In this document: in pieces, positions 1 through 64,000 of the stretch
How the letters are laid out: each line of letters begins with the position of its first letter
Position numbering within the stretch: position 1 is the stretch's first letter
Assembly: GCF_030013205.1 (NCBI RefSeq)
Contig: NZ_CP122648.1
Source of the DNA: Escherichia coli
GTDB taxonomy: Bacteria > Pseudomonadota > Gammaproteobacteria > Enterobacterales > Enterobacteriaceae
Strand: one strand, 5' to 3'
DNA: 64,000 nt
Made by a program: the position numbers and the translations under genes
Notes under the pieces: generated by a model
Database searches by the model: none
The model's input: the letters and a program-made list of their open reading frames with translations, nothing else
What the model was told of the DNA's origin: nothing

Positions 1-1
1 T

Positions 2-1288
2 AGCGCCACACTCAAGCGCGTTCTTAATCATCCCGAAGAGACACAAGCCCGACGCTTAATGACGCTGGAAGATATCGTCAGTGGTTATTCCAATGTGTTG
101 ATTTCCCTGGCAGATAGCCAGGGTAAAACGGTGTATCACTCCCCCGGTGCGCCGGATATCCGCGAGTTTACGCGTGACGCCATACCCGATAAAGACACGC
201 GGGGCGGCGAGGTGTATCTCCTTTCCGGCCCGACGATTATGATGCCGGGCCACGGTCACGGGCATATGGAACACAGCAACTGGCGGATGATTAACTTGCC
301 GGTTGGCCCGTTGGTGGACGGCAAACCGATTTATACGCTCTACATCGCGCTTTCGATCGATTTTCATCTTCATTACATAAATGATTTGATGAATAAACTT
401 ATTATGACCGCATCGATCATCAGCATCCTGATCGTCTTTATCGTGCTGTTGGCGGTACATAAAGGTCACGCACCGATCCGCAGCGTCAGCCGTCAAATCC
501 AGAACATTACCTCGAAAGATCTCGACGTTCGCCTTGACCCGCAGACCGTGCCGATTGAGCTGGAACAGCTGGTACTGTCGTTCAACCATATGATCGAGCG
601 TATTGAGGATGTCTTTACTCGCCAGTCCAATTTCTCAGCGGATATCGCTCACGAAATTCGTACACCAATTACGAATCTCATAACGCAAACCGAAATCGCC
701 CTCAGCCAGTCACGCAGCCAGAAGGAGCTGGAAGATGTGCTCTACTCTAATCTCGAAGAGCTGACGCGAATGGCGAAAATGGTCAGCGATATGCTGTTTC
801 TCGCCCAGGCCGATAACAACCAGCTAATCCCCGAAAAGAAAATGCTCAACCTGGCGGATGAAATCGGCAAAGTGTTCGATTTTTTCGAGGCGCTAGCGGA
901 AGATCGCGGCGTGGAACTGCGGTTTGTTGGTGACGAGTGTCAGGTTGCGGGCGATCCGCTGATGCTGCGTCGGGCGTTAAGCAACCTGCTTTCGAACGCC
1001 CTGCGTTATACGCCGCCCGGAGAGGCGATTGTAGTGCGCTGCCAGACGGTCGATCACCAGGTGCAAGTTTCCGTCGAAAACCCCGGTACGCCCATTGCGC
1101 CCGAGCACTTACCGCGATTGTTTGACCGTTTCTACCGCGTTGACCCCTCCCGCCAGCGAAAAGGCGAAGGTAGCGGTATTGGGCTGGCGATAGTGAAATC
1201 GATTGTTGTCGCGCATAAAGGCACGGTTGCAGTAACGTCAGATGCTCGGGGGACAAGGTTTGTGATTATGCTGCCGGAGAGAGAGTGA
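2..1288 (+). CDS. cusS: Copper/silver-responsive sensor histidine kinase, 3' portion (5' end lies outside the window)
   Basis: Frame open from position 2 with no upstream stop; translation shows a TM segment, a HAMP-like linker, an H-box (SADIAHEIRTP) and an ATPase domain (GSGIGLAIVKS); position next to nfrB matches the K-12 map. Confidence 0.85.
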   Translation, partial: SATLKRVLNHPEETQARRLMTLEDIVSGYSNVLISLADSQGKTVYHSPGAPDIREFTRDAIPDKDTRGGEVYLLSGPTIMMPGHGHGHMEHSNWRMINLPVGPLVDGKPIYTLYIALSIDFHLHYINDLMNKLIMTASIISILIVFIVLLAVHKGHAPIRSVSRQIQNITSKDLDVRLDPQTVPIELEQLVLSFNHMIERIEDVFTRQSNFSADIAHEIRTPITNLITQTEIALSQSRSQKELEDVLYSNLEELTRMAKMVSDMLFLAQADNNQLIPEKKMLNLADEIGKVFDFFEALAEDRGVELRFVGDECQVAGDPLMLRRALSNLLSNALRYTPPGEAIVVRCQTVDHQVQVSVENPGTPIAPEHLPRLFDRFYRVDPSRQRKGEGSGIGLAIVKSIVVAHKGTVAVTSDARGTRFVIMLPERE

Positions 1289-1644
1289 TTATTAAGTTCA
1301 AATTCAGGGCGTGGTGCATCACCTCCTGGTATTGTTGATCAACAAATTAGAGAAAAACTTATTAAACATATGAAATATCGAAGGCTTTTATTTTTCAAAG
1401 TTTCACGAGATGTTTGTATATGAAACTTAGTTAAATCTGTGTTTCTTCCAATTGTAGATCACAATGCCCTTTCTAAATTTTCATCGTTATAAACAAGCCA
1501 TCTATCATATAAAGCAATGAATAATTTAATCGCGATTAATCATCATTAATTGTTATATTATTCACTCAATCTATTTATCAAGTGAATTTGATAAATTCCT
1601 AATTTAAAATATCCACTATTGAGCCAGTATTTAACAACGTTAAG

Positions 1645-1672
1645 ATGTGCAATGTGCAATGTGCAATGTGCA
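1645..1672. repeat. Perfect tandem heptanucleotide repeat (ATGTGCA) x4
   Basis: Read directly: atgtgca repeated four times inside the AT-rich 750-bp leader upstream of vgrG. Confidence 0.9.
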
Positions 1673-2038
1673 GATCATGTTATCAGGGTGGAGCGGTAGC
1701 ATATATTTCTTATGCAATCATTCATTTTAATAATGTTAATTGGATTATTTATTGCTGTGAATAAAAATATATTATGAATATTGGTTTAACTTTGCGTTTT
1801 TGTTACTCGTTGTGATATGCGTACCTGTCCTGAATAACGCCAAGAAACAAGAGGTTGAGCTTGTGATTATTTTTTTGACTGAACAGACACCCGTTTCTGT
1901 AAAGTAATATTTAAACAAAATTCTCACATAACCATAGCATTTTCTGTTCCTTCCCTAATAACGTCTGAAGTCGTCCCGCTTATCACATTATCCGCAGTTG
2001 TACGGTACGGATCATTATTCATTTTACTGGAGGTTGCT

Positions 2039-3925
2039 ATGTCAACCGGATTACGTTTCACACTGGAAGTGGACGGCCTGCCGCCGGATGCTTTTGCGGT
2101 GGTTTCCTTTCATCTGAACCAGTCACTCTCTTCGCTCTTTTCCCTCGATCTCTCCCTGGTCAGCCAGCAGTTTCTCTCCCTTGAATTTGCGCAGGTGCTG
2201 GACAAAATGGCCTACCTGACGATATGGCAGGGCGATGAAGTACAGCGCCGGGTGAAAGGCGTGGTGACCTGGTTTGAACTCGGGGAGAACGACAAAAACC
2301 AGATGCTGTACAGCATGAAGGTGCACCCGCCGCTGTGGCGTGCCGGTCTGCGCCAGAACTTCCGTATCTTCCAGAACGAGGACATCAAAAGCATCCTCGG
2401 CACGATGTTGCAGGAAAACGGGGTGACCGAATGGAGTCCGCTGTTCAGCGAGCCGCATCCTTCCCGTGAGTTTTGTGTCCAGTACGGTGAGACTGATTAC
2501 GATTTCCTGTGCCGGATGGCGGCGGAGGAAGGCATCTTCTTTTATGAGGAGCATGCTTACAAAAGTACCGACCAGAGCCTGGTGCTGTGCGACACAGTCC
2601 GCCATCTGCCCGAATCTTTTGAAATCCCATGGAACCCGAACACCCGTACCGAGGTGAGCACCCTCTGCATCAGCCAGTTCCGCTACAGCGCACAAATCCG
2701 CCCTTCTTCCGTGGTGACCAAAGACTACACCTTTAAACGCCCCGGCTGGGCCGGACGTTTTGAACAGGAAGGCCAGCACCAGGACTACCAGCGCACGCAG
2801 TATGAAGTGTATGACTACCCCGGACGTTTCAAGGGTGCCCACGGGCAGAACTTTGCCCGCTGGCAGATGGACGGCTGGCGAAACAATGCAGAAACCGCGC
2901 GGGGAATGAGTCGTTCGCCGGAGATATGGCCGGGACGACGAATTGTGCTGACGGGGCATCCGCAGGCGAACCTGAACCGGGAATGGCAGGTGGTGGCAAG
3001 TGAACTGCACGGCGAACAGCCACAGGCGGTGCCAGGACGGCAGGGAGCGGGGACGGCGCTGGAGAACCATTTTGCGGTGATCCCGGCAGACAGAACATGG
3101 CGACCACAGCCGTTGCTGAAACCGCTGGTCGACGGCCCGCAGAGCGCTGTCGTGACAGGACCGGCAGGCGAGGAAATCTTCTGCGACGAACATGGTCGCG
3201 TGCGGGTGAAGTTCAACTGGGACCGTTATAACCCGGCAGACCAAGACAGTTCGTGCTGGATCCGTGTGGCACAGGCGTGGGCAGGCACCGGTTTTGGCCA
3301 CCTGGCGATACCACGTGTGGGTCAGGAAGTCATTGTGGACTTCCTCAACGGCGATCCGGACCAGCCGATCATTATGGGGCGCACCTACCACCAGGAAAAC
3401 CGCCCCCCCGGCAGCCTGCCGGGAACAAAGACGCAGATGACCATCCGCTCCAAAACGTACATGGGCAGCGGATTTAATGAGCTGAAGTTTGATGATGCGA
3501 CAGGGAGAGAACAGGTCTACATCCACGCGCAGAAGAACATGGATACCGAAGTGCTCAACGACCGTACCACCACCGTAAAACACGATCACCGCGAAACCGT
3601 AAAAAATGACCAGACGGTCACGATCCAGGAAGGTAACCGCCTTCTTACGGTGGAAAAAGGCCACAAGATCACCGGAGTACTGAAAGGGTCTTTATCTGAG
3701 GATGTCTTTCAGGACAGAGGCACGATTGCCGGTTCGGTGCATGTTGACGCTGTAAACAATGGTGGCGAAGGCGACGGTATACAGGCTTATACGGCGATTA
3801 AGGAAATTTTGCTGGCCGTGGAGGAAAGCAAAATTGCGCTGACGCCGGATGGCATTCAGCTACAGGTCGGGGAATCGACGGTACCGGATCACAGGTGTCA
3901 GTCACACCGACGGGATCCGGCTTAA
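2039..3925 (+). CDS. vgrG: VgrG-family type VI secretion spike protein, apparently C-terminally truncated
   Basis: 628-aa ORF with a GGAGG ribosome-binding site; N-terminus MSTGLRFTLEVDGLPPDAF typical of E. coli VgrG; gp27-like and gp5 OB-fold regions recognisable; ORF ends shortly after the start of the beta-helix repeat region and overlaps the Rhs ORF in another frame. Confidence 0.85.
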   Translation: MSTGLRFTLEVDGLPPDAFAVVSFHLNQSLSSLFSLDLSLVSQQFLSLEFAQVLDKMAYLTIWQGDEVQRRVKGVVTWFELGENDKNQMLYSMKVHPPLWRAGLRQNFRIFQNEDIKSILGTMLQENGVTEWSPLFSEPHPSREFCVQYGETDYDFLCRMAAEEGIFFYEEHAYKSTDQSLVLCDTVRHLPESFEIPWNPNTRTEVSTLCISQFRYSAQIRPSSVVTKDYTFKRPGWAGRFEQEGQHQDYQRTQYEVYDYPGRFKGAHGQNFARWQMDGWRNNAETARGMSRSPEIWPGRRIVLTGHPQANLNREWQVVASELHGEQPQAVPGRQGAGTALENHFAVIPADRTWRPQPLLKPLVDGPQSAVVTGPAGEEIFCDEHGRVRVKFNWDRYNPADQDSSCWIRVAQAWAGTGFGHLAIPRVGQEVIVDFLNGDPDQPIIMGRTYHQENRPPGSLPGTKTQMTIRSKTYMGSGFNELKFDDATGREQVYIHAQKNMDTEVLNDRTTTVKHDHRETVKNDQTVTIQEGNRLLTVEKGHKITGVLKGSLSEDVFQDRGTIAGSVHVDAVNNGGEGDGIQAYTAIKEILLAVEESKIALTPDGIQLQVGESTVPDHRCQSHRRDPA

Positions 3926-6900
3926 ACTGACGTACCACGCCAGCGGCTACCTGAAAGCCATTCACCGCACGGATAACGGCATACAGACGCTGGCGACCTA
4001 CGAACAGGATGCGCGGGGGCGGCTGACAGAAGCGGATGCGCGGCTGGACTACCACCTGTTTTATGAGTACGACGCTGCGGACCGGATCATCCGCTGGTCC
4101 GATAACGACCAGACGTGGAGCCGTTTCACCTACGATGAACAGGGCCGGTGCGTGAATGTCACCGGGGCGGAGGGCTATTACAACGCCACGCTGGACTATG
4201 GTGACGGCTGCACCACCGTGACGGACGGCAAGGGCATTCACCGTTATTACTATGATCCTGACGGCAATATTCTGCGGGAAGCAGCGCCGGACGGCAGCAC
4301 CACCATGTATGAATGGGATGAATTCCATCACCTGCTGGCCCGTCACTCCCCTGCCGGGCGGGTGGAGAAATTTGAATACAACGCCGCACACGGTCAGTTA
4401 AGCCGTTACACGGCGGCAGACGGCGCGGAGTGGCAGTACCGCTATGATGAGCGCGGCCTGCTCAGCAACATCACCGACCCTGCCGGGCAGACGTGGACAC
4501 AGCAGTGTGATGAACGCGGCCTGCCGGTAAGTCTGGTGTCGCCACAGGGCGAAGAGACCCGGCTGGCATACACCGCTCAGGGGCTGCTGTCGGGAATATT
4601 CCGCCAGGATGAACGGCGTCTGGGCATAGAGTACGACCACCACAACCGGCCGGAAACACTCACCGACGTGATGGGCCGTGAACACCACACCGAATACAGC
4701 GGTCACGACCTGCCGGTGAAGATGCGCGGCCCCGGCGGTCAGTCAGTGCGGTTACAGTGGCAGCAGCACCATAAACTGAGCGGCATTGAACGTGCTGGAA
4801 CCGGCGCGGAAGGATTCCGCTACGACCGCCACGGCAACCTGCTGGCCTGGACGGACGGCAACGGCGTTGTCTGGACAATGGAATACGGCCCGTTTGATTT
4901 GCCGGTGGCGCGAACGGACGGTGAAGGCCACCGCTGGCAGTACCGCTACGATAAAGACACGCTGCAACTGACAGAAGTCATTAACCCGCAGGGTGAGTCA
5001 TATCTTTATGTTCTGGATAACTGCGGCCGGGTGACGGAAGAGCATGACTGGGGCGGCGTGGTCTGGCGTTACCGCTATGACGCCGATGGCCTGTGTACCG
5101 CCAGGGTCAACGGCCTGGAGGAAACCATCCTCTACAGCCGGGACGCCGCAGGCCGCCTGGCAGAAGTCATCACGCCGGAAGGCAAAACGCAGTATGCGTA
5201 TGACAAATCCGGCAGGCTTACGGGTATCTTCAGCCCGGACGGCACATCACAGCGCACCGGCTATGACGAACGCGGGCGGGTGAATGTCACCACTCAGGGC
5301 CGACGGGCCATTGAATACCACCACCCCGATGAACACACCGTCATCCGCTGTATCCTGCCACCGGAAGATGAACGCGACAGACACCCCGGTGAATCCCTGC
5401 TGAAAACCACGTACCGCTACAACGCCGCCGGAGAACTGACGGAGGTTATCCTGCCGGGGGATGAGACGCTGACGTTCAGCCGTGATGAGGCAGGACGTGA
5501 AGTGCTCCGGCACAGTAACCGGGGTTTTGCCTGTGAACAGGGCTGGAATGCAGCCGGCCAGTCTGTCAGCCAGCGCGCCGGATTTTTCCCGGAAGAAGCC
5601 ACATGGGGCGGGCTGGTTCCGTCACTGGCGCGGGAATACCGTTATGACAGCGCGGGCAATGTGTCGGCTGTCACCAGCCGGGAAGATTACGGACGGGAAA
5701 CACGGCGGGAATACCGGCTGGACCGGAACGGCCAGGTCACGGCGGTGACAGCCTCAGGCACCGGGCTGGGCTATGGCGAAGGCGATGAGTCCTATGGCTA
5801 TGACAGCTGCGGCTACCTGAAGGCGCAGTCTGCGGGCTGGCACCGGATAAGTGAAGAGACTGACCAGTATGCCGGAGGCCACCGGCTGAAACAGGCCGGA
5901 AACACGCAGTATGACTATGACGCCGCAGGCCGGATGGTCAGCCGCACCAGACACCGTGACGGCTATCGCCCGGAAACAGAGCGGTTCCGGTGGGACAGCC
6001 GTGACCAGCTGACCGGGTATTGCAGCGCACAGGGTGAGCAGTGGGAATACCGCCACGACGCCAGCGGCAGACGAACAGAGAAACGCTGCGACCGGAAGAA
6101 AATCCGCTTCACGTATCTGTGGGACGGCGACAGTATTGCGGAAATCCGGGAATACCGCGATGATAAACTGTACAGCGTACGGCACCTGGTGTTTAACGGC
6201 TTTGAGCTGATAAGCCAGCAGTTCAGCCGGGTACGGCAGGCGCATCCGTCGGTGGCCCCGCAGTGGGTGACACGGACGAATCATGCGGTGAGCGACCTGA
6301 CGGGCCGTCCGCTGATGCTCTTTAACAGTGAAGGTAAAACCGTCTGGCGACCGGGACAGACCAGCCTGTGGGGGCTGGCACTCAGCCTGCCCGCAGACAC
6401 CGGCTACCCGGACCCGCGCGGGGAACTGGACCCGGAAGCCGACCCCGGCCTGCTGTATGCGGGACAGTGGCAGGATGCAGAATCCGGGCTGTGCTATAAC
6501 CGGTTCCGGTATTACGAGCCGGAAACCGGGATGTACCTGGTGAGTGATCCGCTGGGGTTGCTGGGGGGTGAGCAGACTTACCGGTATGTGCCAAATCCGT
6601 GTGGGTGGGTTGATCCGCTGGGATTGGCTGCAAGTTCTAAAATCAGCAGTTTGATGGACTATATTGGCGATGGTCGTCGTGTTAGTGGGCATACGGGTTT
6701 CCTGGATGGGGTTCGTTTATCACGTAGTCAAATAAACAATATTGCTAAAGAAATGGAGAAGCTAGGAATTAAAGTAATAAGGAAAGCAGATAAATATTTG
6801 CCACCAAATGCTAGGGCAGCTTTTGATTATGGCCTTCGCAATATTTATCTTAGGAAAAATGCCACCTTATATGAGGTGTATCATGAAGTGATTCATGCTA

Positions 6901-7079
6901 AGCAATTTGCGAAAATTGGACGAGAAGCATACGAAGCACTAGGACGTTTATCTAGGGAGGAACACGTTCTAAATGAAATATTAAAAAGTAAAAATTTATT
7001 CAATGAAGCGGAAATAGCTCATGCCATAAAATATGTTGAGGGATTGAGAGAAAAATTCATGATGGGACTAATAAATTGA
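3849..7079 (+). CDS. Rhs-family YD-repeat protein lacking the usual N-terminal region, with a C-terminal HExxH-containing tip
   Basis: 1076-aa ORF full of YD repeats (e.g. RYDxxGRL, YxYDxxG); core ends in the hallmark PNPCGWVDPLGL motif (~6590-6630), followed by a ~149-aa AT-rich tip containing HEVIH (6882-6896). The first ATG is inside the repeat region and no PAAR-like N-terminus is present, so this may be a fragment or pseudogene. Confidence 0.8.
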   Translation: MAFSYRSGNRRYRITGVSHTDGIRLKLTYHASGYLKAIHRTDNGIQTLATYEQDARGRLTEADARLDYHLFYEYDAADRIIRWSDNDQTWSRFTYDEQGRCVNVTGAEGYYNATLDYGDGCTTVTDGKGIHRYYYDPDGNILREAAPDGSTTMYEWDEFHHLLARHSPAGRVEKFEYNAAHGQLSRYTAADGAEWQYRYDERGLLSNITDPAGQTWTQQCDERGLPVSLVSPQGEETRLAYTAQGLLSGIFRQDERRLGIEYDHHNRPETLTDVMGREHHTEYSGHDLPVKMRGPGGQSVRLQWQQHHKLSGIERAGTGAEGFRYDRHGNLLAWTDGNGVVWTMEYGPFDLPVARTDGEGHRWQYRYDKDTLQLTEVINPQGESYLYVLDNCGRVTEEHDWGGVVWRYRYDADGLCTARVNGLEETILYSRDAAGRLAEVITPEGKTQYAYDKSGRLTGIFSPDGTSQRTGYDERGRVNVTTQGRRAIEYHHPDEHTVIRCILPPEDERDRHPGESLLKTTYRYNAAGELTEVILPGDETLTFSRDEAGREVLRHSNRGFACEQGWNAAGQSVSQRAGFFPEEATWGGLVPSLAREYRYDSAGNVSAVTSREDYGRETRREYRLDRNGQVTAVTASGTGLGYGEGDESYGYDSCGYLKAQSAGWHRISEETDQYAGGHRLKQAGNTQYDYDAAGRMVSRTRHRDGYRPETERFRWDSRDQLTGYCSAQGEQWEYRHDASGRRTEKRCDRKKIRFTYLWDGDSIAEIREYRDDKLYSVRHLVFNGFELISQQFSRVRQAHPSVAPQWVTRTNHAVSDLTGRPLMLFNSEGKTVWRPGQTSLWGLALSLPADTGYPDPRGELDPEADPGLLYAGQWQDAESGLCYNRFRYYEPETGMYLVSDPLGLLGGEQTYRYVPNPCGWVDPLGLAASSKISSLMDYIGDGRRVSGHTGFLDGVRLSRSQINNIAKEMEKLGIKVIRKADKYLPPNARAAFDYGLRNIYLRKNATLYEVYHEVIHAKQFAKIGREAYEALGRLSREEHVLNEILKSKNLFNEAEIAHAIKYVEGLREKFMMGLIN

Positions 7080-7327
7080 TAAAACATAACAAAATAACTA
7101 TCGAAATGGCTCTTGACTTGGCTCGGCGTGAGTTAGAGTTAAGGGAAATTCCTTATATTAAAAATAGTCTACATGCCAATTACAGCTATAAATCTATTAG
7201 TATTGGTTCTAAGCAAGGTTGGTTAATTTCAGCGAAATTAAAAGTCCCTGAAACTTTTGAGCCTGATATGATATTTATTGAGATATCTGACCCAGAAGGT
7301 TTTATTAATATTCCTGATGTATTATAA
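7076..7327 (+). CDS. Small ORF immediately downstream of the Rhs tip; candidate cognate immunity protein
   Basis: 83-aa ORF with a TTG start overlapping the Rhs stop (alternative ATG at 7106); AT-rich like the toxin tip; position is the classic rhs-immunity arrangement. Function inferred from context only. Confidence 0.45.
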   Translation: MIKHNKITIEMALDLARRELELREIPYIKNSLHANYSYKSISIGSKQGWLISAKLKVPETFEPDMIFIEISDPEGFINIPDVL

Positions 7328-7441
7328 ACTACGTTAGAGGTTTTGTTATAAGGTAATCGGTTTCTTTACAGACCGCTGGCGTACATCGCACAGAGGCTGC
7401 TAACAGGGATATTCCTGCCTGGATGAACGCAAGGCAAGATC

Positions 7442-7753
7442 ATGGAAATAGTGATATACATCACTATTTCCATCCTGATTTTAGCTATCGCATTAATAAA
7501 ACAGCGGATGTTAGCCAATATCGAAACCAGTAACCCGTATCACGCCCAGTACATCCTGCGCCGCCGCGATGATTACCTGGTGCTGTTCGACCGTGATGCC
7601 CTGAGCTGCCGCTTCTTTTATGACGCCTTTCCGGGAATGCGTCTGCGCCACCAGGTGACCGGCGATACCGACGATGACCGCCTGGCACACAGCCCCGCAG
7701 ACCGGATGTATACAGGGAAAGATCATCAGAAGTACACTTTTTGTACTAAATAA
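7442..7753 (+). CDS. Hypothetical 103-aa ORF with hydrophobic N-terminus; possible orphan fragment
   Basis: ORF track; N-terminal 30 codons AT-rich and hydrophobic, remainder GC-rich; no recognisable motif. Confidence 0.25.
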   Translation: MEIVIYITISILILAIALIKQRMLANIETSNPYHAQYILRRRDDYLVLFDRDALSCRFFYDAFPGMRLRHQVTGDTDDDRLAHSPADRMYTGKDHQKYTFCTK

Positions 7754-7789
7754 TTCACATTTTATGTTTAAAAATTGAGATATTCCTCA

Positions 7790-9010
7790 TTACCTGAAGC
7801 TGTTTTTTATTGCTTATACATGATCAAATACTCCTTACATAATTAAGGAGAACAAAATGGAACTTAAAAAATTGATGGAACATATTTCTATTATTCCCGA
7901 TTACAGACAAGCCTGGAAAGTGGAACATAAATTATCGGATATTCTATTGTTGACTATTTGTGCCGTTATTTCTGGTGCGGAAGATTGGGAAGATATAGAG
8001 GATTTTGGGGAAACACATCTCGATTTTTTGAAGCAATATGGTGATTTTGAAAATGGTATTCCTGTTCACGATACCATTGCCAGAGTTGTATCCTGTATCA
8101 GTCCTGCAAAATTTCACGAGTGCTTTATTAACTGGATGCGTGACTGCCATTCTTCAGATGATAAAGACGTCATTGCAATTGATGGAAAAACGCTCCGGCA
8201 CTCTTATGACAAGAGTCGCCGCAGGGGAGCGATTCATGTCATTAGTGCGTTCTCAACAATGCACAGTCTGGTCATCGGACAGATCAGGACGGATGAGAAA
8301 TCCAATGAGATTACAGCTATCCCAGAACTTCTTAACATGCTGGATATTAAAGGAAAAATCATCACAACTGATGCGATGGGTTGCCAGAAAGATATTGCAG
8401 AGAAGATACAAAAACAGGGAGGTGATTATTTATTCGCGGTAAAAGGAAACCAGGGGCGGCTAAATAAAGCCTTCGAGGAAAAATTTCCGCTGAAAGAATT
8501 AAATAATCCAGAGCATGACAGTTACGCAATGAGTGAAAAGAGTCACGGCAGAGAAGAAATCCGTCTTCACATTGTTTGCGATGTCCCTGATGAACTTATT
8601 GATTTCACGTTTGAATGGAAAGGTCTGAAGAAATTATGCGTGGCAGTCTCCTTTCGGTCAATAATAGCAGAACAAAAGAAAGAGCCAGAAATGACGGTCA
8701 GATATTATATTAGTTCTGCTGATTTAACCGCAGAGAAGTTCGCCACAGCAATCCGAAACCACTGGCACGTGGAGAATAAGCTGCACTGGCGTCTGGACGT
8801 GGTAATGAATGAAGACGACTGCAAAATAAGAAGAGGAAATGCAGCAGAATTATTTTCAGGGATACGGCACATCGCTATTAATATTTTGACGAATGATAAG
8901 GTATTCAAGGCAGGGTTAAGACGTAAGATGCGAAAAGCAGCCATGGACAGAAACTATCTGGCGTCAGTCCTTGCGGGGAGCGGGCTTTCGTAATCTTGCC
9001 CTGCCTGCTC
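7790..9010. mobile_element. H-repeat (ISAs1-family) element; boundaries approximate
   Basis: Contains the 378-aa H-repeat transposase gene; this type of element is known to accompany Rhs elements. Ends were not mapped. Confidence 0.6.
7857..8993 (+). CDS. ISAs1-family (H-repeat-associated) transposase
   Basis: 378-aa ORF with AAGGAG ribosome-binding site; sequence [32 protein letters not shown] matches the YhhI/YdcC H-rpt protein family as I recall it. Confidence 0.85.
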
Positions 9011-9263
9011 ACCTCCTCCAGGCACTTCCACTACATGATGACCTGCTCGGTGCCACCGCTCCTTTTCACTATGACGTTAACCTCCCTGTCCCAGGACACC
9101 ATGCTTTTGTCTACATTCTACGCAAACGGCAACTTTTATAACCAGTGTAAAAATAACGTGCCGCAATAGTCATACCTATTAATGGTAAAAAGCTGTCACA
9201 ATTCATAAAAAACCTTAATATACGCCACCCTAAACATAACCAGCGTTAATGTAAGGTTTTTGT

Positions 9264-11501
9264 GTGGACTGGCTTCTTGATGTTTTTGCTACCTGGCTCT
9301 ACGGCTTAAAAGTAATCGCGATAACGTTAGCGGTCATCATGTTCATCAGCGGGCTGGACGATTTTTTTATTGATGTCGTCTACTGGGTACGCCGCATTAA
9401 ACGCAAGTTGAGTGTTTATCGCCGCTACCCGCGAATGAGTTACCGCGAACTGTATAAACCAGATGAAAAACCGTTAGCGATTATGGTTCCGGCGTGGAAT
9501 GAAACGGGCGTCATCGGCAATATGGCCGAGCTGGCGGCGACCACGCTCGACTATGAAAACTATCATATCTTTGTTGGCACCTACCCCAACGACCCCGATA
9601 CTCAGCGTGATGTTGACGAAGTGTGCGCTCGCTTCCCGAATGTGCATAAGGTAGTCTGCGCGCGACCTGGCCCCACCAGCAAAGCCGACTGCCTGAACAA
9701 CGTGCTGGACGCCATCACCCAGTTTGAGCGTAGCGCCAATTTCGCTTTTGCTGGTTTTATTCTGCATGACGCCGAAGATGTGATTTCACCGATGGAATTG
9801 CGTCTGTTCAACTATCTGGTCGAGCGTAAAGATCTGATTCAGATCCCGGTGTATCCGTTCGAACGCGAATGGACGCACTTCACCAGCATGACTTACATTG
9901 ATGAGTTTTCAGAACTGCATGGCAAAGATGTTCCGGTGCGTGAAGCCCTCGCCGGACAAGTGCCCAGCGCAGGCGTCGGTACCTGTTTCAGCCGCCGCGC
10001 CGTGACCGCACTGTTAGCTGACGGTGACGGTATTGCTTTCGACGTGCAGAGTCTTACTGAAGATTACGACATTGGTTTCCGCCTGAAAGAAAAAGGTATG
10101 ACGGAAATTTTTGTCCGTTTTCCGGTGGTGGACGAAGCCAAAGAACGCGAGCAGCGTAAATTTTTACAGCACGCGCGGACGTCAAACATGATCTGCGTGC
10201 GCGAATATTTCCCCGATACCTTTTCGACTGCGGTTCGACAAAAATCTCGCTGGATCATCGGCATTGTTTTCCAGGGCTTTAAAACCCACAAATGGACCTC
10301 CAGCCTGACGCTGAACTACTTTCTCTGGCGCGACCGCAAAGGGGCAATCAGTAACTTTGTCAGCTTCCTCGCGATGCTGGTGATGATCCAGCTTTTGCTG
10401 TTACTGGCGTATGAAAGTTTGTGGCCCGATGCCTGGCATTTCCTTTCTATTTTCAGCGGCAGCGCATGGTTAATGACCCTGCTGTGGCTAAACTTTGGTT
10501 TAATGGTTAACCGCATCGTGCAGCGGGTGATTTTTGTCACTGGCTACTACGGTCTGACGCAGGGGCTGCTATCTGTCCTGCGTCTTTTCTGGGGCAACCT
10601 GATTAACTTCATGGCCAACTGGCGCGCGTTAAAACAGGTACTTCAACACGGCGATCCACGTCGCGTCGCGTGGGATAAAACAACGCATGACTTCCCCAGC
10701 GTGACTGGCGATACCCGCTCGTTGCGTCCGTTAGGTCAAATCCTGCTGGAAAATCAGGTCATCACTGAAGAACAACTCGATACAGCACTGCGTAATCGCG
10801 TCGAAGGTCTACGCCTGGGCGGTTCAATGCTGATGCAGGGGCTGATTAGCGCCGAACAGCTGGCACAGGCGCTGGCAGAGCAAAACAGCGTGGCGTGGGA
10901 GTCGATCGACGCCTGGCAGATCCCTTCATCACTGATTGCCGAAATGCCGGCCTCCGTGGCGCTGCATTATGCAGTGCTGCCGCTGCGTCTGGAAAATGAT
11001 GAGTTAATTGTCGGCAGTGAAGATGGTATTGACCCGGTTTCGCTGGCAGCCCTGACGCGTAAAGTCGGACGCAAAGTGCGTTACGTCATTGTTCTGCGGG
11101 GACAAATTGTCACGGGGTTACGCCACTGGTATGCGCGCCGACGCGGTCACGATCCGCGGGCAATGTTGTACAATGCGGTTCAGCATCAGTGGCTCACGGA
11201 ACAGCAGGCCGGTGAAATCTGGCGGCAATATGTGCCGCATCAGTTCCTGTTCGCCGAAATACTGACCACGCTCGGTCATATTAATCGTTCAGCAATTAAC
11301 GTGTTGTTATTGCGCCATGAACGTAGTTCTCTGCCGCTCGGCAAGTTTTTGGTCACCGAAGGCGTTATCAGCCAGGAAACGTTGGATCGCGTCCTGACAA
11401 TTCAACGCGAATTACAAGTTTCGATGCAATCACTATTACTCAAAGCAGGTTTAAACACAGAACAGGTTGCGCAACTGGAGTCCGAAAATGAAGGAGAATA
11501 A
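9264..11501 (+). CDS. nfrB: Bacteriophage N4 adsorption protein B (inner-membrane glycosyltransferase family 2)
   Basis: 745-aa ORF with GTG start, N-terminal TM helices; length and neighbourhood (nfrA immediately downstream) match K-12 NfrB. Confidence 0.85.
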   Translation: MDWLLDVFATWLYGLKVIAITLAVIMFISGLDDFFIDVVYWVRRIKRKLSVYRRYPRMSYRELYKPDEKPLAIMVPAWNETGVIGNMAELAATTLDYENYHIFVGTYPNDPDTQRDVDEVCARFPNVHKVVCARPGPTSKADCLNNVLDAITQFERSANFAFAGFILHDAEDVISPMELRLFNYLVERKDLIQIPVYPFEREWTHFTSMTYIDEFSELHGKDVPVREALAGQVPSAGVGTCFSRRAVTALLADGDGIAFDVQSLTEDYDIGFRLKEKGMTEIFVRFPVVDEAKEREQRKFLQHARTSNMICVREYFPDTFSTAVRQKSRWIIGIVFQGFKTHKWTSSLTLNYFLWRDRKGAISNFVSFLAMLVMIQLLLLLAYESLWPDAWHFLSIFSGSAWLMTLLWLNFGLMVNRIVQRVIFVTGYYGLTQGLLSVLRLFWGNLINFMANWRALKQVLQHGDPRRVAWDKTTHDFPSVTGDTRSLRPLGQILLENQVITEEQLDTALRNRVEGLRLGGSMLMQGLISAEQLAQALAEQNSVAWESIDAWQIPSSLIAEMPASVALHYAVLPLRLENDELIVGSEDGIDPVSLAALTRKVGRKVRYVIVLRGQIVTGLRHWYARRRGHDPRAMLYNAVQHQWLTEQQAGEIWRQYVPHQFLFAEILTTLGHINRSAINVLLLRHERSSLPLGKFLVTEGVISQETLDRVLTIQRELQVSMQSLLLKAGLNTEQVAQLESENEGE

Positions 11502-14460
11502 CCTTAATCGCGTCATCGGATGGTCTGGTTTACTGCTGACGTCTTTATTGAGTACCAGCGCACTCGCAGACAATATCGGCACCAGCGCAGAAGAGCTGGG
11601 GCTGAGCGATTATCGCCATTTTGTTATTTATCCCCGTCTCGATAAGGCGCTGAAGGCACAAAAAAATAACGACGAAGCAACCGCCATCCGCGAATTTGAA
11701 TATATACACCAACAGGTGCCGGATAATATTCCGCTAACTTTATACCTTGCGGAAGCCTATCGCCATTTTGGTCATGATGACTGGGCGCGGCTGTTGCTTG
11801 AGGATCAACTGAAACGTCACCCAGGAGATGCCCGACTTGAGCGCAGTCTGGCGGCTATTCCAGTTGAAGTGAAAAGCGTTACGACTGTTGAAGAACTGCT
11901 TGCCCAGCAAAAAGCATGCGATGCTGCGCCGACCCTGCGTTGTCGCAGTGAAGTTGGGCAGAATGCCCTGCGGCTGGCACAATTACCTGTCGCCAGAGCG
12001 CAACTGAACGATGCGACGTTTGCTGCATCGCCGAAAGGAAAAACGCTGCGAACCGATCTGCTGCAACGGGCAATCTACCTGAAGCAATGGTCCCAGGCAG
12101 ATACGCTATACAATGAAGCACGCCAGCAGAACACATTAAGCGCGGCAGAACGCCGCCAGTGGTTTGATGTGCTTCTTGCCGGGCAGCTGGACGATCGGAT
12201 CCTGGCGCTGCAATCACAGGGGATCTTCACCGATCCGCAGTCATATATTACTTACGCGACCGCGCTGGCTTATCGTGACAAAAAAGCACGCCTCCAGCGT
12301 TATCTCATTGAAAATACGCCGCTATTTACCACGGACGCACAAGAGAAAAGTTGGCTCTATCTGTTATCTAAATACAGCGGCAACCCCGTTCAGGCGTTGG
12401 CGAATTATACGGTACAGTTTGCCGACAACCGCCAGTATGTTGTTGGCGCGACGCTACCGGTGCTGTTAAAAGAAGGTCAGTACGACGCAGCGCAAAAACT
12501 GCTCGCCACCCTCCCCGCCAATGAAATGCTTGAGGAGCGTTATACCGTTAGCGTAGCGACCCATAACAAGGCTGAAGCTCTGCGTCTGGCACGATTGCTG
12601 TATCAGCAAGAACCGGCAAATCTTACCCGCCTGGATCAACTGACCTGGCAACTGATGCAGAACGAGCAGTCACGCGAAGCTGCCGATTTATTGCTGCAAC
12701 GCTATCCTTTCCAGGGCGATGCGCGTGTCAGCCAGACTTTAATGGCGCGACTGGCGTCTCTGCTGGAAAGTCATCCTTACCTGGCAACTCCGGCGAAGGT
12801 GGCGATTTTATCGAAACCCTTACCGCTGGCGGAGCAACGTCAGTGGCAAAGTCAGTTGCCGGGTATTGCAGATAATTGCCCGGCAATAGTTCGCTTGCTG
12901 GGCGATATGTCGCCTTCCTACGATGCCGCCGCCTGGAACCGTCTGGCAAAGTGTTATCGGGACACGCTACCCGGTGTGGCGTTGTATGCATGGCTTCAGG
13001 CCGAACAACGACAACCGAACGCCTGGCAACATCGTGCGGTAGCCTATCAGGCGTATCAGGTTGAGGACTACGCCACCGCACTGGCGGCCTGGCAGAAAAT
13101 CAGTCTTCACGACATGAGCAATGAGGATCTGCTTGCTGCTGCCAATACCGCCCAGGCGGCAGGAAATGGTGCGGCTCGCGATCGCTGGCTTCAGCAGGCA
13201 GAACAACGTGGGCTGGGAAACAATGCCCTCTACTGGTGGCTGCATGCGCAACGTTACATTCCTGGTCAGCCGGAACTCGCACTGAACGATCTCACGCGCT
13301 CAATCAATATTGCGCCTTCTGCCAACGCTTACGTTGCGCGGGCGACAATTTATCGCCAACGTCATAATGTCCCAGCGGCGGTGAGTGATTTGCGCGCCGC
13401 GCTGGAACTGGAACCGAATAATAGCAACACCCAGGCAGCGCTCGGTTACGCCTTGTGGGATAGCGGTGATATCGCACAGTCGCGGGAAATGCTCGAACAG
13501 GCGCATAAAGGGCTACCAGACGATCCGGCACTTATCCGACAACTGGCCTACGTGAACCAGCGTCTGGATGACATGCCTGCGACGCAGCACTACGCCCGGC
13601 TGGTGATTGATGACATTGATAATCAGGCGCTGATAACCCCACTGACCCCAGAGCAAAATCAGCAACGCTTCAATTTCCGCCGTCTGCATGAGGAGGTCGG
13701 TCGCCGCTGGACGTTCAGTTTCGATTCTTCCATCGGCTTGCGTTCCGGCGCGATGAGTACCGCTAACAATAATGTCGGCGGCGCAGCGCCAGGGAAAAGC
13801 TATCGTAGCTACGGGCAACTGGAAGCCGAGTACCGCATCGGACGCAATATGCTGCTGGAAGGCGACCTGCTCTCGGTTTACAGCCGTGTATTTGCCGATA
13901 CCGGAGAAAACGGGGTGATGATGCCGGTGAAAAATCCGATGTCCGGCACCGGTCTGCGCTGGAAGCCGCTGCGCGATCAGATCTTTTTCCTCGCCGTCGA
14001 ACAGCAGTTGCCGCTGAACGGGCAAAATGGCGCATCCGATACCATGCTGCGCGCCAGCGCCTCATTCTTTAATGGCGGCAAATACAGCGATGAATGGCAC
14101 CCGAACGGTTCAGGCTGGTTTGCCCAAAACCTGTACCTCGATGCGGCGCAATATGTCCGCCAGGATATTCAGGCGTGGACGGCAGATTATCGCGTCAGCT
14201 GGCATCAGAAGGTGGCGAACGGACAGACTATTGAGCCTTACGCTCACGTTCAGGACAACGGTTATCGTGATAAAGGCACTCAGGGCGCGCAGCTTGGCGG
14301 TGTCGGGGTCCGCTGGAATATCTGGACCGGCGAGACGCACTACGACGCCTGGCCGCACAAAGTCAGTCTCGGCGTCGAGTATCAACATACCTTTAAGGCA
14401 ATTAATCAACGTAACGGAGAGCGCAACAACGCGTTTCTCACCATTGGAGTGCACTGGTAA
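11488..14460 (+). CDS. nfrA: Bacteriophage N4 adsorption protein A (outer-membrane TPR protein)
   Basis: 990-aa product from MKENNLNRVIGWSGLLL (signal peptide); overlaps the nfrB stop; C-terminal beta-rich region. Confidence 0.85.
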   Translation: MKENNLNRVIGWSGLLLTSLLSTSALADNIGTSAEELGLSDYRHFVIYPRLDKALKAQKNNDEATAIREFEYIHQQVPDNIPLTLYLAEAYRHFGHDDWARLLLEDQLKRHPGDARLERSLAAIPVEVKSVTTVEELLAQQKACDAAPTLRCRSEVGQNALRLAQLPVARAQLNDATFAASPKGKTLRTDLLQRAIYLKQWSQADTLYNEARQQNTLSAAERRQWFDVLLAGQLDDRILALQSQGIFTDPQSYITYATALAYRDKKARLQRYLIENTPLFTTDAQEKSWLYLLSKYSGNPVQALANYTVQFADNRQYVVGATLPVLLKEGQYDAAQKLLATLPANEMLEERYTVSVATHNKAEALRLARLLYQQEPANLTRLDQLTWQLMQNEQSREAADLLLQRYPFQGDARVSQTLMARLASLLESHPYLATPAKVAILSKPLPLAEQRQWQSQLPGIADNCPAIVRLLGDMSPSYDAAAWNRLAKCYRDTLPGVALYAWLQAEQRQPNAWQHRAVAYQAYQVEDYATALAAWQKISLHDMSNEDLLAAANTAQAAGNGAARDRWLQQAEQRGLGNNALYWWLHAQRYIPGQPELALNDLTRSINIAPSANAYVARATIYRQRHNVPAAVSDLRAALELEPNNSNTQAALGYALWDSGDIAQSREMLEQAHKGLPDDPALIRQLAYVNQRLDDMPATQHYARLVIDDIDNQALITPLTPEQNQQRFNFRRLHEEVGRRWTFSFDSSIGLRSGAMSTANNNVGGAAPGKSYRSYGQLEAEYRIGRNMLLEGDLLSVYSRVFADTGENGVMMPVKNPMSGTGLRWKPLRDQIFFLAVEQQLPLNGQNGASDTMLRASASFFNGGKYSDEWHPNGSGWFAQNLYLDAAQYVRQDIQAWTADYRVSWHQKVANGQTIEPYAHVQDNGYRDKGTQGAQLGGVGVRWNIWTGETHYDAWPHKVSLGVEYQHTFKAINQRNGERNNAFLTIGVHW

Positions 14461-15351
14461 ATGCGTAAGTTCATTTTCGTATTGCTGACACTGCTTTTGG
14501 TCAGCCCTTTTTCCTTTGCGATGAAAGGTATTATCTGGCAACCACAAAACCGTGATAGTCAGGTTACCGATACCCAGTGGCAGGGGCTGATGAGTCAGTT
14601 ACGTTTGCAAGGCTTCGATACCCTGGTTTTGCAATGGACCCGTTACGGCGATGCATTCACCCAGCCAGAACAGCGCGCGTTATTGTTTAAGCGTGCAGCA
14701 GCTGCGCAACAGGCTGGCCTGAAGCTGATTGTCGGGCTGAATGCCGATCCGGAATTTTTTATGCACCAGAAACAGTCATCCGCGGCGCTGGAAAGCTATC
14801 TTAATCGCCTGCTGGCTGCCGATCTCCAGCAAGCCAGATTATGGAGCGCCGCGCCTGGCGTAACGCCGGATGGCTGGTACATCAGCGCGGAAATTGACGA
14901 CCTGAACTGGCGCAGCGAAGCCGCCCGTCAACCGTTGCTGACATGGTTAAACAACGCGCAGCGGTTGATTAGCGATGTTTCAGCAAAACCGGTTTATATC
15001 AGTAGTTTTTTCGCCGGAAACATGTCGCCCGATGGCTATCGCCAACTGCTGGAACAAGTTAAAACAACCGGCGTTAATGTCTGGGTACAGGATGGCAGCG
15101 GCGTGAATAAACTTACCGCTGAACAGCGTGAACGTTATCTACAGGCCAGCGCCGATTGCCAAAGTTCCGCCCCTGCCAGCGGCATTGTTTATGAACTGTT
15201 TGTCGCCGGCAAAGGTAAAACCTTTACAGCGAAACCGAAACCGGATGCAGAGATCGCCTCGCTGTTAGCGAAACGTTCCTCTTGCGGTAAAGACACGCTC
15301 TATTTCTCTCTGCGCTATTTGCCCGTTGCGCACGGCATTCTCGAGTATTAA
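14461..15351 (+). CDS. ybcH: Uncharacterised periplasmic protein YbcH
   Basis: 296-aa ORF with signal peptide, immediately after nfrA as in K-12. Confidence 0.75.
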   Translation: MRKFIFVLLTLLLVSPFSFAMKGIIWQPQNRDSQVTDTQWQGLMSQLRLQGFDTLVLQWTRYGDAFTQPEQRALLFKRAAAAQQAGLKLIVGLNADPEFFMHQKQSSAALESYLNRLLAADLQQARLWSAAPGVTPDGWYISAEIDDLNWRSEAARQPLLTWLNNAQRLISDVSAKPVYISSFFAGNMSPDGYRQLLEQVKTTGVNVWVQDGSGVNKLTAEQRERYLQASADCQSSAPASGIVYELFVAGKGKTFTAKPKPDAEIASLLAKRSSCGKDTLYFSLRYLPVAHGILEY

Positions 15352-15533
15352 ATCTCCTCCAGGTAAGTCGGGTACGACCTGGCTTACCTCTTTCGCTCTC
15401 GTCAGAATTCCATCAAGATTAATTGCTAAAAAGCGTGCTAAAGAAAGAAGATCGTTATCGGCGAACGGGCCGATCACTCATGCAGGAAGCATAGATCCTT
15501 TGAGCGGAGTTTCTGATATCTGAGGAGTGCGAA

Positions 15534-16295
15534 ATGCAATTGAGCAGCAGTGAACCTTGCGTGGTGATCCTGACCGAAAAAGAGGTAGAGGTAAGCGTCA
15601 ATAACCATGCCACGTTTACCCTTCCGAAAAATTACCTGGCCGCCTTCGCGTGCAACAATAACGTCATTGAACTCTCAACGTTAAATCACGTATTAATCAC
15701 CCACATCAACCGCAACATCATCAACGATTATCTGTTGTTTTTAAATAAGAACTTAACCTGTGTAAAGCCCTGGTCGCGGCTGGCAACCCCGGTTATCGCT
15801 TGTCATAGCCGTACACCGGAAGTGTTCCGGCTAGCCGCCAACCACAGCAAGCAGCAACCCAGCAAACCCTGCGAAGCGGAGTTGACGCGCGCATTGCTTT
15901 TTACCGTATTGTCTAACTTTCTGGAGCAATCGCGGTTTATTGCCCTACTGATGTATATCTTACGCAGCAGCGTCCGCGACAGCGTCTGCCGCATTATTCA
16001 AAGCGATATTCAGCATTACTGGAATCTGCGAATTGTCGCCAGTTCGCTATGTTTAAGCCCCAGCCTGCTCAAAAAGAAATTAAAAAACGAAAATACCAGC
16101 TATAGCCAGATTGTCACAGAGTGTCGTATGCGTTACGCCGTACAGATGTTATTGATGGATAACAAAAATATCACTCAGGTAGCGCAATTATGTGGCTATA
16201 GCAGCACGTCGTACTTTATCTCTGTTTTTAAGGCGTTTTACGGCCTGACACCGTTGAATTATCTCGCCAAACAGCGACAAAAAGTGATGTGGTGA
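15534..16295 (+). CDS. envY: AraC-family transcriptional regulator (porin thermoregulation)
   Basis: 253-aa ORF with C-terminal AraC-type HTH; sits between ybcH and the prophage boundary as in K-12. Confidence 0.75.
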   Translation: MQLSSSEPCVVILTEKEVEVSVNNHATFTLPKNYLAAFACNNNVIELSTLNHVLITHINRNIINDYLLFLNKNLTCVKPWSRLATPVIACHSRTPEVFRLAANHSKQQPSKPCEAELTRALLFTVLSNFLEQSRFIALLMYILRSSVRDSVCRIIQSDIQHYWNLRIVASSLCLSPSLLKKKLKNENTSYSQIVTECRMRYAVQMLLMDNKNITQVAQLCGYSSTSYFISVFKAFYGLTPLNYLAKQRQKVMW

Positions 16296-16340
16296 AGGAC
16301 AAAGCGGAAACGGATAAGACGGGGATAAATGAAGAAGAAA

Positions 16341-16385
16341 TGGCGCGCCCTGCAGGATTCGAACCTGCGGCCCACGACTTAGAAG
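16341..16385. repeat. Direct repeat of the tRNA-Arg 3' end (distal att site of the argU island)
   Basis: 45 nt identical to 26672-26716 (the 3' part of argU). Confidence 0.9.
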
Positions 16386-16808
16386 TTCCTAGAACGACAT
16401 TTTAAGTCAACAACTTACCACGCCATCTCTGCGCTCACACGTCCCACTACCTCAAAACATGTAAAGCCTTGCAAGCCATTGTGAGGCCTTATGTGTCTCA
16501 GTTTTGTCCCTCTTTTTTGTACTAAAAAACATAGTAATTGAGGATAAACCTCATGCTATTTTCGCTTATATGCCTCTAAAGGCATGGCACTTAAATAGAT
16601 AAAAGCACCACAAAAGCATAAAAAAACCACACAGTAAAACCACAATATGAAACAATAACAGATAATTAAACTAAAAACAGATAGCGCATTGTGATAATCA
16701 TTCAATACTAAACAAAATATAAACAGTGGAGCAATATGTAATTGACTCATTAAGTTAGATATAAAAAATACATATTCAATCATTAAAACGATTGAATGGA
16801 GAACTTTT

Positions 16809-17762
16809 ATGCGGGCGAAACTTCTGGGAATAGTCCTGACAACCCCTATTGCGATCAGCTCTTTTGCTTCTACCGAGACTTTATCGTTTACTCCTGACAA
16901 CATAAATGCGGACATTAGTCTTGGAACTCTGAGCGGAAAAACAAAAGAGCGTGTTTATCTAGCCGAAGAAGGAGGCCGAAAAGTCAGTCAACTCGACTGG
17001 AAATTCAATAACGCTGCAATTATTAAAGGTGCAATTAATTGGGATTTGATGCCCCAGATATCTATCGGGGCTGCTGGCTGGACAACTCTCGGCAGCCGAG
17101 GTGGCAATATGGTCGATCAGGACTGGATGGATTCCAGTAACCCCGGAACCTGGACGGATGAAAGTAGACACCCTGATACACAACTCAATTATGCCAACGA
17201 ATTTGATCTGAATATCAAAGGCTGGCTCCTCAACGAACCCAATTACCGCCTGGGACTCATGGCCGGATATCAGGAAAGCCGTTATAGCTTTACAGCCAGA
17301 GGTGGTTCCTATATCTACAGTTCTGAGGAGGGATTCAGAGATGATATCGGCTCCTTCCCGAATGGAGAAAGAGCAATCGGCTACAAACAACGTTTTAAAA
17401 TGCCCTACATTGGCTTGACTGGAAGTTATCGTTATGAAGATTTTGAGCTAGGTGGCACATTTAAATACAGCGGCTGGGTGGAAGCATCTGATAACGATGA
17501 GCACTATGACCCAGGAAAAAGAATCACTTATCGCAGTAAAGTCAAAGACCAAAATTACTATTTTGTTGCAGTCAATGCAGGTTATTACGTAACACCTAAC
17601 GCAAAAGTTTATGTTGAAGGCGCATGGAATCGGGTTACGAATAAAAAAGGTAATACTTCACTTTATGATCACAATGATAACACTTCAGACTACAGCAAAA
17701 ATGGTGCAGGCATAGAAAACTATAACTTCATCACTACTGCTGGTCTTAAGTACATCTTTTAA
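16809..17762 (+). CDS. ompT: Outer-membrane protease VII (omptin)
   Basis: 317-aa ORF with signal peptide and omptin beta-barrel sequence; location inside the argU prophage next to envY as in K-12 DLP12. Confidence 0.9.
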   Translation: MRAKLLGIVLTTPIAISSFASTETLSFTPDNINADISLGTLSGKTKERVYLAEEGGRKVSQLDWKFNNAAIIKGAINWDLMPQISIGAAGWTTLGSRGGNMVDQDWMDSSNPGTWTDESRHPDTQLNYANEFDLNIKGWLLNEPNYRLGLMAGYQESRYSFTARGGSYIYSSEEGFRDDIGSFPNGERAIGYKQRFKMPYIGLTGSYRYEDFELGGTFKYSGWVEASDNDEHYDPGKRITYRSKVKDQNYYFVAVNAGYYVTPNAKVYVEGAWNRVTNKKGNTSLYDHNDNTSDYSKNGAGIENYNFITTAGLKYIF

Positions 17763-17948
17763 CGAAGTTAACCAGATTCTCTCCCCGGTGGTATTGTATA
17801 ACCCCGGGGAATTTGTTTACAGTTACAAGTAGACAATATCCACTAATTTTGTAAGTATTTAACCTATGTCATAACGTGTAATCTCTTGCCGCAACACAAG
17901 ACCTCAATATATTCAAATTTTATCTTTATTCCGATATTCAGAGACACA

Positions 17949-19433
17949 ATGCGAAAAATAATTACTCATTTCAAAGTTGTTTTAACGTTACTTCTACCAG
18001 TAACCGTATCTGCCCAGCAGATACAGTGGCAATCCTGTATGGCCAGTCAATTCAACCACTGGTTTGGTGAGGAAAAACCGTCTCCTGACTTACTATGTGG
18101 TTATTTGTCTGTTCCATTAAAATATACAGACACAGGCGGAGATGCTTCTTATGAAAAAAAATCACAAGTCAAACTAGCGTTGACAAAATTGCCGGCAAAA
18201 AGCAAGCATAAAGGAAGTATCCTGATAATAAGTGGTGGTCCCGGGTTACCAGGCATAAATCCTTATATTAACTTTGACTGGCCAGTCACAAATCTTCGTG
18301 AGTCATGGGATATTATTGGATTTGATCCTCGAGGCGTCGGACAGTCCACTCCGACAATAAACTGCCGGCAATCAGATACAGAGACTCAGGAAAACATAAC
18401 CGAAAAGCAACAAGTATTAAATAAAATTAATGCCTGTATCCATAATACCGGAGCCGAAGTCATTCGCCATATCGGCTCTAACGAGGCTGTGTACGATATT
18501 GATCGTATTAGGCAAGCCTTGGGGGATAAACAACTGACAGCCGTGGCGTATTCGTATGGAACTCAAATTGCAGCCTTATATGCAGAACGTTTTCCCTACA
18601 ACGTAAGATCTATCGTTCTTGATGGAGTCGTCGATATCGATGACCTGGAGGACAACTTCACATGGCAACTCAAACAGGCACAGAGTTATCAGGAAACGTT
18701 TGATCGCTTTGCATCCTGGTGTGCGCGTACAAAAAGTTGCCCGCTTTCTTCAGACAGAGATAAGGCAATAACTCAGTTCCATGAGCTATTATCAAAATTA
18801 CATCACAAACCTTTATTAGACAGTAAGGGAGAAAATATATCTTCAGATGAACTCATATCATTAACAACAGACCTTCTGCTATGGCGTTCATCATGGCCAA
18901 CCCTTGCAACTGCCATACGCCAGTTCTCTCAGGGGATTGTCAGTAATGAAATTGAAACTGCGCTCAGTGCTCCGATAGCCTCAGAAGAGTCAAGCGATGC
19001 TTCGGGGGTAATCCTCTGTGTAGATCAGGGGGATGAGCAATTAACACCAGAAGAGCGAAAATCCCGAAAAGACGCTCTTGCGAATGCCTTCCCGGCTATT
19101 AACTTTGACAATGGACGTTCCGATTCACCTGATTTTTGTGAATTATGGCCAATACATAGCGACCTGAACAAAACTCGCCTGAAAAATATTGTTCTGCCCT
19201 CTGGTTTACTGTTTGTAGCACACAAATACGACCCAACAACGCCCTGGATTAATGCCCGTAAGATGGCAGAGAAATTTTCCAGCCCGTTACTAACAATAAA
19301 TGGTGATGGGCATACATTAGCTCTCACCGGAGTTAATTTATGTGTAGATAAAGCAGTTGTACATCACCTGATCACTCCACAAAAAATAGAAAATATATAC
19401 TGCCCAGGAAATTCTGAAGCAGAAATACAATAA
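17949..19433 (+). CDS. Secreted alpha/beta-hydrolase, S33/TAP-like peptidase family (putative)
   Basis: ATG at 17949 gives MRKIITHFKVVLTLLLPVTVSAQQ (signal peptide); nucleophile elbow VAYSYGTQ; size (~494 aa) and layout resemble proline iminopeptidase / tripeptidyl aminopeptidase-type hydrolases. Confidence 0.6.
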   Translation: MRKIITHFKVVLTLLLPVTVSAQQIQWQSCMASQFNHWFGEEKPSPDLLCGYLSVPLKYTDTGGDASYEKKSQVKLALTKLPAKSKHKGSILIISGGPGLPGINPYINFDWPVTNLRESWDIIGFDPRGVGQSTPTINCRQSDTETQENITEKQQVLNKINACIHNTGAEVIRHIGSNEAVYDIDRIRQALGDKQLTAVAYSYGTQIAALYAERFPYNVRSIVLDGVVDIDDLEDNFTWQLKQAQSYQETFDRFASWCARTKSCPLSSDRDKAITQFHELLSKLHHKPLLDSKGENISSDELISLTTDLLLWRSSWPTLATAIRQFSQGIVSNEIETALSAPIASEESSDASGVILCVDQGDEQLTPEERKSRKDALANAFPAINFDNGRSDSPDFCELWPIHSDLNKTRLKNIVLPSGLLFVAHKYDPTTPWINARKMAEKFSSPLLTINGDGHTLALTGVNLCVDKAVVHHLITPQKIENIYCPGNSEAEIQ

Positions 19434-19455
19434 TTTCAAAATATTCCGCTATTTG

Positions 19456-19495
19456 CTCCCAATGCAAAACATATATTGCATTGGGAGCATATTCA
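19456..19495 (+). terminator. Rho-independent terminator after the hydrolase gene
   Basis: Perfect 12-bp inverted repeat ctcccaatgcaa/ttgcattgggag with 9-nt loop, followed by a T-rich run. Confidence 0.7.
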
Positions 19496-19616
19496 TATTT
19501 TTGTTATTCTTGTATGAAATCGTCTCATGTACACGGTCCTTTTTTCGCCGAAAACTGATATTACTTTAATCAAAAGTTGACGTGCCAGATTCGAAGTAAA
19601 TTTATAAAATATCAAA

Positions 19617-19922
19617 TCAATATACATTTTGCACCTTCGAGATAGTAATGAATGTTACTGTAACATGAGTTACAAACAGCTTCATACCCAGAGCTACTGA
19701 TGTATCAACACGATTCAACAATACCCGATATTTATTCCATGCCTCCAGCAACGATCTTTCTTCCTCCGTTGCGATTTCCAGATCTACAGCATCCTGCAGT
19801 GGCGCAATATACTCACTGAATTCCTGGATGTAGAACTGTGTGGTGACGGTCTTCCAGCCATTCGGCTCCTGCTGTATCGAAGCATACCAGGCTATTTCAA
19901 TATCGCTATGCTGCGGCAGCAT
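19617..19922 (-). CDS. Hypothetical phage protein sharing a ~37-aa segment with the gene remnant at 20700-20867
   Basis: 101-aa ORF; the central segment [34 protein letters not shown] is encoded by one copy of the ~120-bp direct repeat. Confidence 0.4.
19699..19818. repeat. Direct repeat copy A (~120 bp, ~88% identical to copy B)
   Basis: Hand alignment to 20748-20867. Confidence 0.8.
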
Positions 19923-19978
19923 TTAACCCCTTGTAATTCATCGCCATAATTGATTTAATTCACAAATAAAACTATAAC

Positions 19979-20647
19979 ATGGTGAAATTAATGAAAAAAA
20001 ACACAGATGATGGGGCTAAAATTTACACACCACTTACCCTAAAGCTTTATGACTGGTGGGTTTTGGGAGTATCAAATCGGCTTGCATGGGGATGTACTAC
20101 AAAGGAACACCTTCTTCCACACTTTCTGGAACATTTAGGTAACAACCATCTGGATATTGGTGTTGGAACTGGGTTTTACCTTACTCACGTACCTGAGAGT
20201 AGTCTGATATCTTTAATGGATTTGAACGAAGCTAGCCTGAACGCGGCATCTACAAGGGCTGGGGAATCAAAAATTAAACATAAAATTAGCCATGATGTTT
20301 TTGAACCTTATCCCGCGGCGTTACATGGTCAATTTGATTCCATTTCCATGTTTTACCTTCTTCACTGCCTGCCTGGAAATATATCTACAAAAAGCTGTGT
20401 AATACGCAATGCGGCGCAGGCCTTAACTGACGATGGAACTCTATACGGAGCCACAATTCTTGGCGATGGAGTTGTGCACAATAGCTTCGGTCAAAAACTG
20501 ATGCGCATTTACAATCAGAAAGGCATCTTTTCAAACACAAAAGATTCCGAAGAAGGCTTAACACATATACTCTCAGAGCATTTCGAGAATGTTAAAACCA
20601 AGGTTCAAGGTACTGTAGTAATGTTTTCCGCTTCAGGGAAAAAATAG
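19979..20647 (+). CDS. Class I SAM-dependent methyltransferase (putative)
   Basis: 222-aa ORF with Rossmann motif I (LDIGVGTGFY); sits between the two direct repeats, opposite in orientation to neighbouring phage genes. Confidence 0.65.
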   Translation: MVKLMKKNTDDGAKIYTPLTLKLYDWWVLGVSNRLAWGCTTKEHLLPHFLEHLGNNHLDIGVGTGFYLTHVPESSLISLMDLNEASLNAASTRAGESKIKHKISHDVFEPYPAALHGQFDSISMFYLLHCLPGNISTKSCVIRNAAQALTDDGTLYGATILGDGVVHNSFGQKLMRIYNQKGIFSNTKDSEEGLTHILSEHFENVKTKVQGTVVMFSASGKK

Positions 20648-20654
20648 CATCCAA

Positions 20655-20687
20655 CCGCAGCACGTTCTTGCTTAAGACGTGCTGCGG
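20655..20687. terminator. Hairpin (11-bp perfect stem) between the methyltransferase gene and the gene remnant; likely bidirectional terminator
   Basis: ccgcagcacgt / acgtgctgcgg with 11-nt loop; T-run follows on the minus strand. Confidence 0.5.
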
Positions 20688-20747
20688 CATAATCCCAATG
20701 ATTACTCCCTGACAGGGTTCGTAGGCCACTCAATATCAGGTGCAGTT

Positions 20748-20867
20748 GATGTATCAACACGGTTCAGCAACACCCGATACTTTTTCCAGGCTTCCAGCAA
20801 TGAGGTTTCTTCCTCCGTTGCGATTTCCAGATCCACAGCATCCTGAAGTGGCGCAATATGCTCACTG
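20748..20867. repeat. Direct repeat copy B (~120 bp)
   Basis: Hand alignment to 19699-19818. Confidence 0.8.
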
Positions 20868-21104
20868 GCTACCCTGGCGACGCGCCTTACGCGTTAACCA
20901 GCCTTCTGCTTCCAGCCGTGCGATAGCCGTTCTGACGGTACTCATCCCCGCGCCAATCTGGCGTGCAATGGTTTCAATTGATGGCCAGCACACACCTTCG
21001 TCATTACTGAAATCAGCCAGGCGGGCCATAATTGCCACGCTGGATAACTTCATGCCTGACGCAGCGCAACCATCCCATACATAGCCGGTTAATTTAGTGC
21101 TCAT
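20862..21104 (-). pseudogene. Phage HTH protein (replication-initiator-like N-terminus), truncated / frameshifted
   Basis: 80-aa ORF with HTH (SIETIARQIGAGMSTVRTAIARLE); the homologous continuation ([20 protein letters not shown]...) is in another frame immediately downstream. Confidence 0.5.
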
Positions 21105-21113
21105 GACCGACCT

Positions 21114-21452
21114 CTATTTCCCTGAATTTACGACGAAACTGTTCGAGCGGGCTGAAGCACTCATGCTCATAGCCTTCGCGGAGGTAGATAACCCGTTGTG
21201 TTTCCGGCTCCCAACGAATGACTCTGACGGGTACTCCGTAGTGATCTTTGAACCAGCGGTTAACTTGTCGCAAAGGACTGTCTCCTTCTGCCGGTTGAAA
21301 TCACCCACAGCCCACTCTGCAAAGCTGTGGGTTACAATTTCCCTGTCACCTGGTACATTCACTGCATAGCAATATTCCACCTTCGCTTTTCCACCCGGTA
21401 CAGGAAGCGCAATCAGTTGCGAGCGACGGTAGTGTGTTGTTAAACTGTTCAT
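21114..21452 (-). CDS. Hypothetical phage protein
   Basis: 112-aa ORF; ATGA overlap with the upstream CII-like gene suggests translational coupling. Confidence 0.4.
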
Positions 21453-22018
21453 GCGTTAGTTTCTCCACAACCAGAAGCAATCGACGCCACGACGCCCGGA
21501 GCTGCACACTCGCGGGCGTCATTACTTTCTGAAATGCAAAAAATTTTGTAGACAAGTGCTGCATGCTCCTGCAGCTTCGAAATTGAGAGATACAGCTCGT
21601 CGTTAATTGCTGTCTTCTCATGCGGTTCCACTACACCGTCTTCGATTGCTGAACGAATCTGTTTTGAATAACTGCCGATCTGTTCAATGACTTCCAGCAG
21701 ACGCTGGTTAATATCGGCGTTGTCCACATCCTCGACGTCAGGAAGAGACACAAAGACGCCATTTGCAGACTGCGCCACAGCATCAGCAATGAAGTGAGTG
21801 CCACCAGCACGCTGTAAAACCATTGCCCATCCCAGCGGGAAAATCTGATCGCCATCTGCACGAAGGCGGTTGAATAAAGCGTTTTCTGTTACATCGAGCC
21901 AGTCAGCCGCTTCAGCGTAACCACCCGGCAACGCCGCGATAGTTTTTCTGACAGCTTTCACGTACCACTCAGGCTGTTTTTCTATTTTCCAGTGATGCTT
22001 ACCCACGATTAGCCTCAT
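21449..22018 (-). CDS. Phage CII-like / YdaT-family regulatory protein (putative)
   Basis: 189-aa ORF directly downstream of the cro-like gene in the rightward early operon; assignment by position and general resemblance. Confidence 0.45.
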
Positions 22019-22049
22019 CGTTCTGTGGTTAAAAATTGAAAGTGTTCTG

Positions 22050-22274
22050 CTAATCTTTCGGATAGATATCCGGTCTTAAGTCAGATTTCGTAATTGCACC
22101 TGACGTGCATTGCTCAAGTTTTTTAGCCAGCACAAAACTGGCTTTTTTATAGCCATTGAAAACCAGCCGTAAGTAGCCAGGTGTTGAGCCAACTTTTCCG
22201 GCCAACTCGCCCTGCTGTTCTTTGGTTAAAGAGTCCCAATACGCTTTCATACAATATGTACCTCCGATGTACAT
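22050..22274 (-). CDS. Cro-like / YdaS-family HTH regulator
   Basis: Small ORF divergent from the cI-like repressor; likely true start at MKAYWDSL (22250); HTH-like GSTPGYLRLVFNG segment. Confidence 0.6.
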   Translation of the reverse strand: MYIGGTYCMKAYWDSLTKEQQGELAGKVGSTPGYLRLVFNGYKKASFVLAKKLEQCTSGAITKSDLRPDIYPKD

Positions 22275-22325
22275 ATCACATGATTAAAATGAACCTTCAA
22301 GATACTTGTACCTTAACGGTACAAG
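22258..22325. promoter_or_regulatory. Divergent cI/cro control region with palindromic operator-like sites
   Basis: Perfect palindrome cttgtacc-ttaac-ggtacaag (22305-22325) and tgtacc...gtaca (22258-22274) between the divergent repressor genes. Confidence 0.6.
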
Positions 22326-22340
22326 GGTTTTAATTTCGTT

Positions 22341-23015
22341 ATGAAAACAATCCATGACATCCGGCGGTCTAACGCCAGAAAACTGAGAGATGGTGTTGGC
22401 GGGAATTCTTCCTTTGCCACTATGATTGATCGCGAGCCAACCCAGACCAGCAGGTTTATGGGAGATGGTGCTACTAAAAATATCGGTGACAGCATGGCAC
22501 GACACATCGAAAAATGTTTCGACCTGCCTGTCGGATGGCTCGATCAAGAACACCAGACAACGAACATCACAAAAAAACCTGATGTTTCAATCACTAATAA
22601 ACAAATCACATTAGTCCCTGTCATATCATGGGTACAGGCCGGAGCATGGAAAGAAGTTGGATATTCTGAGGTTGATTTGAGCACAGCAGAAACGTATCCC
22701 TGCCCTGTACCCTGTGGGGAAATGACTTATATCCTGCGGGTGATAGGTGATTCAATGATTGATGAGTACCGCCCGGGAGACATGATTTTTGTCGATCCTG
22801 AAGTACCTGCCTGCCACGGTGACGACGTTATTGCATTGATGCACGATACAGGTGAAACCACCTTCAAAAGGTTGATAGAAGATGGGACACAGCGTTATCT
22901 CAAAGCGTTAAACCCAAACTGGCCTGAGCCTTACATTAAGATCAACGGTAATTGCTCTATAATTGGAACTGTGATTTTCTCAGGAAAACCAAGAAGATAC
23001 AAAATCAAAGCCTAA
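22341..23015 (+). CDS. CI-like phage repressor with LexA/S24 autopeptidase domain
   Basis: 224-aa ORF; N-terminal HTH region and C-terminal S24 domain (GDSM..., TFKRL). Confidence 0.8.
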   Translation: MKTIHDIRRSNARKLRDGVGGNSSFATMIDREPTQTSRFMGDGATKNIGDSMARHIEKCFDLPVGWLDQEHQTTNITKKPDVSITNKQITLVPVISWVQAGAWKEVGYSEVDLSTAETYPCPVPCGEMTYILRVIGDSMIDEYRPGDMIFVDPEVPACHGDDVIALMHDTGETTFKRLIEDGTQRYLKALNPNWPEPYIKINGNCSIIGTVIFSGKPRRYKIKA

Positions 23016-23027
23016 TCAATGTTTATG

Positions 23028-23052
23028 AACCTGCTTCGGCAGGTTTTTTTAT
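23028..23052 (+). terminator. Rho-independent terminator after the cI-like gene
   Basis: aacctgc-ttcg-gcaggtt stem-loop followed by ttttttt. Confidence 0.7.
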
Positions 23053-23054
23053 AC

Positions 23055-23082
23055 TTGACAATGTACCTTTGAGATACATAAT
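23055..23082 (+). promoter_or_regulatory. Candidate early-left (pL-like) sigma70 promoter overlapping tgtacc operator half-sites
   Basis: TTGACA (23055-23060), 16-bp spacer, CATAAT (23077-23082); two atgtacc motifs resembling the cI/cro operator half-sites. Confidence 0.5.
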
Positions 23083-23192
23083 GTACCCAAGAGAAACAAC
23101 AAACAGGCAGGACCCCCACGAAGTATCCGCCTGGGGCATATGAAGTTCAGGATGATTCGTTAGCAACAAAAAAGCGCCCTACAGGACGCTTA

Positions 23193-23204
23193 GCTCTTTA
23201 ACAA
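23193..23204 (+). promoter_or_regulatory. boxA-like element (GCTCTTTAACAA)
   Basis: 12-nt match to the rrn boxA consensus (TGCTCTTTAACAA) about 110 nt downstream of the candidate pL-like promoter. Confidence 0.35.
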
Positions 23205-23229
23205 TCTGGATATCCACAACAGTAGTAAT

Positions 23230-23721
23230 CTACAGATTGCCGTTAAGTTTTCTGGACAACTCCTCAATGGATGGAGGCGATACGTAATCCGGATTTTTAT
23301 TCATCAGAAACTTATTTTCACAGTGGAGGCACCTGCTTTTATGAAAAAGCTCATCTTCGCTAACCGGGAATGGTTGAAGTATCGATACTATCTTTTGTCC
23401 AAAACATTTTGGGCAAAGATGCATGGTTATGCTGCCACCGTTCACGATTACCTCCTTCGAGTATACAAAAGTACCCGACTCAAGTTGGTTAAGGATATAG
23501 CCTTCCGTCTGAGCCTCAAAGTTTTCGAATTCTGCAATTTTAGCTTTGAGAGAAGCATTTATTTCTTGATAAGAGCCCACCAGTTCAACGAGAGACACGC
23601 ATTCGCGCTGAATAGACGCAAGCTTTGAGTTCAGCTCACCAATAGCCGCATTTACTTCAGCTTGAGTTTTTGCCTCGTTCATTAGTTTTGCAATCTGGGC
23701 TGTTTCACGAATAGCCGTCAT
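23230..23721 (-). CDS. Hypothetical coiled-coil protein with C-terminal CxxC...HC zinc-ribbon-like motif
   Basis: ORF 23230-24009; the N-terminal 96 codons look like non-coding read-through, so the probable start is MTAIRETAQ (23721); C-terminus has CPKCFGQ...CLHCEN; oriented antisense to the predicted early-left transcript. Confidence 0.5.
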   Translation of the reverse strand: MTAIRETAQIAKLMNEAKTQAEVNAAIGELNSKLASIQRECVSLVELVGSYQEINASLKAKIAEFENFEAQTEGYILNQLESGTFVYSKEVIVNGGSITMHLCPKCFGQKIVSILQPFPVSEDELFHKSRCLHCENKFLMNKNPDYVSPPSIEELSRKLNGNL

Positions 23722-24030
23722 TGCTGCCGTTAATTCAGCGATCACATTGAATACTCTTATTGTTGTTGGGGATATCCAGATTAACCGAATCCTTGTTGTT
23801 GGGGAATAACCAGGTCCACCTCGCCTGATGTGGCTAAAAGCAGGCACATAACAGCTAAGTATTTTCAACCAGAGAGAATCCTTAGCGTTGTGGTGAATGC
23901 GGCTCAGCGCACGCGGGTTAAGGTTGAGGCTGACAGTCGACCTTCTGTGGATACCCACCCGCCTGGTGTGCAACCTTCGCCAGGCACCGGGAGGCACCCG
24001 GCACCACAACTTTATGCTGTGTGTAGTCCT

Positions 24031-24166
24031 GGCGGTACCAGCTTGTACCCTTGCTTCCGGCTGGTACCGTCCTTTTTACAAAACAGAGAAGAGCATCACC
24101 GGACGACGGGCTCATAACCCAATCCATCCGGGCGGCGGCCACCACAGGTGTTCTTCTCTGTTTTGT
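24031..24166 (+). other. Structured GC-rich non-coding segment: terminator-like hairpin plus U-run followed by a long imperfect hairpin (candidate regulatory RNA or leader)
   Basis: 12-bp stem 24031-24042/24060-24071 followed by ttttt (24073-24077); 16-bp stem 24078-24093/24151-24166 enclosing a GC-rich apical region; no credible ORF. Confidence 0.4.
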
Positions 24167-24214
24167 GGAGAAACTAATCGGCCTTGCAGGGTCGATATGA
24201 TGAGGAGCAGCAAA

Positions 24215-24577
24215 ATGGCTAGCGAACGCAGTACTGATGTGCAGGCATTTATCGGGGAGCTGGACGGCGGCGTATTTGAAACCAAAATCGGCGCAGTTCT
24301 CAGTGAAGTCGCTTCCGGTGTGATGAACACGAAAACCAAAGGTAAGGTCTCACTCAACCTGGAAATCGAACCATTTGATGAGAACCGTGTGAAAATCAAA
24401 CACAAACTCTCATATATTCGCCCGACTAACCGCGGGAAAATTTCCGAAGAAGACACCACCGAAACGCCGATGTATGTCAATCGCGGTGGTCGCCTGACTA
24501 TTCTGCAGGAAGACCAGGGACAATTACTGACTCTTGCCGGTGAACCTGACGGAAAACTCCGCGCAGCAGGTCGTTAA
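24215..24577 (+). CDS. YfdP-like phage protein
   Basis: 120-aa product from MASERSTDVQ with GAGGAG ribosome-binding site; matches the size and sequence I recall for K-12 CPS-53 YfdP. Confidence 0.7.
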   Translation: MASERSTDVQAFIGELDGGVFETKIGAVLSEVASGVMNTKTKGKVSLNLEIEPFDENRVKIKHKLSYIRPTNRGKISEEDTTETPMYVNRGGRLTILQEDQGQLLTLAGEPDGKLRAAGR

Positions 24578-24642
24578 TATCGTTCGTAATAAACTGATTA
24601 TTTATCTCATCACTGAATATCTTTATATAGTGAGGACTTATT

Positions 24643-25467
24643 ATGTCTCAGAACTTAGACGCAACCGCAATTAATCAAATCCATGCCCTTATTTCTGCTC
24701 AGGGTGTTAATGAAATTATCAGTAAGATTGGTGCCGATGCTGTGGCATTGCCTGAGAATTTCCGCATTCATGATCTGGAAAAATTTAATTTAAATCGCTT
24801 CCGTTTCCGTGGTGCACTTTCCACTGCCAGCATCGATGATTTTACCCGTTATTCTAAAGATCTTGCAGATGAAGGCACCCGCTGCTTTATCGATGCCGAT
24901 AATATGCGTGCCGTCAGTGTGCTTAACCTGGGTACTATTGATGAGCCAGGTCACGCAGATAACACTGCCACTCTCAAACTGAAAAAGACAGCACCGTTCT
25001 CTGCTCTGTTGTCTGTTAACGGCGAGCGTAACTCCCAGAAGTCACTGGCAGAATGGATCGAAGACTGGGCCGACTACCTTGTGGGCTTTGATGCTAATGG
25101 TGACGCCATTCAAGCAACAAAAGCGGCTGCGGCAGTCCGTAAAATCACGATTGAAGCAAACCAGACCGCTGATTTTGAAGATAATGACTTCAGCGGCAAA
25201 CGCTCCCTGATGGAGTCTGTCGAAGCGAAGACCAAAGACATTATGCCAGTGGCATTTGAATTTAAATGCGTTCCGTTTGAAGGTCTGAAAGAACGTCCGT
25301 TTAAATTACGCCTCAGCATTATCACTGGCGATCGTCCTGTACTGGTTCTGCGCATTATTCAGCTGGAAGCGGTGCAGGAAGAAATGGCTAACGAATTTCG
25401 TGATCTGCTTGTTGAGAAATTCAAAGACAGCAAAGTAGAAACCTTTATTGGTACTTTCACCGCCTGA
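24643..25467 (+). CDS. YfdQ-like phage protein (DUF2303 family)
   Basis: 274-aa ORF, same length as K-12 YfdQ, directly after the yfdP-like gene. Confidence 0.7.
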
Positions 25468-25594
25468 TTTCATTACTGCAAATGCCCCTGCGGGGGCATT
25501 TATGGAAACGTAATTAACTCAATAATCACCGGATGGTGAGGGCTTCCTTTTACCAGAATTCAGCGCGGTGCAGTGCATATACGTGGAGAACAAA

Positions 25595-26656
25595 ATGTCA
25601 TTTATTAAAACTTTTTCCGGGAAGCATTTTTATTATGACAAGATAAATAAAGACGACATCGATATTAACGATATCGCGGTTTCCCTTTCAAATATCTGTC
25701 GCTTTGCCGGTCATCTTTCGCACTTCTACAGCGTCGCCCAACATGCGGTTCTTTGCAGCCAGCTGGTGCCGCAGGAATTTGCTTTTGAAGCGTTAATGCA
25801 TGATGCAACAGAAGCGTATTGCCAGGACATTCCCGCACCACTGAAACGCCTTCTTCCTGACTATAAACGGATGGAAGAAAAAATAGACGCCGTAATCCGT
25901 GAGAAATACGGGTTATCAACTCAGACAAAGGCAAAGCATCTTGCCATGATAAAGGCCATTCTCCGTGCTGCAGAACGCGACTGGAAGTGGCTGGAAAAAG
26001 CGCCTGTCATCAAGATACCAGCGGTCAGAAACAAGCGAGTCAGATGGCTGGAAAAGGAGGAAGCAAAACGCCTTATTGATGAGTGCCCCGAACCACTGAA
26101 ATCTGTCGTCAAGTTTGCGCTGGCAACTGGTCTGAGAAAGTCGAACATCATAAATCTGGAATGGCAACAAATCGACATGCAGCGACGAGTTGCCTGGGTG
26201 AATCCAGAAGAGAGCAAATCAAACCGCGCCATTGGTGTGGCGCTGAACGATACCGCCTGTAAAGTGTTGCGTGATCAAATAGGCAAGCATCACAAATGGG
26301 TGTTTGTACATACCAAGGCGGCTAAGCGAGCAGATGGAACATCAACGCCTGCGGTCAGGAAGATGCGCATCGACAGCAAGACATCATGGCTATCAGCTTG
26401 TCGTCGTGCAGGAATTGAAGATTTCCGTTTCCATGACCTCAGACACACCTGGGCAAGCTGGCTGATCCAGTCAGGCGTCCCATTATCTGTGCTTCAGGAA
26501 ATGGGCGGATGGGAGTCCATAGAAATGGTTCGTAGGTATGCTCACCTTGCGCCTAATCATTTGACAGAGCATGCAAGGAAAATAGACGACATTTTTGGTG
26601 ATAATGTCCCAAATATGTCCCACTGTGGAATTATGGAGGATATAAAGAAGGCGTAA
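25595..26656 (+). CDS. Chimeric ORF: YfdR-like HD-domain N-terminus fused in frame to a tyrosine-integrase catalytic domain (likely inactive integrase remnant)
   Basis: N-terminal ~105 aa [14 protein letters not shown]...[10 protein letters not shown] (HD motif); C-terminal ~240 aa with integrase signature [11 protein letters not shown]...VRRYAHL, ending 16 nt from the tRNA 3' end; the integrase arm/core-binding N-terminus is absent. Confidence 0.7.
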
Positions 26657-26671
26657 CTGATTGAATTGTAA

Positions 26672-26748
26672 TGGCGCGCCCTGCAGGATTCGAACCTGCG
26701 GCCCACGACTTAGAAGGTCGTTGCTCTATCCAACTGAGCTAAGGGCGC
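26672..26748 (-). tRNA. argU: tRNA-Arg (anticodon UCU)
   Basis: 77-nt sequence whose reverse complement is GCGCCCTTAGCTCAGTTGGATAGAGCAACGACCTTCTAAGTCGTGGGCCGCAGGTTCGAATCCTGCAGGGCGCGCCA; cloverleaf and UCU anticodon readable by eye. Confidence 0.93.
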
Positions 26749-26990
26749 GTTGATACCGCAATGCGGTGTAATCGCGTGAATTATACGGTCAACCCTTGCT
26801 GAGTCAATGGCTTTTGATCTGGTTGCTGAACAAGTGAACGACCGCGTCTGATTTTCTGATTTATTTCGCTATAGCGGCAAACAAACGCACATCGCTGCGC
26901 GTCTGAATCAAGAAAACCCGTATTTTCATGTATCAAAGTACAATTTCCCGCCCTAACGGAAAATTGTCCGATCCAATGAGACTGGTAACT

Positions 26991-27623
26991 ATGAAACCAA
27001 CGTCGGTGATCATTATGGATACTCATCCTATCATCAGAATGTCTATTGAAGTTCTGTTGCAAAAAAACAATGAATTGCAAATTGTCCTGAAAACGGATGA
27101 TTATCGCATAACCATCGATTATCTCCGAACCCGTCCTGTTGATTTAATCATTATGGATATAGACTTGCCCGGAACAGACGGTTTTACCTTCCTGAAAAGG
27201 ATCAAACAAATCCAGAGCACAGTGAAAGTATTATTTTTATCATCGAAATCAGAATGCTTTTATGCTGGCAGAGCGATACAAGCTGGTGCTAACGGTTTTG
27301 TCAGTAAATGCAATGATCAAAATGATATTTTTCACGCCGTTCAGATGATCCTCTCCGGATACACTTTTTTCCCCAGCGAAACGCTCAACTATATAAAAAG
27401 CAATAAATGCAGTACGAATAGTTCAACGGTCACGGTGCTATCTAATCGTGAAGTGACCATATTACGTTATCTGGTTAGCGGATTATCCAATAAAGAAATT
27501 GCCGATAAGTTATTACTTAGCAATAAAACAGTTAGTGCGCATAAATCTAATATTTATGGCAAGCTAGGTTTGCATTCAATTGTAGAGCTTATCGACTATG
27601 CCAAATTATATGAATTAATATAA
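26991..27623 (+). CDS. fimZ: LuxR-type response regulator of fimbrial expression
   Basis: 210-aa product from MKPTSVIIMD; receiver domain plus C-terminal LuxR HTH; next to argU and the sfm operon as in K-12. Confidence 0.85.
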   Translation: MKPTSVIIMDTHPIIRMSIEVLLQKNNELQIVLKTDDYRITIDYLRTRPVDLIIMDIDLPGTDGFTFLKRIKQIQSTVKVLFLSSKSECFYAGRAIQAGANGFVSKCNDQNDIFHAVQMILSGYTFFPSETLNYIKSNKCSTNSSTVTVLSNREVTILRYLVSGLSNKEIADKLLLSNKTVSAHKSNIYGKLGLHSIVELIDYAKLYELI

Positions 27624-27625
27624 TA

Positions 27626-28141
27626 TTAATTATAATTGATCATAAATATCGCATCCGCTTTCGCCACACCTGGCTGAACACCGCTGGCTAACGCTCGATA
27701 ATTGGCAAAAAAGTTTAGTGTGACATTGCCATTTGCATCTACTTCCTCAGTCGGGCTCGCCTCCCCCAGTGCGAGCCGGGAGCGATCGCTATTACGTAAT
27801 TCGATGGCGACGGTTTGTGCCATTGCGGGATCATCCAGAGCCAGCAGGTTGGCATCAGATGCCGGCGTTCCCGTAAATAAAATCGCAACTGAACCCGGAG
27901 GACATCCCTCCAGCCGCAGGCTAAAAGGGACGAGTGCCGTGGTATCGCCAGCGCTCAGTAATTGTGTCGTAGGCCATCTGCCTAAATCTACCGTCTTATC
28001 CTTATCCGCTGTGTTTACGGTACAGGAGAAATCAACAACGTTACCGTGCAAATTGATATTAATCGTTCCTAAAGGGTCAACTGCCCATCCACTGGAACTC
28101 CACAGTAGCCCGCAGAAACAGCTAAAGAGTACTCTTCTCAT
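27626..28141 (-). CDS. sfmF: Fimbrial subunit-like protein
   Basis: 171-aa product from MRRVLFSCFCGLL (signal peptide); last gene of the sfm operon. Confidence 0.8.
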   Translation of the reverse strand: MRRVLFSCFCGLLWSSSGWAVDPLGTININLHGNVVDFSCTVNTADKDKTVDLGRWPTTQLLSAGDTTALVPFSLRLEGCPPGSVAILFTGTPASDANLLALDDPAMAQTVAIELRNSDRSRLALGEASPTEEVDANGNVTLNFFANYRALASGVQPGVAKADAIFMINYN

Positions 28142-28151
28142 TCTCCGTACC

Positions 28152-29159
28152 TCATTGATAATCGACGCGTAAATACCCCAGCGCGCTAAACGGCCCTTCG
28201 GTCGGTTTTTGACCGGTAATACTGATAGGCCAGGCGCGAAGTGTGACATTGGCTGCCGCAGCTGCATCCAGACGGAAAGGAATAACGCTATTGAGATCGT
28301 TAGGCGTGATCGGCGTATCGTTCTGATCGGCCACAATAAAACCTAAATCCTGATTGTCCGACACCATCGCCTGACCAGAAACGGCACTGGCTTCCAGACG
28401 CATTGTTAAATAAGCCTGCGCAGCAACATTCGTACATTTGATCGCAATGCTCTTGGTTTGCGGCATGACACCAGCTGGTCGATTCCCCGGCCCTGCCGCA
28501 CTAAATAACGATGCGCCGATATCACCAAAATCAAATTCAACAATTTGCCCGGCATTTAATTCGCAGTTTTGCGGTACTTCAACCCGGCCACCAAAACTAA
28601 TGGTATAAACAGGTGTAACCAACGGATCGTTAGGCGTTGATGTCACATACACGGTAAACATCACCTGTCTGGGGATCTCCACCATGTTAATAAAGGGACG
28701 AATAACCTTTAAACGAAATATCAAACGAGAATCCATAACCCCGAACGGAAGGTTTTGCGAAACGTTAGGATCTGTTCCCATACGAATATAATTTTGCGGA
28801 GGGAATTGAATATCCATCACGCTATCAACCAGACTCATCGCACCTAATAGATAATCATTTAATTGCATATATTTATAATTATCGATAGTTTCCTGAACAA
28901 TAAAGTTGGTGACATAACTACGGTATGTATAATTCACCAGCGTGCCGGGTGGACAAATTGCTGACACACCTACCCAGCCGGATTTTTCCGGTAAAACAAC
29001 AATCTGCCCTGGCTGGTTATTGGTGCTATTAAAGACATTTGAGAGATCATAGTGTTCATCTTCTGCTACGCCAGTACTATTTGCACAAACAGTAGCCCAG
29101 GATATGTTTGCCAGACACAAACATGCCATTGCCAATAATAATCTGCAGATTATCTTCAT
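28152..29159 (-). CDS. sfmH: Fimbrial adhesin-like protein
   Basis: 335-aa ORF with signal peptide; position in sfm operon. Confidence 0.8.
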   Translation of the reverse strand: MKIICRLLLAMACLCLANISWATVCANSTGVAEDEHYDLSNVFNSTNNQPGQIVVLPEKSGWVGVSAICPPGTLVNYTYRSYVTNFIVQETIDNYKYMQLNDYLLGAMSLVDSVMDIQFPPQNYIRMGTDPNVSQNLPFGVMDSRLIFRLKVIRPFINMVEIPRQVMFTVYVTSTPNDPLVTPVYTISFGGRVEVPQNCELNAGQIVEFDFGDIGASLFSAAGPGNRPAGVMPQTKSIAIKCTNVAAQAYLTMRLEASAVSGQAMVSDNQDLGFIVADQNDTPITPNDLNSVIPFRLDAAAAANVTLRAWPISITGQKPTEGPFSALGYLRVDYQ

Positions 29160-29171
29160 TGATAATTTCCT

Positions 29172-31781
29172 TTATGAGCCAGGATGTGTGCAAACTGCCG
29201 AAATAACAGTGACGGCTTGCTGTAAGCTTTGCTTCGGCAATACATAGTGCGCAATGCAGCGTGAGTTCGCGCCGTCTCCCCACTGAACAAGCAATTCACC
29301 AGACAATGGCGCACCGCTTAAATAAACTTGCCCGTCATCACCCACCATACTGGTTATTCCGGTACTGTTTTCCCGTACCAGTGATCCAAACGGCACCGGT
29401 TTTCCGCCCTGGGTAACGGTAATGAGCGCCCGCACGCCTATGCGGGTATCAAAATTGGCACGAACCAACGCGCCTTGCGTCGGCACAACGCTGCTAATAT
29501 TTTTTTCAACATCGATGGAATTCCCCATCGTATTGGTATCAAGCGCGATACGGTTATACCGATAAACCGTGGCATACGGCATCACCGCATAGCCGCGCCA
29601 GTCGGTTAAAATGCCAGTTTGATTTTCAATGCGTACACCGCCTGCGCCAGGCGCTTTAATCAAAACATTGGTATCCCCTAAAGGCTGGCTCAGCGTTATA
29701 CCATTTTCATGCCCGACCACACCGCCAGACAGCTGCCAGTTAACGTCATGTTGATCGCGGTCGTAGTTATACCCGACCCCCAGCGTACCGTAAGCGGCCT
29801 GCCAGTTTGCCGTGGCGCTGCCCGTATACCCATTATTCGAGGTATCGCCCTGGCTTACGTGATAACTCAGGTTGTGGCCTTCCAGTAAGGTCCCACCAAC
29901 GCCTGCCAGCCAGCTATTTTGCCCGTTGCTGTTACGGTTGGCGTTAAAGGAGGCATAAGCGCGGTCGAGCGCATTTTCCCGGGTGTAGCGACGTTTGGTC
30001 AGAACATTGAAAGGCACTGAAACATTAAGTCCGACAATACGTTCGTTATCGGGGATCCCTACAGATTCATTCCACGAAAATGAGAGTGAATAACTGATGC
30101 CAACCCAGCTGCTGGTATACCCCACCTGATACCAGGTATCTGAATCCGAAGTATTCCAGTATTTTTGATGGGTACCAGAGATATAAAGCGAGCCAAAGTC
30201 ATTAAGTGATTGTGAAATATTTAACTGCAAACGGTCTTTACGGCTAAAGCGTAAATTGTGGTAATTCACGATTATCGGTTCATCGCGATGCTCACCGTCA
30301 TAATCGTAATCATATTCGTACCCCTCCATTCGACGATACGCAACATCATCAAGGGTATAAAAACCTTGTGTCGAATAGCGGTAACCCATTAACTGAAAAT
30401 TGGTGCCGAAAGTGTTCATTGATTTCGCATAGAGGAAGCGAATGGAATCCCCCTCATGACGACTGTCGTCGGCTAACTGACTGCGCGCATGCGTTACATC
30501 CAGCGACACTGCGCCCCAGTTCCCGAGATTGCGCCCCAGCCCTAATAAAAAGGCGGTGTAATTGGCAGATAATTGCGTCCCGCCGTAGGCAGTAAATTCC
30601 TGTGGTAAACCGCCGAGTGCCGTGCCCTGAAAAAAGAAAGGCGACGATTGCTGACTATTACCGCTACGAAAATCGCCCGCCGTCAGGTCAAATTTGAAAC
30701 GCCCTTCGCGTTGTAAAATCGGCACTGTTGAATACGGAATTGTGTAATTCTGCTGATTGCCATCGCGCTCGTCGATGGTGACATCCAGATCGCCATTTGA
30801 AGATGTCGGGTGCAAATCTGTAATTTCAAAAGCGCCGGGGGAAACATAGCTTTGATAGATAATAAAACCATTTTGCCGAATCGTTAGCTGGGCCGCCGTA
30901 CGGGCAATCCCACGTACCGTTGGGGCAAACCCTTGCTGGCTATCAGGATACATATTATCGGAAGAGTAAAGCCGTACACCACGAAATCCAACGCCATCGA
31001 AAATATCACTTCCTGTATTGCCGTCTCCCATTACCAGTTCACTTTTCAGCGGAATAATGGCGCGCTGTACCCAGGTGCCAATATTATTCCACTGTTCTGA
31101 ATGATATCCATTTCCGCGAAAATAGTTCCAGGAACCATTGTTGCGTAAACGCCACGGGCCAATATTAATCCCGCTGAGCTCACTAAAAAAATAGCTATCG
31201 TTACCATTACCTCTGTTACCGGTGAAATTATAATTCAGGAGTAAAGCAGGAATACCTTCATCCCACTCTTCAGGCGGAATGTAACCGTGAGCGCTACTCA
31301 ACAACGCTATCTGAGGAATAGTGATGTTCAGGCGCATCGCTGCAAAATCAAAGTTAATTGTGGCATCAGGTACAGCTTTCAGTAAATTAATGCATTTATT
31401 ATTTTGCTGCTGGGCTAACTCGGGGAATGCACTGCTATTAAGGCCAATTCGTTCAAGGAGTGCCTGGTTAAAACAAGGCATTAACCCACCTGATTTATCA
31501 CCTGTATTTACTGTCGTCGATTCAAATACGATATCCTGTGAACCAATGAACTCATCATTACGCCAGAGATCCACCCGATACACGCCCGCAGGTTGATGAT
31601 TACCTCTCTCAAAGCGCGATAAATCAGCAACGGATGTGCCATTCTCTAATAAAAATGCCGGGTTGAAATAACTTTCCGCATAGCTTAAAAAGGAGGGTAA
31701 AATGGCAAGAGATGAATAACAAATTCCGGCCAGACACCAGCTATACCTCTGCGGAATATCCGTAGTAGTGGGTATTTTCAT
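29172..31781 (-). CDS. sfmD: Fimbrial outer-membrane usher
   Basis: 869-aa ORF; usher size and position. Confidence 0.85.
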
Positions 31782-31811
31782 AATTAGCTCTGATATTGTC
31801 AGATGATTCGG

Positions 31812-32504
31812 TTAGTTTAAGTTCACTTCTCTGACCGGGGTTACTGAACCATAATCATTAACGGTCTGAAATTTCAGCTTTCCCTGCACTCCTGAGGGTA
31901 AGGGAATTTGTGAATTAACTCTGGGTGCAACCATAGCATTCCCCAGTTTTTGGCTGCCCACTTGCAGGTTAACCAGGGTGACATAAAAAGGTGATGGATT
32001 ATGAACATTGATATAGTTACCGGATCGCGAAAACTTGAGTGTGTCCGGCGCTTCTGCGGGTAATTCTTGTAGTTGAATTGGACGGAGAAATAACTTCATG
32101 CGCGATAAAATCGCCAGTTGCAAAACATTCCTGCCGTTCAATGCATTTTTATCTACCGAAGGGATCGTCTTAACATTCATCCAGAACAGAGACTCACGAT
32201 CTGCCGCCAGCGGTGGACCGGTGTAAATAATACGCAAGGTATTTTCGCTTTTGGGTTCACTAACAAACAGTGGCGGTGTAATGATGAATGACTTTTCTTT
32301 TACACCGCTGCTGTTTTCAATCCACGAATTGACCAGAAAGCGCTCATTGGTATGGCTATTTCTAATCCATACCGCAGTCTGTTTAGCATCAGCGGGATAA
32401 ATAATACGCGTGGCACCTAATGCGATCCCTCCGGCAGCATGGGCGCTGGTCGAAATGATTAAATAAAATATAATGAGCATCAATAACTTTATTTTAGTCA
32501 TCAT
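31812..32504 (-). CDS. sfmC: Periplasmic fimbrial chaperone
   Basis: 230-aa product from [23 protein letters not shown]; PapD-like chaperone position. Confidence 0.85.
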
Positions 32505-32722
32505 AGTTAATACGCCTTGTGTATTCCTGACGGCAAAAATAAGGAGTATAAAGAAATGATTGCTTTGGTTTCTTACACACATCATTCCCTTTTCATTTAA
32601 TAAAGCGGCATGATACAAAGTGAACGTGATTTCGATTTACATTGCCACCATACCGCTTCAGACAACCGGTACATTACTTTGTTATAAGACGTGATATATA
32701 ATTCAAAACAACGTGGTTTTGA

Positions 32723-33265
32723 TTATTCGTATCTCATAATAAAAGTCGCGTCAGCATTTGCTTGCCCTGCTGATGCACTTGTACCGGTGCCTTTATAACG
32801 TGCAGAAAAATGAAGAACGTTGGTCCCGGGGATCAAGTTCTGGTTGGTTGAGAAGCTATTCCCATCAGGTTTGAGAATTGCGGATGTATTATCAAGTATT
32901 TCAATACCGACACCCGTTGCTGTTGTTGTATTGGTACTGGATGCAATGGCCAATAAATTATCATTGATTGCATCAGCCTGACCAGAAAATGCAACGGCAG
33001 CATTAGCGGCAACAACAGGATCGCAGTCGTTCAACTGAATGGTGAATGGAATTAATGCAGAGGTATTACCAACAGCATTGAAAATATCGGTACGATATTG
33101 ACCGAGTGTGACAACCTGGTCTGCCGAGTCAGTATTCACTGAACAGGCAGCATTCACCAGTTCGCCTTCAAAGTGAATTGTACCGCCATCTACAATGGCA
33201 GCATAACTACCCGTAGCGGCGAATAGTGCGGCAGCCAGCGCAGACGAAATAAATCTTAATTTCAT
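32723..33265 (-). CDS. sfmA: Type 1-like major fimbrial subunit
   Basis: 180-aa product from [23 protein letters not shown]; first gene of the operon. Confidence 0.85.
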
Positions 33266-33735
33266 ATATATTCCTTCAATCTCATTTATCGACTCCACAT
33301 CCGTATATAACCGATTACTTTATTTAAGACACTGATAGTAGTAAATTCCTTTTTATCCTCTAAGAATGTCTTAATTGAAAATATGCACTCTATTCTAAAA
33401 AATAGAGAGCCCCGTTAGATGAATACTTCCGCGCAAAATATATTCAACACAAATATAGACCTGAAGCGGTAAATTACCAGGCTGAAAATTCTTTTTATAT
33501 TGTCAGGTATTTCTTAAATTATCTTAATCCTTAAACAAGGAAATAAATCAGTTCCAGATTTACAACGCCATCATGGACGAAAAATGAAGCTTTCAATCTC
33601 AGCGACAGTGCGCCTCACCTTCGCAAGAGGTCGCTTCACGCGATAAATCTGAAACGAAACCTGACAGCGCGCCCCGCTTCTGACAAAATAGGCGCATCCC
33701 CTTCGACCTACGTAACAGATGGAATCCTCTCTCTG

Positions 33736-34602
33736 ATGGCAGCAAAGATTATTGACGGTAAAACGATTGCGCAGCAGGTGCGCTCTGAAGTTGCTCAAAA
33801 AGTTCAGGCGCGTATTGCAGCCGGACTGCGGGCACCAGGACTGGCCGTTGTGCTGGTGGGTAGTAACCCTGCATCGCAAATTTATGTCGCAAGTAAACGC
33901 AAGGCTTGTGAAGAAGTCGGGTTCGTCTCCCGCTCTTATGACCTCCCGGAAACCACCAGCGAAGCGGAGCTGTTGGAGCTTATCGATGCGCTGAATGCCG
34001 ACAACACCATCGATGGCATTCTGGTTCAACTGCCGTTACCGGCGGGTATTGATAACGTCAAAGTGCTGGAACGTATTCATCCGGACAAAGACGTAGACGG
34101 TTTCCATCCTTATAACGTCGGTCGCCTGTGCCAGCGCGCGCCGCGTCTGCGTCCCTGCACCCCGCGCGGTATTGTCACGCTGCTTGAGCGTTACAACATT
34201 GATACCTTCGGCCTCAACGCCGTGGTGATTGGCGCATCGAATATCGTTGGCCGCCCGATGAGCATGGAACTGCTACTGGCAGGTTGCACCACCACCGTGA
34301 CTCACCGTTTCACTAAAAATCTGCGTCACCACGTAGAAAATGCCGATCTATTGATCGTTGCCGTCGGTAAGCCAGGCTTTATTCCCGGTGACTGGATCAA
34401 AGAAGGCGCAATTGTGATTGATGTCGGCATCAACCGTCTGGAAAATGGCAAAGTTGTGGGCGACGTCGTGTTTGAAGACGCGGCTAAACGCGCCTCATAC
34501 ATTACGCCTGTTCCCGGCGGCGTTGGCCCGATGACGGTTGCCACGCTGATTGAAAACACGCTACAGGCGTGCGTTGAATATCATGATCCACAGGGTGAGT
34601 AA
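33736..34602 (+). CDS. folD: Bifunctional methylenetetrahydrofolate dehydrogenase / methenyl-THF cyclohydrolase
   Basis: 288-aa [26 protein letters not shown]; full-length match to FolD as I recall it. Confidence 0.93.
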
Positions 34603-34603
34603 C

Positions 34604-34816
34604 ATGGCGACATTTTCTTTAGGTAAACATCCGCACGTTGAGCTGTGCGACTTGCTGAAACTGGAAGGCTGGAGCGAAAGCGGCGCGCAGGCGAAAATCG
34701 CGATTGCCGAAGGCCAGGTGAAAGTCGACGGTGCGGTTGAAACGCGCAAACGCTGCAAAATCGTTGCCGGGCAGACAGTGAGTTTTGCCGGTCACAGCGT
34801 ACAGATTGTTGCCTGA
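34604..34816 (+). CDS. ybcJ: S4-domain RNA-binding protein YbcJ
   Basis: 70-aa product from MATFSLGKHPHVEL directly after folD. Confidence 0.8.
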   Translation: MATFSLGKHPHVELCDLLKLEGWSESGAQAKIAIAEGQVKVDGAVETRKRCKIVAGQTVSFAGHSVQIVA

Positions 34817-34824
34817 TCCCTTTC

Positions 34825-34856
34825 CCGGCCTGTAACAACAGGCCGGTTCTCTTTTC
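34825..34856 (+). terminator. Rho-independent terminator after ybcJ
   Basis: ccggcctgt-aaca-acaggccgg stem-loop followed by a T-rich run. Confidence 0.7.
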
Positions 34857-34923
34857 AGACTTTTGCCCTCTACGCCCCGTTCATCCATGCTGATAGCATC
34901 GACATTTTGCCGAAGCGACCATC

Positions 34924-35445
34924 ATGCCAACCATTATTACGCACGCAGCCGTTCCCCTTTGCATTGCTTTAGGGTTGGGTTCGAAAGTCATCCCTCCGCG
35001 CCTGTTATTTGCCGGAATCATCCTGGCGATGCTGCCCGATGCCGACGTCTTGTCGTTTAAATTTGGCGTTGCTTACGGCAATGTTTTTGGTCATCGCGGG
35101 TTTACCCATTCGCTGGTGTTTGCGTTTGTTGTCCCGCTGTTATGTGTGCTGATTGGACGCCGATGGTTCAGGGCTGGGCTGATTCGCTGCTGGCTGTTTT
35201 TAACCGTCTCGTTGCTATCGCACAGCTTGCTGGATGCGGTAACCACTGGTGGTAAAGGCGTTGGCTGGCTATGGCCGTGGTCAGATGAACGCTTTTTCGC
35301 TCCCTGGCAGGTGATTAAAGTCGCGCCGTTTGCATTGTCTCGTTACAGCACGCCGTACGGGCATCAGGTGATTATTTCTGAATTGATGTGGGTGTGGTTG
35401 CCGGGGATGCTACTGATGGGAATGTTGTGGTGGCGCAGACGATAA
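34924..35445 (+). CDS. ybcI: Inner-membrane metal-dependent hydrolase-like protein YbcI
   Basis: 173-aa polytopic membrane ORF. Confidence 0.8.
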   Translation: MPTIITHAAVPLCIALGLGSKVIPPRLLFAGIILAMLPDADVLSFKFGVAYGNVFGHRGFTHSLVFAFVVPLLCVLIGRRWFRAGLIRCWLFLTVSLLSHSLLDAVTTGGKGVGWLWPWSDERFFAPWQVIKVAPFALSRYSTPYGHQVIISELMWVWLPGMLLMGMLWWRRR

Positions 35446-35446
35446 C

Positions 35447-35470
35447 CGGATGCGAAAACTCGCATCCGGC
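35447..35470. terminator. Perfect 10-bp hairpin between convergent ybcI and cysS (likely bidirectional terminator)
   Basis: ccggatgcga-aaac-tcgcatccgg. Confidence 0.5.
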
Positions 35471-35480
35471 AATAGCGCAA

Positions 35481-36866
35481 TTACTTACGACGCCAGGTGG
35501 TCCCTTGCGGGCCATCTTCCAGCACGATCCCCATCTCGTTAAGACGGTCACGCGCCGCATCTGCCGCCGCCCAGTCTTTCGCTTTACGGGCATCCAGACG
35601 CTGTTGAATTAACGCTTCAATCTCAGCCACTTCGCTGTCGTCTGCCTGCGCACCGCTTTGCAGGAACGCTTCCGGTTCTTGCTCCAGCAGGCCCAATACG
35701 GCGGAAAGTTTACGCAGATGAGACGCCATCGCGTTTGCCGCTACCATATCTTCTGCTTTCAGACGGTTTACTTCACGCGCCATATCAAACAGCACGGAAT
35801 AGGCTTCCGGGGTGTTGAAATCGTCGTCCATCGCTTCAATAAAGCGCGCTTCAAACGCTTCGCCACCGGCAGGCGCAACGGTTTTGTCTGTGCCGCGCAG
35901 GGCAGTGTAGAGACGCTCCAGCGCCGCACGCGCCTGCTTCAGGTTCTCTTCGCTGTAGTTCAGCTGGCTGCGATAGTGTCCCGACATCAGGAAGTAACGC
36001 ACGGTTTCCGCGTCGTAGTATTTCAGCACATCGCGCACGGTAAAGAAGTTACCCAGCGATTTGGACATCTTCTCGCGGTCAACCATCACCATTCCGGAGT
36101 GCATCCAGTAGTTCACATACTGGCCATCATGGGCACAGGTGGACTGCGCGATTTCATTCTCGTGGTGCGGGAACATCAGGTCAGAACCGCCGCCGTGGAT
36201 ATCAAAGTGGTTACCCAGCTGCTTGCAGTTCATTGCCGAACATTCAATGTGCCAGCCAGGACGGCCCGCGCCCCACGGAGACGGCCAGCTCGGTTCGCCC
36301 TCTTTCGACATCTTCCACAGAACGAAGTCCATCGGGTTGCGTTTGTCATCGACCACGTCAACGCGCGCGCCTGCCTGCAGCTGGTCGAGATCCTGACGCG
36401 ACAGCACGCCATAAGTCGGATCGGTCGGGACGTCGAACATCACGTCGCCATTGTCCGCCACATAAGCGTGACCTTTGGCGATCAGTTGTTCAGTGAGTTC
36501 AATAATTTCTGCGATATGGTGCGTCGCGCGCGGCTCCATATCCGGACGCAAAATGTTCAAAGCATCAAAATCTTTGTGCATTTCGGCGATCATGCGATCC
36601 ACCAGCGCCACAAAGCTTTCGCCATTTTCATTGGCGCGTTTGATGATTTTGTCATCGATATCGGTAATGTTACGCACATACTTCAGCTTATAGCCGAGGA
36701 AACGCAGGTAACGCGCAACCACGTCAAAGGCAACAAAGGTACGCCCGTGACCGATATGACAAAGATCGTAAACGGTGATTCCACACACGTACATGCCGAC
36801 TTCCCCGGCGTGAATAGGCTTAAATTCCTCTTTTTGGCGTGTCAGAGTATTGAAGATTTTTAGCAT
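35481..36866 (-). CDS. cysS: Cysteine--tRNA ligase
   Basis: 461-aa ORF with HIGH (CHIGHGRT) and KMSKS motifs. Confidence 0.95.
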
Positions 36867-37039
36867 CGAAGATTCCGTTTAGACATGTGTGGGTAATTGA
36901 GTTGCGTATAATACCCATATTTCCCGCGCGAATCAGCATACATTGCGTGATGATCCGATCGTGCGGTTATGCTATAACACCACCCTATATATGACCCGAA
37001 CCGGGTTGAAGCACCAATCAAACGGAACAGGATGCAAAA

Positions 37040-37534
37040 ATGGTTACTTTCCACACCAATCACGGCGATATTGTCATCAAAACTTTTGACGATAAAGCAC
37101 CTGAAACAGTTAAAAACTTCCTGGACTACTGCCGCGAAGGTTTTTACAACAACACCATTTTCCACCGTGTAATCAACGGCTTTATGATTCAGGGCGGCGG
37201 TTTTGAGCCGGGCATGAAGCAAAAAACCACCAAAGACCCGATCAAAAACGAAGCCAACAACGGTCTGAAAAATACCCGTGGTACGCTGGCAATGGCCCGT
37301 ACTCAGGCACCGCACTCTGCAACTGCACAGTTCTTCATCAACGTGGTTGATAACGACTTCCTGAACTTCTCCGGCGAAAGCCTGCAAGGTTGGGGCTACT
37401 GCGTATTTGCTGAAGTGGTTGACGGCATGGACGTGGTAGACAAAATCAAAGGTGTGGCAACCGGTCGTAGCGGTATGCACCAGGACGTGCCAAAAGAAGA
37501 CGTTATCATTGAAAGCGTGACCGTTAGCGAGTAA
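37040..37534 (+). CDS. ppiB: Peptidyl-prolyl cis-trans isomerase B (cyclophilin)
   Basis: 164-aa ORF with cyclophilin fold sequence. Confidence 0.93.
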
Positions 37535-37536
37535 TC

Positions 37537-38259
37537 GTGGCGACACTCTTTATTGCAGATCTTCATCTCTGCGTGGAAGAACCGGCGATCACCGCCGGTT
37601 TTCTGCGTTTTTTAGCGGGGGAAGCCTGCAAGGCCGACGCGCTGTATATTCTTGGCGATCTGTTTGAAGCGTGGATTGGCGACGACGATCCCAACCCACT
37701 CCATCGCCAGATAGCGGCAGCGATCAAAGCGGTGTCCGATTCCGGCGTTCCCTGTTATTTCATTCATGGCAACCGTGATTTTCTGCTCGGCAAACGCTTT
37801 GCCCGTGAAAGCGGCATGACGTTATTGCCGGAAGAAAAGGTGCTCGAACTTTATGGTCGTCGGGTGTTGATTATGCATGGCGACACGCTGTGCACCGATG
37901 ACGCGGGTTATCAGGCTTTTCGCGCCAAAGTCCACAAACCCTGGCTGCAGACGCTATTCCTCGCTCTGCCATTGTTTGTGCGCAAACGCATTGCCGCGCG
38001 AATGCGCGCGAACAGCAAAGAAGCCAACAGCAGTAAATCGCTGGCGATCATGGACGTTAACCAAAACGCGGTGGTCAGTGCGATGGAAAAACATCAGGTG
38101 CAATGGCTGATTCACGGGCATACCCATCGCCCGGCGGTACATGAACTTATCGCCAACCAGCAACCTGCTTTTCGCGTGGTACTGGGTGCCTGGCATACGG
38201 AAGGTTCGATGGTGAAAGTCACGGCGGATGACGTTGAGCTGATTCATTTTCCGTTTTAA
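37537..38259 (+). CDS. lpxH: UDP-2,3-diacylglucosamine diphosphatase
   Basis: 240-aa ORF with calcineurin-like metallophosphoesterase motifs (GDLFEAW, GNRDF). Confidence 0.9.
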
Positions 38260-38376
38260 AAAACCCGCAACTTTGCTGATTTCACAGCCACGCAACCGTT
38301 TTCCTTGCTCTCTTTCCGTGCTATTCTCTGTGCCCTCTAAAGCCGAGAGTTGTGCACCACAGGAGTTTTAAGACGC

Positions 38377-38886
38377 ATGTCTTCCCGCAATAATCCGGCG
38401 CGTGTCGCCATCGTGATGGGGTCCAAAAGCGACTGGGCTACCATGCAGTTCGCCGCCGAAATCTTCGAAATCCTGAATGTCCCGCACCACGTTGAAGTGG
38501 TTTCTGCTCACCGCACCCCCGATAAACTGTTCAGCTTCGCCGAAAGTGCCGAAGAGAACGGTTATCAGGTGATTATTGCGGGCGCAGGCGGCGCAGCGCA
38601 CCTGCCGGGCATGATTGCCGCCAAAACGTTAGTGCCAGTACTGGGCGTGCCAGTACAGAGCGCCGCACTGAGCGGTGTCGATAGCCTCTACTCCATCGTA
38701 CAAATGCCGCGCGGCATTCCGGTGGGTACGCTGGCGATTGGTAAAGCTGGCGCGGCAAACGCGGCGTTACTGGCAGCACAAATTCTTGCGACTCATGATA
38801 AAGAACTGCACCAGCGTCTGAATGACTGGCGCAAAGCCCAGACTGACGAAGTGCTGGAAAACCCGGACCCGCGAGGTGCGGCATGA
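38377..38886 (+). CDS. purE: N5-carboxyaminoimidazole ribonucleotide mutase
   Basis: 169-aa product from [20 protein letters not shown] with AGGAG ribosome-binding site. Confidence 0.93.
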
Positions 38887-39950
38887 AACAGGTTTGCGTC
38901 CTCGGTAACGGGCAGTTAGGCCGTATGCTGCGTCAGGCAGGCGAACCGTTAGGCATTGCTGTCTGGCCAGTCGGGCTGGACGCTGAACCGGCGGCGGTGC
39001 CTTTTCAACAAAGTGTGATTACCGCTGAGATCGAACGCTGGCCGGAAACCGCATTAACCCGCGAGCTGGCGCGCCATCCGGCCTTTGTGAACCGCGATGT
39101 ATTCCCGATTATTGCTGACCGTCTGACTCAGAAGCAGCTTTTCGACAAGCTTCACCTACCGACCGCACCGTGGCAGTTACTTGCCGATCGCAGCGAGTGG
39201 CCTGCGGTGTTTGATCGTTTAGGTGAGCTGGCGATTGTTAAGCGTCGCACTGGTGGCTATGACGGACGCGGTCAATGGCGTTTACGCGCCGATGAAACCG
39301 AACAGTTACCGGCTGAATGCTACGGCGAATGTATTGTCGAGCAGGGCATAAACTTCTCTGGCGAAGTGTCGCTGGTTGGCGCGCGCGGCTTTGATGGTAG
39401 CACCGTGTTTTATCCGCTGACGCATAACCTGCATCAGGACGGTATTTTGCGCACCAGCGTCGCTTTCCCGCAGGCCAACGCGCAGCAGCAGGCGCAGGCC
39501 GAAGAGATGCTGTCGGCGATTATGCAGGAGCTGGGCTATGTGGGCGTGATGGCGATGGAGTGTTTTGTCACCCCGCAAGGTCTGCTGATCAACGAACTGG
39601 CTCCGCGTGTGCATAACAGTGGTCACTGGACGCAAAACGGTGCCAGCATCAGCCAGTTTGAGCTGCATCTGCGGGCGATTACCGATCTGCCGTTACCGCA
39701 ACCGGTAGTGAATAGTCCGTCGGTGATGATCAACCTGATTGGTAGCGATGTGAATTATGACTGGCTGAAATTGCCGCTGGTGCATCTGCACTGGTACGAC
39801 AAAGAAGTCCGTCCGGGGCGTAAAGTGGGGCATCTGAATTTAACCGACAGCGACACATCGCGTCTGACCGCGACGCTGGAAGCCTTAATCCCGCTGCTGC
39901 CGCCGGAGTATGCCAGCGGCGTGATGTGGGCGCAGAGTAAGTTCAGTTAA
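38883..39950 (+). CDS. purK: N5-carboxyaminoimidazole ribonucleotide synthetase
   Basis: 355-aa ATP-grasp ORF overlapping the purE stop. Confidence 0.93.
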
Positions 39951-39969
39951 CCTGGTGCTCATATTCTTA

Positions 39970-40056
39970 CCGGATTCGGCGTGAACGCCTTATCCGGCTT
40001 AACGCTCCGGTACCCATTGTAGGCCTGATAAGACGCGTCAAGCGTCGCATCAGGCA
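39970..40056. repeat. REP/BIME palindromic units
   Basis: Two imperfect palindromes of the gccggataag / gcctgataagacgcg...cgcatcaggc type between convergent purK and ybcF. Confidence 0.75.
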
Positions 40057-40076
40057 CAAATGTCTAATGCCTACGA

Positions 40077-40970
40077 CTACAGCGAAATACAGGTCCCCGC
40101 TTCGCCCGCCAGCGTCTCTTCAATCCGCGATAACGCCCCAATCCACGCAGGTTTGCCACGGCTTCTGACATAGCCACTCACCGCCGTTACCTTCGGCCCC
40201 ATCGAACCATCGGCTTTGGCAAATGGCGCTAACTCATCCGGTGTGGCACGGCGAATGGCGCGTTGCTGCGGCGTTCCCCAGTTTTCATAAACCGCGTCAG
40301 CATCGGTGAGGATCACCAGCCCATCGGCGTTAATCTGCGCAGCGAGCAACGCAGCGGCGAGATCTTTATCAATCACTGCTTCACTCCCTGCCCCGTCTTT
40401 CGTCACAGGCACACCGCCGCCGCCACTGCAAATCACCACATGCCCCTCTTTGAGCAACAACTCAATGGCTTCGCTGTCGAGAATTTTACGCGGTTGCGGA
40501 GACGCCACCACCCGGCGCAAATATTTACCATCACGTTTCATCTGCCAGCCATAAGCCGCTTCCAGTGCCTCTTGTTCTTCTGGCTGATAAACCGGACCGA
40601 TAAACTTCTCTGGCTGCAAAAACGCCGGATCATCAGGCGAAACCTCAATGCGCGTCAGCACCGTCGTGACAGGCGGCATCTGCGGCTGTGCGCTCAAGCT
40701 CTGCGCCAGCATATAGCCAATCATCCCCTGGCTTTCCGCTACCAGCACATCCAGCGGATACGGTTCTACCTCTTTCCACGCCAGATTCTGTAACGCCAGC
40801 AGCCCCACCTGCGGCCCGTTGCCGTGAACAATCGCCAGCCGATAAGAACGGGCCAGGCGCGTCAACGCGGGTACAGCACTGGCAATATTGCGAGATTGAT
40901 TTTCTGCCGTCAGCGCTTCGCCGCGCTGGAGTAAGGCGTTGCCCCCAAGAGCCACAACCAGTGTTTTCAT
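40077..40970 (-). CDS. ybcF: Carbamate kinase-like protein
   Basis: 297-aa [21 protein letters not shown], amino-acid kinase family. Confidence 0.85.
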
Positions 40971-41782
40971 GGTTTTCCTTGTAATAATTGTTGACCAAGC
41001 CAGAACCCCAGCAGCGTATCTGCCCCTGACGTATGCCCCAGCGCCAGCAGCGAATCAATCGCAACAGCGGTACGTTTCGGGCAACTCAGAGCATGGACAA
41101 AGTGCAGGAGTGGCGAGGCGAAATATCCTTGCGCGGCATAACGTAAATAACTGACGCTCACCGCTGTGGTAACGAGTTGAAGATTGTCGGAACAGGCAAA
41201 AAACTGGCGACCGGAGCGCGTATCTAAAGCGCCATAATACCAGGCCGCCAGCAGCATTCCGCTCAGCGTGTCATCATGACTCGGCGTTAATCCCGGACCT
41301 TTGCCCAGCCAGTGCCGCCAGTCGGTCTTCACGCCATTGAGCGCGGCCTGAAAACAGTGGCGAAACTGGCGTAATTCAGCAGGAAGCGGATCGCCTGCCG
41401 CCAACGCCAGTGGCCCGAAAAGCCCGGTTTCCTCCGCGCGTTGCATCCATGCAGCTGCAAGCGGTTGAGGATGCGCAGGCGGCGTAATACGCAGCAAACA
41501 ATAACGCTGTGGCTGTTTAACCGTGAAACGTCCGAGGCGAATCCCTTGTGCCACAACCTGCGGTTGTTCATTGCCGCATAATCCACCGCATAACGCATCG
41601 AATTGCGCGCGGCGAAGCACCCATCCTCCGGGGCCGAAACCACTACCCTGACGATGCAGTGTTAACAATTCACCGCTTTCCGTCATCAGGTTAATCGCCC
41701 GCCGCCACACGCCCGCTAACCGCCAGGACTGGCGATAATTCGGTGCACTACGGCTGGCAAGCAGAGGATGGATGATCGTCAT
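40967..41782 (-). CDS. ylbF: DUF2877 protein; proposed in the literature as an oxamate carbamoyltransferase component
   Basis: 271-aa product from [11 protein letters not shown]; part of the fdrA-ylbE-ylbF-ybcF cluster. Confidence 0.7.
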
Positions 41783-41792
41783 TGTGCGTTCC

Positions 41793-43052
41793 TCAACCAA
41801 TCCCCATGCTTTCAGCCAGTGCTTCCAGCGCCTGTTCAAAGCACGCCAGCGGTGCCCGCACAGTGCCTGCGCCAATCTGCCCGATCCCCGCCTCTTTATG
41901 GGCGATACCGGTATTGATGAGTGGCGTAATGCCGGTTTCTACCACGCGACGAATATCCAGCCCCAGGCACGCGCCCTGAAAATCCCAGCCGGGGATCTGC
42001 AACTGCATATTGCGTTCAAGGAAGATTTCCGCCATCTCTTCAGATACCGCTCTGGCCGCTTCCATGCCACCCGCACCGACAAAGCGCGTTACGCCAGGCG
42101 CTGCGATCATCGCCGCACCTCCGATACCAAAGGTTTCGGTAATTGCGCTATCGCCCATATCCGGGTTCGCCTGCTCCTGCGAGAAACCGGTGAAAAACAG
42201 ACCTTGGGGAGTGTTTACAGGCGCAGTAAACCAGCGTTCGCCCAGCCCGCTGACCCGAATCCCGAACATATTGCCGTTGCGGGTCATAGCCGTGACGATG
42301 CTGCCTGAGCGGATCATCGCGCCAGCATCCATCGCCGCCTTGCAGTAGGCCATCGCGAGGTTGAGGAAGAACTGATCGGTCACGCTGAGGAAATCCATCA
42401 CTTCCGCAATGTGCTGTTTATCATGATCGAGGCGAGCAATTTGTGGGGCCAGCGTACGCATTAACAGTGCTGAGGAAGCAATATTGCGTTGATGGAACTC
42501 ATCGCCCATGGTAATGCCCTGCGCCATCATCGCGGTGAGATCGATACCGCGCTCCATGCGCCCCAGCGCCGCGCTTAATACTGGCATTAACACATCGCGC
42601 ATCCAGCGATGGCGAGTCAGGACATCTTCGCCGTAAGCGCCAAAACGCATCACTTTGCCGATACCTTCGTTGAGGTTGCAGTACGCCCGGTTGCCGTCGG
42701 TCACGTTCTCGACCACCAGCATCGGCATACTGGCAGAAGTAATGCCGCCCATTGGCCCGACGGCATTCACATGGTGACAAGGAATGAAGTTCACTTCCCC
42801 CTGATCCAGCATTGCCAGCGCCTGCGCTTCATCTTTCGCCCAGCCTTCAAACAGACATGCGCCCACACATGCCCCTTTCATGGGTCCGGTCATCTCCTGC
42901 CAGCACATTGGCGGCCCGGCGTGAAGCAGTGTTTTGCCCTCGTTTAGTTCGCTGATAAGTGAAGAAGCCGGTTGCACATCCAGCCAGTGTGGACGAGCAC
43001 GACGAATTTGTTCGATAACCGCAGCATTGGCTTGCGCCACTGATGTAAACAT
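41793..43052 (-). CDS. ylbE: DUF1116 protein YlbE (single intact ORF here)
   Basis: 419-aa ORF between fdrA and ylbF. Confidence 0.75.
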
Positions 43053-43061
43053 GGGAACCCC

Positions 43062-44729
43062 TTATTGCAAACGTTCTAATAAACGAGCCAGTTTTTTATT
43101 GCCGCCGGCGACTGGCGACCATTGGTAATGCACAACCGGTTTGCTGGCGCTTTGTAGCGCCAGCGCAAAGCTGCGTAATCCGATGTTAATCACGGCGACG
43201 TTTTCCAGTAATGACGGTGTGTGTTGCTGTGTGGCAGGCGAGAGCGGATGAATTAACGCTGCCGCCAGCAAGGTGGCTTCCGGCAGCGAACTCACGACCG
43301 CGATCCCCGCATCTTCCAGCGTGGCGATTTGTTGCGAGCGGCATTGCGGGTCACGTTCGGTGCCTGTCACCGTGGCAATGGCATACAGTGGTTGATTGTC
43401 TGGACGCGCGGCACAGGCTTTTTGCCAGGCGCTCACCAGCGAGGCGGCAGGATCGGCAGTCGCACCGAAGCCAATCACGACATCAAGCAGCAACACGCGC
43501 ACTTGCGGTTTAGCGCCGAGATCGGCAATTAACAGGTTGCGTAAGGTCGGGTCGATCATCGGATGGGGACGCCCGACGGTGTAAAAATCATCGCCCAGGT
43601 CGAGGATCTGATGTCCGTCGGCGTCGAGCATCATGCCATGTTGATGGGTATCGTCGGCTTCCACGCCAAGGTGTCCGGCAAGTAATCCCGCCGCTTCAGC
43701 AGCCAGCGTACCGCCGGTATACAAACCGCAAATAAATCCGCTGCTGACAGGTGCTATTGCGTTACGTCGCGCCGTGACGCGTGAAAGCAGGCAAGCCAGG
43801 CGTGCGGCCTCATCAAGCGAGGAGGCAAACCAGACATTCTCGTCGCGGGCCACCGCCGGGGTATAACCTAAAAACAGCGCCACCGTCGGTTTGCCAGTTG
43901 CTTTCATGGCATTAACAATTTTCAGACGCACAGCTTCGGCAGGTGGTTTTGAAACAAATGCCAGCACTTCGCTTTTCTCGTCTGCGCTGAGCATTTCCAG
44001 CGCCGTTAGCGCACTGATGCCGCCCACTTCACGGCTGAGGTCGCGCCCGCCAAGACCAATCGCGTGGGTAATTCCCTCCCCTGCCAGCGCAATCTGTGAG
44101 CACACCTCCTGAATCCCGGTACCGGAAGCGCCAATGACGCCAATGTTGCCTTCCGGCATCACGTTAGCAAAAGCCAGCGGCGTGCCGGCAATCATCGACG
44201 TACCGCAGTCCGGCCCCATCACCAGCAAGCCTTTTTCCCGCGCGCGGGTTTTAAGTTGGATTTCATCTTCCAGCGTGACGTTATCAGAGAACATCATCAC
44301 GTTGAGGTTGCGATCCAGCGCCTGATTCGCCAGCTCCGCCGCATACTCGCCAGCCACTGAAATCAGCGCCAGACTGGCGTCGGGTAATTTCTGACAGGCA
44401 CTGTCCCAGCGACGCACCTGCGTCAACGCCTGGCTGCTGCCTGAACCCTGCGCCAGTTGTTTTAGCGCCTCTTCAAGCTGTTGCATAATCGCCTGCGCGA
44501 TCCCCGCATCCGCCGCTTCGCTACGAATTGCCACGCAAATATCGTTCGGCGTGGCGTTATTAAAATCGTCATGCCAGAAACCTGTGGTATCTAATAACGC
44601 TTTATTGGCGGGCGTACCCATCATTACGGAAACATCATCAACATTTTCTGATTCGCTGAGTTTTCGTGAAATAATCATTAAACTGACCGAATCCTGAAAA
44701 CACCCTTTTTTAATAAAGGCGTGGATCAT
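43062..44729 (-). CDS. fdrA: FdrA (succinyl-CoA synthetase-like fold; proposed oxamate carbamoyltransferase component)
   Basis: 555-aa ORF; CoA-ligase-like fold; conserved position. Confidence 0.8.
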   Translation of the reverse strand: MIHAFIKKGCFQDSVSLMIISRKLSESENVDDVSVMMGTPANKALLDTTGFWHDDFNNATPNDICVAIRSEAADAGIAQAIMQQLEEALKQLAQGSGSSQALTQVRRWDSACQKLPDASLALISVAGEYAAELANQALDRNLNVMMFSDNVTLEDEIQLKTRAREKGLLVMGPDCGTSMIAGTPLAFANVMPEGNIGVIGASGTGIQEVCSQIALAGEGITHAIGLGGRDLSREVGGISALTALEMLSADEKSEVLAFVSKPPAEAVRLKIVNAMKATGKPTVALFLGYTPAVARDENVWFASSLDEAARLACLLSRVTARRNAIAPVSSGFICGLYTGGTLAAEAAGLLAGHLGVEADDTHQHGMMLDADGHQILDLGDDFYTVGRPHPMIDPTLRNLLIADLGAKPQVRVLLLDVVIGFGATADPAASLVSAWQKACAARPDNQPLYAIATVTGTERDPQCRSQQIATLEDAGIAVVSSLPEATLLAAALIHPLSPATQQHTPSLLENVAVINIGLRSFALALQSASKPVVHYQWSPVAGGNKKLARLLERLQ

Positions 44730-45045
44730 AACAACTCCTTAAAAATTGCACCCATGGCAATTGCACGAGCAGTGTTAATGTGGCGATTACGGTATCGATG
44801 ACAACGAGTAAATAAGGTGATGAATATCACACAGGGATTATTAACAAAAGAATTCAAATAACCGCCAGGCTATTACGTGTTATTTTTTAATAAGCGTGGT
44901 TGTTTTAAAAACCAGGTTAAAAGCGAGCGGATTATCAAATAAATTCTAACTATATTTTTTTGCCTGTCTGGATCACATAATCCAGATATTTTCCCTGTAT
45001 GTTAATTGCAGTCATGCTTCACACCGTCGTTAAAAAGGAAGACAG

Positions 45046-46095
45046 ATGAAAATCAGTCGGGAAACACTCCACCAGCTAATCGAGAATAAACTCTGCCAGG
45101 CTGGGTTAAAACGTGAGCACGCTGCAACCGTGGCTGAAGTATTGGTTTACGCCGATGCCAGAGGGATCCACTCTCATGGCGCGGTGCGCGTGGAATACTA
45201 CGCGGAACGCATTTCAAAAGGCGGCACCAACCGCGAACCGGAGTTTCGTCTTGAGGAAACCGGGCCGTGTTCGGCAATTTTACATGCCGACAATGCTGCC
45301 GGACAGGTCGCGGCGAAAATGGGTATGGAACATGCCATCAAAACCGCCCAGCAAAAAGGCGTTGCGGTGGTCGGTATCAGCCGGATGGGTCACAGCGGCG
45401 CAATCTCTTATTTTGTACAGCAGGCAGCTCGCGCCGGGTTAATTGGCATTTCGATGTGCCAGTCCGATCCAATGGTGGTGCCGTTTGGCGGCGCGGAAAT
45501 TTACTACGGTACTAACCCACTGGCCTTTGCCGCGCCGGGAGAAGGCGACGAGATCCTTACCTTTGATATGGCGACTACCGTACAGGCATGGGGAAAAGTG
45601 CTCGACGCCCGCTCGCGTAATATGTCTATCCCGGATACCTGGGCGGTCGATAAAAACGGAGCACCAACAACCGATCCATTTGCAGTTAACGCCCTGCTCC
45701 CTGCCGCCGGACCGAAAGGGTATGGCCTGATGATGATGATTGACGTCCTCTCAGGCGTCTTACTCGGTTTACCGTTCGGGCGACAGGTTAGTTCGATGTA
45801 TGACGATTTACACGCCGGGCGTAATTTGGGGCAATTACATATCGTTATTAACCCGAACTTTTTCTCCTCCAGCGAACTATTCCGTCAACATCTTAGCCAG
45901 ACCATGCGCGAATTAAATGCCATAACCCCCGCGCCCGGTTTTAACCAGGTTTATTATCCCGGACAGGATCAGGATATTAAACAACGCAAAGCCGCCGTCG
46001 AAGGCATCGAAATTGTTGATGATATTTACCAGTATTTAATTTCTGACGCGCTTTATAACACGTCATACGAAACGAAAAATCCCTTTGCGCAATAA
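45046..46095 (+). CDS. allD: Ureidoglycolate dehydrogenase
   Basis: 349-aa Ldh_2-family ORF at the head of allDCE. Confidence 0.88.
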   Translation: MKISRETLHQLIENKLCQAGLKREHAATVAEVLVYADARGIHSHGAVRVEYYAERISKGGTNREPEFRLEETGPCSAILHADNAAGQVAAKMGMEHAIKTAQQKGVAVVGISRMGHSGAISYFVQQAARAGLIGISMCQSDPMVVPFGGAEIYYGTNPLAFAAPGEGDEILTFDMATTVQAWGKVLDARSRNMSIPDTWAVDKNGAPTTDPFAVNALLPAAGPKGYGLMMMIDVLSGVLLGLPFGRQVSSMYDDLHAGRNLGQLHIVINPNFFSSSELFRQHLSQTMRELNAITPAPGFNQVYYPGQDQDIKQRKAAVEGIEIVDDIYQYLISDALYNTSYETKNPFAQ

Positions 46096-46116
46096 TTATT
46101 GAGACAGGACTTTCTT

Positions 46117-47352
46117 ATGATTACACATTTCCGTCAAGCCATAGAAGAAACGCTGCCCTGGCTTTCCTCTTTTGGCGCTGACCCAACGGGTGGGATGACC
46201 CGTTTACTTTATTCGCCGGAATGGCTGGAAACTCAGCAGCAATTTAAAAAAAGAATGGCAGCAAGCGGGCTGGAAACACGTTTCGATGAAGTGGGGAATT
46301 TATATGGTCGCCTGAGTGGCACCGAATATCCACAAGAAGTGGTTCTGAGCGGTTCGCATATCGATACCGTGGTTAACGGCGGTAACCTCGACGGGCAATT
46401 CGGCGCGCTGGCGGCGTGGCTGGCAATTGACTGGCTGAAAACGCAATACGGCGCGCCGTTACGTACGGTCGAAGTGGTGGCGATGGCAGAAGAAGAAGGC
46501 AGCCGCTTCCCGTATGTCTTCTGGGGCAGTAAAAATATCTTTGGGCTGGCGAATCCTGACGACGTGCGGAATATCTGTGATGCCAAAGGAAATAGTTTTG
46601 TCGATGCGATGAAGGCTTGCGGATTTACTCTGCCGAACGCCCCACTAACTCCGCGTCAGGATATTAAAGCCTTTGTTGAACTGCATATTGAACAGGGCTG
46701 TGTGCTGGAAAGCAATGGGCAGTCAATTGGCGTGGTGAATGCAATTGTCGGGCAGCGTCGTTATACGGTGACGCTGAACGGCGAATCAAACCATGCAGGC
46801 ACCACGCCGATGGGTTATCGTCGTGATACGGTTTACGCTTTCAGTCGCATTTGCCATCAGTCTGTCGAAAAAGCGAAAAAGATGGGCGATCCGCTGGTTC
46901 TGACCTTTGGCAAAGTAGAGCCGCGCCCGAATACGGTGAATGTGGTGCCGGGTAAAACCACGTTCACCATTGATTGTCGCCATACCGATGCTGCCGTGCT
47001 GCGCGATTTCACCCAACAGTTAGAAAACGACATGCGGGCGATTTGCGATGAAATGGACATTGGTATTGATATCGATTTATGGATGGACGAAGAACCCGTG
47101 CCGATGAACAAGGAACTGGTCGCCACCCTGACAGAATTGTGTGAACGCGAAAAACTGAATTACCGGGTGATGCACAGTGGTGCCGGGCACGACGCACAAA
47201 TTTTCGCGCCGCGCGTGCCGACCTGCATGATTTTTATCCCCAGCATCAACGGGATCAGCCATAACCCGGCAGAACGCACCAATATTACCGACCTTGCCGA
47301 AGGGGTCAAAACGTTGGCACTCATGCTTTATCAACTTGCCTGGCAGAAATAA
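46117..47352 (+). CDS. allC: Allantoate amidohydrolase
   Basis: 411-aa product from MITHFRQAIEETL; M20 peptidase-family motifs. Confidence 0.88.
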   Translation: MITHFRQAIEETLPWLSSFGADPTGGMTRLLYSPEWLETQQQFKKRMAASGLETRFDEVGNLYGRLSGTEYPQEVVLSGSHIDTVVNGGNLDGQFGALAAWLAIDWLKTQYGAPLRTVEVVAMAEEEGSRFPYVFWGSKNIFGLANPDDVRNICDAKGNSFVDAMKACGFTLPNAPLTPRQDIKAFVELHIEQGCVLESNGQSIGVVNAIVGQRRYTVTLNGESNHAGTTPMGYRRDTVYAFSRICHQSVEKAKKMGDPLVLTFGKVEPRPNTVNVVPGKTTFTIDCRHTDAAVLRDFTQQLENDMRAICDEMDIGIDIDLWMDEEPVPMNKELVATLTELCEREKLNYRVMHSGAGHDAQIFAPRVPTCMIFIPSINGISHNPAERTNITDLAEGVKTLALMLYQLAWQK

Positions 47353-47362
47353 GGAGTTATAA

Positions 47363-48148
47363 ATGGGATATTTAAATAACGTCACCGGTTACCGCGATGA
47401 TTTACTGGCTAACCGTGCGATTGTGAAACACGGTAATTTCGCGCTGCTAACCCCGGACGGTCTGGTAAAAAATATTATTCCGGGCTTTGAAAATTGTGAC
47501 GCGACAATCCTCTCCACGCCAAAGCTGGGTGCCTCTTTTGTTGATTATCTGGTCACACTGCATCAAAACGGTGGCAACCAACAGGGCTTCGGGGGCGAAG
47601 GCATTGAAACGTTCCTGTATGTGATCTCTGGAAATATCACTGCCAAAGCCGAAGGTAAAACATTTGCCTTAAGCGAAGGTGGCTATCTTTATTGCCCACC
47701 AGGCTCCTTAATGACGTTTGTTAACGCCCAGGCCGAAGACAGCCAAATCTTTTTATATAAGCGTCGCTATGTTCCGGTAGAAGGTCATGCGCCGTGGCTG
47801 GTTTCTGGCAATGCCAGCGAACTCGAACGCATTCATTATGAAGGCATGGACGATGTTATTCTGCTGGATTTTCTGCCCAAAGAGTTAGGTTTTGATATGA
47901 ACATGCATATCCTCTCTTTTGCGCCAGGTGCCAGCCACGGTTATATCGAAACTCACGTCCAGGAACACGGTGCCTATATTCTTTCCGGTCAGGGGGTTTA
48001 TAACCTCGACAATAACTGGATCCCGGTGAAAAAAGGCGATTACATCTTTATGGGCGCTTATTCCTTACAGGCCGGTTATGGCGTAGGGCGTGGTGAAGCG
48101 TTTAGTTATATTTACTCAAAAGATTGCAACCGCGACGTTGAGATTTAA
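47363..48148 (+). CDS. allE: (S)-ureidoglycine aminohydrolase (cupin)
   Basis: 261-aa cupin ORF, third gene of allDCE; terminator hairpin at 48193-48219. Confidence 0.85.
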   Translation: MGYLNNVTGYRDDLLANRAIVKHGNFALLTPDGLVKNIIPGFENCDATILSTPKLGASFVDYLVTLHQNGGNQQGFGGEGIETFLYVISGNITAKAEGKTFALSEGGYLYCPPGSLMTFVNAQAEDSQIFLYKRRYVPVEGHAPWLVSGNASELERIHYEGMDDVILLDFLPKELGFDMNMHILSFAPGASHGYIETHVQEHGAYILSGQGVYNLDNNWIPVKKGDYIFMGAYSLQAGYGVGRGEAFSYIYSKDCNRDVEI

Positions 48149-48277
48149 GTCATACCACTCGCCTGATTATTTTTAGCTATGTTGGATTTTGCCACGGTTT
48201 ATACCGTGGCTTTTTTTGCGGTAAATTCAGGTAAAAAACGGATGCGGGATAAAATGCATCCGCTCTAATGGCAAGAG

Positions 48278-49423
48278 TCAGTTTTTAATTCCCTGACCTA
48301 TTTTAATGGCGCAGGCAATATTTCGTGCGCTGTTGAAGAGATTGGTTTCACCGCTGGCGAGCACTTCGGCTAAAGGTGCCAGACGTGGCAAAATGCTGAA
48401 CACCGCGTCAATGCCGTACTGGTGCACCACTTCCACGCCATCACCCAATACGCCAGCAATCCCAATCACCGGGACATTAAACTGCTTCGCCACCGACGCC
48501 ACGCCCAGCGGTGCTTTACCACCTGCCGTTTGCGAATCGATGCGCCCTTCCCCGGTGATCACCAGCGCTGCACCCTGCACCGCCTGCTCCAGGTTGACCG
48601 CCCGCAGTACAATCTCAATACCCGGTTTAATATCCGCATTGAGGAATACCGCCGCCGCAATGCCCATCCCGCCCGCCGCGCCGCCGCCCGCCATCTGGCA
48701 GACGTTGATTTCAGTTTGCTGTTGTAAAACACGGGCGTAATTTTGCAGCCCCTGCTCCAGCTCTTCGACCATTTCCGGCGTTGCCCCTTTTTGCGGACCA
48801 AACACCGCCGCCGCACCGCGTGGCCCCACCAGCGGGTTATCAACATCACACGCCACTTCGATATGACAATTTGCCAGACGCGGATCGCATTCATCCATCT
48901 CAATACTTGCCACGCGTGCTAAATTGCCGCCGTTAGCCGCCAGCACCTGACCGTCGGCATCAAGGAAACGCACACCAAGCGCCTGCGCCATGCCCATACC
49001 GCCGTCGACCGTCGCACTGCCGCCAATGCCGAGAATAATATGGCGAATGCCGTTATCCAGCGCATGACGAATCAGCTCTCCGGTGCCAAAACTCGAGGCC
49101 AGCAACGGATTACGCTTTTCAGGCGCGACCAGCATCAGGCCACTTGCTGCCGCCATCTCAATCACCGCCGTTTTCCCGTCGCCGGTAAGGCCATAAAAAG
49201 CATTCACTGTTTCGCCCATCGGCCCGCAGACTTCAAGCGTCACGATGTTGCCGCCCGTCGCGGCGACCATCGCATCCACCGTCCCTTCGCCGCCATCCGC
49301 TATCGGCAAACAGATATAGTGCGCATCGGGAAAGAGGGTCGAAAACCCGGCTTTAATTGCCTGACAACATTTTTCTGCACTTAAGCTCTCTTTAAACGAG
49401 TCTGGCGCAATGACAATCTTCAT
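48278..49423 (-). CDS. glxK: Glycerate 2-kinase
   Basis: 381-aa product from [18 protein letters not shown]. Confidence 0.9.
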
Positions 49424-49444
49424 TATCAATCCTTTTTCAACAAA

Positions 49445-50752
49445 TTATTCGATGCGTTCCCACGGAATAAGATTATCCATAAGAACAGCCAGTAAAATCC
49501 CGACCAGTAAGCCGTTACTGAGCAGAGGACGCAGCGTTAATGGAAGGTCTTGCAGATACACAGGCGGTAATGCCATTAAAAATATGCCGACAAATAACGG
49601 CAATGCGAGTCGATAAATATTGCGAGCGGTAAACGTGATTTGCTGGCTAAACACCAGCGCGGAAAAGAGTAAAGGCAGATAAGAAACCAGCATGACCGCG
49701 CTACTCACGGGTAAAGGGATACTGCAAAACAGTCGTGTGAGTGCCGGAACCAGCGCCACCAGCAGGCAAATAACGCTGCCATAAATAAACGAATGCCGCG
49801 TGTAATCGCCAGTCTGGGTTAATAAACCAATGGATGAAACAAACGGTGAAAATGGAATTACCGCCAGCGGTACGGTTATCAGCGTCATAAATCCGGTCGC
49901 CACAAAGCTGCGACGATAACGCGTATTCCCCGCGCCCTGCTGCGGATAAAAAACATCCGTGCCACGAATCGCACCGTAGGTATTGCTGATATTAACCAGA
50001 CCTGTAATCACCGCCGTCAGAATAATCCCCGGCGACAAAGCACCTCCACTGCCCAGCGGGAACCACTGCCAGTGCAACTCACCGGAGAGCGAATGCGAAG
50101 AAGGAAAGCAAAAGTACCACAACAACCAGCCGGTTATCGTACCGACCAGCAGGCCATAACGGGCAAAACGTTGCGGCAGAAAGATAATCATCGCCAATAC
50201 CAGGCACATCACCGCGACCGAAAGCGCGAACGGCGGTAACTGAATTTTAAAATTCGGGTCGGCTATGCCAAACGGCAGCCCGAGCATACCTTTGAAAAAG
50301 ATAGTGGTCAGCTGCGCGCCCAGCATCAACATAAACAAGACCATCACCGACGGCGTAAATAACCGCGCCAGACGATGACCTAATCCGCTAAAACCAATCA
50401 ACATCGTCAGCACGCCAGAGAGCGCAATTCCCACAGCCAGGCTGGTAGCGATATCGTTGATCGGTGTCCCGCGCGATGCTTCGCCAAGGGTGATAGTAAG
50501 GATGGTTCCCCACCACAGGCCGCCTGGCCCTTCCATAATAGCGCGACGATGACCGCAGAACGCCTGAGCGAAGCAGGCCAGTGCGGTAGCAAGAAAAGCA
50601 TATTGCGTGAGCGTAAGCAGGCTACTTTGCGGCAACTGAAAAGCAGAAAGTAGCGTAGGAGGAACCACAACCGTGTTGCAAAAAATAAAGAAAAACCACT
50701 GAAATCCTGATAACAGGCTTTCGCGGCTGACTGCAAAATTGAACATAAACAC
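49445..50752 (-). CDS. ybbY: Putative purine/uracil permease (NCS2 family)
   Basis: 435-aa polytopic ORF; start may be two codons downstream. Confidence 0.8.
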   Translation of the reverse strand: MFMFNFAVSRESLLSGFQWFFFIFCNTVVVPPTLLSAFQLPQSSLLTLTQYAFLATALACFAQAFCGHRRAIMEGPGGLWWGTILTITLGEASRGTPINDIATSLAVGIALSGVLTMLIGFSGLGHRLARLFTPSVMVLFMLMLGAQLTTIFFKGMLGLPFGIADPNFKIQLPPFALSVAVMCLVLAMIIFLPQRFARYGLLVGTITGWLLWYFCFPSSHSLSGELHWQWFPLGSGGALSPGIILTAVITGLVNISNTYGAIRGTDVFYPQQGAGNTRYRRSFVATGFMTLITVPLAVIPFSPFVSSIGLLTQTGDYTRHSFIYGSVICLLVALVPALTRLFCSIPLPVSSAVMLVSYLPLLFSALVFSQQITFTARNIYRLALPLFVGIFLMALPPVYLQDLPLTLRPLLSNGLLVGILLAVLMDNLIPWERIE

Positions 50753-50802
50753 ACCTTAACCGGAGAATGCCCGCCGCAAGGACGGGCATTGCAGGGGCCA
50801 GA

Positions 50803-52164
50803 TTACTGCTGATGTTTAAGGATAAATTGACCTTTCGGCGCAACAGGGAAGCCCTGTTCGATGTCGTAAATCACATCACCACGTAAGATGGTTTTCGTGA
50901 TACGCGCGCCAATGGTACGGCCAACATACGGGCTGACTTTGTGGCGATATTCCAGATCGTCATTGGTAAGAACATAGCTGCTATTCGGCTGAATGAAGAC
51001 GAAGTCGGCATCTTTTCCTGGGGCGATACGGCCTTTTTGCTGCAGACCGAAAATATCTGCTGCGTTAGTCGCCATTAATTTGCCGAACATTGGCAGAGAC
51101 ATTCCGCGTTTCTGTACCGCTTCATCGAACATCACGTCCATACAGTTTTGCAGACCGGCAATACCGCCCCATGCTTCCATGATGTTGCCGGCTTTCATTT
51201 CCGGAGGGCATGGTGAGTGGTCGGAAACCAGGCAGTCGATTTCACCGTTAAATAGTTTTTCCCACATGCCTTTCTGGTTTTCCAGATCGCGGATCGGCGG
51301 TGAACACTTCGCCAGAGTACCGATTTCTTCGAACTGATCGGTATCCAGTACAAAGTAATGCGGGCAGGATTCACAGGTAACATCCTGACCTTCCTGACGT
51401 GCACGAGTCACTTCCTCAACACCTTCCGGGCTGCTGATATGGCAAACGTGCAGACGGCAACCAGCAACTTTCGCCAGGTACAGCACGCGGCGAATCGCTT
51501 CCACTTCGGTAAATACCGGACGCGAAGCCACATAGTCATGTGCGGTTACGCGACCTTCACGTTTCGCTTCTTCGCCAAGTTCGTCACAGATCAGCGCGTT
51601 TTCGCAGTGCACCAGCACCGGCTGTCCCAGTTCGCCCAGCTTCTGCGCACCTTTGAAGAACTGCCAGTCATTGACGTCACGGAAGTCGTTGTCGATACCG
51701 CGATCACCACAGGTTGCGACGAAGCATTTGAAGCCGACAACGCCCACTTCATCCAGCTCATGCAGACGGTCGATGTTGTAAGACACCAGGCCACCGAGTT
51801 GCGCCGCATCGATAGTCAGCTTGCCTTTAGCGGCATCAAACTTCAGTTCAATTGAAGCGCGGTCAACCGTTGCAGGCAGCTGGTTGAGCGGCATTTCGAT
51901 CATGGTGGTGATACCACCTTTTGCCGCTGCGCGAGTGCCAGTTTCATAACCTTCCCAGTGGCTACGACCCGGCTCAGAAATATGGGTGTGCGCATCAACC
52001 ATGCCTGGAGAAACCACCAGACCAGACGCATCCATCACTTCTTTTGCATCGCCCAGATCCTGACCGATAGCAGCAATTTTTCCGCCTTTAACGGCGATAT
52101 CTACAACGCGAGCTTCGTTTTCTAAAATAACAGTGCCGTTTTTAATGATTAAATCAAAAGACAT
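50803..52164 (-). CDS. allB: Allantoinase
   Basis: 453-aa product from [14 protein letters not shown]; amidohydrolase metal-binding motifs. Confidence 0.9.
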
Positions 52165-52224
52165 AACAAACTCCTTGTAAAATACAGATTGGTTTTTTAA
52201 CTCAATGTTCAATATCGGGATTAA

Positions 52225-53679
52225 TTAACCTGTGACTTTTTGTTCTCCTGTTTTTTCTGCTGTAGTACGTTTCTTTAATAAGGCGTAGGCCGCAAAGGCG
52301 ACGATGACGCCGACAAACCATGAAACACGAGATAACGGTTCCATAAAGGGAATAAACTTACCGCCAAGAGATAAAATAACGGCCACCAGAGTTACTGAAA
52401 ACGCAGTGAGGTTAAAACCGTTATCGTAATATTTATAATCGCCAGGTGCGGTGTACAGTTCATCAAGATTAATTTGCCCACGCATCACCACAAAATAATG
52501 CGCCATCATGACACCAATTACCGGACCCAGCATTCCGCCGATAATATCGAGGAACAGATAAATACTGTCCTGATTTTCCATTAATTTCCACGGGCAGATC
52601 AGCAGGCTGATAATACTGGCAATCAGTACGCCGTTTTTATAGGTCAGTTTCGTCGGTGCAATAGCGGCAATCTGATAACCAGCCGGAATAATATTACCGG
52701 TGGCGTTAGTGGAGATAGTCGTCATCAGAATAACCAGTACCGCAAAGAACGAGGCAAACAGGCTATCCCAACGCTGAACAATATCCAGCACGTTCCAGGT
52801 GTCAGCGCCGTAGTGAATACTGGCTCCGGCAATAATACATACCCCGGCGACCGCAAACAGAATATAGGCCACAACTAAACCGAGCGTTTGCCCCAGCGCC
52901 TGCTCACGAAACGAGTGGGCGTTTTGCGTAAAGTCGGATGCGCTCACCGCCGGTGCCGCCCAGACCGCAACTACCGCGTTAATCACCACCAGGAACAAGA
53001 ATCCACTGTTTTCTGCTTTCTGAATACCGCTCGGAATGTAGTCAAAGATTGGACCGAGCCCGACCAGCGAAATCGCCCAAATCGCCATACCGCCGAAAAC
53101 GATATAGATGCACGGGTTAAGAATGGCAGTGAATTTATTTAAAACTTTGCCACCGCCAAAACCTATACCAACGTTGACCAGCCAGAAGAGTAAGAAAGTG
53201 ATTAAGCCCGGTAGAGAAAGGCCTAACAGGGTAAAATCACCACCGAGAGTTAAAAATCCCGGCCAGATTTTGCCAATCAGGATCAAGCAGGCCAGCGATC
53301 CGGCGTAACATTGCAGGCCAAACCACATAATGGCAGCAATCCCGCCTCTTAATAATCCGGGAAACAGTGCACCACGTACGCCATAAGAAGCACGCAGGAT
53401 CATGGCAAAAGGCACTCCGTATTTACTGCCCGCAGCACCGTTTAATACCATTACCGCGGCAATGAAAAAGGCGCTGAGGATAATTGCCAGCATAATACTA
53501 AAGGTAGACAAGCCGAGAATAAAAAAGCCACCGACCATCACATAATTGGGAACGTTATGAACCGAACCCATCCATAAGGTAAAATAGTTAAATGTTTTCC
53601 AGGTCCGCTGGCTTTGCGTTTTCGGCAATAGATCTTCGCTATAGCCGCGTTGCTGGAATAGTTTTCTCTGATGTTCCAT
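52225..53679 (-). CDS. ybbW: Allantoin permease (NCS1 family)
   Basis: 484-aa polytopic ORF upstream of allB. Confidence 0.85.
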   Translation of the reverse strand: MEHQRKLFQQRGYSEDLLPKTQSQRTWKTFNYFTLWMGSVHNVPNYVMVGGFFILGLSTFSIMLAIILSAFFIAAVMVLNGAAGSKYGVPFAMILRASYGVRGALFPGLLRGGIAAIMWFGLQCYAGSLACLILIGKIWPGFLTLGGDFTLLGLSLPGLITFLLFWLVNVGIGFGGGKVLNKFTAILNPCIYIVFGGMAIWAISLVGLGPIFDYIPSGIQKAENSGFLFLVVINAVVAVWAAPAVSASDFTQNAHSFREQALGQTLGLVVAYILFAVAGVCIIAGASIHYGADTWNVLDIVQRWDSLFASFFAVLVILMTTISTNATGNIIPAGYQIAAIAPTKLTYKNGVLIASIISLLICPWKLMENQDSIYLFLDIIGGMLGPVIGVMMAHYFVVMRGQINLDELYTAPGDYKYYDNGFNLTAFSVTLVAVILSLGGKFIPFMEPLSRVSWFVGVIVAFAAYALLKKRTTAEKTGEQKVTG

Positions 53680-53848
53680 AAATCCCTCTTAATTTCACGT
53701 ATCGAATAACGTTGTTTTAATCTAGCTATGAGGAACAAATAAAATAAAAATATTATTTTTAATACTGAAGCAACATCTTTGGCTGCTTTCTTTTTTTAAT
53801 ATTGCTGGCCGATTCATTTTCTGATATCGGCCATTTTTATTGCGGGTA

Positions 53849-54727
53849 TCAGGCCAGTTTATGGTTAGCCATTAATTCCAGCGCCTGCACTAACGCAGAG
53901 TGATCCAACTGGCTGCCACCGTTTGCCGCACAGGTATTAAACAATTCCTGGCAGGTCGCGGTGTTTGGCAGGTTCAGCGCCAGTGCTTTCGCACTTTGCA
54001 GTGCCAGGTTGAGATCTTTCTGGTGCAGCGCAATTTTGAAACCTGGATTAAAGGTGCGTTTAATCATGCGCTCACCGTGAACTTCCAGAATACGTGAGGA
54101 AGCAAAGCCGCCCATCAGCGCCTGGCGCACACGTACCGGGTCCGCACCGGCTTTTGAAGCAAACAACAAGGCTTCAGAAACCGCTTCAATATTGAGCGCC
54201 ACGATAATCTGATTTGCCACTTTGCAGGTTTGACCGTCGCCGTTACCGCCGACGAGGGTGATATTTTTACCGAGCAATTCAAACAGCGGTTTAACACGTT
54301 CAAATACCGCTTCGTCACCGCCAACCATAATCGACAACGTCCCTTCACGCGCGCCGATTTCACCGCCGGAGACGGGCGCATCGAGATAATCGCCGCCCAG
54401 TTCATTCACCTGACGAGCGAAACGTTTAGTTTCGATCGGGGAAATGGAGCTCATATCAACAATGGTTTTGCCCTTCAGCGAGGCTTTGGTACAACCATTT
54501 TCACCAAACAGAACTTCTTCAACCTGTGGTGTGTCCGGCACCATAATAAAAATGATGTCCGCTGCTTCCGTTACCTGGCGCGCAGTTTCAACACTGACGG
54601 CACCCAGTGACAGTAATTCATCAGCAACCGGACCAATGGTTGTGACATGCAGTTGATGACCGGCTCGCGCCAGATTAATGGCCATCGGTGTACCCATAAT
54701 GCCTAAGCCAATAAATCCCAGTTTCAT
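53849..54727 (-). CDS. glxR: Tartronate semialdehyde reductase 2
   Basis: 292-aa ORF with N-terminal NAD-binding GxGxxG (GLGIMG). Confidence 0.9.
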   Translation of the reverse strand: MKLGFIGLGIMGTPMAINLARAGHQLHVTTIGPVADELLSLGAVSVETARQVTEAADIIFIMVPDTPQVEEVLFGENGCTKASLKGKTIVDMSSISPIETKRFARQVNELGGDYLDAPVSGGEIGAREGTLSIMVGGDEAVFERVKPLFELLGKNITLVGGNGDGQTCKVANQIIVALNIEAVSEALLFASKAGADPVRVRQALMGGFASSRILEVHGERMIKRTFNPGFKIALHQKDLNLALQSAKALALNLPNTATCQELFNTCAANGGSQLDHSALVQALELMANHKLA

Positions 54728-54826
54728 AATTAACCTCTTTTAAATTTCGCTTTTCCTGAATTCAGACAACACGATCCCCTGCCAACTTAGCGGCCTAAAA
54801 AAGCATTGTCTGAATAGCGTTACGTT

Positions 54827-55603
54827 TTAACGGTACGGATCCATCCAGCGTAAACCGGCTTCCGTGGTGGTTTGGGGTTTATATTCACACCCAACCCAAC
54901 CGTTGTAGTCAGAATTTTCGATTACCTTAAAGAGATAATCATAATTAATTTCTCCGGTTCCCGGTTCGCCGCGATGCGGATTATCAGCAATTTGCAGGTG
55001 ACCAATTTTATCGGCCCACTGAGTCATGGTATTAGTTAATTCACCTTCCATCCGCTGCATGTGATAAATGTCATACTGAATTTTCAAATTGCAGCAACCA
55101 ACATCGTCAATCAGTTTCAGTGCCTGCCGAGTTCCGGTGAGATGGAAACCAGGAATATCAAAATGGTTGATAGGTTCAATCAGTAATAAAATATCTTCTT
55201 TCATCAGCATATTCGCGGCATAACGCAGGTTTTCTACAAGCGTTGTGTGAATCTGTTCACTGCTGAAACCAGCCGGCGTTTTACCGACTAGACAGTTAAT
55301 TTTTTTATTACCCAGCGCACGAGCATAACGAATCGCTGCTGCTACGCCATCCCGAAACTCTTCTTCACGACCAGGAATACAAGCAATACCCCGCTCGCCC
55401 GCCGCCCAGTCACCTGCCGGTAAATTGTGCAACGTATGTTCGAGTTTATTACTCGCCAGCACCTGTTTTAATTCTTCAATGTCATAGTCATAAGGGAACA
55501 TAAATTCAACGCCGCGAAAACCACACTGCGCAGCTTTCTCAAAACGGGCGAGAAAATCATATTCACCAAATAACATCGATAAATTAGCAGAGAAACGTAA
55601 CAT
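54827..55603 (-). CDS. hyi: Hydroxypyruvate isomerase
   Basis: 258-aa TIM-barrel xylose-isomerase-like ORF. Confidence 0.9.
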   Translation of the reverse strand: MLRFSANLSMLFGEYDFLARFEKAAQCGFRGVEFMFPYDYDIEELKQVLASNKLEHTLHNLPAGDWAAGERGIACIPGREEEFRDGVAAAIRYARALGNKKINCLVGKTPAGFSSEQIHTTLVENLRYAANMLMKEDILLLIEPINHFDIPGFHLTGTRQALKLIDDVGCCNLKIQYDIYHMQRMEGELTNTMTQWADKIGHLQIADNPHRGEPGTGEINYDYLFKVIENSDYNGWVGCEYKPQTTTEAGLRWMDPYR

Positions 55604-55615
55604 TATTTATCTCCC

Positions 55616-57397
55616 TTATTCATAGTGCATGAAGCAGGTTTCAGTCGGTGCGTCCACTGCATTATCGGCGATATCTTCATTTTCCATGACGTTATCCAGT
55701 TCGCTGCCCATCGAAATATTGGTCACACGCTCGAGAATAACTTCCACGACTACCGGTACCCGATATTGCGCCATTAAGGCTTTCGCCTGTTCAAAGGCTG
55801 GTGCAATATCTTCCGGTTTGAAAACGCGAATCGCTTTACAACCTAAACCTTCCGCTACTTTTACGTGGTCGACGCCGTAACCGTTCACTTCACTGGAGTT
55901 AATATTTTCGAACGCGAGCTGTACGCAGTAATCCATATCAAACGCGCGCTGCGACTGGCGAATCAGCCCCAGATAGGCGTTATTGACCAGTACATGGATG
56001 TACGGAATGTTGAACTGTGCGCCAACGGCCAATTCTTCAATCAGGAACTGGAAGTCGAAGTCACCGGAAATCGCCACCACTTTGCGCTCTGGATCAGCGG
56101 CACAAACCCCCAGCGCCGCCGGAATGGTCCAGCCCAGCGGGCCTGCCTGCCCACAGTTGATCCAGTGGCGGTCTTTAAAGACATGCAGCATTTGTGCCGC
56201 AGCGATTTGTGACAGGCCAATGGTGGTGACATAACAAACATCGCGACCAAAGGCTTTGTTCATCTCTTCATACACGCGCTGCGGTTTCACCGGCACGTTG
56301 TCGAAGTGGGTTTTGCGCAGCAAAGTGCGTTTGCGCTGCTGGCAGTCGGCGACCCATTCTTTACGACACGGCAGACGACCCGCTTTTTGCATCTCCTGCG
56401 CCACTTCAACCAGCAGCGTCAGCGCCGCTTTAGCATCAGAGACAATGCCGAGATCCGGACACAGCACGCGGCCAATTTGCGTCGGCTCAATATCGATATG
56501 AACGATTTTGCGCCCTTCGGTGTATTTCTCTACCGAACCGGTATGACGGTTCGCAAAACGGTTACCGATACCAAACACCATGTCGGACGCCAGTAGCGTT
56601 GCGTTACCGTAACGATGCGCGGTTTGCAGACCCACCATCCCGGCCATCAGTTCATGATCGTCCGGGATACAGCCCCAGCCCATCAGCGTTGGGATCACCG
56701 GAACGCTGGTCAGTTCAGCAAACTGTTGTAACAGTGCAGCTGCGTCAGCATTGATTACCCCGCCCCCGGCAACAATCACCGGACGTTCGGCCTGGATTAA
56801 CATTTCTACCGCTTTTTCGATCTGCATACGGCTGGCAGCAGGTTTGTAGACCGGCAGCGGTTCGTACATGTCAGGATCAAACTCGATTTCCGCAACCTGA
56901 ACGTCGAACGGTAAATCCACCAGTACCGGACCCGGACGACCAGAACGCATCAGGTGAAATGCCTGTTGCAGCACGCGAGGCACCAGCGCCGCTTCACGAA
57001 CTGTAACCGCCATTTTGCTGACCGGCTTGGCGATAGCTTCGATATCAACAGCCTGGAAATCTTCTTTATGCAGACGGGCGCGCGGTGCCTGGCCGGTAAT
57101 GCACAGAATAGGAATGGAATCAGCAGAAGCGGAATAGAGCGCGGTGATCATGTCCGTGCCCGCAGGACCGGAAGTCCCCAGACATACGCCGATATTCCCT
57201 GCCGTTGCGCGGGTATAACCTTCCGCCATGTGCGAAGCACCTTCCACATGACGCGCCAGAATGTGACGAATACCGCCGTGCTTACGCATCGCTGAGTAGA
57301 ACGGATTGATTGCAGCTCCCGGAACGCCGAAGGCGGTGGTGATACCTTCTTTCTCCAGCACATACATTGCCGCGTCAACGGCTCTCATTTTTGCCAT
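55616..57397 (-). CDS. gcl: Glyoxylate carboligase (tartronate-semialdehyde synthase)
   Basis: 593-aa product from [19 protein letters not shown]; ThDP-enzyme family. Confidence 0.9.
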
Positions 57398-57417
57398 TTT
57401 ATTCCTACCTCTATTAA

Positions 57418-57434
57418 TTGGAAAAATTTTCCAA
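57418..57434. promoter_or_regulatory. AllR operator in the gcl promoter region
   Basis: Palindrome TTGGAAAAATTTTCCAA upstream of gcl; matches the AllR box type as I recall it. Confidence 0.7.
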
Positions 57435-57486
57435 CTTTCAAATTTTGTCAAAAAAACCCGCTCCGCAGAGCGGGATGCGACAGACA

Positions 57487-58302
57487 CTATGGATGTGCTT
57501 TCAGTCCCAACGCCGTGCTGATATCGCGGGCGGTGTCTCTGACCAGCTCACCCTGACTGACAAAACGATCTTCTGTCAGTCTTGATGAAGGCCCGGAGAT
57601 GGAGATAGCGGCAACAACGCTACCTACATCATCGTAAATTGCTGAAGCTATGCAATTCAGACCGACAACATGCTCTTCTTTATCTACGGTATAGCCCAGT
57701 TCACGCGCTTGTTCCAGGTCCTTCAGCAAGGTGGGCATATCCACAAGCGTCGTTGGCGTAAACTGCTGCAAACCGGTTTGCAGAATGATGCTCATCAACT
57801 CCTCTTCCGCCAGCGGATAAAGCAGCGCCTTGCCCGCACCGGAAGCATGCAGCGGCAGACGACTGCCCAGCGGCGCACACATCCTGACCATCGATTTACA
57901 CTCCAACTGACCAATTAATACTGCTTCATTGCCGTTACGAATCGCGACATTGACCGTTTCGCCGGAAAGTAACATCAGGCGGCGCATAAACGGCCCGGCG
58001 ACGGAGAGGACATCGCGGTTATGGATGTACGCCGCACCGACGTTAAAGACACCTAATCCTATATGCCACCAGCCTAACTGACTGTCCTGATAGACAAAAT
58101 CCGCTGCCTGTAAAACCTTCAGCAAGCGAAAGGTCGTGGAGAGCGGCAAATCCAGATTGAGAGAAATATCGCTAACCGACGAACTTCCCCCACTTTTTTC
58201 CAGATATTGCAGAATCGCAATTCCCCGCTCTAATGCCTGTGCGCCCTTCTGTGCCACAGGCTCCGCCTGTCCTGGCCTGCCGCGCCGTCTAACTTCCGTC
58301 AT
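57487..58302 (-). CDS. allR: IclR-family repressor of the allantoin regulon
   Basis: 271-aa IclR-type ORF; terminator hairpin plus T-run at 57452-57478. Confidence 0.9.
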
Positions 58303-58379
58303 ACCTACGTTAACTCCGACCTACAAGTGAGCATAAACAATGAACAATTAGTTTATCTTATGCAAGTCGGTTGCAGGCG

Positions 58380-58862
58380 TCACGCAAAACAGAGTTCCTG
58401 TTCAGGAATACTTTCAACATCACAGTTGTCACTGCCGCCGCGATCGATGGTCAGAAAATCGGTGACGCGCTGCCAGGCGAAAAGTGGGTGATGCCAGACG
58501 TTACGATGGTAATTCACCCCCTGTTCACCGTTGGTGATAAACGCCCGCAGCGTTGACAGGTCTGGTTTGTCGTCACCTAACGCCACGACCACCACAAACA
58601 CTTCACCTTTCATCGGGATAAAGGCCTGAGTACCCAGCGGATGACGTTCGAGTTCGTGAATGGTCAGCGGCAGATTCGCCGGTTGCGCGCGGTTAATGCT
58701 GATAAGCGTACGGTCTTGTTCAAGAATCTCAACCAGCGCCAAATCGTGGTAACGCTCCACCAGGCCATTGTTAATATGGAAAAAATCCCGTTGCTGCGTT
58801 TCGATTACGTCGCCATAAGCACTAAAGGCTTCCTGACTTAACGGTAATACCTGAAGTTTCAT
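58380..58862 (-). CDS. allA: Ureidoglycolate lyase
   Basis: 160-aa ORF in conserved position. Confidence 0.88.
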
Positions 58863-58967
58863 CTCTTTGTCCTTGTAACATAATTCCGTTCAACCACCGC
58901 CGACCGGTCAGCTTGGTTTCAATAACAGGCAATCTAAAACCTTAAGAGAACAACATCAATACAAAAG

Positions 58968-58984
58968 TTGGAATATTTTTCCAA
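58968..58984. promoter_or_regulatory. AllR operator in the allA/allS divergent region
   Basis: TTGGAATATTTTTCCAA, a near-perfect palindrome related to the gcl site. Confidence 0.65.
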
Positions 58985-59091
58985 AACTAGATTTAGTCCA
59001 CAAATTGAACAGGGTTATCATGTAAAAATACTGATAAATCAGAGGATAAGAAAATCACGCAACTTGCGGATTTAAAAGGGGATACCTGAAG

Positions 59092-60018
59092 ATGTTCGAT
59101 CCAGAAACCTTGCGGACTTTCATTGCGGTTGCTGAAACAGGAAGTTTTTCAAAAGCGGCAGAACGATTATGTAAAACCACGGCGACAATCAGTTATCGCA
59201 TTAAACTTCTGGAAGAGAATACCGGAGTGGCGCTGTTTTTCCGCACGACTCGCAGCGTGACGTTGACAGCGGCTGGTGAGCATCTACTTTCTCAGGCCAG
59301 AGACTGGCTGAGCTGGCTGGAAAGTATGCCCAGCGAGCTGCAACAGGTGAATGATGGCGTGGAACGCCAGGTGAATATTGTCATCAACAACCTGCTCTAC
59401 AACCCCCAAGCCGTCGCCCAGCTGCTGGCGTGGCTGAATGAACGTTACCCCTTTACCCAGTTTCACATCTCCCGACAAATCTATATGGGCGTCTGGGACT
59501 CGCTATTGTACGAAGGCTTTTCACTGGCTATCGGCGTCACGGGAACCGAGGCGCTGGCAAATACCTTTAGTCTTGATCCCTTAGGATCGGTGCAATGGCG
59601 CTTTGTCATGGCGGCGGATCATCCGCTGGCGAACGTTGAAGAGCCGCTAACAGAAGCGCAGTTGCGGCGCTTTCCGGCGGTTAATATTGAAGACAGCGCC
59701 CGCACCTTAACCAAACGCGTCGCCTGGCGATTGCCAGGGCAAAAAGAGATTATTGTTCCTGATATGGAAACGAAAATCGCCGCCCATCTGGCGGGCGTTG
59801 GCATTGGTTTTTTGCCAAAATCGCTTTGCCAGTCAATGATCGATAATCAACAACTGGTCAGCCGGGTAATCCCAACGATGCGCCCTCCTTCACCATTGAG
59901 TCTGGCATGGCGCAAATTTGGCAGCGGCAAAGCGGTAGAAGATATTGTGACCTTGTTTACTCAGCGCAGGCCGGAAATCAGCGGATTTTTAGAAATTTTC
60001 GGCAACCCACGCAGTTAA
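59092..60018 (+). CDS. allS: LysR-family activator of allDCE
   Basis: 308-aa LysR-type ORF divergent from allA. Confidence 0.88.
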
Positions 60019-60071
60019 AAATCAAGTTTCCTTGCGCGTTGGCGCGTAAAATAGCGCGCAAGCTGATTTGA

Positions 60072-61181
<1,110 letters not shown>

Positions 61182-61260
61182 TGAGGGACGTATTTGTATT
61201 AGTCGCGACTTGATCTGACACATGGCCTTGAAAGGTTGAGAGTTACCGGTTTTGATATGA

Positions 61261-61668
61261 GTGTCGAATCCTTATCCAAAACAAGAGGTAACTCTCATGC
61301 TTCATACTGCCAATCCCGTCATCAAACACAAAGCCGGTTTGCTCAATCTGGCTGAAGAACTCAGCAACGTATCAAAAGCCTGTAAAATCATGGGCGTTTC
61401 GCGTGAAACGTTTTATCGTTACCGCGAACTGGCCGCTGAAGGCGGTGTGGATGCGCAGATTAATCGTAGTCGCCGCGCTCCTAACCTTAAGAACCGTACC
61501 GATGAGGCAACTGAACAGGCTGTTGTTGATTACACCGTCGCTTTCCCGACACATGGTCAGCACCGGGCCAGCAACGAGCTGCGTAAACAGGGGGTTTTTA
61601 TCTCCGACAGTGGTGTCCGTTCTGTCTGGTTACTCCATAACCTTGAGAATCTCAAAAGACGATACTGA
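61261..61668 (+). pseudogene. ylbG: IS481-like transposase N-terminal HTH fragment (ylbG-like)
   Basis: 135-aa ORF with HTH (CKIMGVSRETFYRYRE) typical of IS481-family transposase N-termini but no catalytic domain; perfect 10-bp inverted repeat (61238-61247 / 61287-61296) flanks the probable ATG at 61297. Confidence 0.55.
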
Positions 61669-62182
61669 ACAAATTTTATCAGGTGACGTTCCGTAAAAAG
61701 TTGTATGGAGTTCTCGATGCAGTCGGCGCGACTATCAGTACCCCCGCTGAACCCTGGACTATCGGGCCGCCGTACTGGAGCATGTCACCCTGGCGTGCCG
61801 CTGGTTTTCCGCTAATGGTTTATTTCCTCTTTCTTTCCCGGCGAGAATTTATTTTAATCCGGAAGGATTATTTATTTTCAGATAGGGACTCACATTAAAC
61901 ACGAAACATTTTAATTAATGCATGGCTGAATATGTATTACACAATGTCAGATATCGTAAAAGACCAGTGCAATTCTATGTAAACTCTCTGACTGTTCATT
62001 TTATTTGTTGTTTCAGGGTCGGAACTCACCCTCAATAAACAACTGAATACGAGTAGATATTCATCGTCTGAGCTATATGGCTTTACACAATAGCCGACAT
62101 GTCTTTTCTCAGTCAGGGATTTTACTTTTCCTCACTACGAAGTTGACGACTTCGATATGGGATAGACTCTTAATTCAAGCAA

Positions 62183-62674
62183 TTACTCTGCACAAGCATC
62201 AGGCAATCCAGCTCCAATATTTGTTATAAAATAATGCGTAACATTAATTTCACCAACAAAAAAAAGGTTTACGCTATCCCCTTGCCCTGGTATTTTACCA
62301 TATTTACACCACACTTTTTTTGTATCTGGATCATTCTCTGATACGATTTTCGCCACTTGTTCCCTGGCCCTCACCGTCAATGTTTTCTTAAACCTCCCCC
62401 CATCATCGATTGTTAGGGAAAAATAAGAAAAAAAATAATCATCTTCTACATTTGTGGATATTGATATATCCACCGCTACATGCGAAAAAAAATCTGGGAG
62501 CCATGTAAAAACCCCATCACTTTCTGGTATTGCCATATAGTTTATGTAATGCTTACTTACAAGAGATTCATCTTTGTGTAAATAAAGATAAGTAGTCACG
62601 CATAAAAAAACAACGATTATAATAGCAAAAATAAATATTACCATCTTTGAGATGTTACTTGAGATAGCCAGCAT
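62183..62674 (-). CDS. Membrane-anchored small protein downstream of the Rhs toxin tip; candidate immunity protein
   Basis: 163-aa ORF overlapping the Rhs stop by 20 nt (or starting at 62644); N-terminal TM helix; AT-rich; position equivalent to ybbC in K-12. Confidence 0.5.
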
Positions 62675-64000
62675 CTTGTAAAGCCTTTATCGTTTTTTTA
62701 TGCTCTGGATTAATATAATCAATACATCTATTTGAGCAATCTTGTGTTAATGGACATGTCAACCCATGTTCATTAACAGCCAAGTCTTTTTTATTATCTT
62801 CAATCATCTCAGAATGGGATAACTTTACTTTTCTGCCGTACATACCGAACATATTTAACCCGTAATCTCTAATCTCTTTTTCATAACCCAGCCCTTTCGC
62901 TGATCGGCTAACACCAGCGTCATTTAATTTAGACACTCGACAAAATGCCATACAATGGAAAAATTGATCAGTCCCACCTAAATTTAATCTCTTCATATCA
63001 TCATAAGTATCAGATAATATATCCCATGCTCTTTGATGGTTTAGTTGTTCTTTTTTTCGCATTAACGCTACATCTGCAGGACTTAACCCTAATGGATCAA
63101 TACCATTCACCGGATTCAGCGGATACGCATACAGACTCCATCCCCCCGCCAGCCCAATCGGGTCCTGAGTAATATATCGTCCCAGCAACGGATTGTAGTA
63201 CCGGTTCCGGTTATAATACAGCCCTGACTCCTCATCGTGTTGCTGCCCTGGCAGACGGTACGGCTGGTGCAGGTGATGCGGGTTTTCCTCATTCAGCAGG
63301 TTTCCCCACTCATCATACTCCCCGCTCCACGCCGTATTGCCGTCTTCGCTGATGAGCGCCAGCGGCAGCCCCCGGTGGTCACAGTGATAAAGATGAATTT
63401 TTCGCTCAGGTAAATAAACCGGCTCTATCTGTGCCGCCAGCCGCTCCACCGTCAGCCCGCACTGTGCCAGCCACTGGCGGCTTTCACTGCTCACGCGGTC
63501 TGCCCGGATTTCCCCCTCCAGCCTGTCCAGCAGCCGCACCAGTTCAGCCGGGAACACCACGCCGTGTCCGTCCTCGCTCCCTTCCTGCTGGAGCTTCTCC
63601 GCCAGGCTCCGCCGCTGCGTTTTCTCCCGCTCGCCGTTGTCTGTTTCGATGCGGATGAGCGGTGTGAAGCTTCCCGGCTCGTATACCGTCTGGATACGTG
63701 TGCTGTCGGTCTGCACCGTCGTCAGGTGGTCGCCGTCCCAGCCGTACCACGTCACCTCCGGTTTACGCGACAGCGACATCCACCCCGTCAGGTCACGCTC
63801 CCGCCGCCATACCCGTTTCGCCATTCGCCGTCCCAGCGGGTCGTAAAGGTAGCGGCTCTCGACCAGTGGCTCGCCATGCTGTATCCGCGTATAGAACACC
63901 AGGCGGTGCTGGCTGTCGTAGTGGTAGTGGTGGGTCCGCTCGTCGTCCGTCCGTATCACACCCGCCGGGATGCGGTCCGTCTTCTCCGTCAGTCTGCCGT
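62655..64000 (-). CDS. rhsD: Rhs-family protein, C-terminal part with polymorphic toxin tip (N-terminus lies beyond the window); rhsD locus
   Basis: Open frame to the window edge; canonical main-family core end ([23 protein letters not shown]...[11 protein letters not shown]) followed by a ~143-aa AT-rich tip; position next to ylbG/selU matches rhsD in K-12. Confidence 0.8.

Follow-up and report, generated by a model that had tools for sequence, protein, structure and literature searches.

The window, a 64,000-nt stretch of Escherichia coli DNA, contains a short prophage remnant inserted at a tRNA gene. The single tRNA predicted by ARAGORN, tRNA-Arg(tct) at 26672–26748 on the minus strand, corresponds to an intact argU gene (tRNA-Arg(UCU)). 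The 3′ 45 nt of argU are repeated at 16341–16385, and two flanking bases extend the exact repeat to 47 nt (16339–16385 and 26670–26716), as found both by direct reading and by a repeat search (family D2); in a 50-nt register the two copies are 98% identical. An exact repeat of 45–47 nt within 64 kb cannot be explained by chance. The partial argU copy is positioned between envY (15534–16295) and ompT (16809–17762), and attR of the DLP12 prophage, which occupies argU in K-12 (Lindsey et al. 1989, as cited in PMC10057817 and PMC6379469), has the same sequence and the same position. A 47-bp att of DLP12 has been described (PMC6379469), and the argU repeats are the attL/attR pair already described for that prophage, with the 3′ 45 nt of argU as attL and the partial copy at 16339–16385 as attR. 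The preliminary description of this DNA was thus correct in placing a prophage between the two 45-nt copies, and also in giving it about half the length of DLP12 in K-12, since the repeats are separated by 10,284 nt (10.3 kb of prophage DNA) and K-12 DLP12 measures 21.3 kb (K-12 annotation 564755–586056). Its statement that the element begins with an integrase and ends with ompT applies only to the direction of the prophage itself; by the numbering of the window, ompT occupies the low end, and the high end, next to argU, holds the integrase fragment.

The low-coordinate part of the element carries the right-end genes. The outer-membrane protease gene ompT (plus strand), a cargo gene of the prophage right end, lies in a segment (16000–17762) that is 98.75% identical to K-12. 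It is followed by a gene for a secreted α/β hydrolase (17949–19433, plus strand; phrog_20134), which comprises Abhydrolase_1 and TAP-like C-terminal domains and has a signal-peptide-like N-terminus (MRKIITHFKVVLTLLLPVTVSA). The hydrolase gene sits where K-12 has appY and is missing from K-12 DLP12. It was found in 1253 of 5426 complete E. coli genomes (23%) and in the related phages PhiR29_1, 2G7b, and ev243, and is standard cargo of the PhiR29_1-type phage family. The same gene gave the sole match in a PADLOC search for defence systems (candidate model C3a206). Downstream are a tfaX-like tail-fibre-assembly fragment without its N-terminus (19617–19829, minus strand; repeat family D1), a gene for a class I SAM-dependent methyltransferase (19979–20647, plus strand; phrog_2132), and, as identified by sequence comparison, the C-terminal 57 codons of tfa (20702–20873, minus strand). 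The segment 19693–20873 is 97.9% identical to K-12 DLP12, and the methyltransferase gene is the intact counterpart of ybcY, a pseudogene in K-12. Of the two genes that had been considered cargo absent from K-12, the methyltransferase gene was therefore rejected as novel cargo.

The immunity and early-left genes occupy the next part of the element. The N-terminal 78 codons of an O-like replication initiator, containing its HTH domain (20874–21104, minus strand; sequence comparison), adjoin a ymfM homologue recognized by its match to e14 (21114–21452, minus strand), in place of which PGAP calls an overlapping DUF4222 ORF (21094–21273). The e14 ymfM gene is presented in a preprint as encoding an SOS-inducible division inhibitor (bioRxiv 10.1101/2020.11.19.390815). 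The module continues with ymfL from the CII-like regulator family (21449–22006, minus strand; NF041471, 169.9 bits), ymfT for a Cro-like HTH protein identified by its identity to e14 (22050–22250, minus strand), and ymfK for a CI-type LexA-family repressor with an S24 autopeptidase (22341–23015, plus strand; phrog_4, labeled 'cI' in PhiR29_1). A gene for a 171-aa hypothetical protein that is not in K-12 (23230–23745, minus strand; phrog_1244) and a hypothetical gene annotated as frameshifted (23890–24200, plus strand) precede yfdP (24215–24577, plus strand) and yfdQ (DUF2303; 24643–25467, plus strand), both identified through CPS-53 and PHROGs matches. The last ORF (25595–26656, plus strand) is, according to profile matches and sequence comparison, an in-frame fusion of YfdR residues 1–107 with IntD residues ∼141–387. 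In this yfdR′-′intD fusion the arm-binding domain of the integrase is lost and the catalytic domain is kept, with the motifs TGLR...HDLRH...RRYAH still in an open reading frame. Every ORF of the remnant was assigned to phage protein families (PHROGs), and all of the genes that had been listed beforehand (ompT, the hydrolase, the methyltransferase, yfdP, yfdQ, the yfdR fragment, and the C-terminal IntD fragment) were found.

Three features place the element in the DLP12 family: insertion at the argU 3′ terminus, by which ∼47 bp of the tRNA were duplicated, an IntD-type tyrosine integrase gene adjoining argU, of which only the C-terminal ∼247 codons are left, and ompT and tfa-ybcY-tfa cargo within the att-bounded right end. 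Identity to K-12 DLP12 is 98–99% in ompT/attR, tfaX-ybcY-tfaD, and the 3′ part of intD (99.2% for 25914–27000 compared with intD-argU). Both elements are defective lambdoid remnants with a common site, 47-bp att, integrase, and right end. However, K-12 DLP12 has kept Q, the lysis genes, nohD, and the emrE/ybcK/appY cargo and has lost the immunity and early-left region, whereas the remnant has kept that region and has lost Q, lysis, and packaging genes. The remnant also carries the hydrolase where DLP12 has appY, its ybcY is intact, and its integrase is truncated. Two other K-12 prophages match the remaining part. Segment 24196–25915 (yfdP-yfdQ-yfdR′) is 97.9% identical to CPS-53, and 20871–23164 (ymfK-ymfT-ymfL-ymfM and an oweE-like fragment) is 98.8% identical to e14; the resemblance to DLP12 and CPS-53 had been noted before, and the e14 match had been overlooked. 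CPS-53/KplE1 occupies argW and has IntS and the excisionase TorI, and e14 is located at icd with IntE/XisE and pin-mcrA-lit cargo. The argU element, with its IntD, matches the former only in yfdP-yfdQ-yfdR′ and the latter in the immunity module alone. Both K-12 prophages have modules in common with the remnant but differ in integrases, attachment sites, and remaining gene sets.

The preliminary description interpreted this combination as a mosaic. A hybrid that arose when a DLP12-type prophage recombined with one of CPS-53/KpLE1 type and newly took up non-K-12 cargo would account for segments that are 97.9–99% identical to K-12 DLP12, CPS-53, and e14, and lambdoid phages do exchange modules (PMC3945230, PMC9836094). 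However, a complete phage integrated at this site has the same module order without a break, and so do many other genomes. In ECOR29, a complete prophage likewise lies between envY and fimZ. It has been deposited as Escherichia phage PhiR29_1/PhiR29_2 (PV340556.1, PV340557.1), in records that list ECOR13 and E. coli C as propagation hosts; a literature search for a paper describing PhiR29 found none. PhiR29_1 is complete (46.3 kb) and, judging from its GenBank record, probably viable. It aligns collinearly with 10,001 of 10,410 nt at 99.2–99.7% identity (blocks 16696–20873, 20870–25915, and 25914–26696, plus attR), and the remnant shares the att, cargo, immunity region, and early-left genes of PhiR29_1/PhiR29_2. 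The departures from PhiR29_1 are a 32.8-kb deletion, a 1.5-kb deletion, and a missing 1.66-kb acetyltransferase/XRE segment that adjoins attR in PhiR29_1. In addition, 182 nt at 16514–16695 match K-12 and have no match to PhiR29_1, so the immediate ancestor differed from PhiR29_1 at the attR-proximal end. The mosaic had been set against an end-to-end match to one prophage, and PhiR29_1 essentially provides this match, with two deletions and one indel. Any mosaicism therefore predates the remnant and belongs to the phage family. The K-12 CPS-53 and e14 prophages are themselves remnants that carry these modules, and their resemblance to the element reflects what they have in common with the PhiR29_1-type family; the methyltransferase, as noted above, is ybcY. 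An origin from recombination of K-12-type prophages was rejected after the collinear alignment, and a hybrid is accordingly very improbable. What stands of the earlier interpretation is a prophage remnant with similarity to DLP12 and CPS-53; a special mosaic is not supported.

The larger deletion (deletion 1, 32.8 kb) joins the tail-fibre-assembly C-terminus, the left flank of the deletion, to the replication-gene N-terminus. Its junction is at 20867–20873, with the crossover inside TACC, at a GGT-TA-CCC site of the O-like gene. Compared with PhiR29_1, the rest of tfa and the late, lysis, nin, and replication genes were lost. Q and the lysis, packaging, head, and tail genes, all present in the full-length relative, are absent from the remnant because of this deletion, and the missing late genes mark the element as a remnant and not as a member of another family. 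Deletion 2 (1.5 kb) fuses yfdR′ in frame to ′intD at 25914/25915. Each junction shows 2–4-nt microhomology and is flanked on either side by gene fragments, which PGAP labels 'incomplete'. An Rfam IS009 match at 20745–20944, which spans junction 1, found no support as an sRNA; the match was confident only over the tfa coding part, and the O-fragment part of the alignment had low posterior probability. The point where tfaX is truncated lies only ∼6–8 nt from where deletion 1 ends in tfa; since it is a tfa-allele divergence boundary at a different nucleotide, we treat this proximity as a coincidence.

An 11-kb query matched over its full length, with 99.9–100% identity, in 17 complete genomes that several laboratories had assembled independently. 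An assembly or annotation artefact, for which nothing specific speaks, thus has a practically negligible probability. Both deletion junctions were confined to the same 17 of 5426 complete E. coli genomes, all from swine isolates, a distribution that one history of decay within one lineage would produce. Intermediate stages of decay are found in other strains such as PapRG-04-4. No E. coli prophage family is more prevalent than the DLP12-type family, which has been reported in 74% of strains (PMC6379469).

Based on the observed anatomy, collinearity, junctions, and distribution, we conclude with high confidence that the remnant is a PhiR29_1-like argU prophage that was disabled by two microhomology deletions and then inherited vertically. 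A ∼46-kb lambda-like temperate phage of the DLP12 family, similar to PhiR29_1, would have entered the 3′ end of argU, with IntD-mediated site-specific recombination duplicating 47 bp of the tRNA. Two illegitimate (microhomology) deletions would then have disabled the prophage in an ancestor of the porcine ETEC/O139:H1 lineage. With deletion 1, which runs from mid-tfa to codon 79 of the O-like gene, the genes for tail, head, packaging, and lysis were lost, as were Q, the nin genes, the iterons of the origin, and the greater part of the replication genes. Deletion 2 took away the 3′ half of yfdR together with yfdS and yfdT, the region of the excisionase, and ∼140 codons at the start of intD. Left in place are ompT, the TAP-like hydrolase, and the YbcY methyltransferase as right-end cargo, YmfK (CI-like), YmfT (Cro-like), YmfL, and YmfM as the immunity module, and yfdP/yfdQ. 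We infer this order of events from the present structure. Since Xis and the integrase arm-binding domain are missing, the remnant is probably unable to excise, and since it has no origin and no complete initiator, it is unable to replicate. Without excision, replication, lysis, or particles, it would be inherited vertically and would have lost its mobility, although residual activity of the truncated integrase, whose catalytic domain survives in an open frame, is conceivable. Retention of the remnant may reflect a benefit from OmpT and from repressor-mediated immunity to homoimmune phages.

The att repeats, the repressor module, and the open integrase-domain ORF would also fit a functional small mobile element at the argU att, i.e. 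a satellite or phage-inducible island that uses a helper phage. However, an integrase gene in which a truncated yfdR has taken the place of the first ∼140 codons, together with the absence of an excisionase, replication origin, initiator, primase, and packaging-redirection gene, does not correspond to a phage satellite or PICI. Four gene fragments at the junctions and the restriction of the element to one clonal group also argue against it, and no satellite-like genes were present among the PHROGs matches, with PADLOC giving the hydrolase match only. We consider a satellite extremely improbable, even more so than a hybrid.

A separate observation concerns the disabled prophage's O-like initiator gene. 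The replication-gene endpoint of deletion 1 is the TA of GGT-TA-CCC, at codon 78/79. The distance from this site to the origin iterons is 62 nt, and an additional iteron-like TTCGACGCAT lies only 5 nt away. The same TA is the crossover point of at least 18 independent rearrangements, with 15 distinct partners keeping the N-terminal side and three keeping the C-terminal side. Among these rearrangements are e14 ymfN (= oweE::aaaE) and CPS-53 yfdO of K-12, so these two prophages resemble the remnant in this respect as well. In a sample of 119 loci, five breaks were found at the site and none in the neighboring 40 nt. The breakpoint is thus recurrent and, with many independent rearrangements at one identical dinucleotide, behaves as a hot spot. 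A literature search for a paper on the GGT-TA-CCC hot spot found none, and it appears to be unpublished.

Several explanations for the recurrence were considered. A hairpin or cruciform was rejected (DNA fold z-score −0.93, not significant). The site is not a common mosaic boundary, as no alignment breaks occurred there among 73 loci that had been picked via yfdR without reference to the O site, and other recurrent mosaic boundaries did appear in the same loci. An integrase secondary site is unlikely because prophages with IntD, IntE, and IntS all use the hot spot. Deletion 2 crosses at the TA of a yfdR 8-mer that is identical to the hot-spot 8-mer (GGTTACCC). The 8-mer is nevertheless probably not a sufficient signal, since the yfdR copy had no other junctions in IMG/VR, where only allelic variants and one SNP were found. 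No deletion junction of PapRG or K-12 falls on the J and stf copies of the 8-mer; these junctions have 2–3-nt microhomologies of unrelated sequence, and no coincidence was found when other GGGTAACC copies were compared with other deletions.

Deletion hot spots with one end fixed at an arrested fork or an origin nick (terB and the M13 and pC194 origins) have reportedly been described by Bierne, Michel, and Ehrlich. The GGT-TA-CCC site is similar to them in that one endpoint is nucleotide-fixed and the other variable, the joins have 2–5-nt microhomology, and a replication origin is adjacent. It differs in that both sides of the site can be kept, and the arrest or nick is here putative; to our knowledge, O-type initiators are not known to nick DNA. 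The recurrence may reflect specific origin-associated cleavage or arrest. We regard it as a real possibility, at slightly less than an even chance, that GGT-TA-CCC is an undescribed nucleotide-precise break, fork-arrest, or recombination site that repeatedly seeds the deletions by which lambdoid prophages of this family become cryptic remnants.

In summary, the element is an ordinary non-functional lambda-like leftover in a pig-associated E. coli lineage, and it is unusual only in the starting point of its large deletion, a nucleotide-precise breakpoint in a replication gene that is also found in many unrelated prophage remnants. By itself the remnant is of little weight, as one more lineage-specific decay product of the DLP12-type family. 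It is, however, a clean case, with a complete relative that allows the two disabling deletions to be reconstructed, and it illustrates how modules shared within one phage family can pass for a mosaic in a K-12-centered reading. The breakpoint could matter more than the remnant. If deletions are indeed repeatedly triggered at one origin-adjacent nucleotide, the domestication of prophages would be partly mechanistically directed and not random.

The only tRNA gene detected in the window by ARAGORN is argU, which encodes tRNA-Arg(UCU) (26672–26748, minus strand). Sequence reading and a repeat search (family D2) revealed that its 3′ 45 nt (26672–26716), together with two flanking bases, recur exactly at 16339–16385, between envY (15534–16295) and ompT (16809–17762). 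An identical att sequence is found at the identical place in K-12 MG1655, where it forms the right boundary of the cryptic prophage DLP12 (annotated span 564755–586056, 21.3 kb), and the 47-bp argU-derived attR of DLP12 has already been published (PMC6379469; also Lindsey et al. 1989, as cited in PMC10057817). The argU repeat that the preliminary description had placed around a prophage block is therefore real, lies far beyond chance, and is the known att pair.

On gene order, ORF and family scans agree with the RefSeq annotation of ETEC4079, whose genome is identical here. In window coordinates, the element is composed of attR, ompT, the gene for a secreted alpha/beta hydrolase (Pfam Abhydrolase_1 with a TAP-like C-terminal domain), a first tail-fibre-assembly (tfa) fragment, a class I SAM methyltransferase gene, a second tfa fragment (C-terminal 57 codons), and the 5′ end (78 codons) of a replication-initiator gene with an HTH domain. 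These are followed by ymfM (with an overlapping DUF4222 ORF), ymfL, ymfT (Cro-like), ymfK (CI/LexA-like repressor), a 171-aa hypothetical gene, a frameshifted gene, yfdP, yfdQ, and a fusion ORF (25595–26656) of the first 107 codons of YfdR and the last ~246 codons of IntD, the DLP12 integrase, which precedes argU. Four gene fragments flank the two junctions, at 20867–20873 (junction 1) and 25914/25915. The YfdR(1–107)::IntD catalytic domain fusion, a product of the second deletion, is open and in frame; PGAP calls a pseudogene for the integrase part only (25910–26656) and leaves the yfdR part without annotation. Annotations also conflict at 21094–21452, where ymfM (112 aa, 21114–21452) is annotated in K-12 and in phage PhiR29_1, and PGAP assigns an overlapping 59-aa DUF4222 ORF in another frame (21094–21273) in the swine strains; each has a separate PHROG family. 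The Rfam IS009 'sRNA' model matches 20745–20944 with 133.7 bits, above the gathering threshold. Because the confidently aligned part is conserved coding sequence from the C-terminal end of tfa, the IS009 family may describe coding sequence.

The whole 11-kb query was found at 99.9–100% identity in 17 of 5426 complete E. coli genomes, all from swine and with ETEC and O139:H1 strains among them, and in many other genomes the two halves of the block are set apart by much more DNA. In strain ECOR29, envY and fimZ likewise flank the insertion, which is a complete ~46-kb lambdoid prophage with the order ompT, hydrolase, tfa′, methyltransferase, tfa, stf, lom, J, tail, head, terminase, nohD, bor, lysis, porin, Q, nin region, rusA, replication, ymfL, ymfT, ymfK, yfdP–T, intD, and argU. 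Its sequence is also deposited as Escherichia phage PhiR29_1 (PV340556.1, 46,273 bp, host ECOR13) and as PhiR29_2 (host E. coli C), and these deposits with hosts imply, but do not prove, that the phage is viable. The window aligns with PhiR29_1 in three collinear blocks (16696–20873, 99.16%; 20870–25915, 99.52%; 25914–26696, 99.75%), and coverage including the attR segment is 10,001 of 10,410 nt; ECOR29 coordinates are equivalent. Deletion 1 comprises 32.8 kb (ECOR29 locus 8002–40844) and deletion 2 comprises 1,521 bp (45894–47414). The full-length phage additionally contains a 1.66-kb segment beside attR, with genes for an acetyltransferase and an XRE/cupin regulator, between ompT and attR (ECOR29 locus 2169–3824; PhiR29_1 44393–46048); it is absent from the window and K-12 alike, which match each other there. 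Each junction occurs in exactly 17 of the 5426 genomes, the same swine isolates that contain the whole block, which points to one lineage-specific decay history. PapRG-04-4 represents a different, intermediate decay state: IS100 has inserted into its early-left region, and genes for a manganese catalase, a general-stress protein, and two ferritin-like proteins lie between methyltransferase and tfa (8153–10366 of its locus). The element is a real but unremarkable remnant from a known prophage family, two deletions away from a known full-length phage, and only the decay variant is new here.

Likeness to K-12 prophages is high. DLP12 matches window positions 16000–17762 (envY, attR, and ompT; 98.75%), 19693–20873 (tfaX-ybcY-tfaD; 97.9%), and 25914–27000 (intD 3′ part and argU; 99.2%), CPS-53 matches 24196–25915 (yfdP, yfdQ, and yfdR′; 97.9%), and e14 matches 20871–23164 (oweE-like fragment, ymfM, ymfL, ymfT, and ymfK; 98.8%) and 23816–24204 (89.5%). 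Segments 17763–19692 (hydrolase) and 23165–23815 are without a match in the compared K-12 DLP12, CPS-53, and e14 regions. The preliminary description had read the element as a DLP12 and CPS-53 mosaic that a single prophage aligned end to end would refute; the likeness to both is real, but the block is collinear with PhiR29_1, in substance such a prophage, and a separate mosaic origin is not supported. The three K-12 remnants share modules with the PhiR29_1-type phage family, which accounts for the likeness, and the mosaic appearance is largely a K-12-centred illusion. Of the two genes described as cargo foreign to K-12, the methyltransferase gene corresponds to an undisrupted ybcY, a pseudogene in K-12, and the hydrolase indeed lacks a match in the three K-12 prophage regions compared. 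The slot between tfaX and ompT holds alternative cargo: the TAP-like secreted hydrolase in the window (17763–19692), ECOR29, and 23% of E. coli genomes (1253/5426), and the regulator gene appY in K-12 (20561–22180 of the DLP12 region). The hydrolase is also present in phages 2G7b, ev243, PhiR26_1, and PhiR30_1. In records typed as plasmids, yfdR matches at 9 places and the hydrolase at 26 (e.g. NZ_CP142787.1, 55.6 kb, strain SX12); such records might represent phage-plasmids or prophage contigs that were excised or misassigned.

Lost with deletion 1 were the origin iterons, most of the initiator gene, and every nin, Q, lysis, packaging, head, and tail gene. Deletion 2 took out the excisionase region, the integrase arm-binding domain, and part of the core-binding domain; the integrase catalytic motifs TGLR, HDLRH, and RRYAH are still present on ORF reading. 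The element would thus be unable to excise, replicate, or lyse, and is probably a fixed chromosomal island. Its intact remainder consists of cargo (OmpT protease, TAP-like hydrolase, and methyltransferase) and an immunity module, and a homologue of its ymfM in e14 is reported to cause SOS-inducible filamentation (title of bioRxiv 10.1101/2020.11.19.390815). It is plausible that retention is owed to repressor-mediated immunity against PhiR29- and e14-type phages and to OmpT function.

Junction 1 reads ...GGCTACC/CTGGCG..., and the intact O-like replication gene reads ...GCGGTTACC/CTGGCG.... The chimeric ymfN of K-12 e14 (oweE::aaaE) and the PapRG-04-4 remnant are broken at the same place, and in K-12 CPS-53 it is the other side that survives: the C-terminal part of O (yfdO region), with its junction 19 nt upstream of yfdP (GGTTA/TGATG). 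Pattern scans of IMG/VR and metagenome contigs for further junctions yielded 119 loci with the 40-nt right flank of the site, of which 114 were intact and 5 had different partners; all 5 are joined exactly at the site, and no break lies in the adjacent 40 nt in any locus. A second scan, in which the pattern shut out the intact allele and left four junction bases unconstrained, returned 8 loci in viral contigs and 4 in metagenomes, all with TACC at the junction, and a scan with the other flank fixed recovered junctions of the CPS-53 type together with two more partners, likewise at TA. In total, 15 distinct partners keep the N-terminal side and 3 the C-terminal side; mappable ones (yfdN, KilA-N, DUF968, Rz, capsid E, lom, and tfa) lie 1–33 kb downstream on the phage map. 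To the nucleotide, rearrangements recur at one endpoint in the O-like gene, the TA of GGT-TA-CCC at codon 78/79 (window 20867–20873; ECOR29 locus 40845–40849; e14 region ~9401–9404; CPS-53 region 8585/8586; PapRG-04-4 locus 15413; further loci L015, L035, L076, L079, L132–L136, L248, L249, L252–L254, and L255).

At CPS-53 and junctions with recovered parental partner context, the microhomology is TA, TAC, TACC, TACCC, TTA, or ACC, all fitting a single crossover at or beside TA. ACC is present at the junction in 15/15 N-side partners and TACC in 14/15. GG lies 0–1 nt upstream of the partner TA in 9/15 (binomial p = 1.4e-5), so the site fits a palindromic GGNTANCC. Within the O-like gene, an iteron array with a 15-nt period lies 62 nt from the site, and an additional TTCGACGCAT iteron core lies 5 nt from it; a fold test found no significant hairpin at the site. 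Use as an integrase secondary site is unlikely because prophages with three different integrases share the hot spot. The deletion 2 crossover (25914/25915) falls at the TA of the identical 8-mer GGTTACCC in yfdR, of which PhiR29_1 (46 kb) has only 4 copies; chance (rough odds about 2e-4) or the process acting at junction 1 may explain the match. The yfdR GGTTACCC site was not recurrent in IMG/VR, the microhomologies at other PapRG and K-12 DLP12 deletions are unrelated, and 73 loci chosen independently of the O-like-gene site showed no common mosaic boundary there.

Deletion hot spots occur at arrested forks or origin nicks. The fixed end, variable partners, 2–5-nt microhomology, and nearby origin resemble such hot spots, and a staggered site-specific cut would be equally possible. 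A literature search of incomplete coverage found no paper describing the O-like-gene hot spot. Among the features of the element, only this recurring replication-gene breakpoint deserves more study.

Follow-up and report, generated by a model that had tools for sequence, protein, structure and literature searches.

A predicted exported, Hip1-like serine hydrolase encoded beside ompT in a decayed prophage of Escherichia coli

Related hydrolases and omptin loci

Proteases of the OmpT type serve widely as virulence markers, and OmpT itself is the one deleted from protein-expression strains. Hip1 (Rv2224c, CaeA), a cell-envelope serine protease of peptidase family S33, is a validated virulence protease and drug target of Mycobacterium tuberculosis. 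Hip1 cuts proteins and peptides, hydrolyses esters too, contains 11 cysteines with five predicted disulfides, and is related to Tap, SlpD, and SlpE of Streptomyces lividans (PMC4022732). The Streptomyces enzymes are tripeptidyl peptidases, exported S33 serine peptidases with a TAP-like domain (PF08386). Cargo genes of lambda-type phages, such as lom and bor, and ompT in the DLP12 prophage of K-12 adjoin the attachment site on the far side of the tail-fibre genes, encode envelope proteins, have their own terminator, and are retained after prophage decay. In adherent-invasive E. coli, the plasmid-borne arlABC cassette (PI-6) encodes the Mig-14-like ArlA, the epimerase ArlB, and the omptin ArlC, and is tied to host defence peptide resistance (PMC5053483, PMC6854850).

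We analyzed a 64,000-nucleotide stretch of the E. coli contig NZ_CP122648.1 (the window), in which ompT is followed by a gene for an alpha/beta hydrolase. The ompT gene (16809–17762, plus strand) encodes an omptin outer-membrane protease of 317 amino acids (Pfam Omptin, 3.4e-129; NCBIfam NF008222, 703.7 bits). The hydrolase gene (17949–19433, plus strand) begins 186 nt downstream and encodes 494 amino acids in an intact frame, matching the protein of about 494 amino acids that the first-pass annotation had placed directly after the omptin gene. The open reading frame listing extends from a TTG (17886–19433), but the ATG at 17949 is the conserved start: all relatives have a GAGA/GGAG Shine-Dalgarno sequence ahead of it, and it is the RefSeq start in a strain whose cassette region (17760–19620) is 100% identical. 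A pseudogene or decaying cargo was ruled out by the intact frame, by a dN/dS of 0.12–0.19, which indicates purifying selection, and by the coverage of at least 80% of the query in 1233 of 1261 matching records. The homology of other copies begins upstream of ompT at 16696 (the O157:H7 copy) or 16691 (a plasmid copy), and these limits suggest that the proximal ompT upstream region (16691–16808, plus strand) moves with the cassette.

The locus resembles lambda-type cargo and DLP12 ompT in its position, predicted envelope products, terminator, and persistence, but it carries a two-gene enzyme pair, whereas DLP12 has appY at the hydrolase position. Like arlABC, it is a mobile multi-gene cassette around an OmpT-like protease; the partner genes, however, are unrelated. 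ArlB was considered as the same hydrolase and ruled out, as it is an NAD-dependent epimerase and no alpha/beta hydrolase (PMC5053483). Our searches by phage names, by ompT or ompP with hydrolase or moron, and by O157 locus tags that were possibly wrong found no published study of the hydrolase.

Catalytic residues, fold, and predicted export of the hydrolase

The hydrolase matches Pfam Abhydrolase_1 (3.3e-33, 115.8 bits; cut-off 25.8) and, in its C-terminal domain, the TAP-like Abhydrolase_4 (3.8e-14, 53.1 bits; cut-off 21), with the Pfam gathering scores as cut-offs and both exceeded. This is the two-domain architecture of Tap, SlpD, and SlpE, to which the hydrolase is likened through this architecture and the link with Hip1. 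The nucleophile elbow VAYSYGTQ, noticed in the first-pass annotation, is present; its AYS202YG core fits the pattern Sm-x-Ser-x-Sm, and the Ser, Asp, and His residues follow in the canonical order. Across 67 homologs, Ser202 and Asp428 are invariant and His455 is kept in at least 90%. The GGPG oxyanion motif (residues 96–99) has G96 in at least 90% of these homologs and G97, P98, and G99 in all of them, and T431 is also conserved. The protein contains exactly ten cysteines, every one at a family-conserved position.

Hip1 is the closest solved relative of the hydrolase (E = 4.5e-51 over residues 21–475), with homology along the full length. Ser202, Asp428, and His455 align residue for residue with S228, D463, and H490 of Hip1 (numbering from PMC4022732), and the Asp-His spacing of 27 residues is identical. 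Both proteins also contain GGPG and DPxTP as well as about ten cysteines, enough for five disulfides; Hip1 is exported to the envelope, and export is predicted for the hydrolase. The AlphaFold2 model (pLDDT 90.7, pTM 0.91) shows an alpha/beta core whose strands lie on both sides of a helical block at approximately residues 230–410, an inserted cap. Its best PDB matches in Foldseek are Hip1 structures (TM 0.77–0.81), followed by prolyl aminopeptidases. However, there are differences between the two proteins. The identity is just 27–30%, and the hydrolase has Ala in place of the first Gly of GxSxG (AYSYG). Unlike Hip1, it occurs in a Gram-negative host, carries a predicted signal peptide of the plain Sec kind, and is encoded beside an omptin on phages and plasmids; GroEL2 is a known substrate of Hip1.

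The HMM and structure predictions called for in the first-pass annotation thus place the protein, by its domains and conserved triad, in the Hip1/Streptomyces tripeptidyl-peptidase branch of family S33, where it is predicted to be a catalytically competent serine hydrolase; the absence of a triad had been named there as evidence to the contrary. The likeness to S33/TAP-type aminopeptidases proposed earlier holds for the family, but the nearest characterized relative is Hip1, an endoprotease and esterase. The prolyl aminopeptidase assignment was rejected, with a partial match of 35.9 bits to the equivalog TIGR01249 against a cut-off of 259.75.

The substrate does not follow from the alpha/beta fold by itself, and an exported esterase, lipase, or lactonase acting on envelope or host lipids or small esters, with a merely positional link to the omptin, has to be weighed. 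Hip1 was originally reported as a carboxylesterase and hydrolyses p-nitrophenyl butyrate (PMC4022732), the phage records name the protein "putative lactone hydrolase", and TnmK1 and TnmK2, its next-best structural relatives, are not peptidases. Homology at the identity given above leaves a peptidase role unproven because Hip1 also hydrolyses esters. Nevertheless, members of the S33 peptidase branch typically have the GGPG motif and a TAP-like domain at the C-terminus, Hip1 and the tripeptidyl peptidases of Streptomyces, which are the best-characterized relatives, are proteases (PMC4022732), and a Serratia marcescens homolog adjoins a family-5 peptide-binding protein. We regard a pure esterase function as quite unlikely and prefer a peptidase.

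The N-terminus of the hydrolase has the features of a Sec-type signal peptide, as had been claimed from the sequence: a segment with a charge of +3 (MRKIITHFK), a hydrophobic core (VVLTLLLPVTV, mean Kyte-Doolittle 2.6), and a likely cleavage site between VSA and QQ. By this feature count, the predicted signal peptide comprises residues 1–22 (17949–18014, plus strand). The AlphaFold2 pLDDT is just 51–60 across residues 1–20. The Sec pathway would deliver the hydrolase to the periplasm, where its ten cysteines could form disulfides.

The prophage remnant and the spread of the pair

Both genes lie in a decayed prophage of 10.3 kb with direct 47-bp argU repeats at its two ends (16339–16385 and 26670–26716, 100% identical). 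The first, between envY and ompT, is an attachment repeat that duplicates part of the tRNA-Arg (argU) 3' end and matches the argU of ST131 at 98%; the second overlaps the integration site, the tRNA-Arg (UCU) gene argU (26672–26748, minus strand; ARAGORN). Downstream of the hydrolase are a tail-fibre assembly gene remnant (19617–19922, minus strand; Pfam Caudo_TAP, 9e-18; partial tail fiber assembly protein in RefSeq) and a class I SAM-dependent methyltransferase (19979–20647, plus strand; Pfam methyltransferase domains). The latter is ybcY-like cargo of the same phage region, is intact in the window, frameshifted in K-12, and found in phages 2G7b and PhiR26_1. A truncated integrase (25910–26656, plus strand) adjoins argU, according to the RefSeq annotation of a near-identical strain with an offset of 2241 bases. 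The segment 16339–20821 is 99.1% identical to phage 2G7b, and the int-attP end of the same phage corresponds to 25914–26716 at 99.5% identity. The phage has decayed to this remnant, and the cassette is still intact.

The same ompT-hydrolase pair, at more than 99% identity, is carried by intact lambda-like phages, including 2G7b, ev243, and PhiR26_1; 11 phage records, representing 9 distinct phages, contain the hydrolase at 99.4–99.8% identity. The gene order in these phages is J-lom-stf-tfa-methyltransferase-tfa'-hydrolase-ompT-int, with the hydrolase between tfa and int. The hydrolase is thus true phage cargo, being present on intact phages, outside the structural and replication modules, and within the prophage bounds in the window, which bears out the first-pass annotation. 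Judged by gene order, the cassette appears to be lysogenic-conversion cargo of lambda-like phages with argU as their integration site, located in the stretch that separates the tail-fibre genes from the attachment site.

Exclusion genes are common in such a cargo region, and the cassette might shield the lysogen or plasmid host from other phages by superinfection exclusion or defence instead of acting on host or nutrient peptides. In accordance with this, the hydrolase matches the PADLOC model PDLC01094, a defence-associated "TAP-like protein" (1.1e-55), and a homolog in Serratia fonticola is prophage cargo too, located beside an Ail/Lom protein. However, PDLC01094 is a candidate model, no known defence-system component adjoins the cassette, and OmpT is well known for cleaving cationic peptides (PMC6854850), so we consider an antiphage function very improbable.

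The homology to K-12 breaks off at 17762, the ompT stop codon, and is picked up again at 19693; an appY segment that begins exactly at this stop codon takes the place of the hydrolase. The hydrolase is accordingly absent from DLP12, as the earlier annotation had stated, and a misplaced K-12 core gene was ruled out. Among 5426 complete E. coli genomes, ompT is present in 3094 and the ompT-hydrolase pair in 1253; about 60% of the ompT-positive genomes are without an OmpT-type hydrolase. The carriers include Shiga-toxin strains of O157:H7, O26, O103, and O111, and in O157:H7 the same omptin-hydrolase pair occurs at a second, different chromosomal site. In the classical F plasmid, the pair consists of ompP and a hydrolase, and further copies are located on IS-flanked plasmid segments and ColV/iro-type plasmids. 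Four additional diverged omptin-hydrolase pairs were found in other contexts. The joint carriage of two extracytoplasmic hydrolases, which had been singled out at the outset, together with a check of its spread across E. coli, thus recurs on phages, on plasmids, and in O157:H7 and is no single-strain accident. A linkage with omptins reaching the distant homologs was ruled out: tblastn with OmpT detected no omptin or remnant near the homologs of 45–55% identity in Salmonella, Serratia, Budvicia, Providencia, and Pseudomonas.

The omptin-hydrolase cassette and its proposed role

The cassette consists of the omptin, a short hairpin, the hydrolase, and a strong terminator. The G+C-rich hairpin lies just past the omptin stop codon (17782–17810, plus strand; RNA fold of 17763–17850) and occupies the same place in all six aligned cassette variants, including F ompP. 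The intrinsic terminator hairpin at the cassette end (19454–19489, plus strand), noted in the first reading of the sequence, has a 14-bp stem with 7 G-C pairs, a T-rich tail, and a fold energy of -27.9 kcal/mol (z = -6.1 against shuffles); the homology of the plasmid copy stops shortly beyond it, at 19517. The spacers of the ompP type measure 92–128 nt (92–104 in most, F among them) and contain an AGGAG ribosome-binding site. Promoter-like matches in the 186-nt spacer between ompT and the hydrolase are no commoner than in shuffled sequence. The hydrolase may share the omptin transcript via read-through of the spacer hairpin, and the conserved hairpin with the short ompP-type spacers gives a hint of co-expression, but the hairpin could equally serve as the omptin terminator. 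The window-type spacer is long enough for a separate hydrolase promoter.

Sequence divergence indicates that the pair, with the omptin first, is an old, co-diverging, and conserved two-gene cassette. The dN values of omptin and hydrolase are correlated over 36 comparisons (r = 0.94), and the dS between the OmpT-type and OmpP-type hydrolases is about 1. Two neighbouring genes on mobile DNA can be tightly linked without a common function, and the two enzymes could be functionally unrelated, their genes staying together only because they adjoin each other in a small mobile segment that is copied whole. K-12 lacks the hydrolase, yet its OmpT is fully active; therefore, the omptin has no need of the hydrolase. 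The many ompT-positive genomes without the hydrolase likewise make the pairing dispensable, the distant homologs are not located beside omptins, and the insertion sequences that often bound the cassette would carry both genes. On the other hand, adjacency, order, and orientation have been kept through a dS of about 1 or more, at approximately 70–75% protein identity, and the pair persists in phage, IncF plasmid, ColV-type plasmid, and chromosome with purifying selection on both genes. Furthermore, the numbers of plasmid records with ompP (158) and with the F-type hydrolase (170) are nearly equal. With these observations on both sides, we think a purely positional association rather unlikely.

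The explanation that fits best as a whole, and that we consider probable, is an exported S33 hydrolase in a conserved omptin cassette with a periplasmic peptidase role. Most likely, the hydrolase acts as a periplasmic peptidase alongside or after the surface omptin. On the cell surface, the omptin would cleave cationic peptides and proteins, and the hydrolase would then cleave peptides or envelope proteins in the periplasm. It would most likely trim fragments that have passed the outer membrane, completing detoxification or providing short peptides for uptake. A more far-reaching proposal, which we regard as speculative and somewhat unlikely, is that the omptin and the hydrolase constitute a mobile proteolysis system spanning two compartments, in which a surface endoprotease and a periplasmic peptidase matched to it would co-evolve in specificity, and which phages and conjugative plasmids, including F, would supply to E. 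coli. Such a system might neutralize host defence peptides or, like Hip1, process a specific protein and thereby alter host responses.

The gene accompanying OmpT-type proteases has gone unnoticed so far, although roughly one in four complete E. coli genomes and the classical F plasmid carry it. If the hydrolase cooperates with the omptin, part of the phenotype may have escaped notice in knock-outs and complementations of ompT alone in pathogens, and host-association signals of ompP may belong partly to the neighbouring hydrolase. In the window, the cassette neatly illustrates how phage cargo can outlast the decay of its phage by far.

The ompT-hydrolase locus within a decayed prophage

The ompT gene (16809-17762, plus strand; Pfam Omptin, 3.4e-129) is followed, after a 186-nt spacer between 17762 and 17949, by the hydrolase gene (17949-19433, plus strand), encoding 494 amino acids from the ATG at 17949, and by a terminator hairpin (19454-19489) with a 14-bp stem and a T-rich tail (RNA folding, -27.9 kcal/mol; z = -6.1 vs shuffles). 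The first-pass annotation had described an omptin, an ORF of ~494 amino acids and a strong terminator, and this description is accurate. In the automatic ORF listing, the frame opens at TTG 17886 and stops at 19433; ATG 17949 is the start kept across all relatives, is preceded by a GAGA/GGAG ribosome-binding site, and is also the RefSeq start in a strain that matches the window at 100% identity across the cassette. The RefSeq record of phage 2G7b (L028 9091-10485) places the start at an internal codon, and the hydrolase in PHROG phrog_20134 (a 464-position profile) likewise begins internally; such starts remove the signal peptide and thus hide the predicted export of the protein.

A 47-bp copy of the 3' end of the tRNA-Arg gene argU (26672-26748) lies between envY and ompT (16339-16385) and is identical to 26670-26716. 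The two repeats delimit a 10.3-kb island containing ompT, the hydrolase gene, a tail-fibre assembly remnant, a SAM methyltransferase gene, e14-like regulatory genes, and a truncated integrase gene, with envY, ybcH, and nfrA outside. The hydrolase is encoded in 11 phage records, corresponding to nine distinct phages of 45-48 kb (2G7b, ev243, Turner, PhiR26_1, PhiR29_1, PhiR29_2, PhiR30_1, PhiR49_1, and PhiR49_1_star), at 99.4-99.8% identity. The order in 2G7b and PhiR26_1 is J, lom, stf, tfa, methyltransferase, tfa', hydrolase, ompT, and int. Identity to 2G7b is 99.1% over window 16339-20821 and, at the int-attP end of the phage, 99.5% over 25914-26716; the window therefore carries a decayed prophage of the 2G7b type with its cargo preserved. 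The argU repeats and the carriage by intact phages prove that the hydrolase is phage cargo, as the first reading had proposed.

The ybcY-like SAM methyltransferase gene (19979-20647) is intact in the window and in the phages and frameshifted in K-12. Two incomplete copies of the tail-fibre assembly gene (19698-19818 and 20747-20867), 89% identical to each other's counterparts, flank it on the opposite strand. Elsewhere in the window (~2040-7080 and 7857-8993, positions offset from the annotation of strain K_EC180, L001), the stretch separating cusS from nfrB holds tssI/vgrG, which encodes a type VI secretion tip, and the gene of a zincin-like toxin; an ISEc1 transposase gene comes after them. 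The tip and toxin genes are both annotated as pseudogene fragments in K_EC180; the window is ~333 bases longer at their junction, so they may form one longer gene here.

A predicted exported enzyme related to Hip1

The hydrolase matches two Pfam domains, Abhydrolase_1 (3.3e-33) and, at the C-terminus, the TAP-like domain (3.8e-14). Its score for the prolyl-aminopeptidase equivalog is far under the cut-off. The best sequence match among solved structures is M. tuberculosis Hip1 (Rv2224c, CaeA; E 4.5e-51, residues 21-475). Ser202 (AYSYGT), Asp428 (YDPTTP), and His455 (GDGHT) align onto the matching motifs of Hip1, whose catalytic triad is S228/D463/H490 (PMC4022732), and the Asp-His spacing is 27 residues in both proteins. 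In an alignment of 67 homologs spanning relatives down to ~27% identity, no substitution occurs at S202, D428, or G97-P98-G99 of the GGPG motif, and G96, H455, and T431 are at least 90% conserved. The hydrolase has exactly ten cysteines, each at a family-conserved position; five disulfides are predicted in Hip1 (PMC4022732). The N-terminus consists of MRKIITHFK (charge +3), VVLTLLLPVTV, and VSA|QQ. The AlphaFold2 model (pLDDT 90.7, pTM 0.91) is of low confidence only at the N-terminus and the last four residues, and its PDB matches are, in order, six Hip1 entries (TM 0.73-0.81), TnmK1 and TnmK2, and prolyl aminopeptidases. Sequence and model together predict a serine hydrolase of the Hip1/TAP-like S33 branch that is exported and has its catalytic residues intact, and that is likely a peptidase. 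Hip1 accepts proteins and peptides but also esters (PMC4022732), and an esterase or lipase is a rival assignment.

The hydrolase adds a new, as yet uncharacterised protein to a known enzyme family. We found no paper characterising its gene, with subscription journals mostly outside our coverage, so an earlier description is possible. For a single cystitis isolate, Desloges et al. (2019) reported a gene located 186 bp past the end of ompT, which they called ymcE (PMC6854850, section 3.5); because the hydrolase spacing is also 186 nt, this "ymcE" may be the hydrolase under an erroneous name.

Distribution on chromosomes and plasmids

Among 5426 complete E. coli genomes, 3094 carry ompT and 1253 the hydrolase (1212 matches at at least 99% identity), including strains of O157:H7, O26, O103:H2, and O111:H8. 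In K-12, homology to the window ends precisely with the ompT stop codon and restarts at 19693, and a 1.6-kb appY segment takes the place of the hydrolase segment, which bears out the earlier claim that K-12 lacks the gene at this locus. Observation and interpretation in the first-pass annotation are both supported. The appY segment (K-12 locus L003, 6955-8529) and window 17763-19692 are alternative inserts with identical breakpoints, directly after the ompT stop codon and within the tail-fibre assembly remnant. ST131 retains 157 nt of the spacer, counted from its ompT end, and is missing 17920-19895, including the hydrolase gene and the tfa remnant, a pattern suggesting a deletion from a hydrolase-bearing arrangement instead of a separate origin. 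In O157:H7, the block 16696-19699 maps close to minCDE, a different place on the chromosome, and is surrounded by insertion sequences.

On a plasmid from a chicken isolate, ompT and the hydrolase (16691-19517, 91.7% nucleotide identity) are flanked by remnants of IS91 and IS3, with iro genes in the vicinity; a ColV-type plasmid has the same arrangement. The classical F plasmid (L022, NC_002483) bears ompP (32322-33269) and then an "alpha/beta hydrolase" (33374-34861), so this enzyme family is represented in F+ K-12 strains. This paralogous pair (32322-34861) adjoins two large autotransporter genes and the RepFIB replicon. At at least 95% identity, 158 plasmid records contain ompP and 170 the F-type hydrolase, mostly conjugative IncF plasmids. 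Tiwari et al. (2023) linked ompP to cattle hosts, its neighbour being unmentioned (PMC10088187).

A conserved cassette and its possible function

Beyond the first-pass annotation, the analysis shows that omptin and hydrolase form a conserved cassette on lambda-like phages and F. The position of the hydrolase behind the omptin is fixed on phages and plasmids, and the four relatives of metagenomic or genomic origin whose contigs were inspected (P0002, P0003, P0005, and P0006; 76-82% protein identity) all have a 315-aa omptin directly upstream, in unrelated surroundings. Omptin and hydrolase identities co-vary between cassettes (dN against dN, r = 0.94 in 36 non-independent comparisons). The hydrolase is under purifying selection (dN/dS 0.12-0.19), with dS up to ~1 when the OmpT type is compared with the OmpP type. 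A G+C-rich hairpin directly follows the omptin stop codon in 6/6 aligned variants. The ompP-type spacers carry an AGGAG site and, at 92-128 nt (in most, F among them, 92-104), leave little space for an own promoter, which suggests transcription of the ompP-type hydrolase by read-through from the omptin.

No omptin was found near homologs of 45-55% identity. In Serratia fonticola (L030 3185-5476; L031), a homolog at 44% identity is again carried by a prophage, behind the tail-fibre genes and the gene for an Ail/Lom outer-membrane protein; in Serratia marcescens the homolog adjoins a family-5 peptide-binding protein. Two genes upstream of a Pseudomonas homolog (L025) lies a gene for an OMP beta-barrel. 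The family may be repeatedly paired with small outer-membrane barrels.

All three cargo genes have PHROGs families, every one labelled "unknown function". A role in phage exclusion is an unlikely rival reading, raised by a hit of the hydrolase to a candidate model in PADLOC (1.1e-55). Alternatively, the linkage with the omptin could be positional only, without a common function; OmpT functions in K-12 without the hydrolase and many ompT-positive genomes are without it, so any cooperation would be optional. Most likely, the hydrolase is a periplasmic peptidase acting with or after the omptin. Omptins cleave cationic peptides at the surface (PMC6854850); the omptin of the cassette would make such cuts, and the putative peptidase, working in the periplasm alongside or after it, would trim the peptides that enter, resulting in detoxification or uptake.

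What the first reader, a model, noticed from the sequence alone, without database searches (positions are those of the whole stretch)
19617..20867. SAM-methyltransferase cassette flanked by ~120-bp direct repeats derived from a duplicated gene segment
Segments 19699-19818 and 20748-20867 are about 88% identical by hand alignment and are in direct orientation around the 222-aa methyltransferase gene (motif LDIGVGTG) and a perfect 11-bp-stem hairpin. Each repeat encodes the same ~37-aa peptide segment, one inside an intact 101-aa ORF and the other in a frameshifted remnant. This suggests the methyltransferase arrived by recombination into a phage gene, leaving a partial duplication.
Basis: seen in the sequence. 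Interest (0 to 1): 0.5.

Follow-up and report, generated by a model that had tools for sequence, protein, structure and literature searches.

The report
Known prophage methyltransferase between tail-fibre-gene remnants
The repeat is real, but it is the already annotated tfaD-ybcY-tfaX arrangement of a common E. coli lambda-like prophage: a small non-DNA methyltransferase gene spliced between the ends of two tail-fibre-assembly genes.

Summary
Segments 19698-19818 and 20747-20867 are direct repeats of 121 nt at 89% identity around a 222-aa SAM methyltransferase gene and an 11-bp-stem hairpin.

The window is E. coli, a lambda-like prophage at the argU (DLP12) locus. K-12 annotates the same arrangement as tfaD-ybcY-tfaX.

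- **Both repeats** are the conserved C-terminal-domain coding part of tail-fibre-assembly (tfa) genes on the minus strand.
- **Copy B** is the 3' end of the phage's real tfa, which is 194 aa in intact relatives. A ~33-kb deletion found only in 17 swine strains cut it and joined it to the first 79 codons of replication gene O.
- **Copy A** lies in a chimeric ORF. That ORF has about 31-35 codons of an unrelated small phage gene ("gene X"), then the Tfa C-domain, then a non-tfa tail.

An intact ybcY/gene X divergent pair exists in a Citrobacter prophage. The roughly 830-bp cassette is joined at short shared patches on both sides. The joint occurs in 3436 of 5426 complete E. coli genomes and in viable phages.

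Copies A and B differ mostly at synonymous sites (dN/dS 0.15), so they look like two tfa alleles rather than a fresh duplication. YbcY resembles small-molecule and lipid methyltransferases, not DNA methyltransferases. This is ordinary and already annotated.

The parts
17949..19433 (+). Secreted alpha/beta hydrolase (TAP-like), prophage b-region cargo next to ompT
   Evidence: RefSeq annotation of the identical strain. phrog_20134 with E = 0, and PADLOC PDLC01094 at 1e-55. Viable phages PhiR26_1, ev243 and PhiR29_1 carry it between tfaX and ompT/int.
19454..19489 (+). Terminator-like hairpin after the hydrolase gene
   Evidence: 14-pair stem followed by a T-rich tail. Reported as inverted repeat I1.
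19617..19922 (-). Chimeric 101-aa ORF, the equivalent of K-12 tfaX: gene X 5' end, Tfa C-domain, then a non-tfa tail
   Evidence: phrog_2341 (88-aa family) at 5e-56. Residues 29-77 match tail-fibre-assembly PHROGs and residues 3-37 match phrog_3893. K-12 annotates tfaX in the same position.
19617..19697 (-). Non-tfa tail of the ORF. The joint J3 at 19697/19698 is where the hydrolase/ompT cargo module cuts off the last ~15 tfa codons
   Evidence: The trp/ompW-locus prophage copy (L006) continues with the true tfa end, stop codon and hairpin, whereas the window diverges after GATACATCA. K-12 has a third variant followed by appY.
19698..19829 (-). Repeat copy A: coding DNA for the conserved Tfa C-terminal domain (121 nt against the truncated copy B, 132 nt against an intact tfa)
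   Evidence: Rfam IS009 scores 108.4 bits, below the gathering score.
19830..19922 (-). First ~31 codons of gene X, a small phage protein of the phrog_3893 family. Joint J2 to tfa lies at about 19820-19838 in a short CAGGNA patch shared by both parents
   Evidence: Intact 80-aa gene X in Citrobacter L019:3699-3941 and in L021. A 79-aa ORF in Klebsiella phage Kp4882-3 is 51% identical. Phage Ayreon continues into gene X beyond window 19836.
19923..19978 (.). AT-rich (27% GC) divergent spacer between gene X' and ybcY; promoter region
   Evidence: Conserved with the Citrobacter ybcY/gene X spacer. In K-12 the ybcY/tfaX spacer is listed as an RpoD-holoenzyme SELEX site with H-NS, with the predicted ybcY promoter TTGATT-17-TATAAC (PMC3946193), which is window 19950-19978.
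19979..20647 (+). ybcY: class I SAM-dependent methyltransferase, intact here (a pseudogene in K-12). The likely true start is the ATG at 19991 (M5)
   Evidence: Pfam Methyltransf_12/23/25/11. phrog_2132 at 8e-156, matching residues 5-222. Present in 3831 of 5426 E. coli genomes at 95% identity or more. K-12 b0562. M5 is invariant in 21 homologues.
20653..20659 (.). Joint J1: 7-nt overlap between ybcY-module homology and tfa-terminator homology
   Evidence: Citrobacter homology covers window 20400-20659 and lambda tfa-region homology covers 20653-20873.
20655..20687 (.). Hairpin (11 perfect pairs plus 3): the native terminator-like element downstream of tfa, shared with lambda, which also sits just after the ybcY stop
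   Evidence: Fold energies and z-scores. Homologous hairpins occur downstream of lambda tfa and of the long tfaX copy in L006.
20702..20873 (-). Repeat copy B: the last 172 nt of the prophage's real tfa (tfaD type), including its stop codon
   Evidence: 99-100% identical to the 3' end of full-length 194-aa tfa genes in O121 RM8352, PhiR26_1 and PhiR29_1. Rfam IS009 scores 133.7 bits, above the gathering score.
20867..20873 (.). Joint J4: 7-nt microhomology (GGCTACC) at a ~32.9-kb internal prophage deletion
   Evidence: The window matches PhiR29_1 tfa up to 20873 and PhiR29_1 gene O from 20867. The deleted span is PV340556.1 7353-40216. The joint occurs only in 17 swine ETEC/O139:H1 genomes.
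20862..21104 (-). Truncated replication-initiation gene O (first 79 codons, HTH domain), running out of frame into the tfa remnant
   Evidence: phrog_11896 at 1e-50 and phrog_391, profile positions 1-79 of 225 and 298. RefSeq marks it 'missing C-terminus'. The intact 313-aa O is in PhiR29_1.

Best explanation
**What it is.** This is the cargo ('b-region') end of a defective lambda-like prophage at the E. coli argU/DLP12 locus, carrying the arrangement K-12 annotates as tfaD-ybcY-tfaX.

**How it arose.**
- An ~830-bp piece (window ~19830-20659) was spliced in. It holds ybcY, its AT-rich divergent spacer and the first ~31 codons of the neighbouring small gene X.
- The donor module resembles one still intact in a Citrobacter prophage.
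- Both splice joints are illegitimate and sit at short shared patches. J1 lies just past the terminator hairpin of the phage's functional tfa. J2 lies inside the conserved C-domain region of a second tfa allele.
- This left a whole tfa upstream of the cassette and a tfa 3' fragment fused in frame to gene X downstream of it. The two ~130-nt direct repeats are therefore a by-product of the splicing.
- The repeats resemble each other because every Tfa protein shares this C-terminal domain.

**Later events.** The recombinant spread through lambdoid phages and prophages of E. coli. Downstream cargo was then exchanged or trimmed (hydrolase+ompT here, appY in K-12). In the swine lineage of this window, a 33-kb deletion removed everything from replication gene O to mid-tfa.

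**What ybcY does.** ybcY behaves as a moron, a self-contained cargo gene within a prophage. It is low in GC, lies on the opposite strand and appears to have its own promoter region. It encodes a small-molecule or lipid-type class I methyltransferase of unknown substrate.

**Shown versus inferred.**
- Shown: the identities, the joints, the distribution and the substitution pattern.
- Inferred: the order of events, and whether the two tfa alleles differed when the joint formed or diverged later by allele replacement.
For: - **Locus and annotation:** the locus is identified from the identical strain and from K-12.
- **Copy B:** an intact 194-aa tfa sits directly upstream of ybcY in O121 and in viable phages PhiR26_1 and PhiR29_1.
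- **Copy A:** the ORF is a chimera of phrog_3893 and a Tfa C-domain.
- **Donor module:** an intact, divergent ybcY (90% aa) / gene X pair is present in Citrobacter contigs L019 and L021.
- **Joints:** J1 and J2 were mapped by homology end-points.
- **Hairpin:** it is shared with the region downstream of lambda tfa.
- **Distribution:** the J2-bearing segment is in 3436 of 5426 genomes and 4813 places, at both the argU and trp/ompW loci, and in 14 phage records.
- **Substitution pattern:** dN/dS between A and B is 0.15, P = 4e-4 against neutrality.
- **Allele distances:** B is 95% identical to a Salmonella phage tfa, whereas A is at most 89% identical to any full-length tfa.
- **Variable flanks:** ev243, Ayreon, EC958, K-12 and O157 show repeated crossovers and insertions at these segments.
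- **Deletion:** the joint has 7-nt microhomology and occurs in 17 swine genomes only.
- **Composition:** ybcY is 40.7% GC and the spacer 26.8%, against 49.9% for the window.
- **Tfa architecture:** variable N-domain and conserved C-domain (PMC9608196 citing North et al. 2019).
Against: - No full-length tfa of the A type was found, so the second parental allele is inferred and not observed.
- In L006 the last ~75 nt of the long A copy are almost identical to that genome's B copy, while the first 120 nt are 11% diverged. Gene conversion has blurred the history, and a single-genome duplication followed by allele replacement cannot be excluded.
- The J2 crossover point can only be placed within about 18 nt.
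- The promoter scan of the region finds no more sites than shuffled sequence does.
- Expression of ybcY from this prophage was not tested.
Confidence: 0.8

Rival explanations
1. The methyltransferase cassette was inserted into a single tfa gene of one phage genome, and about 130-216 nt of that gene was duplicated as a target duplication. The two copies diverged afterwards.
For: - The two tfa segments are direct, and they flank the cassette exactly.
- In L006 the repeat is 216 nt long and includes the stop codon and hairpin, as a staggered duplication would give.
- Among full-length tfa alleles in the phage collection, the B type is nominally the closest to A at 89%.
Against: - Divergence is strongly biased towards synonymous sites (pS 0.38, dN/dS 0.15). 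A dead duplicate decaying neutrally would not show this.
- ybcY and joint J2 are 95-100% identical across more than 3400 genomes, so the A/B divergence is far older than the spread of the cassette.
- B is closer to other phages' tfa genes (95%) than to A.
- The ORF around A starts with a piece of a foreign gene.
Confidence: 0.13
2. The repeats are functional elements in their own right. They could be homology arms that let the cassette be excised or exchanged by homologous recombination, or copies of the Rfam 'IS009' small-RNA gene.
For: - Both copies match Rfam RF02111 IS009, and copy B scores above the gathering threshold.
- One draft contig (L011) has a tfa whose repeat is B-like at the 5' end and A-like at the 3' end, with no ybcY. 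A crossover inside the repeat would produce this.
- K-12 tfaX is a mosaic of A-type and a third allele.
Against: - None of the 5426 complete genomes carries the simple pop-out product, that is, tfaB body + repeat + A-downstream DNA contiguous.
- The longest identical run between the copies is 28 nt.
- The repeat boundaries coincide with a protein domain, and substitutions follow codon constraint.
- The IS009 model is in effect the conserved 3' part of tfa coding sequence, and no expression data were examined here.
- No recombinase gene is associated with the cassette.
Confidence: 0.04
3. The chimeric ORF (gene X leader plus Tfa C-domain; 89 aa in its most complete form, 101 aa here) is a functional protein. 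It might be a minimal Tfa-like chaperone, or a decoy that interferes with tail-fibre assembly of superinfecting phages.
For: - The ORF has an ATG preceded by AAGGGG.
- The fusion is in frame.
- It forms its own PHROG family (phrog_2341, 88 aa) and its clusters are seen on about 1000 contigs.
- K-12 data list an RNA-polymerase binding site facing tfaX (PMC3946193).
Against: - The C-terminus is not maintained. This window has a junk tail after VDTS, another variant ends in ...VARKRTA (82 aa), and K-12 has a TGG>TGA stop giving 61 aa.
- UPEC-type loci have deleted it altogether (PMC6854850).
- It lacks the fibre-binding N-domain that defines Tfa specificity (PMC9608196).
Confidence: 0.03

Closest known systems
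tfaD-ybcY-tfaX of cryptic prophage DLP12, E. coli K-12 MG1655 (b0561-b0563)
   Same: - Same chromosomal locus: argU side, with ompT, envY, ybcH and nfrA beyond.
- Same gene order and orientation.
- About 98% nucleotide identity over window 19693-20873.
   Different: - In K-12 ybcY is a pseudogene (667 nt), tfaX carries a premature stop (61 aa) and a different 3' allele, and appY follows instead of the alpha/beta hydrolase.
- In K-12 tfaD is fused to different upstream remnants (nohD/aaaD).
- Here ybcY is intact and tfaD is cut down to 172 nt and fused to gene O.
Viable lambda-like phages PhiR29_1, PhiR26_1, PhiR30_1, 2G7b, ev243, Turner and Kati
   Same: - 98-99.6% identical across tfa 3' end, hairpin, ybcY, the 101-aa ORF, the hydrolase and ompT.
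- PhiR29_1 also shares the cI/YmfL/YmfM/O early region.
   Different: - These phages are complete genomes of 45-48 kb with an intact tfa, or in ev243 a different fibre module joined inside copy B.
- The window lacks about 32.9 kb of the equivalent genome.
Moron / mosaic-joint model of lambdoid phage evolution (Hendrix and colleagues; recalled from memory, not checked here)
   Same: - An extra gene of lower GC sits between phage genes on the opposite strand.
- It has its own promoter region and a terminator.
- It is joined at novel joints inside dispensable genes.
   Different: - The terminator is borrowed from tfa rather than brought in by the cassette.
- One joint created an in-frame chimeric ORF.
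Rfam RF02111 IS009 (candidate prophage-associated sRNA)
   Same: Both repeats align to the full 199-nt model on the tfa coding strand, and copy B exceeds the gathering score.
   Different: - The matched sequence is protein-coding tfa DNA under codon constraint.
- Copy A is below the gathering score.
- No evidence was gathered here that it is an RNA gene.
Bacterial phosphatidylethanolamine N-methyltransferase PmtA and other small-molecule class I methyltransferases (JHAMT, NodS, UbiG)
   Same: - The best fold matches of the YbcY model are PDB 8ys9 (E = 4e-12, TM 0.61-0.67), then 7ec0 and 3ofj.
- There are weak sequence matches to UbiG, JHAMT, PmtA and RquA.
   Different: - Identity is only 13-21%.
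- Many unrelated small-molecule methyltransferases score almost equally, so no substrate can be assigned.
- YbcY scores far below every NCBIfam cut-off.

Membership tests
Tail fibre assembly protein (Tfa; Pfam PF02413 Caudo_TAP) | Conserved C-terminal helical domain (…APLQDAVDL…AT.EE…L..W..YRV.L.RVD…) | tested here: met
   Both copies encode it. PHROG tail-fibre-assembly families phrog_105, 188 and 136 match residues 29-77 of the 101-aa ORF. PF02413 is precomputed on near-identical proteins. Copy B is identical to the end of a 194-aa Tfa.
Tail fibre assembly protein (Tfa; Pfam PF02413 Caudo_TAP) | Variable N-terminal fibre-binding domain, giving a full length of about 170-200 aa, encoded directly downstream of the side tail fibre gene | tested here: not met
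   In the window, copy B keeps only 57 codons and is fused to gene O. Copy A is preceded by 31-35 codons of a phrog_3893-type gene. Neither copy is a functional tfa here. In intact relatives copy B does meet this feature.
DLP12-type lambdoid prophage at argU | Integrase remnant next to tRNA-Arg, lambdoid immunity and early genes, and ompT/envY/nfrA beyond the tail-fibre end | tested here: met
   Annotation of the identical strain K_EC180 shows tRNA-Arg, partial integrase, ymfK (LexA-like repressor), ymfT, ymfL, and then ompT, envY, ybcH and nfrA. K-12 labels the same region as cryptic prophage DLP12.
Class I SAM-dependent methyltransferase | Motif I GxGxG, acidic residue after strand 2, and a Rossmann-like seven-strand fold | tested here: met
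   LDIGVGTG (residues 58-65) and D81 are invariant in 21 homologues. Pfam Methyltransf_12/23/25/11 match. The AlphaFold2 model has mean pLDDT 86 with alternating strands and helices. All top PDB fold matches are class I methyltransferases.
DNA methyltransferase (orphan or anti-restriction) | Match to a DNA-methyltransferase family (N6_N4_Mtase, MethyltransfD12/Dam, DNA_methylase), a catalytic (D/N/S)PP(Y/F/W) or PCQ motif, and a target-recognition domain | tested here: not met
   No such Pfam, NCBIfam or PADLOC match. No DPPY-type or PCQ motif is seen in the sequence. The top 50 fold matches are all small-molecule, lipid or natural-product methyltransferases. The related phage PhiR29_1 carries a separate DNA N6-adenine methyltransferase elsewhere in its genome.
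Moron (autonomous cargo gene in a lambdoid phage) | Own promoter and terminator, atypical composition, dispensable, located between conserved phage genes | tested here: inconclusive
   Composition is atypical (40.7% against 49.9% GC). The gene is dispensable: it is deleted in Ayreon and a pseudogene in K-12. The hairpin is adjacent but belongs to tfa. The promoter rests on K-12 in-vitro SELEX data from the literature (PMC3946193). The consensus scan here shows no excess over shuffles.
Transposon, IS or integron cassette | Transposase or integrase gene, terminal inverted repeats or attC, and short target-site duplication | tested here: not met
   No inverted repeats bracket the cassette. It contains only ybcY and a gene fragment. 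The flanking repeats are 121-132-nt coding segments at 89% identity, not target duplications.
Rfam RF02111 IS009 | Covariance-model score at or above the curated gathering score (117 bits) | tested here: inconclusive
   Copy B region 20745-20944 (-) scores 133.7 bits and meets the threshold. Copy A region 19696-19899 (-) scores 108.4 bits and does not. Whether the family is a real RNA gene was not tested.

The most novel reading that the evidence does not exclude
YbcY could be a PmtA-like lipid (phospholipid N-) methyltransferase carried as a lysogenic-conversion gene, so that about 70% of E. coli strains could modify a membrane lipid or another small molecule from a prophage moron. A secondary and even less likely reading is that the gene X-Tfa C-domain chimera acts as a decoy against tail-fibre assembly of incoming phages.
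Probability: 0.07. Interest if true: 0.5.

Novelty: already known. Interest (0 to 1): 0.13.

Why it matters
It matters little for new biology. The arrangement is annotated in K-12 (tfaD, ybcY, tfaX) and is present in roughly two thirds of complete E. coli genomes.

The dissection does tidy up annotation:
- 'tfaX' and the 101-aa 'tail fiber assembly protein' are chimeric scars, not tfa genes.
- The ybcY cassette can be traced to a ybcY/gene X module.
- Matches to Rfam IS009 are mostly conserved tfa coding sequence.

It is also a compact worked example of how lambdoid phage mosaics form, with four illegitimate joints within 1.3 kb.

The one open question is what the widespread, conserved YbcY methyltransferase methylates.

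Tried and rejected
1. **Full-length parent gene for the 101-aa ORF.** Among 652 homologues, every protein sharing the leader is a short variant (82, 89 or 101 aa), a further truncation, or a differently fused or extended ORF of at most 142 aa. None is a complete Tfa. tblastn with the leader alone against phages found only gene X-type small ORFs.
2. **A closer full-length allele for copy A.** The best full-length tfa in the phage collection is 89% identical, and it is the B type itself.
3. **Cassette loss by recombination between the repeats.** A synthetic pop-out junction found 0 of 5426 complete genomes. Only draft contig L011 shows a chimeric repeat, and its tfa body is a different one.
4. 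**Homology of YbcY to the other K-12 prophage methyltransferase, YmfD (e14).** None.
5. **Defence-system membership of YbcY.** The only hit is PADLOC mad2 at E = 0.0086, which is not credible.
6. **Distant YbcY homologues in phages.** None below 98% identity. Chromosomal homologues in Enterobacter and Salmonella have no conserved neighbours, so context gives no functional clue.
7. **Promoter and terminator consensus scan.** No excess over shuffled sequence.
8. **Other Rfam matches.** mir-450 and CssrB are far below their gathering scores and were treated as chance or as similarity of the hairpin alone.
9. **Literature.** Searches for ybcY and tfaX returned only genome-context and SELEX mentions, with no functional study.
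Full report
**1.
- The repeat finder reports one strong direct-repeat family in 19000-21800: 19698-19818 and 20747-20867, 121 nt, 89% identity, 1049 nt apart. BLAST E is 1.7e-40.
- There are 13 mismatches, and the longest identical run is 28 nt.
- Between the copies lie a 222-aa ORF (19979-20647, +) with the motif LDIGVGTG and a hairpin at 20655-20687.
- The hairpin has 11 perfect pairs plus three more. Free energy is -23.9 kcal/mol on the + strand and -28.5 kcal/mol on the - strand; z is -5.0 and -3.4.
- On the minus strand both repeats encode the same roughly 40-residue peptide, with three differences.

**2. Where we are.**
- The region is 100% identical to swine E. coli strains such as K_EC180.
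- In that genome it lies in a prophage remnant next to tRNA-Arg, bounded on one side by fimZ and on the other by ompT, envY, ybcH and nfrA.
- K-12 MG1655 has the same arrangement inside its annotated 'cryptic prophage DLP12'. The genes there are tfaD (b0561), ybcY (b0562, a pseudogene), tfaX (b0563), then appY and ompT. Identity over window 19693-20873 is about 98%.
- RefSeq annotates both repeat-bearing segments of the window's strain as partial 'tail fiber assembly protein' genes on the minus strand.
- The finding is therefore an already annotated feature of E. coli.

**3. Copy B is the end of the phage's real tfa.**
- In O121 strain RM8352 and in the viable phages PhiR26_1 and PhiR29_1, the DNA to the right of the methyltransferase is a full-length 194-aa tfa. 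It is preceded by stf, lom and J. The window's copy B encodes exactly its last residues.
- In the window this gene stops matching at 20873. From 20867 the sequence matches the start of replication gene O of PhiR29_1. The two homologies overlap by 7 nt (GGCTACC).
- The missing span corresponds to PV340556.1 positions 7353-40216, about 32.9 kb, covering replication, nin, lysis, head and tail genes.
- The 80-aa ORF at 20862-21104 is the first 79 residues of a 225-300-aa O-like or primosomal protein (phrog_11896, 1e-50).
- This deletion joint occurs in only 17 of 5426 complete genomes, all swine ETEC or O139:H1.
Against an intact tfa the A/B homology is 132 nt and runs to window 19829.

**4. Copy A sits in a chimera.**
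- The 101-aa ORF (19617-19922, -) matches tail-fibre-assembly PHROGs only over residues 29-77.
- Residues 3-37 match a different family, phrog_3893 (E = 3.7e-7). The whole ORF belongs to an 88-aa family, phrog_2341.
- Among 652 homologues, every protein sharing the leader is a short variant (82, 89 or 101 aa), a further truncation, or a differently fused or extended ORF of at most 142 aa. None is a full-length Tfa.
- The leader is the N-terminus of a small phage protein, which I call gene X. Examples:
  - a 79-aa ORF in Klebsiella phage Kp4882-3, 51% identical;
  - HK225_029, a weak match (38.9% identity over 36 residues, E = 0.2);
  - an intact 80-aa gene in Citrobacter freundii contigs that reads [40 protein letters not shown]....
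- In those Citrobacter contigs, gene X lies divergently next to a YbcY homologue (90% amino-acid identity), across the same AT-rich spacer.
- The nucleotide alignment places the gene X::tfa joint (J2) at window ~19820-19838, in a short CAGGNA patch present in both parents.
- Phage Ayreon has lost ybcY but keeps its last 36 nt. It continues from the leader into gene X rather than into tfa, which confirms where the joint lies.
- At the other end of copy A, the window diverges from the tfa reading frame at 19697/19698 (J3). Prophages at the trp/ompW locus keep the full tfa end, stop codon and a second hairpin, giving a 216-nt repeat. K-12 has a third allele there plus a TGG>TGA stop.

**5. The cassette and its left joint.**
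- Homology to the Citrobacter ybcY module covers window 20400-20659.
- Homology to the lambda tfa region covers 20653-20873, which includes the hairpin.
- The hairpin is therefore tfa's own terminator-like element. Joint J1 is a 7-nt overlap just beyond the ybcY stop codon.
- The acquired piece spans about 19830-20659, roughly 830 bp. It holds ybcY, the 56-nt spacer (27% GC) and the first ~31 codons of gene X. ybcY is 40.7% GC against 49.9% for the window.

**6. Distribution.**
- ybcY is in 3831 of 5426 complete E. coli genomes, at 4876 places, with 95% identity or more.
- The J2-bearing segment (19790-20010) is in 3436 genomes at 80% coverage or more. It occurs at two or more chromosomal loci, argU and trp/ompW.
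- Fourteen phage records carry the arrangement at 96-99.6% identity.
- Variants show that this spot is a hot-spot for rearrangement:
  - ev243 has a different fibre module joined inside copy B;
  - O157 has a yciGFE/catalase-like block inserted between the tfa stop codon and ybcY;
  - UPEC-type loci have deleted from gene X' through the hydrolase, so ybcY abuts ompT. That context is noted in PMC6854850.

**7. Duplication or two alleles?**
- Over 42 aligned codons, A and B differ by 11.5 synonymous and 5.5 non-synonymous changes. This gives pS 0.38, pN 0.057 and a ratio of 0.15, with binomial P = 4e-4 against neutral expectation.
- That is the signature of two tfa genes diverging under protein constraint, not of a dead duplicate.
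- B is 95% identical to a Salmonella phage tfa and 88-89% identical to lambda's. A is at most 89% identical to any full-length tfa.
- The divergence is also much older than the cassette's spread, because ybcY and J2 are nearly identical everywhere.
- The Tfa family is known to combine a variable N-terminal fibre-binding domain with a conserved C-terminal domain (PMC9608196, citing North et al. 2019). This explains why any two tfa genes share this roughly 130-nt stretch.
- Two caveats apply. No intact A-type tfa was found. In L006 the distal part of the long A copy is almost identical to that genome's B copy, so gene conversion has occurred.
- I therefore prefer unequal, illegitimate recombination between two lambdoid genomes, or a duplication followed by allele replacement. 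I give the simple 'insertion with target duplication' about 13%.

**8. Do the repeats do anything?**
- A synthetic junction representing loss of the cassette by A x B recombination matched no complete genome (0 of 5426).
- One draft contig (L011) has a tfa with a different body whose repeat is B-like at the 5' end and A-like at the 3' end, followed directly by the hydrolase. Crossovers in this segment do therefore happen, but rarely.
- Both repeats match Rfam IS009, with B above the gathering score and A below. The matched sequence is tfa coding DNA, and I found no evidence of a separate RNA gene.

**9. The methyltransferase.**
- Pfam gives only generic class I domains. NCBIfam matches to CpaM, RquA and PmtA are far below their cut-offs.
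- Sequence matches in the PDB are JHAMT and UbiG at E of about 1e-3. PADLOC gives nothing credible.
- Homologues at 55-68% identity are widespread in Enterobacterales chromosomes, without conserved neighbours.
- An AlphaFold2 model (pLDDT 86) is closest to a bacterial phosphatidylethanolamine N-methyltransferase (8ys9, E = 4e-12). JHAMT, NodS and many natural-product methyltransferases follow. No DNA methyltransferase appears in the top 50.
- The sequence has no DPPY-type or PCQ motif.
- PhiR29_1 carries a separate DNA adenine methyltransferase, inside the segment deleted from the window.
- The DNA-methyltransferase and anti-restriction idea is therefore unsupported, and the substrate remains unknown.
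- The likely true start is the ATG at 19991. M5 is invariant in homologues, the PHROG profile starts there, and the K-12 SELEX promoter TTGATT-17-TATAAC ends at 19978.

**10. Verdict.** The repeat is real and non-random. It is part of an ordinary, already annotated prophage mosaic. Interest is low. The only open question is what YbcY methylates.

Noticed in passing
window 20745-20944 (-) and 19696-19899 (-): Rfam RF02111 'IS009', a candidate prophage sRNA, matches both repeats at 133.7 and 108.4 bits (gathering score 117). The model appears to be the conserved 3' coding part of tfa genes, so genome-wide IS009 calls may mostly be tfa genes.
   Followed up: partly
window 17949-19433 (+): The secreted alpha/beta hydrolase (TAP-like) matches a PADLOC candidate-defence model (PDLC01094 'C3a206', 1e-55) and phrog_20134. 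Together with ompT it is b-region cargo of viable lambda-like phages (PhiR26_1, ev243, PhiR29_1), so ompT itself travels on inducible phages.
   Followed up: partly
window 19950-19995: The annotated ybcY start (19979) directly abuts the -10 hexamer of the K-12 SELEX-predicted promoter (TTGATT-17-TATAAC). The conserved start is M5 at 19991, which implies a very short or absent leader if that promoter is used.
   Followed up: partly
window 20867-20873: A 7-nt microhomology (GGCTACC) marks a ~32.9-kb internal prophage deletion that fuses replication gene O to tfa. The joint is private to 17 swine ETEC/O139:H1 genomes and could serve as a lineage marker.
   Followed up: yes
L019:3307-3941 (Citrobacter) and L012:2504-3071 (Klebsiella phage Kp4882-3): The small gene X (phrog_3893, 79-80 aa, unknown function) sits immediately upstream of a UmuD-like (S24 peptidase) gene in both, which suggests a conserved two-gene unit in prophage cargo regions.
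   Followed up: no
L004:6167-8380 (E. coli O157:H7): A yciG/yciF/yciE/Mn-catalase-like stress-gene block is inserted between the tfa stop codon and ybcY in the O157 prophage. This is another cargo insertion at the same spot.
   Followed up: no
window 20656-20718 (-): The tfa/ybcY hairpin gives a weak, sub-threshold match to Rfam CssrB, a Shigella chromosomal sRNA (32.6 bits against a gathering score of 76).
   Followed up: no
window 21094-21273 (-) versus 21114-21452 (-): RefSeq calls a 59-aa DUF4222 protein here, while the phage record PhiR29_1 annotates the overlapping 112-aa YmfM ORF in another frame. The two annotations conflict.
   Followed up: no

Follow-up and report, generated by a model that had tools for sequence, protein, structure and literature searches.

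The decay of cryptic prophages is thought to proceed by random deletion followed by selection, and the closest described counterparts of the locus analysed here are found in three prophage remnants of Escherichia coli K-12. In e14, the protein YmfN (oweE::aaaE, a 'chimeric replication protein/phage terminase') joins the N-terminal part of an O-like replication gene, in-frame, to the terminase large subunit, giving a product of 455 aa; the fusion arose when a large internal segment was deleted, 10.7 kb by comparison with an intact prophage of O157. In CPS-53 (KpLE1), YfdO (oweS) derives from the same O-like gene, broken with a TA microhomology at nt 234-235; there the opposite side of the gene is kept (nt 234-942), and it is the immunity region (3.3 kb), not the late genes, that has been lost. 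The right end of DLP12 (aaaD'-tfaD-ybcY'-tfaX-appY) carries a large deletion that ends inside the tail-fibre assembly gene tfa, with a terminase gene as its left partner, TAT common to both parents at the junction, and 21.7 kb missing. A further system of potential relevance is sequence-specific, topoisomerase-mediated illegitimate recombination, which is represented by vaccinia topoisomerase I, acting at CCCTT, and by the subunit-exchange model for gyrase.

The present locus lies in a stretch of 64,000 nucleotides of E. coli DNA (contig NZ_CP122648.1 of assembly GCF_030013205.1), which is referred to throughout as the window. The window shares with e14 the upstream ymfK-ymfT-ymfL-ymfM region and the same O-like gene (98.6% identical in its N-terminal part), which is broken at nt 235 in the window and at nt 234 in e14; the two differ in the partner gene (tfa, out of frame, in the window), in the bases shared by the parents (GGTA, which contains TA, as opposed to GGT in e14) and in chromosomal position (argU as opposed to icd). 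The breakpoint coincides with the TA used in CPS-53 yfdO. With K-12 DLP12 the window shares the argU-to-ompT locus and a tfa-methyltransferase-tfa' arrangement, but it retains 57 tfa codons where DLP12 retains approximately 145, an intact methyltransferase where DLP12 has the ybcY pseudogene, and a hydrolase gene in place of appY.

The truncated gene pair and its intact relatives

The features to which the comparison refers are as follows, in window coordinates.

19617..19829, minus strand: tfa' fragment, repeat copy A, the positional counterpart of K-12 tfaX
19979..20647, plus strand: class I SAM-dependent methyltransferase, between the two tfa fragments
20702..20873, minus strand: tfa' fragment, repeat copy B, the last 57 codons and stop of a 194-aa gene (Pfam, PHROG, PGAP)
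20870..20873, minus strand: almost certainly a deletion junction, GGTA in both parental genes (three-way alignment, 4-nt HSP overlap)
20862..21104, minus strand: O' fragment, codons 1-78 of an O-like initiator, two out-of-frame codons (S, Q) and TGA (Pfam, PHROG, alignment, PGAP)
21094..23015: kept e14-type early/immunity region, upstream of O' (Pfam, PGAP names)
25914..25915: second deletion scar of the same prophage remnant, TA common to both parents
26672..26748, minus strand: tRNA-Arg(tct), argU, the attachment site that marks the DLP12 locus

The ORF listing gives an ATG-initiated frame of 80 aa that ends at a TGA (20864-20862), has a winged-helix DNA-binding domain at its N-terminus, as seen in a Pfam HTH_36 match (E 3e-12), and aligns with PHROG 391, 'replication initiation O-like', over profile positions 1-78 of 298 (E 4e-32). 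An intact homologue of 313 aa aligns with the same profile from end to end (positions 1-298, E 1e-134), and the window's ORF, stopping after 80 codons, is without the linker and C-terminal domain of a full-length O-like initiator of approximately 300 aa. Over nucleotides 1-235 the ORF matches the intact 942-nt O gene (L004 7755-8696) with 100% identity, and the similarity is gone from nt 235-238 onward; after G78, intact homologues continue with NRNASNVYQLNV..., not with SEHIAPLQ. The intact form is common (at least 80% of the O gene is covered in 1,577 genomes, and 1,598 contain an unbroken match to a 180-nt probe that spans the breakpoint), and therefore the natural protein is one of approximately 313 aa.

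The first-pass annotation had placed the end of this ORF exactly where repeat copy B begins, and had described a homologous continuation, ending in ...VRE, that runs on in a different frame to about 20700. Both positions are borne out: a repeat search places copy B at 20747-20867, 89% identical to direct-repeat copy A at 19698-19818, and the peptide is encoded from 20866 down to a stop at 20704-20702, one base out of frame with the HTH ORF. The homology is another matter, since the downstream piece matches Pfam PF02413 (Caudo_TAP; profile positions 81-130 of 131, E 2e-25) and the tail-fibre assembly family PHROG 105 (positions 150-203 of 239), and is related to repeat copy A, itself a tfa fragment, and not to the HTH gene. 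With codon 138 of 194 as its first, this tfa' fragment lacks a start codon, and it is preceded by the O' fragment in place of a tail-fibre gene; it is the positional counterpart of K-12 tfaD and is identical to L004 40065-40236.

Full-length genes elsewhere match each of the two pieces at more than 98% identity, so that the pattern is not one of chance. PGAP lists the first as an incomplete pseudogene ('helix-turn-helix domain-containing protein, missing C-terminus', window 20865-21104) and the second as a partial pseudogene ('tail fiber assembly protein, missing N-terminus', window 20702-20875). The truncated pair is, in other words, already known to standard annotation as two pseudogenes, and is an ordinary deletion scar; the O' and tfa' pieces are dead fragments, and no frameshifting is involved.

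An intact relative is provided by YZ3E2001, in which a 41-kb prophage occupies the same argU site with a complete set of phage genes between O and tfa; its order is early region, full O-like gene, nin, lysis, head, tail, 194-aa tfa, methyltransferase, tfa fragment, appY and ompT. The points that correspond to O nt 235 and to the start of the tfa' fragment are 32,079 bp apart in that prophage. In a three-way alignment the window's identity to O ends at 20870 and its identity to tfa begins at 20873, such that GGTA (20873-20870), with TA at 20871-20870, is present in both parents. Across the joint O is read as GGT-AGC-CAG-TGA and tfa as GTA-GCC-AGT-GAG; the two genes are thus joined out of frame, and the O frame ends after two foreign codons to give the 80-aa ORF. 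As in e14 ymfN, the type example of a chimeric prophage pseudogene formed by internal deletion, the flanks correspond to two distant genes of an intact relative, with order and orientation kept and few shared bases at the joint.

We are accordingly close to certain that what is seen at 20702-21104 was left by the loss of a large internal segment from a lambdoid prophage inserted at argU (the DLP12 locus). The ancestral prophage would have resembled the 41-kb prophage of YZ3E2001, with an e14-type immunity region and a 313-aa O-like initiator, and approximately 32.08 kb would have been lost between O nt 235 and tfa codon 138, the ends being joined within the common GGTA. Such a deletion would have removed the origin, the remainder of the initiator, all of the nin, lysis, head and tail genes, and tfa up to codon 138, and a second deletion, of 1.5 kb, would have taken the N-terminus of the integrase. 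The ancestor is reconstructed from another strain, and the history may instead have consisted of several nested deletions that extended from the same left end. In the intact O gene, 75 nt downstream of the main breakpoint, 4.3 tandem copies of a 15-bp unit, TCTGACCCGTCAAAA (nt 310-373, L004 8064-8127), encode a repetitive DPSKS linker and are presumably the origin iterons; the array was sought in the window and is absent from it.

The distribution of the junction is narrow. Of 5,426 complete E. coli genomes, exactly 17, all of them swine isolates, contain a junction-spanning 140-mer in full, and the others match one half of it only; the surrounding 3.7 kb is 99.9-100% identical in 17 complete genomes (all swine, ETEC or O139:H1), and the exact 80-aa product occurs on 26 contigs. 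The complete genomes with truncated O copies are mostly those of K-12 laboratory strains.

Three other accounts of the junction can be weighed against this evidence. One of the two alternatives in the first-pass annotation was a frameshift needed for a product of approximately 135 aa; such a frameshift could be a programmed +1 ribosomal one or one introduced in sequencing, and the abutting frames do add up to a functional protein of that length (78 + 57 codons). Yet one half comes from an O-like initiator and the other from a tail-fibre assembly protein, which are unrelated and whose genes are 32 kb apart in the intact prophage, and intact O homologues run on for another 235 aa of different sequence. 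Reading of the frame junction, CGCCAGGGTAGCCAGTGAGC, reveals no X-XXY-YYZ slippery heptamer and no +1 shift motif, nor is a stimulatory element visible at CGC-CAG-GGT-AGC-CAG-TGA, and the restriction of the junction to 17 of 5,426 genomes, of one host type and one swine lineage, leaves no evolutionary depth for a programmed signal; the probability of such a product is negligible. An error of assembly or sequencing at 20840-20880 has only the abrupt change of frame in its favour and is equally improbable, given that the 140-nt junction and its 3.7-kb context recur in 17 independent assemblies from several laboratories and countries, and given the 26 contigs that carry the exact product.

The remaining account, in which the HTH gene was cut by the insertion of a repeat-flanked methyltransferase cassette, has in its favour the direct tfa repeats that flank the methyltransferase and the start of copy B at the stop of the ORF. 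The tfa-methyltransferase-tfa' unit is, however, found at the far right end of intact prophages that have a full-length tfa, and also in K-12 DLP12; the window differs in that it lacks the 32 kb that separate O from tfa. The unit is ancestral, and an insertion is for that reason rejected as very unlikely. The earlier suggestion of a pseudogene created at an insertion boundary is consequently upheld as regards a pseudogene at a rearrangement boundary, and replaced as regards the insertion, the boundary being the junction of a deletion of approximately 32 kb.

A recurrent breakpoint in the O-like gene

On the O side, the break of the window lies just after nt 235, at GGGTA/ACC (window 20870, L004 7989). 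A search with residues 1-78 returned 120 short proteins, 105 of which share the N-terminus; the list is a biased one, as the query stopped at G78 and no protein longer than 137 aa was returned, and several of the chimeric proteins in it may stem from one event. Within the 105, divergence from the intact protein sets in after G78 in 42 cases, after N79 in 7, after A60 in 12, after I61 in 6 and after L70 in 2. In these chimeras the codon for residue 79 or 61 begins with A, which places the DNA break right after GGGTA (nt 235), GGCTA (nt 181) or GGTTA (nt 210). These breakpoints (L004 7989, 7935 and 7964) are all GGNTA sites, and the five TA dinucleotides in nt 150-240 were used 49, 18, 2, 0 and 0 times, use that tracks GGNTA; at the TA dinucleotides without GG (GAGTA, GCGTA), no break was found among the 105 proteins.

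On this length-biased list 49 of the 105 truncated variants break at the nt-235 site, with many different partners, and the tails beyond the point of divergence all differ. The first-pass annotation had also allowed for homologues that naturally end where the 80-aa ORF ends: none do, and the many truncated variants that end there are each a different deletion chimera. The tails correspond to phage sequence that lies beyond O and keeps the orientation of O, so that the variants are deletions with one fixed end. Among the tails are C-terminal ends (of RusA, DUF968 and terminase), J, lom and many out-of-frame stretches. Junctions in contig DNA from IMG/VR and metagenomes agree, and add cases in which the other side of O is kept. 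A pattern scan of metagenomes gave 110 loci, four of which had O context, and led to two newly mapped junctions, both at TA.

In K-12, e14 ymfN loses its O homology at this place, and CPS-53 yfdO is joined there, at the same TA, to the upstream region of yfdP. The nt-235 breakpoint is a recurrent hot spot across many lineages, including these two cryptic prophages. The DNA fold of O nt 151-280 has a z-score of -0.05, with no hairpin or other special structure at the hot spot. In the literature on ymfN deletions, on hot spots of illegitimate recombination in prophages, on deletions at TA dinucleotides and on recombination by type IA topoisomerases, the hot spot was not found described, which hints that it may be new.

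Anatomy of the crossovers and candidate mechanisms

At 32 of 36 distinct mapped partner sites TA stands exactly at the crossover, against an expectation of 0.16 given the A (p = 4e-22). In every junction that can be resolved, the left parent supplied the base before TA and the right parent the base after it, so that the exchange is confined to TA itself. When half-sites are pooled, C, G and G are over-represented at -5, -4 and -3 from the centre of TA (26/54, 24/54 and 31/54; p = 7e-4, 0.03 and 7e-4, respectively), and the partner sites display a weak palindromic preference, CGGN-TA-NCCG. Several partners have been used with both O hot spots: GCGGATA/CCG in DUF968, CCGGTTA/TCC and CCGGATA/ACCGG in RusA, and CCGGGTA/ACG in terminase.

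The two hot spots differ in their pairing. The nt-181 hot spot (HS2) has one good half-site only, and its partners carry a perfect CGGN-TA on the same side in five of seven cases, compared with 3.5% of the background (p = 1e-6), and on the other side in one of seven. Among partners of the nt-235 hot spot (HS1) the good half may be the left or the right one, and approximately 40% of them match the motif in neither half. Among the prophage's 1,412 TA sites, HS1 comes no higher than 44th by motif score. The sites that define the motif were also those on which it was scored, and the ranks of partner sites under the PWM, being circular, were not used as evidence.

Junctions outside the O gene that share TA are three in number: the second scar of the window, aaaD-tfaD in K-12 DLP12, and yfdM'-tail fibre in K-12 CPS-53. 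Two prophage junctions have no shared TA (L013, from IMG/VR, at L004 6791/2515, and L024 at L025 3167/2520); one of these joins a recurrent site at the end of ymfT (CCGGATATCTATCC) to a non-TA partner with zero shared bases, and in the other the methyltransferase gene has been lost cleanly, from one TCAT gene boundary to the next. At the nt-235 spot itself, e14 ymfN and P0035 have GGT or GGGT, not TA, common to their parents.

From the recurrence of the GGGTA/ACC hot spot, together with TA at almost all partner crossovers, we infer deletion by a sequence-preferring cut-and-rejoin activity that exchanges strands at TA, a reading toward which we lean slightly. The same-side pairing at HS2 suggests that the activity reads one strand and cuts both sites on that strand, and the cuts are predicted on CCAGGGTAACCGC and AACGGCTATCGCA, next to TA on the CGGN strand. 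The alternative is RecA-independent, microhomology-mediated illegitimate recombination, by slippage or end joining at GGTA, in which the apparent hot spot stems from a site close to the origin that is fragile or prone to pausing, in combination with sampling and selection for the immunity region, and which calls for no sequence-specific enzyme; its probability is appreciable, although short of one half. The 4 bp at the window junction are readily explained in this manner, as are the 2-5-nt junctions without TA in the same gene (P0112, P0025, P0069 and P0103), and the GGT and GGGT of e14 and P0035 are consistent with a fixed DNA end annealing to whatever match is available. Bias in the protein sample points the same way, and selection for the repressor and for loss of lethal genes would place left ends just past the immunity region.

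Several properties of the partner sites are difficult to reconcile with annealing. At the base that adjoins TA (-3 in this count) there is no excess of matches to the hot spot, unlike at -4, -5 and -6, a pattern that annealing does not predict, and the motif is found in both the lost and the kept halves of partner sites. The excess of same-side matches among HS2 partners and the dependence of TA use on GGNTA likewise argue against simple homology, and 2 bp is a very short homology for slippage.

Known activities were compared with these features. The Pin/Hin/Gin invertases, for which a 26-bp site with an AAACC-NN-GGTTT core was the criterion, are rejected: the pix sites of e14 (AAACC-TT-GGTTT) have the opposite polarity to GGN-TA-NCC and another central dinucleotide. 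Deletion by insertion sequences or transposons is rejected as well, as no IS is present at any junction and the bases that flank TA are unlike the targets of IS5 and IS630, which prefer YTAR and CTAG, respectively. Topoisomerase-mediated recombination resembles the O junctions in requiring little or no homology, in preferring short sequences, and in combining one strong site with looser partners. Subunit exchange by gyrase is nevertheless rejected, since its 4-bp stagger, with heteroduplex, predicts recombinants that carry the whole NTAN of one or the other parent, whereas here the left N is that of the left parent and the right N that of the right parent, with exchange at the central TA alone; a G just after the cut, favoured in gyrase sites of the quinolone type, is also not seen at the junctions. 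In the comparison with type IA topoisomerases, the same-strand pairing of half-sites is compatible with a single-strand enzyme. For cleavage at TA, E. coli Topo I requires a C 4 nt upstream, and its motif, TCNTT/A, is AT-rich (PMC9352719). If the CGGN/TA half-site is taken to be cut immediately 5' of TA, C is over-represented 4 nt ahead of that cut, while the half-site's GG (-3 and -2) and TA (+1 and +2) depart from TCNTT/A.

A wider and more tentative proposal, to which we give rather less than an even chance, is that an unrecognised, sequence-preferring breakage-rejoining activity, acting at TA preceded on one strand by (C)GGN, trims lambdoid prophages of the e14/DLP12/CPS-53 family. GGGTA/ACC (nt 235) and GGCTA/TC (nt 181) of the O gene would then be preferred sites, and the products would comprise the window's two scars, CPS-53 yfdO, CPS-53 yfdM', DLP12 tfaD and dozens of chimeras; the e14 ymfN junction, with GGT in place of TA at the same spot, may be another. 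The scar in the window carries little weight in itself, being one more truncated pair in a decayed prophage. A recurrent TA-centred breakpoint with a flanking preference would, by comparison, indicate a defined molecular activity in prophage inactivation, and, if this is true, the 'domestication' of E. coli prophages would be partly enzyme-driven and site-directed, and not a matter of random decay.

The surrounding prophage remnant

The neighbours of the truncated pair, which include ymfK, ymfT, ymfL, a truncated integrase gene and tRNA-Arg(tct), lie between fimZ and ompT, and the locus is the argU/DLP12 prophage site with an e14-type immunity region. That region comprises a DUF4222 ORF that overlaps ymfM, followed by ymfL (CII-like), ymfT (Cro-like) and, on the plus strand, ymfK (a LexA/CI-like repressor). 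At the second scar the parents read TTGATA/CTGG and GGGGGTA/ACCCG, with the crossover at the slash; approximately 1.5 kb is gone (the N-terminus of the integrase, an xis-like gene, yfdT and part of yfdR), and the truncated integrase is left adjoining argU. With the origin, the remainder of the initiator, the lysis genes and the integrase N-terminus lost, the element is unable to replicate, excise or lyse, and it retains the repressor region; this swine lineage of E. coli thus keeps only the repressor end of the phage.

A number of minor observations concern the neighbouring genes. The methyltransferase between the two tfa fragments is intact at 222 aa. A 45-aa hypothetical ORF annotated by PGAP at 20592-20729 overlaps the 3' ends of the methyltransferase gene and of the tfa' fragment. 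On the minus strand at 21114-21452, an ORF of 112 aa is identical at 110 of 113 positions to K-12 YmfM, an SOS-inducible division inhibitor; it is absent from the RefSeq annotation, in which the overlapping DUF4222 ORF (21094-21273), in another frame, is given instead. At L136 10872-11645 in the intact e14-like prophage of O157:H7 BB24-1, a gene for a LEM-3-like GIY-YIG nuclease stands beside pinE, at the position that mcrA occupies in K-12 e14, and a P4-like element adjoins it. At the right end of the remnant, window 17763-19692 consists of unrelated DNA in place of the appY segment that K-12 and YZ3E2001 carry between the tfa fragment and ompT; this DNA contains a gene for an alpha/beta hydrolase (17949-19433) and, after it, an inverted repeat of 17 nt (19451-19492).

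Follow-up and report, generated by a model that had tools for sequence, protein, structure and literature searches.

The locus described here lies in a stretch of 64,000 nucleotides of Escherichia coli DNA (hereafter the window), and its features are listed in Table 1. A first-pass annotation had proposed a cI-like repressor gene with an S24 domain, divergent from a cro-like and a CII-like gene. Genes of these kinds were found where it had placed them or close by, namely ymfK on the plus strand and ymfT and ymfL on the minus strand (PGAP gene names).

Table 1. Genes and predicted control elements of the ymfK-ymfT region, in window coordinates.
Feature	Position	Strand	Basis and remarks
Truncated replication-initiator gene O' (oweE-like; N-terminal HTH domain only)	20876-21104	-	Pfam HTH_36; alignment to intact O
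DUF4222 ORF	21094-21273	-	Overlaps ymfM in other frame; Pfam E 8.6e-19
ymfM ORF (K-12 SfiC division inhibitor)	21114-21452	-	Directly downstream of ymfL; 112 aa annotated
ymfL, phage 186 CII (CP76) family	21449-22006 (alternative start 22018)	-	Pfam PF06892 and PHROG 101
ymfT/croE, Cro-like HTH protein	22050-22250	-	66 aa; PHROG 35; first gene of PR operon
Predicted operator OR-A, TGTACCTCCGATGTACA	22257-22273	.	Exact TGTAC-N7-GTACA; reads TGTACC-TCCGA-TGTACA
Predicted PR: TTGAAG (22300-22295), 16-nt spacer, T[A>G]ATAT (22278-22273)	22273-22300	-	Sigma-70 scan
Candidate weak operator OR-B, TGAACCTTCAAGATACT	22290-22306	.	3 mismatches to core motif
Predicted PRM: TTGTAC, 17-nt spacer, TTTAAT (22329-22334)	22306-22341	+	Promoter scan and K-12 leaderless mRNA
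Predicted operator OR-C, TGTACCTTAACGGTACA	22307-22323	.	Core of 22305-22325 palindrome; overlaps PRM -35 and spacer
ymfK/cohE, cI-like S24 repressor	22341-23015	+	224 aa; Pfam, PHROG and alignment to lambda cI
ymfK intrinsic terminator	23027-23053	+	Hairpin 23027-23046: 8-bp stem, UUCG loop; then U7
PL-like promoter TTGACA-16-CATAAT (23055-23082) with OL1/OL2	23055-23098	+	11/12 consensus match
Predicted operator OL1, TGTACCTTTGAGATACA	23062-23078	.	Motif match
Predicted operator OL2, TGTACCCAAGAGAAACA	23082-23098	.	Motif match

Residues 93-212 of YmfK matched the Pfam family Peptidase_S24 (PF00717) with an E-value of 1.5e-26 and 92.8 bits against a cutoff of 23.3. The C-terminal domain has 35% identity to lambda cI, and the nearest solved homologues of the protein are lambda cI C-terminal domains. 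The autocleavage residues are in the register of lambda cI (VQA100-G101, GDS138M and FK176RL in YmfK; VQAG, GNSM and FKKL in lambda), and the alignment predicts A100-G101 as the cleavage site and S138 and K176 as catalytic residues. For the putative N-terminal DNA-binding domain, Pfam returned no HTH match; the N-terminus matched the PHROG repressor families 12107 (E 1e-12) and 5736 (E 2e-11) as well as the N-terminus of PDB entry 5D50, 'Repressor' (E 0.0018). Between ymfK and the cI gene of phage Ayreon there are 30 synonymous and no nonsynonymous differences. This near-zero pN/pS reflects selection in phages generally and not within the remnant in which the gene now lies.

On the other strand, YmfT matched PHROG 35 'transcriptional repressor' (YdaS/Cro-type HTH) with an E-value of 3e-15, and its gene has no nucleotide differences from those of PhiR29_1 and SfIV. 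YmfL belongs to the Pfam family Phage_CP76 (PF06892; 51.5 bits, cutoff 26) and matched PHROG 101 'CII-like activator' (E 1.3e-70); the pN/pS of ymfL against SfV-group relatives is about 0.15. PGAP starts ymfL at a GTG that has the Shine-Dalgarno sequence GAGG, the alternative start being an ATG. A CII-family protein would activate an establishment promoter directed at the repressor gene; in the ymfT-ymfL spacer, inspection for such a site showed only the candidate repeats GATTAGC/GCTAATC and, twice, GTTCTG.

The ymfM/DUF4222 region is 99% identical to K-12, where ymfM is reported to be SfiC and to cause SOS-inducible filamentation (bioRxiv 10.1101/2020.11.19.390815). Where the two frames overlap, the frame-specific substitution pattern revealed purifying selection only in the DUF4222 frame, so that, if the rightward operon has been switched off (see below), the unit silenced may be the DUF4222 protein and not the annotated 112-aa YmfM. 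Alignment of O' to the intact O of PhiR29_1, and to K-12 e14 and K-12 DLP12, showed that O is cut after about 78 codons. PADLOC gave no defence-system match for the minus-strand gene at 23230-23745, yfdP, yfdQ, ymfL or ymfM.

Operators, promoters and terminator

The operator-like palindromes that had been reported between the divergent genes, at 22305-22325 and 22257-22273, were recovered and are enriched over shuffled sequence. The former, CTTGTACC-TTAAC-GGTACAAG, has perfect 8-bp arms. The operator consensus is 17 bp long, TGTACC-N5-GRTACA, and is about 30-fold enriched in the window. Exactly two matches to TGTAC-N7-GTACA occur in the 64 kb, both within the 90-bp ymfK/ymfT intergenic region. 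The sites are not due to chance: with at most one mismatch, TGTACCNNNNNGRTACA gave eight strand-hits, corresponding to five sites of which four are in OR or OL, while the shuffled control gave 0.25 ± 0.61 strand-hits and none of 100 shuffles reached eight. Across eight relatives the operators changed mainly in their central spacers and the half-sites were almost invariant. OR-A varied only in the spacer and at the position that opens its right half-site (G/A), and OR-C only at spacer positions 7 and 10; OL1 and OL2 likewise combine conserved half-sites with variable spacers.

PRM was the best plus-strand candidate both in the window and in the three relatives scored, and the stretch 22287-22345 is identical to K-12. 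Transcription from it would begin with the first base of the ymfK ATG and give a leaderless mRNA, in agreement with K-12 dRNA-seq, where the ymfK mRNA was mapped as leaderless (PMC4681348). On the minus strand, the predicted PR was the top sigma-70 candidate (score 10.3) in each of the three relatives that were scored, K-12 e14, SfIV and SfV. Its -10 element reads TAATAT in all seven aligned relatives, but the promoter as a whole matches the consensus at only 8 of 12 positions. Our literature search found no published ymfT start site, and we infer the position of PR from the sigma-70 scan.

With these assignments, OR-A would cover about -7 to +10 of PR, and it overlaps the ymfT Shine-Dalgarno sequence. 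OR-B, invariant in 8/8 relatives, would overlie the PR -35 with its centre at about -43 from the PRM start, which is the position of lambda OR2; its role is suggested by this geometry only, and it may not be a real site.

In the window the -10 element of the predicted PR is altered. A derived T->C change at 22277, which corresponds to A->G at -11 on the transcribed strand, converts TAATAT to TGATAT, and PR is absent among the top promoter candidates of the window, unlike in the relatives scored. No base of the -10 element is more strongly conserved than the A at -11. Only 7 genomes out of 5426 carry the change; the sister remnant in strain W13-16 lacks it, and it is the sole difference between the two in the 2.3-kb module. 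If the PR assignment is correct, the change may weaken rightward SOS-induced expression.

Downstream of ymfK, the clean terminator reported at first pass was confirmed, with a folding energy of -11.6 kcal/mol (z = -4.06), and a terminator is annotated at the same place in the SfV and Ayreon records. It is adjoined by the PL-like promoter, the best candidate in 20800-24300, at a position where the Ayreon record also annotates a promoter. A second operator cluster is thus present, at the level of sequence, at a leftward early promoter. No significant structure was detected in the leader downstream of PL (23083-23200, z = -0.5), and a search of the control regions against Rfam gave no regulatory RNA.

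The proposed anatomy therefore stood as far as it went; it did not include the ymfM/DUF4222 cargo, the leaderless PRM or, at 23055-23098, the PL/OL unit. The module had also been called apparently intact. All of its elements are present and it is 99% identical to e14, and to this extent the description holds, but the derived SNP in the predicted PR -10 qualifies it.

Origin of the remnant and relation to known systems

The module lies in a doubly deleted PhiR29_1-like prophage at argU (tRNA-Arg) that is fused to the DLP12 right end. PhiR29_1 is collinear with the remnant from int through O, and relative to this phage two deletions were mapped, one from O codon ~79 to tfaD and one from the HD-hydrolase gene to mid-int. 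At the first of these, O' is fused to a DLP12-type 'tfaD fragment at 20875/20876. As already proposed at first pass, the island is defective: its integrase lacks the N-terminus, and none of the genes for integration, excision, replication, lysis or the virion is present in intact form. Two candidate features at this end were discarded. An Rfam match to IS009 at 20745-20944 was rejected as an RNA, being DLP12 tfaD-derived sequence with a poorly aligning O' part, and a Pin/Gin-type crossover site at the shared O' breakpoint was rejected on sequence inspection, the junction being unlike the AAACC-NN-GGTTT core.

Among 5426 complete genomes, 17 had the O'/'tfaD junction; they all belong to a single pig-associated lineage, and the window differs from strain W13-16 by three SNPs in 12.3 kb. 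The remnant is thus recent, and for this reason retention of the module says by itself little about selection here; its intactness may reflect too little time for decay.

The module itself is widespread, being carried by 1323 of the 5426 complete E. coli genomes (about one quarter). Positions 20872-23165 are 99% identical in nucleotide sequence to the K-12 prophage e14 over 2.3 kb, with the gene order ymfK <-> ymfT-ymfL-ymfM-O of the e14 reference, and the immunity region is 99.0% identical to PhiR29_1 and 97.7% to SfIV. Repressor specificity appears to be conserved as well: the YmfK protein shows 100% identity both to its K-12 counterpart and to the cI repressors of PhiR29_1, SfIV and Ayreon, and the half-sites TGTACC/GRTACA are kept. 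Positions 21449-23052 therefore very probably represent the immunity (lysis/lysogeny switch) region of an e14/SfIV/PhiR29_1-type lambdoid prophage within a doubly deleted argU remnant of ~7 kb. An immunity region of the e14/SfV type is already known, and the SfV GenBank record labels a 'putative operator region' and a terminator; the module is real, almost intact and ordinary.

K-12 e14 shares with the remnant an identical YmfK as well as the operators, the terminator and PL, and its O gene is even truncated at the same point. It is located at icd, whereas the remnant is at argU, and the flanks differ, with yfdP/yfdQ and the DLP12-type right end in the window against ymfJ...intE and 'aaaE...mcrA in e14. 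In addition, the window carries three OR substitutions relative to e14, including the one at 22277. In K-12, late induction during the SOS response was observed for the e14 genes ymfJ, ymfM and intE and was attributed to the CI-like repressor, and the induction of ymfJ, which in K-12 lies downstream of PL, is strong (PMC11002266). Furthermore, a 'YmfT iModulon', which comprises 12 e14 genes, shows activity in delta-fur strains and upon exposure to H2O2 (PMC10602906).

The phages PhiR29_1, SfIV, SfV, Ayreon and cdtI and Stx2c-converting phages share the same cI (0-3 aa differences), cro, operators, terminator and PL. They are complete, with int/xis, replication, Q, lysis and virion genes, whereas the remnant lost these by its two deletions. 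No SfV immunity papers were found in our literature search. A P4-like termination immunity in SfV was reportedly described by Roberts et al. in 2007; it presumably resides in orf37 of SfV, a gene that takes the place of ymfM-O' in that phage and that the remnant lacks.

The resemblance to lambda comprises the divergent repressor and cro genes, the 17-bp partially symmetric operators, a repressor mRNA that has no leader, the placement of a terminator and then PL/OL behind the repressor gene, and the S24 domain with its Ala-Gly, Ser and Lys. In contrast to lambda, the operator sequence is unrelated, the sites are spaced by 33 and 17 bp (24 and 23 in lambda), no more than two OL sites are recognisable in the window, there is no N or rexAB, and YmfL is of the phage 186 CP76 family and not a lambda CII. 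The best palindrome of the window, OR-C, also lies over PRM and not over PR. In lambda, OR3 is the weakest site for cI, and the placement of the strongest-looking site over the PRM -35 counts against a lambda-like picture.

Like dicA-dicC-dicB of Qin and racR-ydaS-ydaT of Rac, the module is a case of a repressor with a leaderless mRNA kept in a defective prophage, where it is conditionally essential because it keeps a division inhibitor or some other toxic early gene silent. Neither DicA nor RacR is known to carry an S24 domain or to be cleaved in the SOS response. YmfK differs from them in having, as judged from its residues, the full autocleavage apparatus.

Proposed mechanism and its alternatives

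In the mechanism that we propose, the leaderless PRM transcript would yield YmfK (CohE), a dimer of which would bind TGTACC-N5-GRTACA at OR (22257-22323) and OL (23062-23098). Bound YmfK would repress the PL operon to the left as well as ymfT-ymfL-ymfM/DUF4222-O', the operon to the right, and the operator over the PRM -35 would limit its own synthesis. Upon DNA damage, RecA* would stimulate self-cleavage of YmfK at Ala100-Gly101 via the Ser138/Lys176 dyad, and both operons would be derepressed late in the SOS response. As there are no LexA boxes in the window, SOS input, if any, must pass through YmfK. A literature search returned no direct binding or cleavage data for YmfK and its operators. 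Since intact mobility, replication, lysis and virion genes are lacking, the sole outputs would be a transient expression of early genes, a division inhibitor among them, and immunity towards phages whose operators are the same. The repressor would be kept in the manner of an antitoxin, its loss being harmful as long as the PR operon is functional. In K-12, cohE is conditionally essential, as seen in the Keio and TraDIS data sets (PMC5992433, PMC11481867), and this would explain the retention. SOS-responsive control of the cargo and superinfection immunity against related phages, the two roles suggested at first pass, would by analogy fit the published e14 data and the identical repressor of PhiR29_1, SfIV and Ayreon.

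The module could instead be a neutral relic, intact only since both deletions are very recent, of no benefit and bound for decay. The single lineage that carries the junction and the few SNPs relative to W13-16 agree with this, and the low pN/pS of ymfK, which stems from phages generally, does so too. However, the older and independently deleted e14 of K-12 also keeps the module, with cohE essential and the genes SOS-responsive there, and loss of the repressor should be counter-selected while PR drives ymfM/DUF4222. We consider a neutral relic possible but somewhat unlikely; it and the mechanism proposed above are not mutually exclusive. A further tentative reading, which we would not favour, is that the T->C change at 22277 cripples PR, so that YmfK still confers immunity and PL control while ymfT-ymfL-ymfM are uninducible, leaving a repressor-only cassette with its 'addiction' relaxed. 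The change strikes -11 of the only good minus-strand promoter candidate common to seven relatives, is derived, and is confined to seven genomes as the only difference in the module. On the other hand, the predicted PR is an unmapped candidate, a SNP on a critical base in 2.3 kb can be due to chance, the observation was made post hoc, and another promoter might serve ymfT, although the new candidate in the window, GTGATA-17-TATTGT, would start downstream of the ymfT ATG.

Two other readings concern single elements of the module. The best Pfam match of YmfT is PF15943 'YdaS_toxin', from which ymfT might be taken for a toxin gene and the locus for a toxin-antitoxin pair instead of a phage switch. 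This match, at 24.7 bits, is below the 30-bit cutoff, and the gene stands in a canonical cI-cro-cII context that is identical in plaque-forming phages annotating it as Cro; the toxin label of YdaS is itself disputed. We thus rejected this reading as extremely improbable. It is also highly improbable that the 22305-22325 palindrome acts as an RNA hairpin (terminator or attenuator) and not as a protein-binding operator. A pattern scan of the plus strand does call it terminator-like, with an 8-bp stem and then GGTTTTAATT, but four further sites have the same half-sites around different, non-complementary spacers, and none of these combines a hairpin with a run of T. The substitutions in relatives fall in the loop/spacer, with unchanged half-sites and no compensatory changes, and the palindrome is upstream of the leaderless start and therefore outside the PRM transcript.

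Taken together, little new biology is added by the locus, as SOS responsiveness, toxic cargo and repressor essentiality have already been published. For annotation, the island can be described as a PhiR29_1-like/DLP12 hybrid remnant with e14-type immunity. We expect the strain to be immune to SfIV, PhiR29_1 and phages of their kind, which is relevant to the use of phages on pig ETEC/EDEC and to the encounter of these bacteria with phages. The K_EC180-type C and the W13-16-type T at 22277 form a natural allele pair that is usable for mapping PR and for the question of whether an active PR is needed for repressor dependence. That this change has switched off the rightward early operon in the seven pig-associated genomes and has turned a lambda-like SOS switch into a repressor-only immunity cassette is an idea that we hold to be unlikely, if not implausible. 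If true, the change would remove the toxicity that makes the repressor indispensable, and would be an observable step in the domestication or decay of a prophage.

Gene organization and predicted operators of the control module

The ORF listing and the Pfam/PHROG scans bore out the arrangement described in the first-pass annotation, in which an S24 cI-like repressor gene is divergent from a cro-like and a CII-like gene (see table). The PGAP names ymfK, ymfT and ymfL come from megablast against complete E. coli genomes. In YmfK, VQA100-G101 aligns with the Ala-Gly cleavage site of lambda cI, GDS138M with GNSM and FK176RL with FKKL, and the nearest solved structures are the lambda cI C-terminal domains, followed by UmuD and LexA. 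The N-terminal 90 residues gave no Pfam HTH match; hits were obtained with N-terminal families of repressors in PHROG, plus a weak one with the N-terminus of PDB 5D50. The protein is 100% identical to YmfK of K-12 and to cI of PhiR29_1, SfIV and Ayreon, and one residue differs in SfV cI. Relative to Ayreon, ymfK shows 30 synonymous and no nonsynonymous differences.

Features of the control module and its neighbors (window coordinates)
Feature	Position	Strand	Details
ybcY-like class I SAM methyltransferase	19979-20647	+	intact 222-aa ORF
ymfM	21094-21452 region	-	112 aa; SfiC division inhibitor in K-12
DUF4222 ORF	21094-21452 region	-	59 aa, other frame than ymfM; Pfam E 8.6e-19
ymfL	21449-22006	-	phage 186 CII family (PF06892, 51.5 bits vs cutoff 26); PHROG 101 'CII-like activator', E 1e-70
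ymfT	22050-22250	-	66 aa, Cro/YdaS-type HTH; divergent from ymfK
Site A, candidate operator	22257-22273		TGTACCTCCGATGTACA; ymfK-ymfT intergenic
Predicted PR	TTGAAG (22300-22295)-16-TAATAT (22278-22273) in relatives	-	top minus-strand candidate
Site B, weak third OR site	22290-22306		TGAACCTTCAAGATACT; 3 mismatches; invariant in 8/8 relatives
Perfect palindrome	22305-22325		CTTGTACC-TTAAC-GGTACAAG; ymfK-ymfT intergenic
Predicted PRM	TTGTAC (22306)-17-TTTAAT (22329-22334)	+	best plus-strand candidate
ymfK	22341-23015	+	224 aa; Peptidase_S24, E 1.5e-26 (Pfam)
ymfK terminator	23027-23046 + U7		folding -11.6 kcal/mol, z = -4.1
OL1, OL2, candidate operators	23062-23078, 23082-23098		just past the first-pass coordinates
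Coiled-coil, Cys-rich protein	23230-23745	-	171 aa; PHROG 1244 (unknown function); converges on ymfK

Both the palindromic operator-like sites between cI and cro and the clean terminator after cI, proposed earlier from the sequence, were found. The two intergenic palindromes have the common form TGTACC-N5-GRTACA, and the exact core TGTAC-N7-GTACA occurs twice in 64 kb, both times in the ymfK-ymfT intergenic region. With at most one mismatch allowed, a degenerate operator 17-mer gave 8 strand-hits vs 0.25 ± 0.61 in shuffles. In an alignment of eight sequences, the operators vary mostly in their central spacers while the half-sites are nearly invariant, as would be expected for protein-binding sites and not for RNA hairpins. 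OL1 and OL2 fall within TTGACA-16-CATAAT (23055-23082), which is the region's best sigma-70 match. Judged from the sequence, this PL/OL unit (23055-23098) lies downstream of the repressor terminator, as it does in lambda.

The predicted PRM start is the A of the ymfK ATG, in agreement with the leaderless ymfK mRNA detected by dRNA-seq in K-12 (PMC4681348). The PR candidate was scored in three relatives (K-12 e14, SfIV and SfV); its TAATAT -10 hexamer is carried by 7/7 aligned relatives, and the predicted start at ~22266 falls just before the GGAGG of ymfT. A search for a mapped ymfT start site found none. With these placements, site A would cover the PR start, site B the PR -35 at about -43 from the PRM start, and site C (22307-22323, within the perfect palindrome) the PRM -35 and spacer, so that B and C would correspond in position to lambda OR2 and OR3, respectively. 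The ymfT-ymfL spacer (22007-22055) is flanked by a 7-nt perfect inverted repeat (GATTAGC/GCTAATC, 35 nt between the arms) and, immediately ahead of a plus-strand TAATCT -10-like hexamer, contains two GTTCTG copies at a distance of 24 bp. Purely speculatively, this arrangement might be an establishment promoter that reads toward ymfK and depends on CII (YmfL).

The module had been called intact, and its genes, operators and terminator are indeed present, but the predicted PR -10 is changed at 22277. This position is C in the window and T in 7/7 relatives, which turns TAATAT into TGATAT (-11 A->G) and removes the PR candidate from the top promoter list of the window. The exact 35-mer spanning the SNP occurs in only 7/5426 genomes, and 22277 is among the three SNPs in 12.3 kb that separate the window from the sister remnant of wild-boar strain W13-16. 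Provided that the placement of PR is right, the 22277-C sub-lineage probably has a weakened rightward derepression; the SNP could equally be a chance hit.

Origin and distribution of the island

The island, which sits between argU and ompT at the DLP12 site, spans tRNA-Arg (26675-26748) to ~19600. Compared with PhiR29_1, it has two deletions. One runs from O codon ~79 to a tail-fibre-assembly gene (junction 20875/20876). The other (25880-25920) fuses an HD-hydrolase gene, broken in its middle (...ACGGGTTA), to int, also broken in its middle (TCAACTCAGAC...), and took out eaE, yfdT, xis and the int N-terminus; the remaining int, ~99.7% identical to that of PhiR29_1, abuts tRNA-Arg. The term defective island was correct, because no excisionase, replication, Q, lysis or virion genes are left in it. 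What lies to the left of 20875/20876 matches the right end of K-12 DLP12 ('tfaD-ybcY-tfaX) at 99% identity, and the O'/'tfaD junction was found in only 17 genomes. The independent O'/'tfaD and K-12 oweE'/'aaaE deletions have O endpoints at most 7 nt apart (GGTTACC|CTGGCG; window 20869-20880, comparison loci L002 ~8400-8410 and L005 ~4990-5000), at the exact start of the iteron-like repeats in the intact O of PhiR29_1. This could reflect a hotspot or selection for ori loss.

Block 20872-23165, oweE'-ymfM-ymfL-ymfT-ymfK to ~150 bp past ymfK, is 99% identical to K-12 e14, 99.0% to PhiR29_1 and 97.7% to Shigella phage SfIV, and its cI-cro-ymfL part is 93-95% identical in SfV, Ayreon, cdtI and Stx2c-converting phages. 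The OR-ymfK-OL segment is present in 1323/5426 complete E. coli genomes, as a single copy in K_EC180, one of the pig ETEC strains identical to the window by megablast against these genomes. Phage SfII (L011 2078-3672) has a 96.6% identical ymfL-ymfM-O but another cI/cro pair; therefore, the immunity cassette (cI-OR-cro) is swapped as a module, its mosaic boundary falling between cro and ymfL.

Neighboring genes and the ymfM overlap

The ymfM and DUF4222 frames overlap, and nine substitutions were counted in the overlap among five relatives. Eight of them are synonymous in the DUF4222 frame, the ninth being V>I, while 8/9 are nonsynonymous in that of ymfM; in addition, the match of YmfM to PHROG 20047, a 63-aa family, is confined to residues 1-63. 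YmfM thus seems to lack constraint in its C-terminal half, so that either product may be the SfiC that causes filamentation.

The 23230-23745 gene has its own terminator (23172-23191) and gave no PADLOC match. Its position is moron-like, the content differing among e14, SfV and PhiR29_1, and PL transcripts would pass through it antisense. A sub-threshold Rfam match to STnc100 (23857-24080, plus strand; 42.4 bits vs gathering score 47, E 5e-7) overlaps a hypothetical, frameshifted gene located upstream of yfdP and runs in the direction of the PL operon; an Rfam match to STnc480 lies at 48155-48221. The IS009 match (RF02111, 20745-20944, minus strand) across the O'/'tfaD junction is above the gathering score and was rejected as evidence of a junction sRNA; it aligns well only in the tfaD-derived part, which is DLP12 tfaD sequence. 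Compared with the intact ybcY-like ORF, ybcY of K-12 DLP12 is a pseudogene with a 2-nt indel near the start. Next to ompT, K-12 has appY, whereas the window has an alpha/beta-hydrolase gene (~17950-19430); further upstream (2377-7080) are truncated T6SS tssI/VgrG and zincin-toxin pseudogenes and an ISEc1 element. Labels of these two regions follow the annotation of the identical K_EC180 region.

Proposed function of the module

The module with its repressor and control regions has been described before, in e14 and in the SfV/SfIV group, and the SfV GenBank record already marks an intergenic 'putative operator region' and terminator. Two points are new: the chromosomal context, in that 17 genomes carry a PhiR29_1-like/DLP12 hybrid remnant at argU, and the 22277 SNP. 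The overall picture is not altered by either.

The function is most likely that described for the near-identical K-12 module. In K-12, e14 ymfJ (downstream of PL), ymfM and intE show late SOS induction, which was ascribed to the CI-like repressor being cleaved slowly (PMC11002266), and a 'YmfT iModulon', which comprises 12 e14 genes, shows activity under H2O2 as well as in delta-fur strains (PMC10602906). The long-sought division inhibitor SfiC is ymfM and is not under LexA control (bioRxiv 10.1101/2020.11.19.390815). Like other cryptic-prophage repressor genes, cohE (ymfK) is essential in Keio and TraDIS data (PMC5992433, PMC11481867). Together with the lack of a LexA box in the 64-kb window, this literature makes a lambda-type switch with a RecA*-cleavable repressor the best explanation. 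SOS-dependent early-gene expression and homoimmunity would then be the only outputs of the remnant, and the repressor would be retained because its loss is toxic as long as PR is active.
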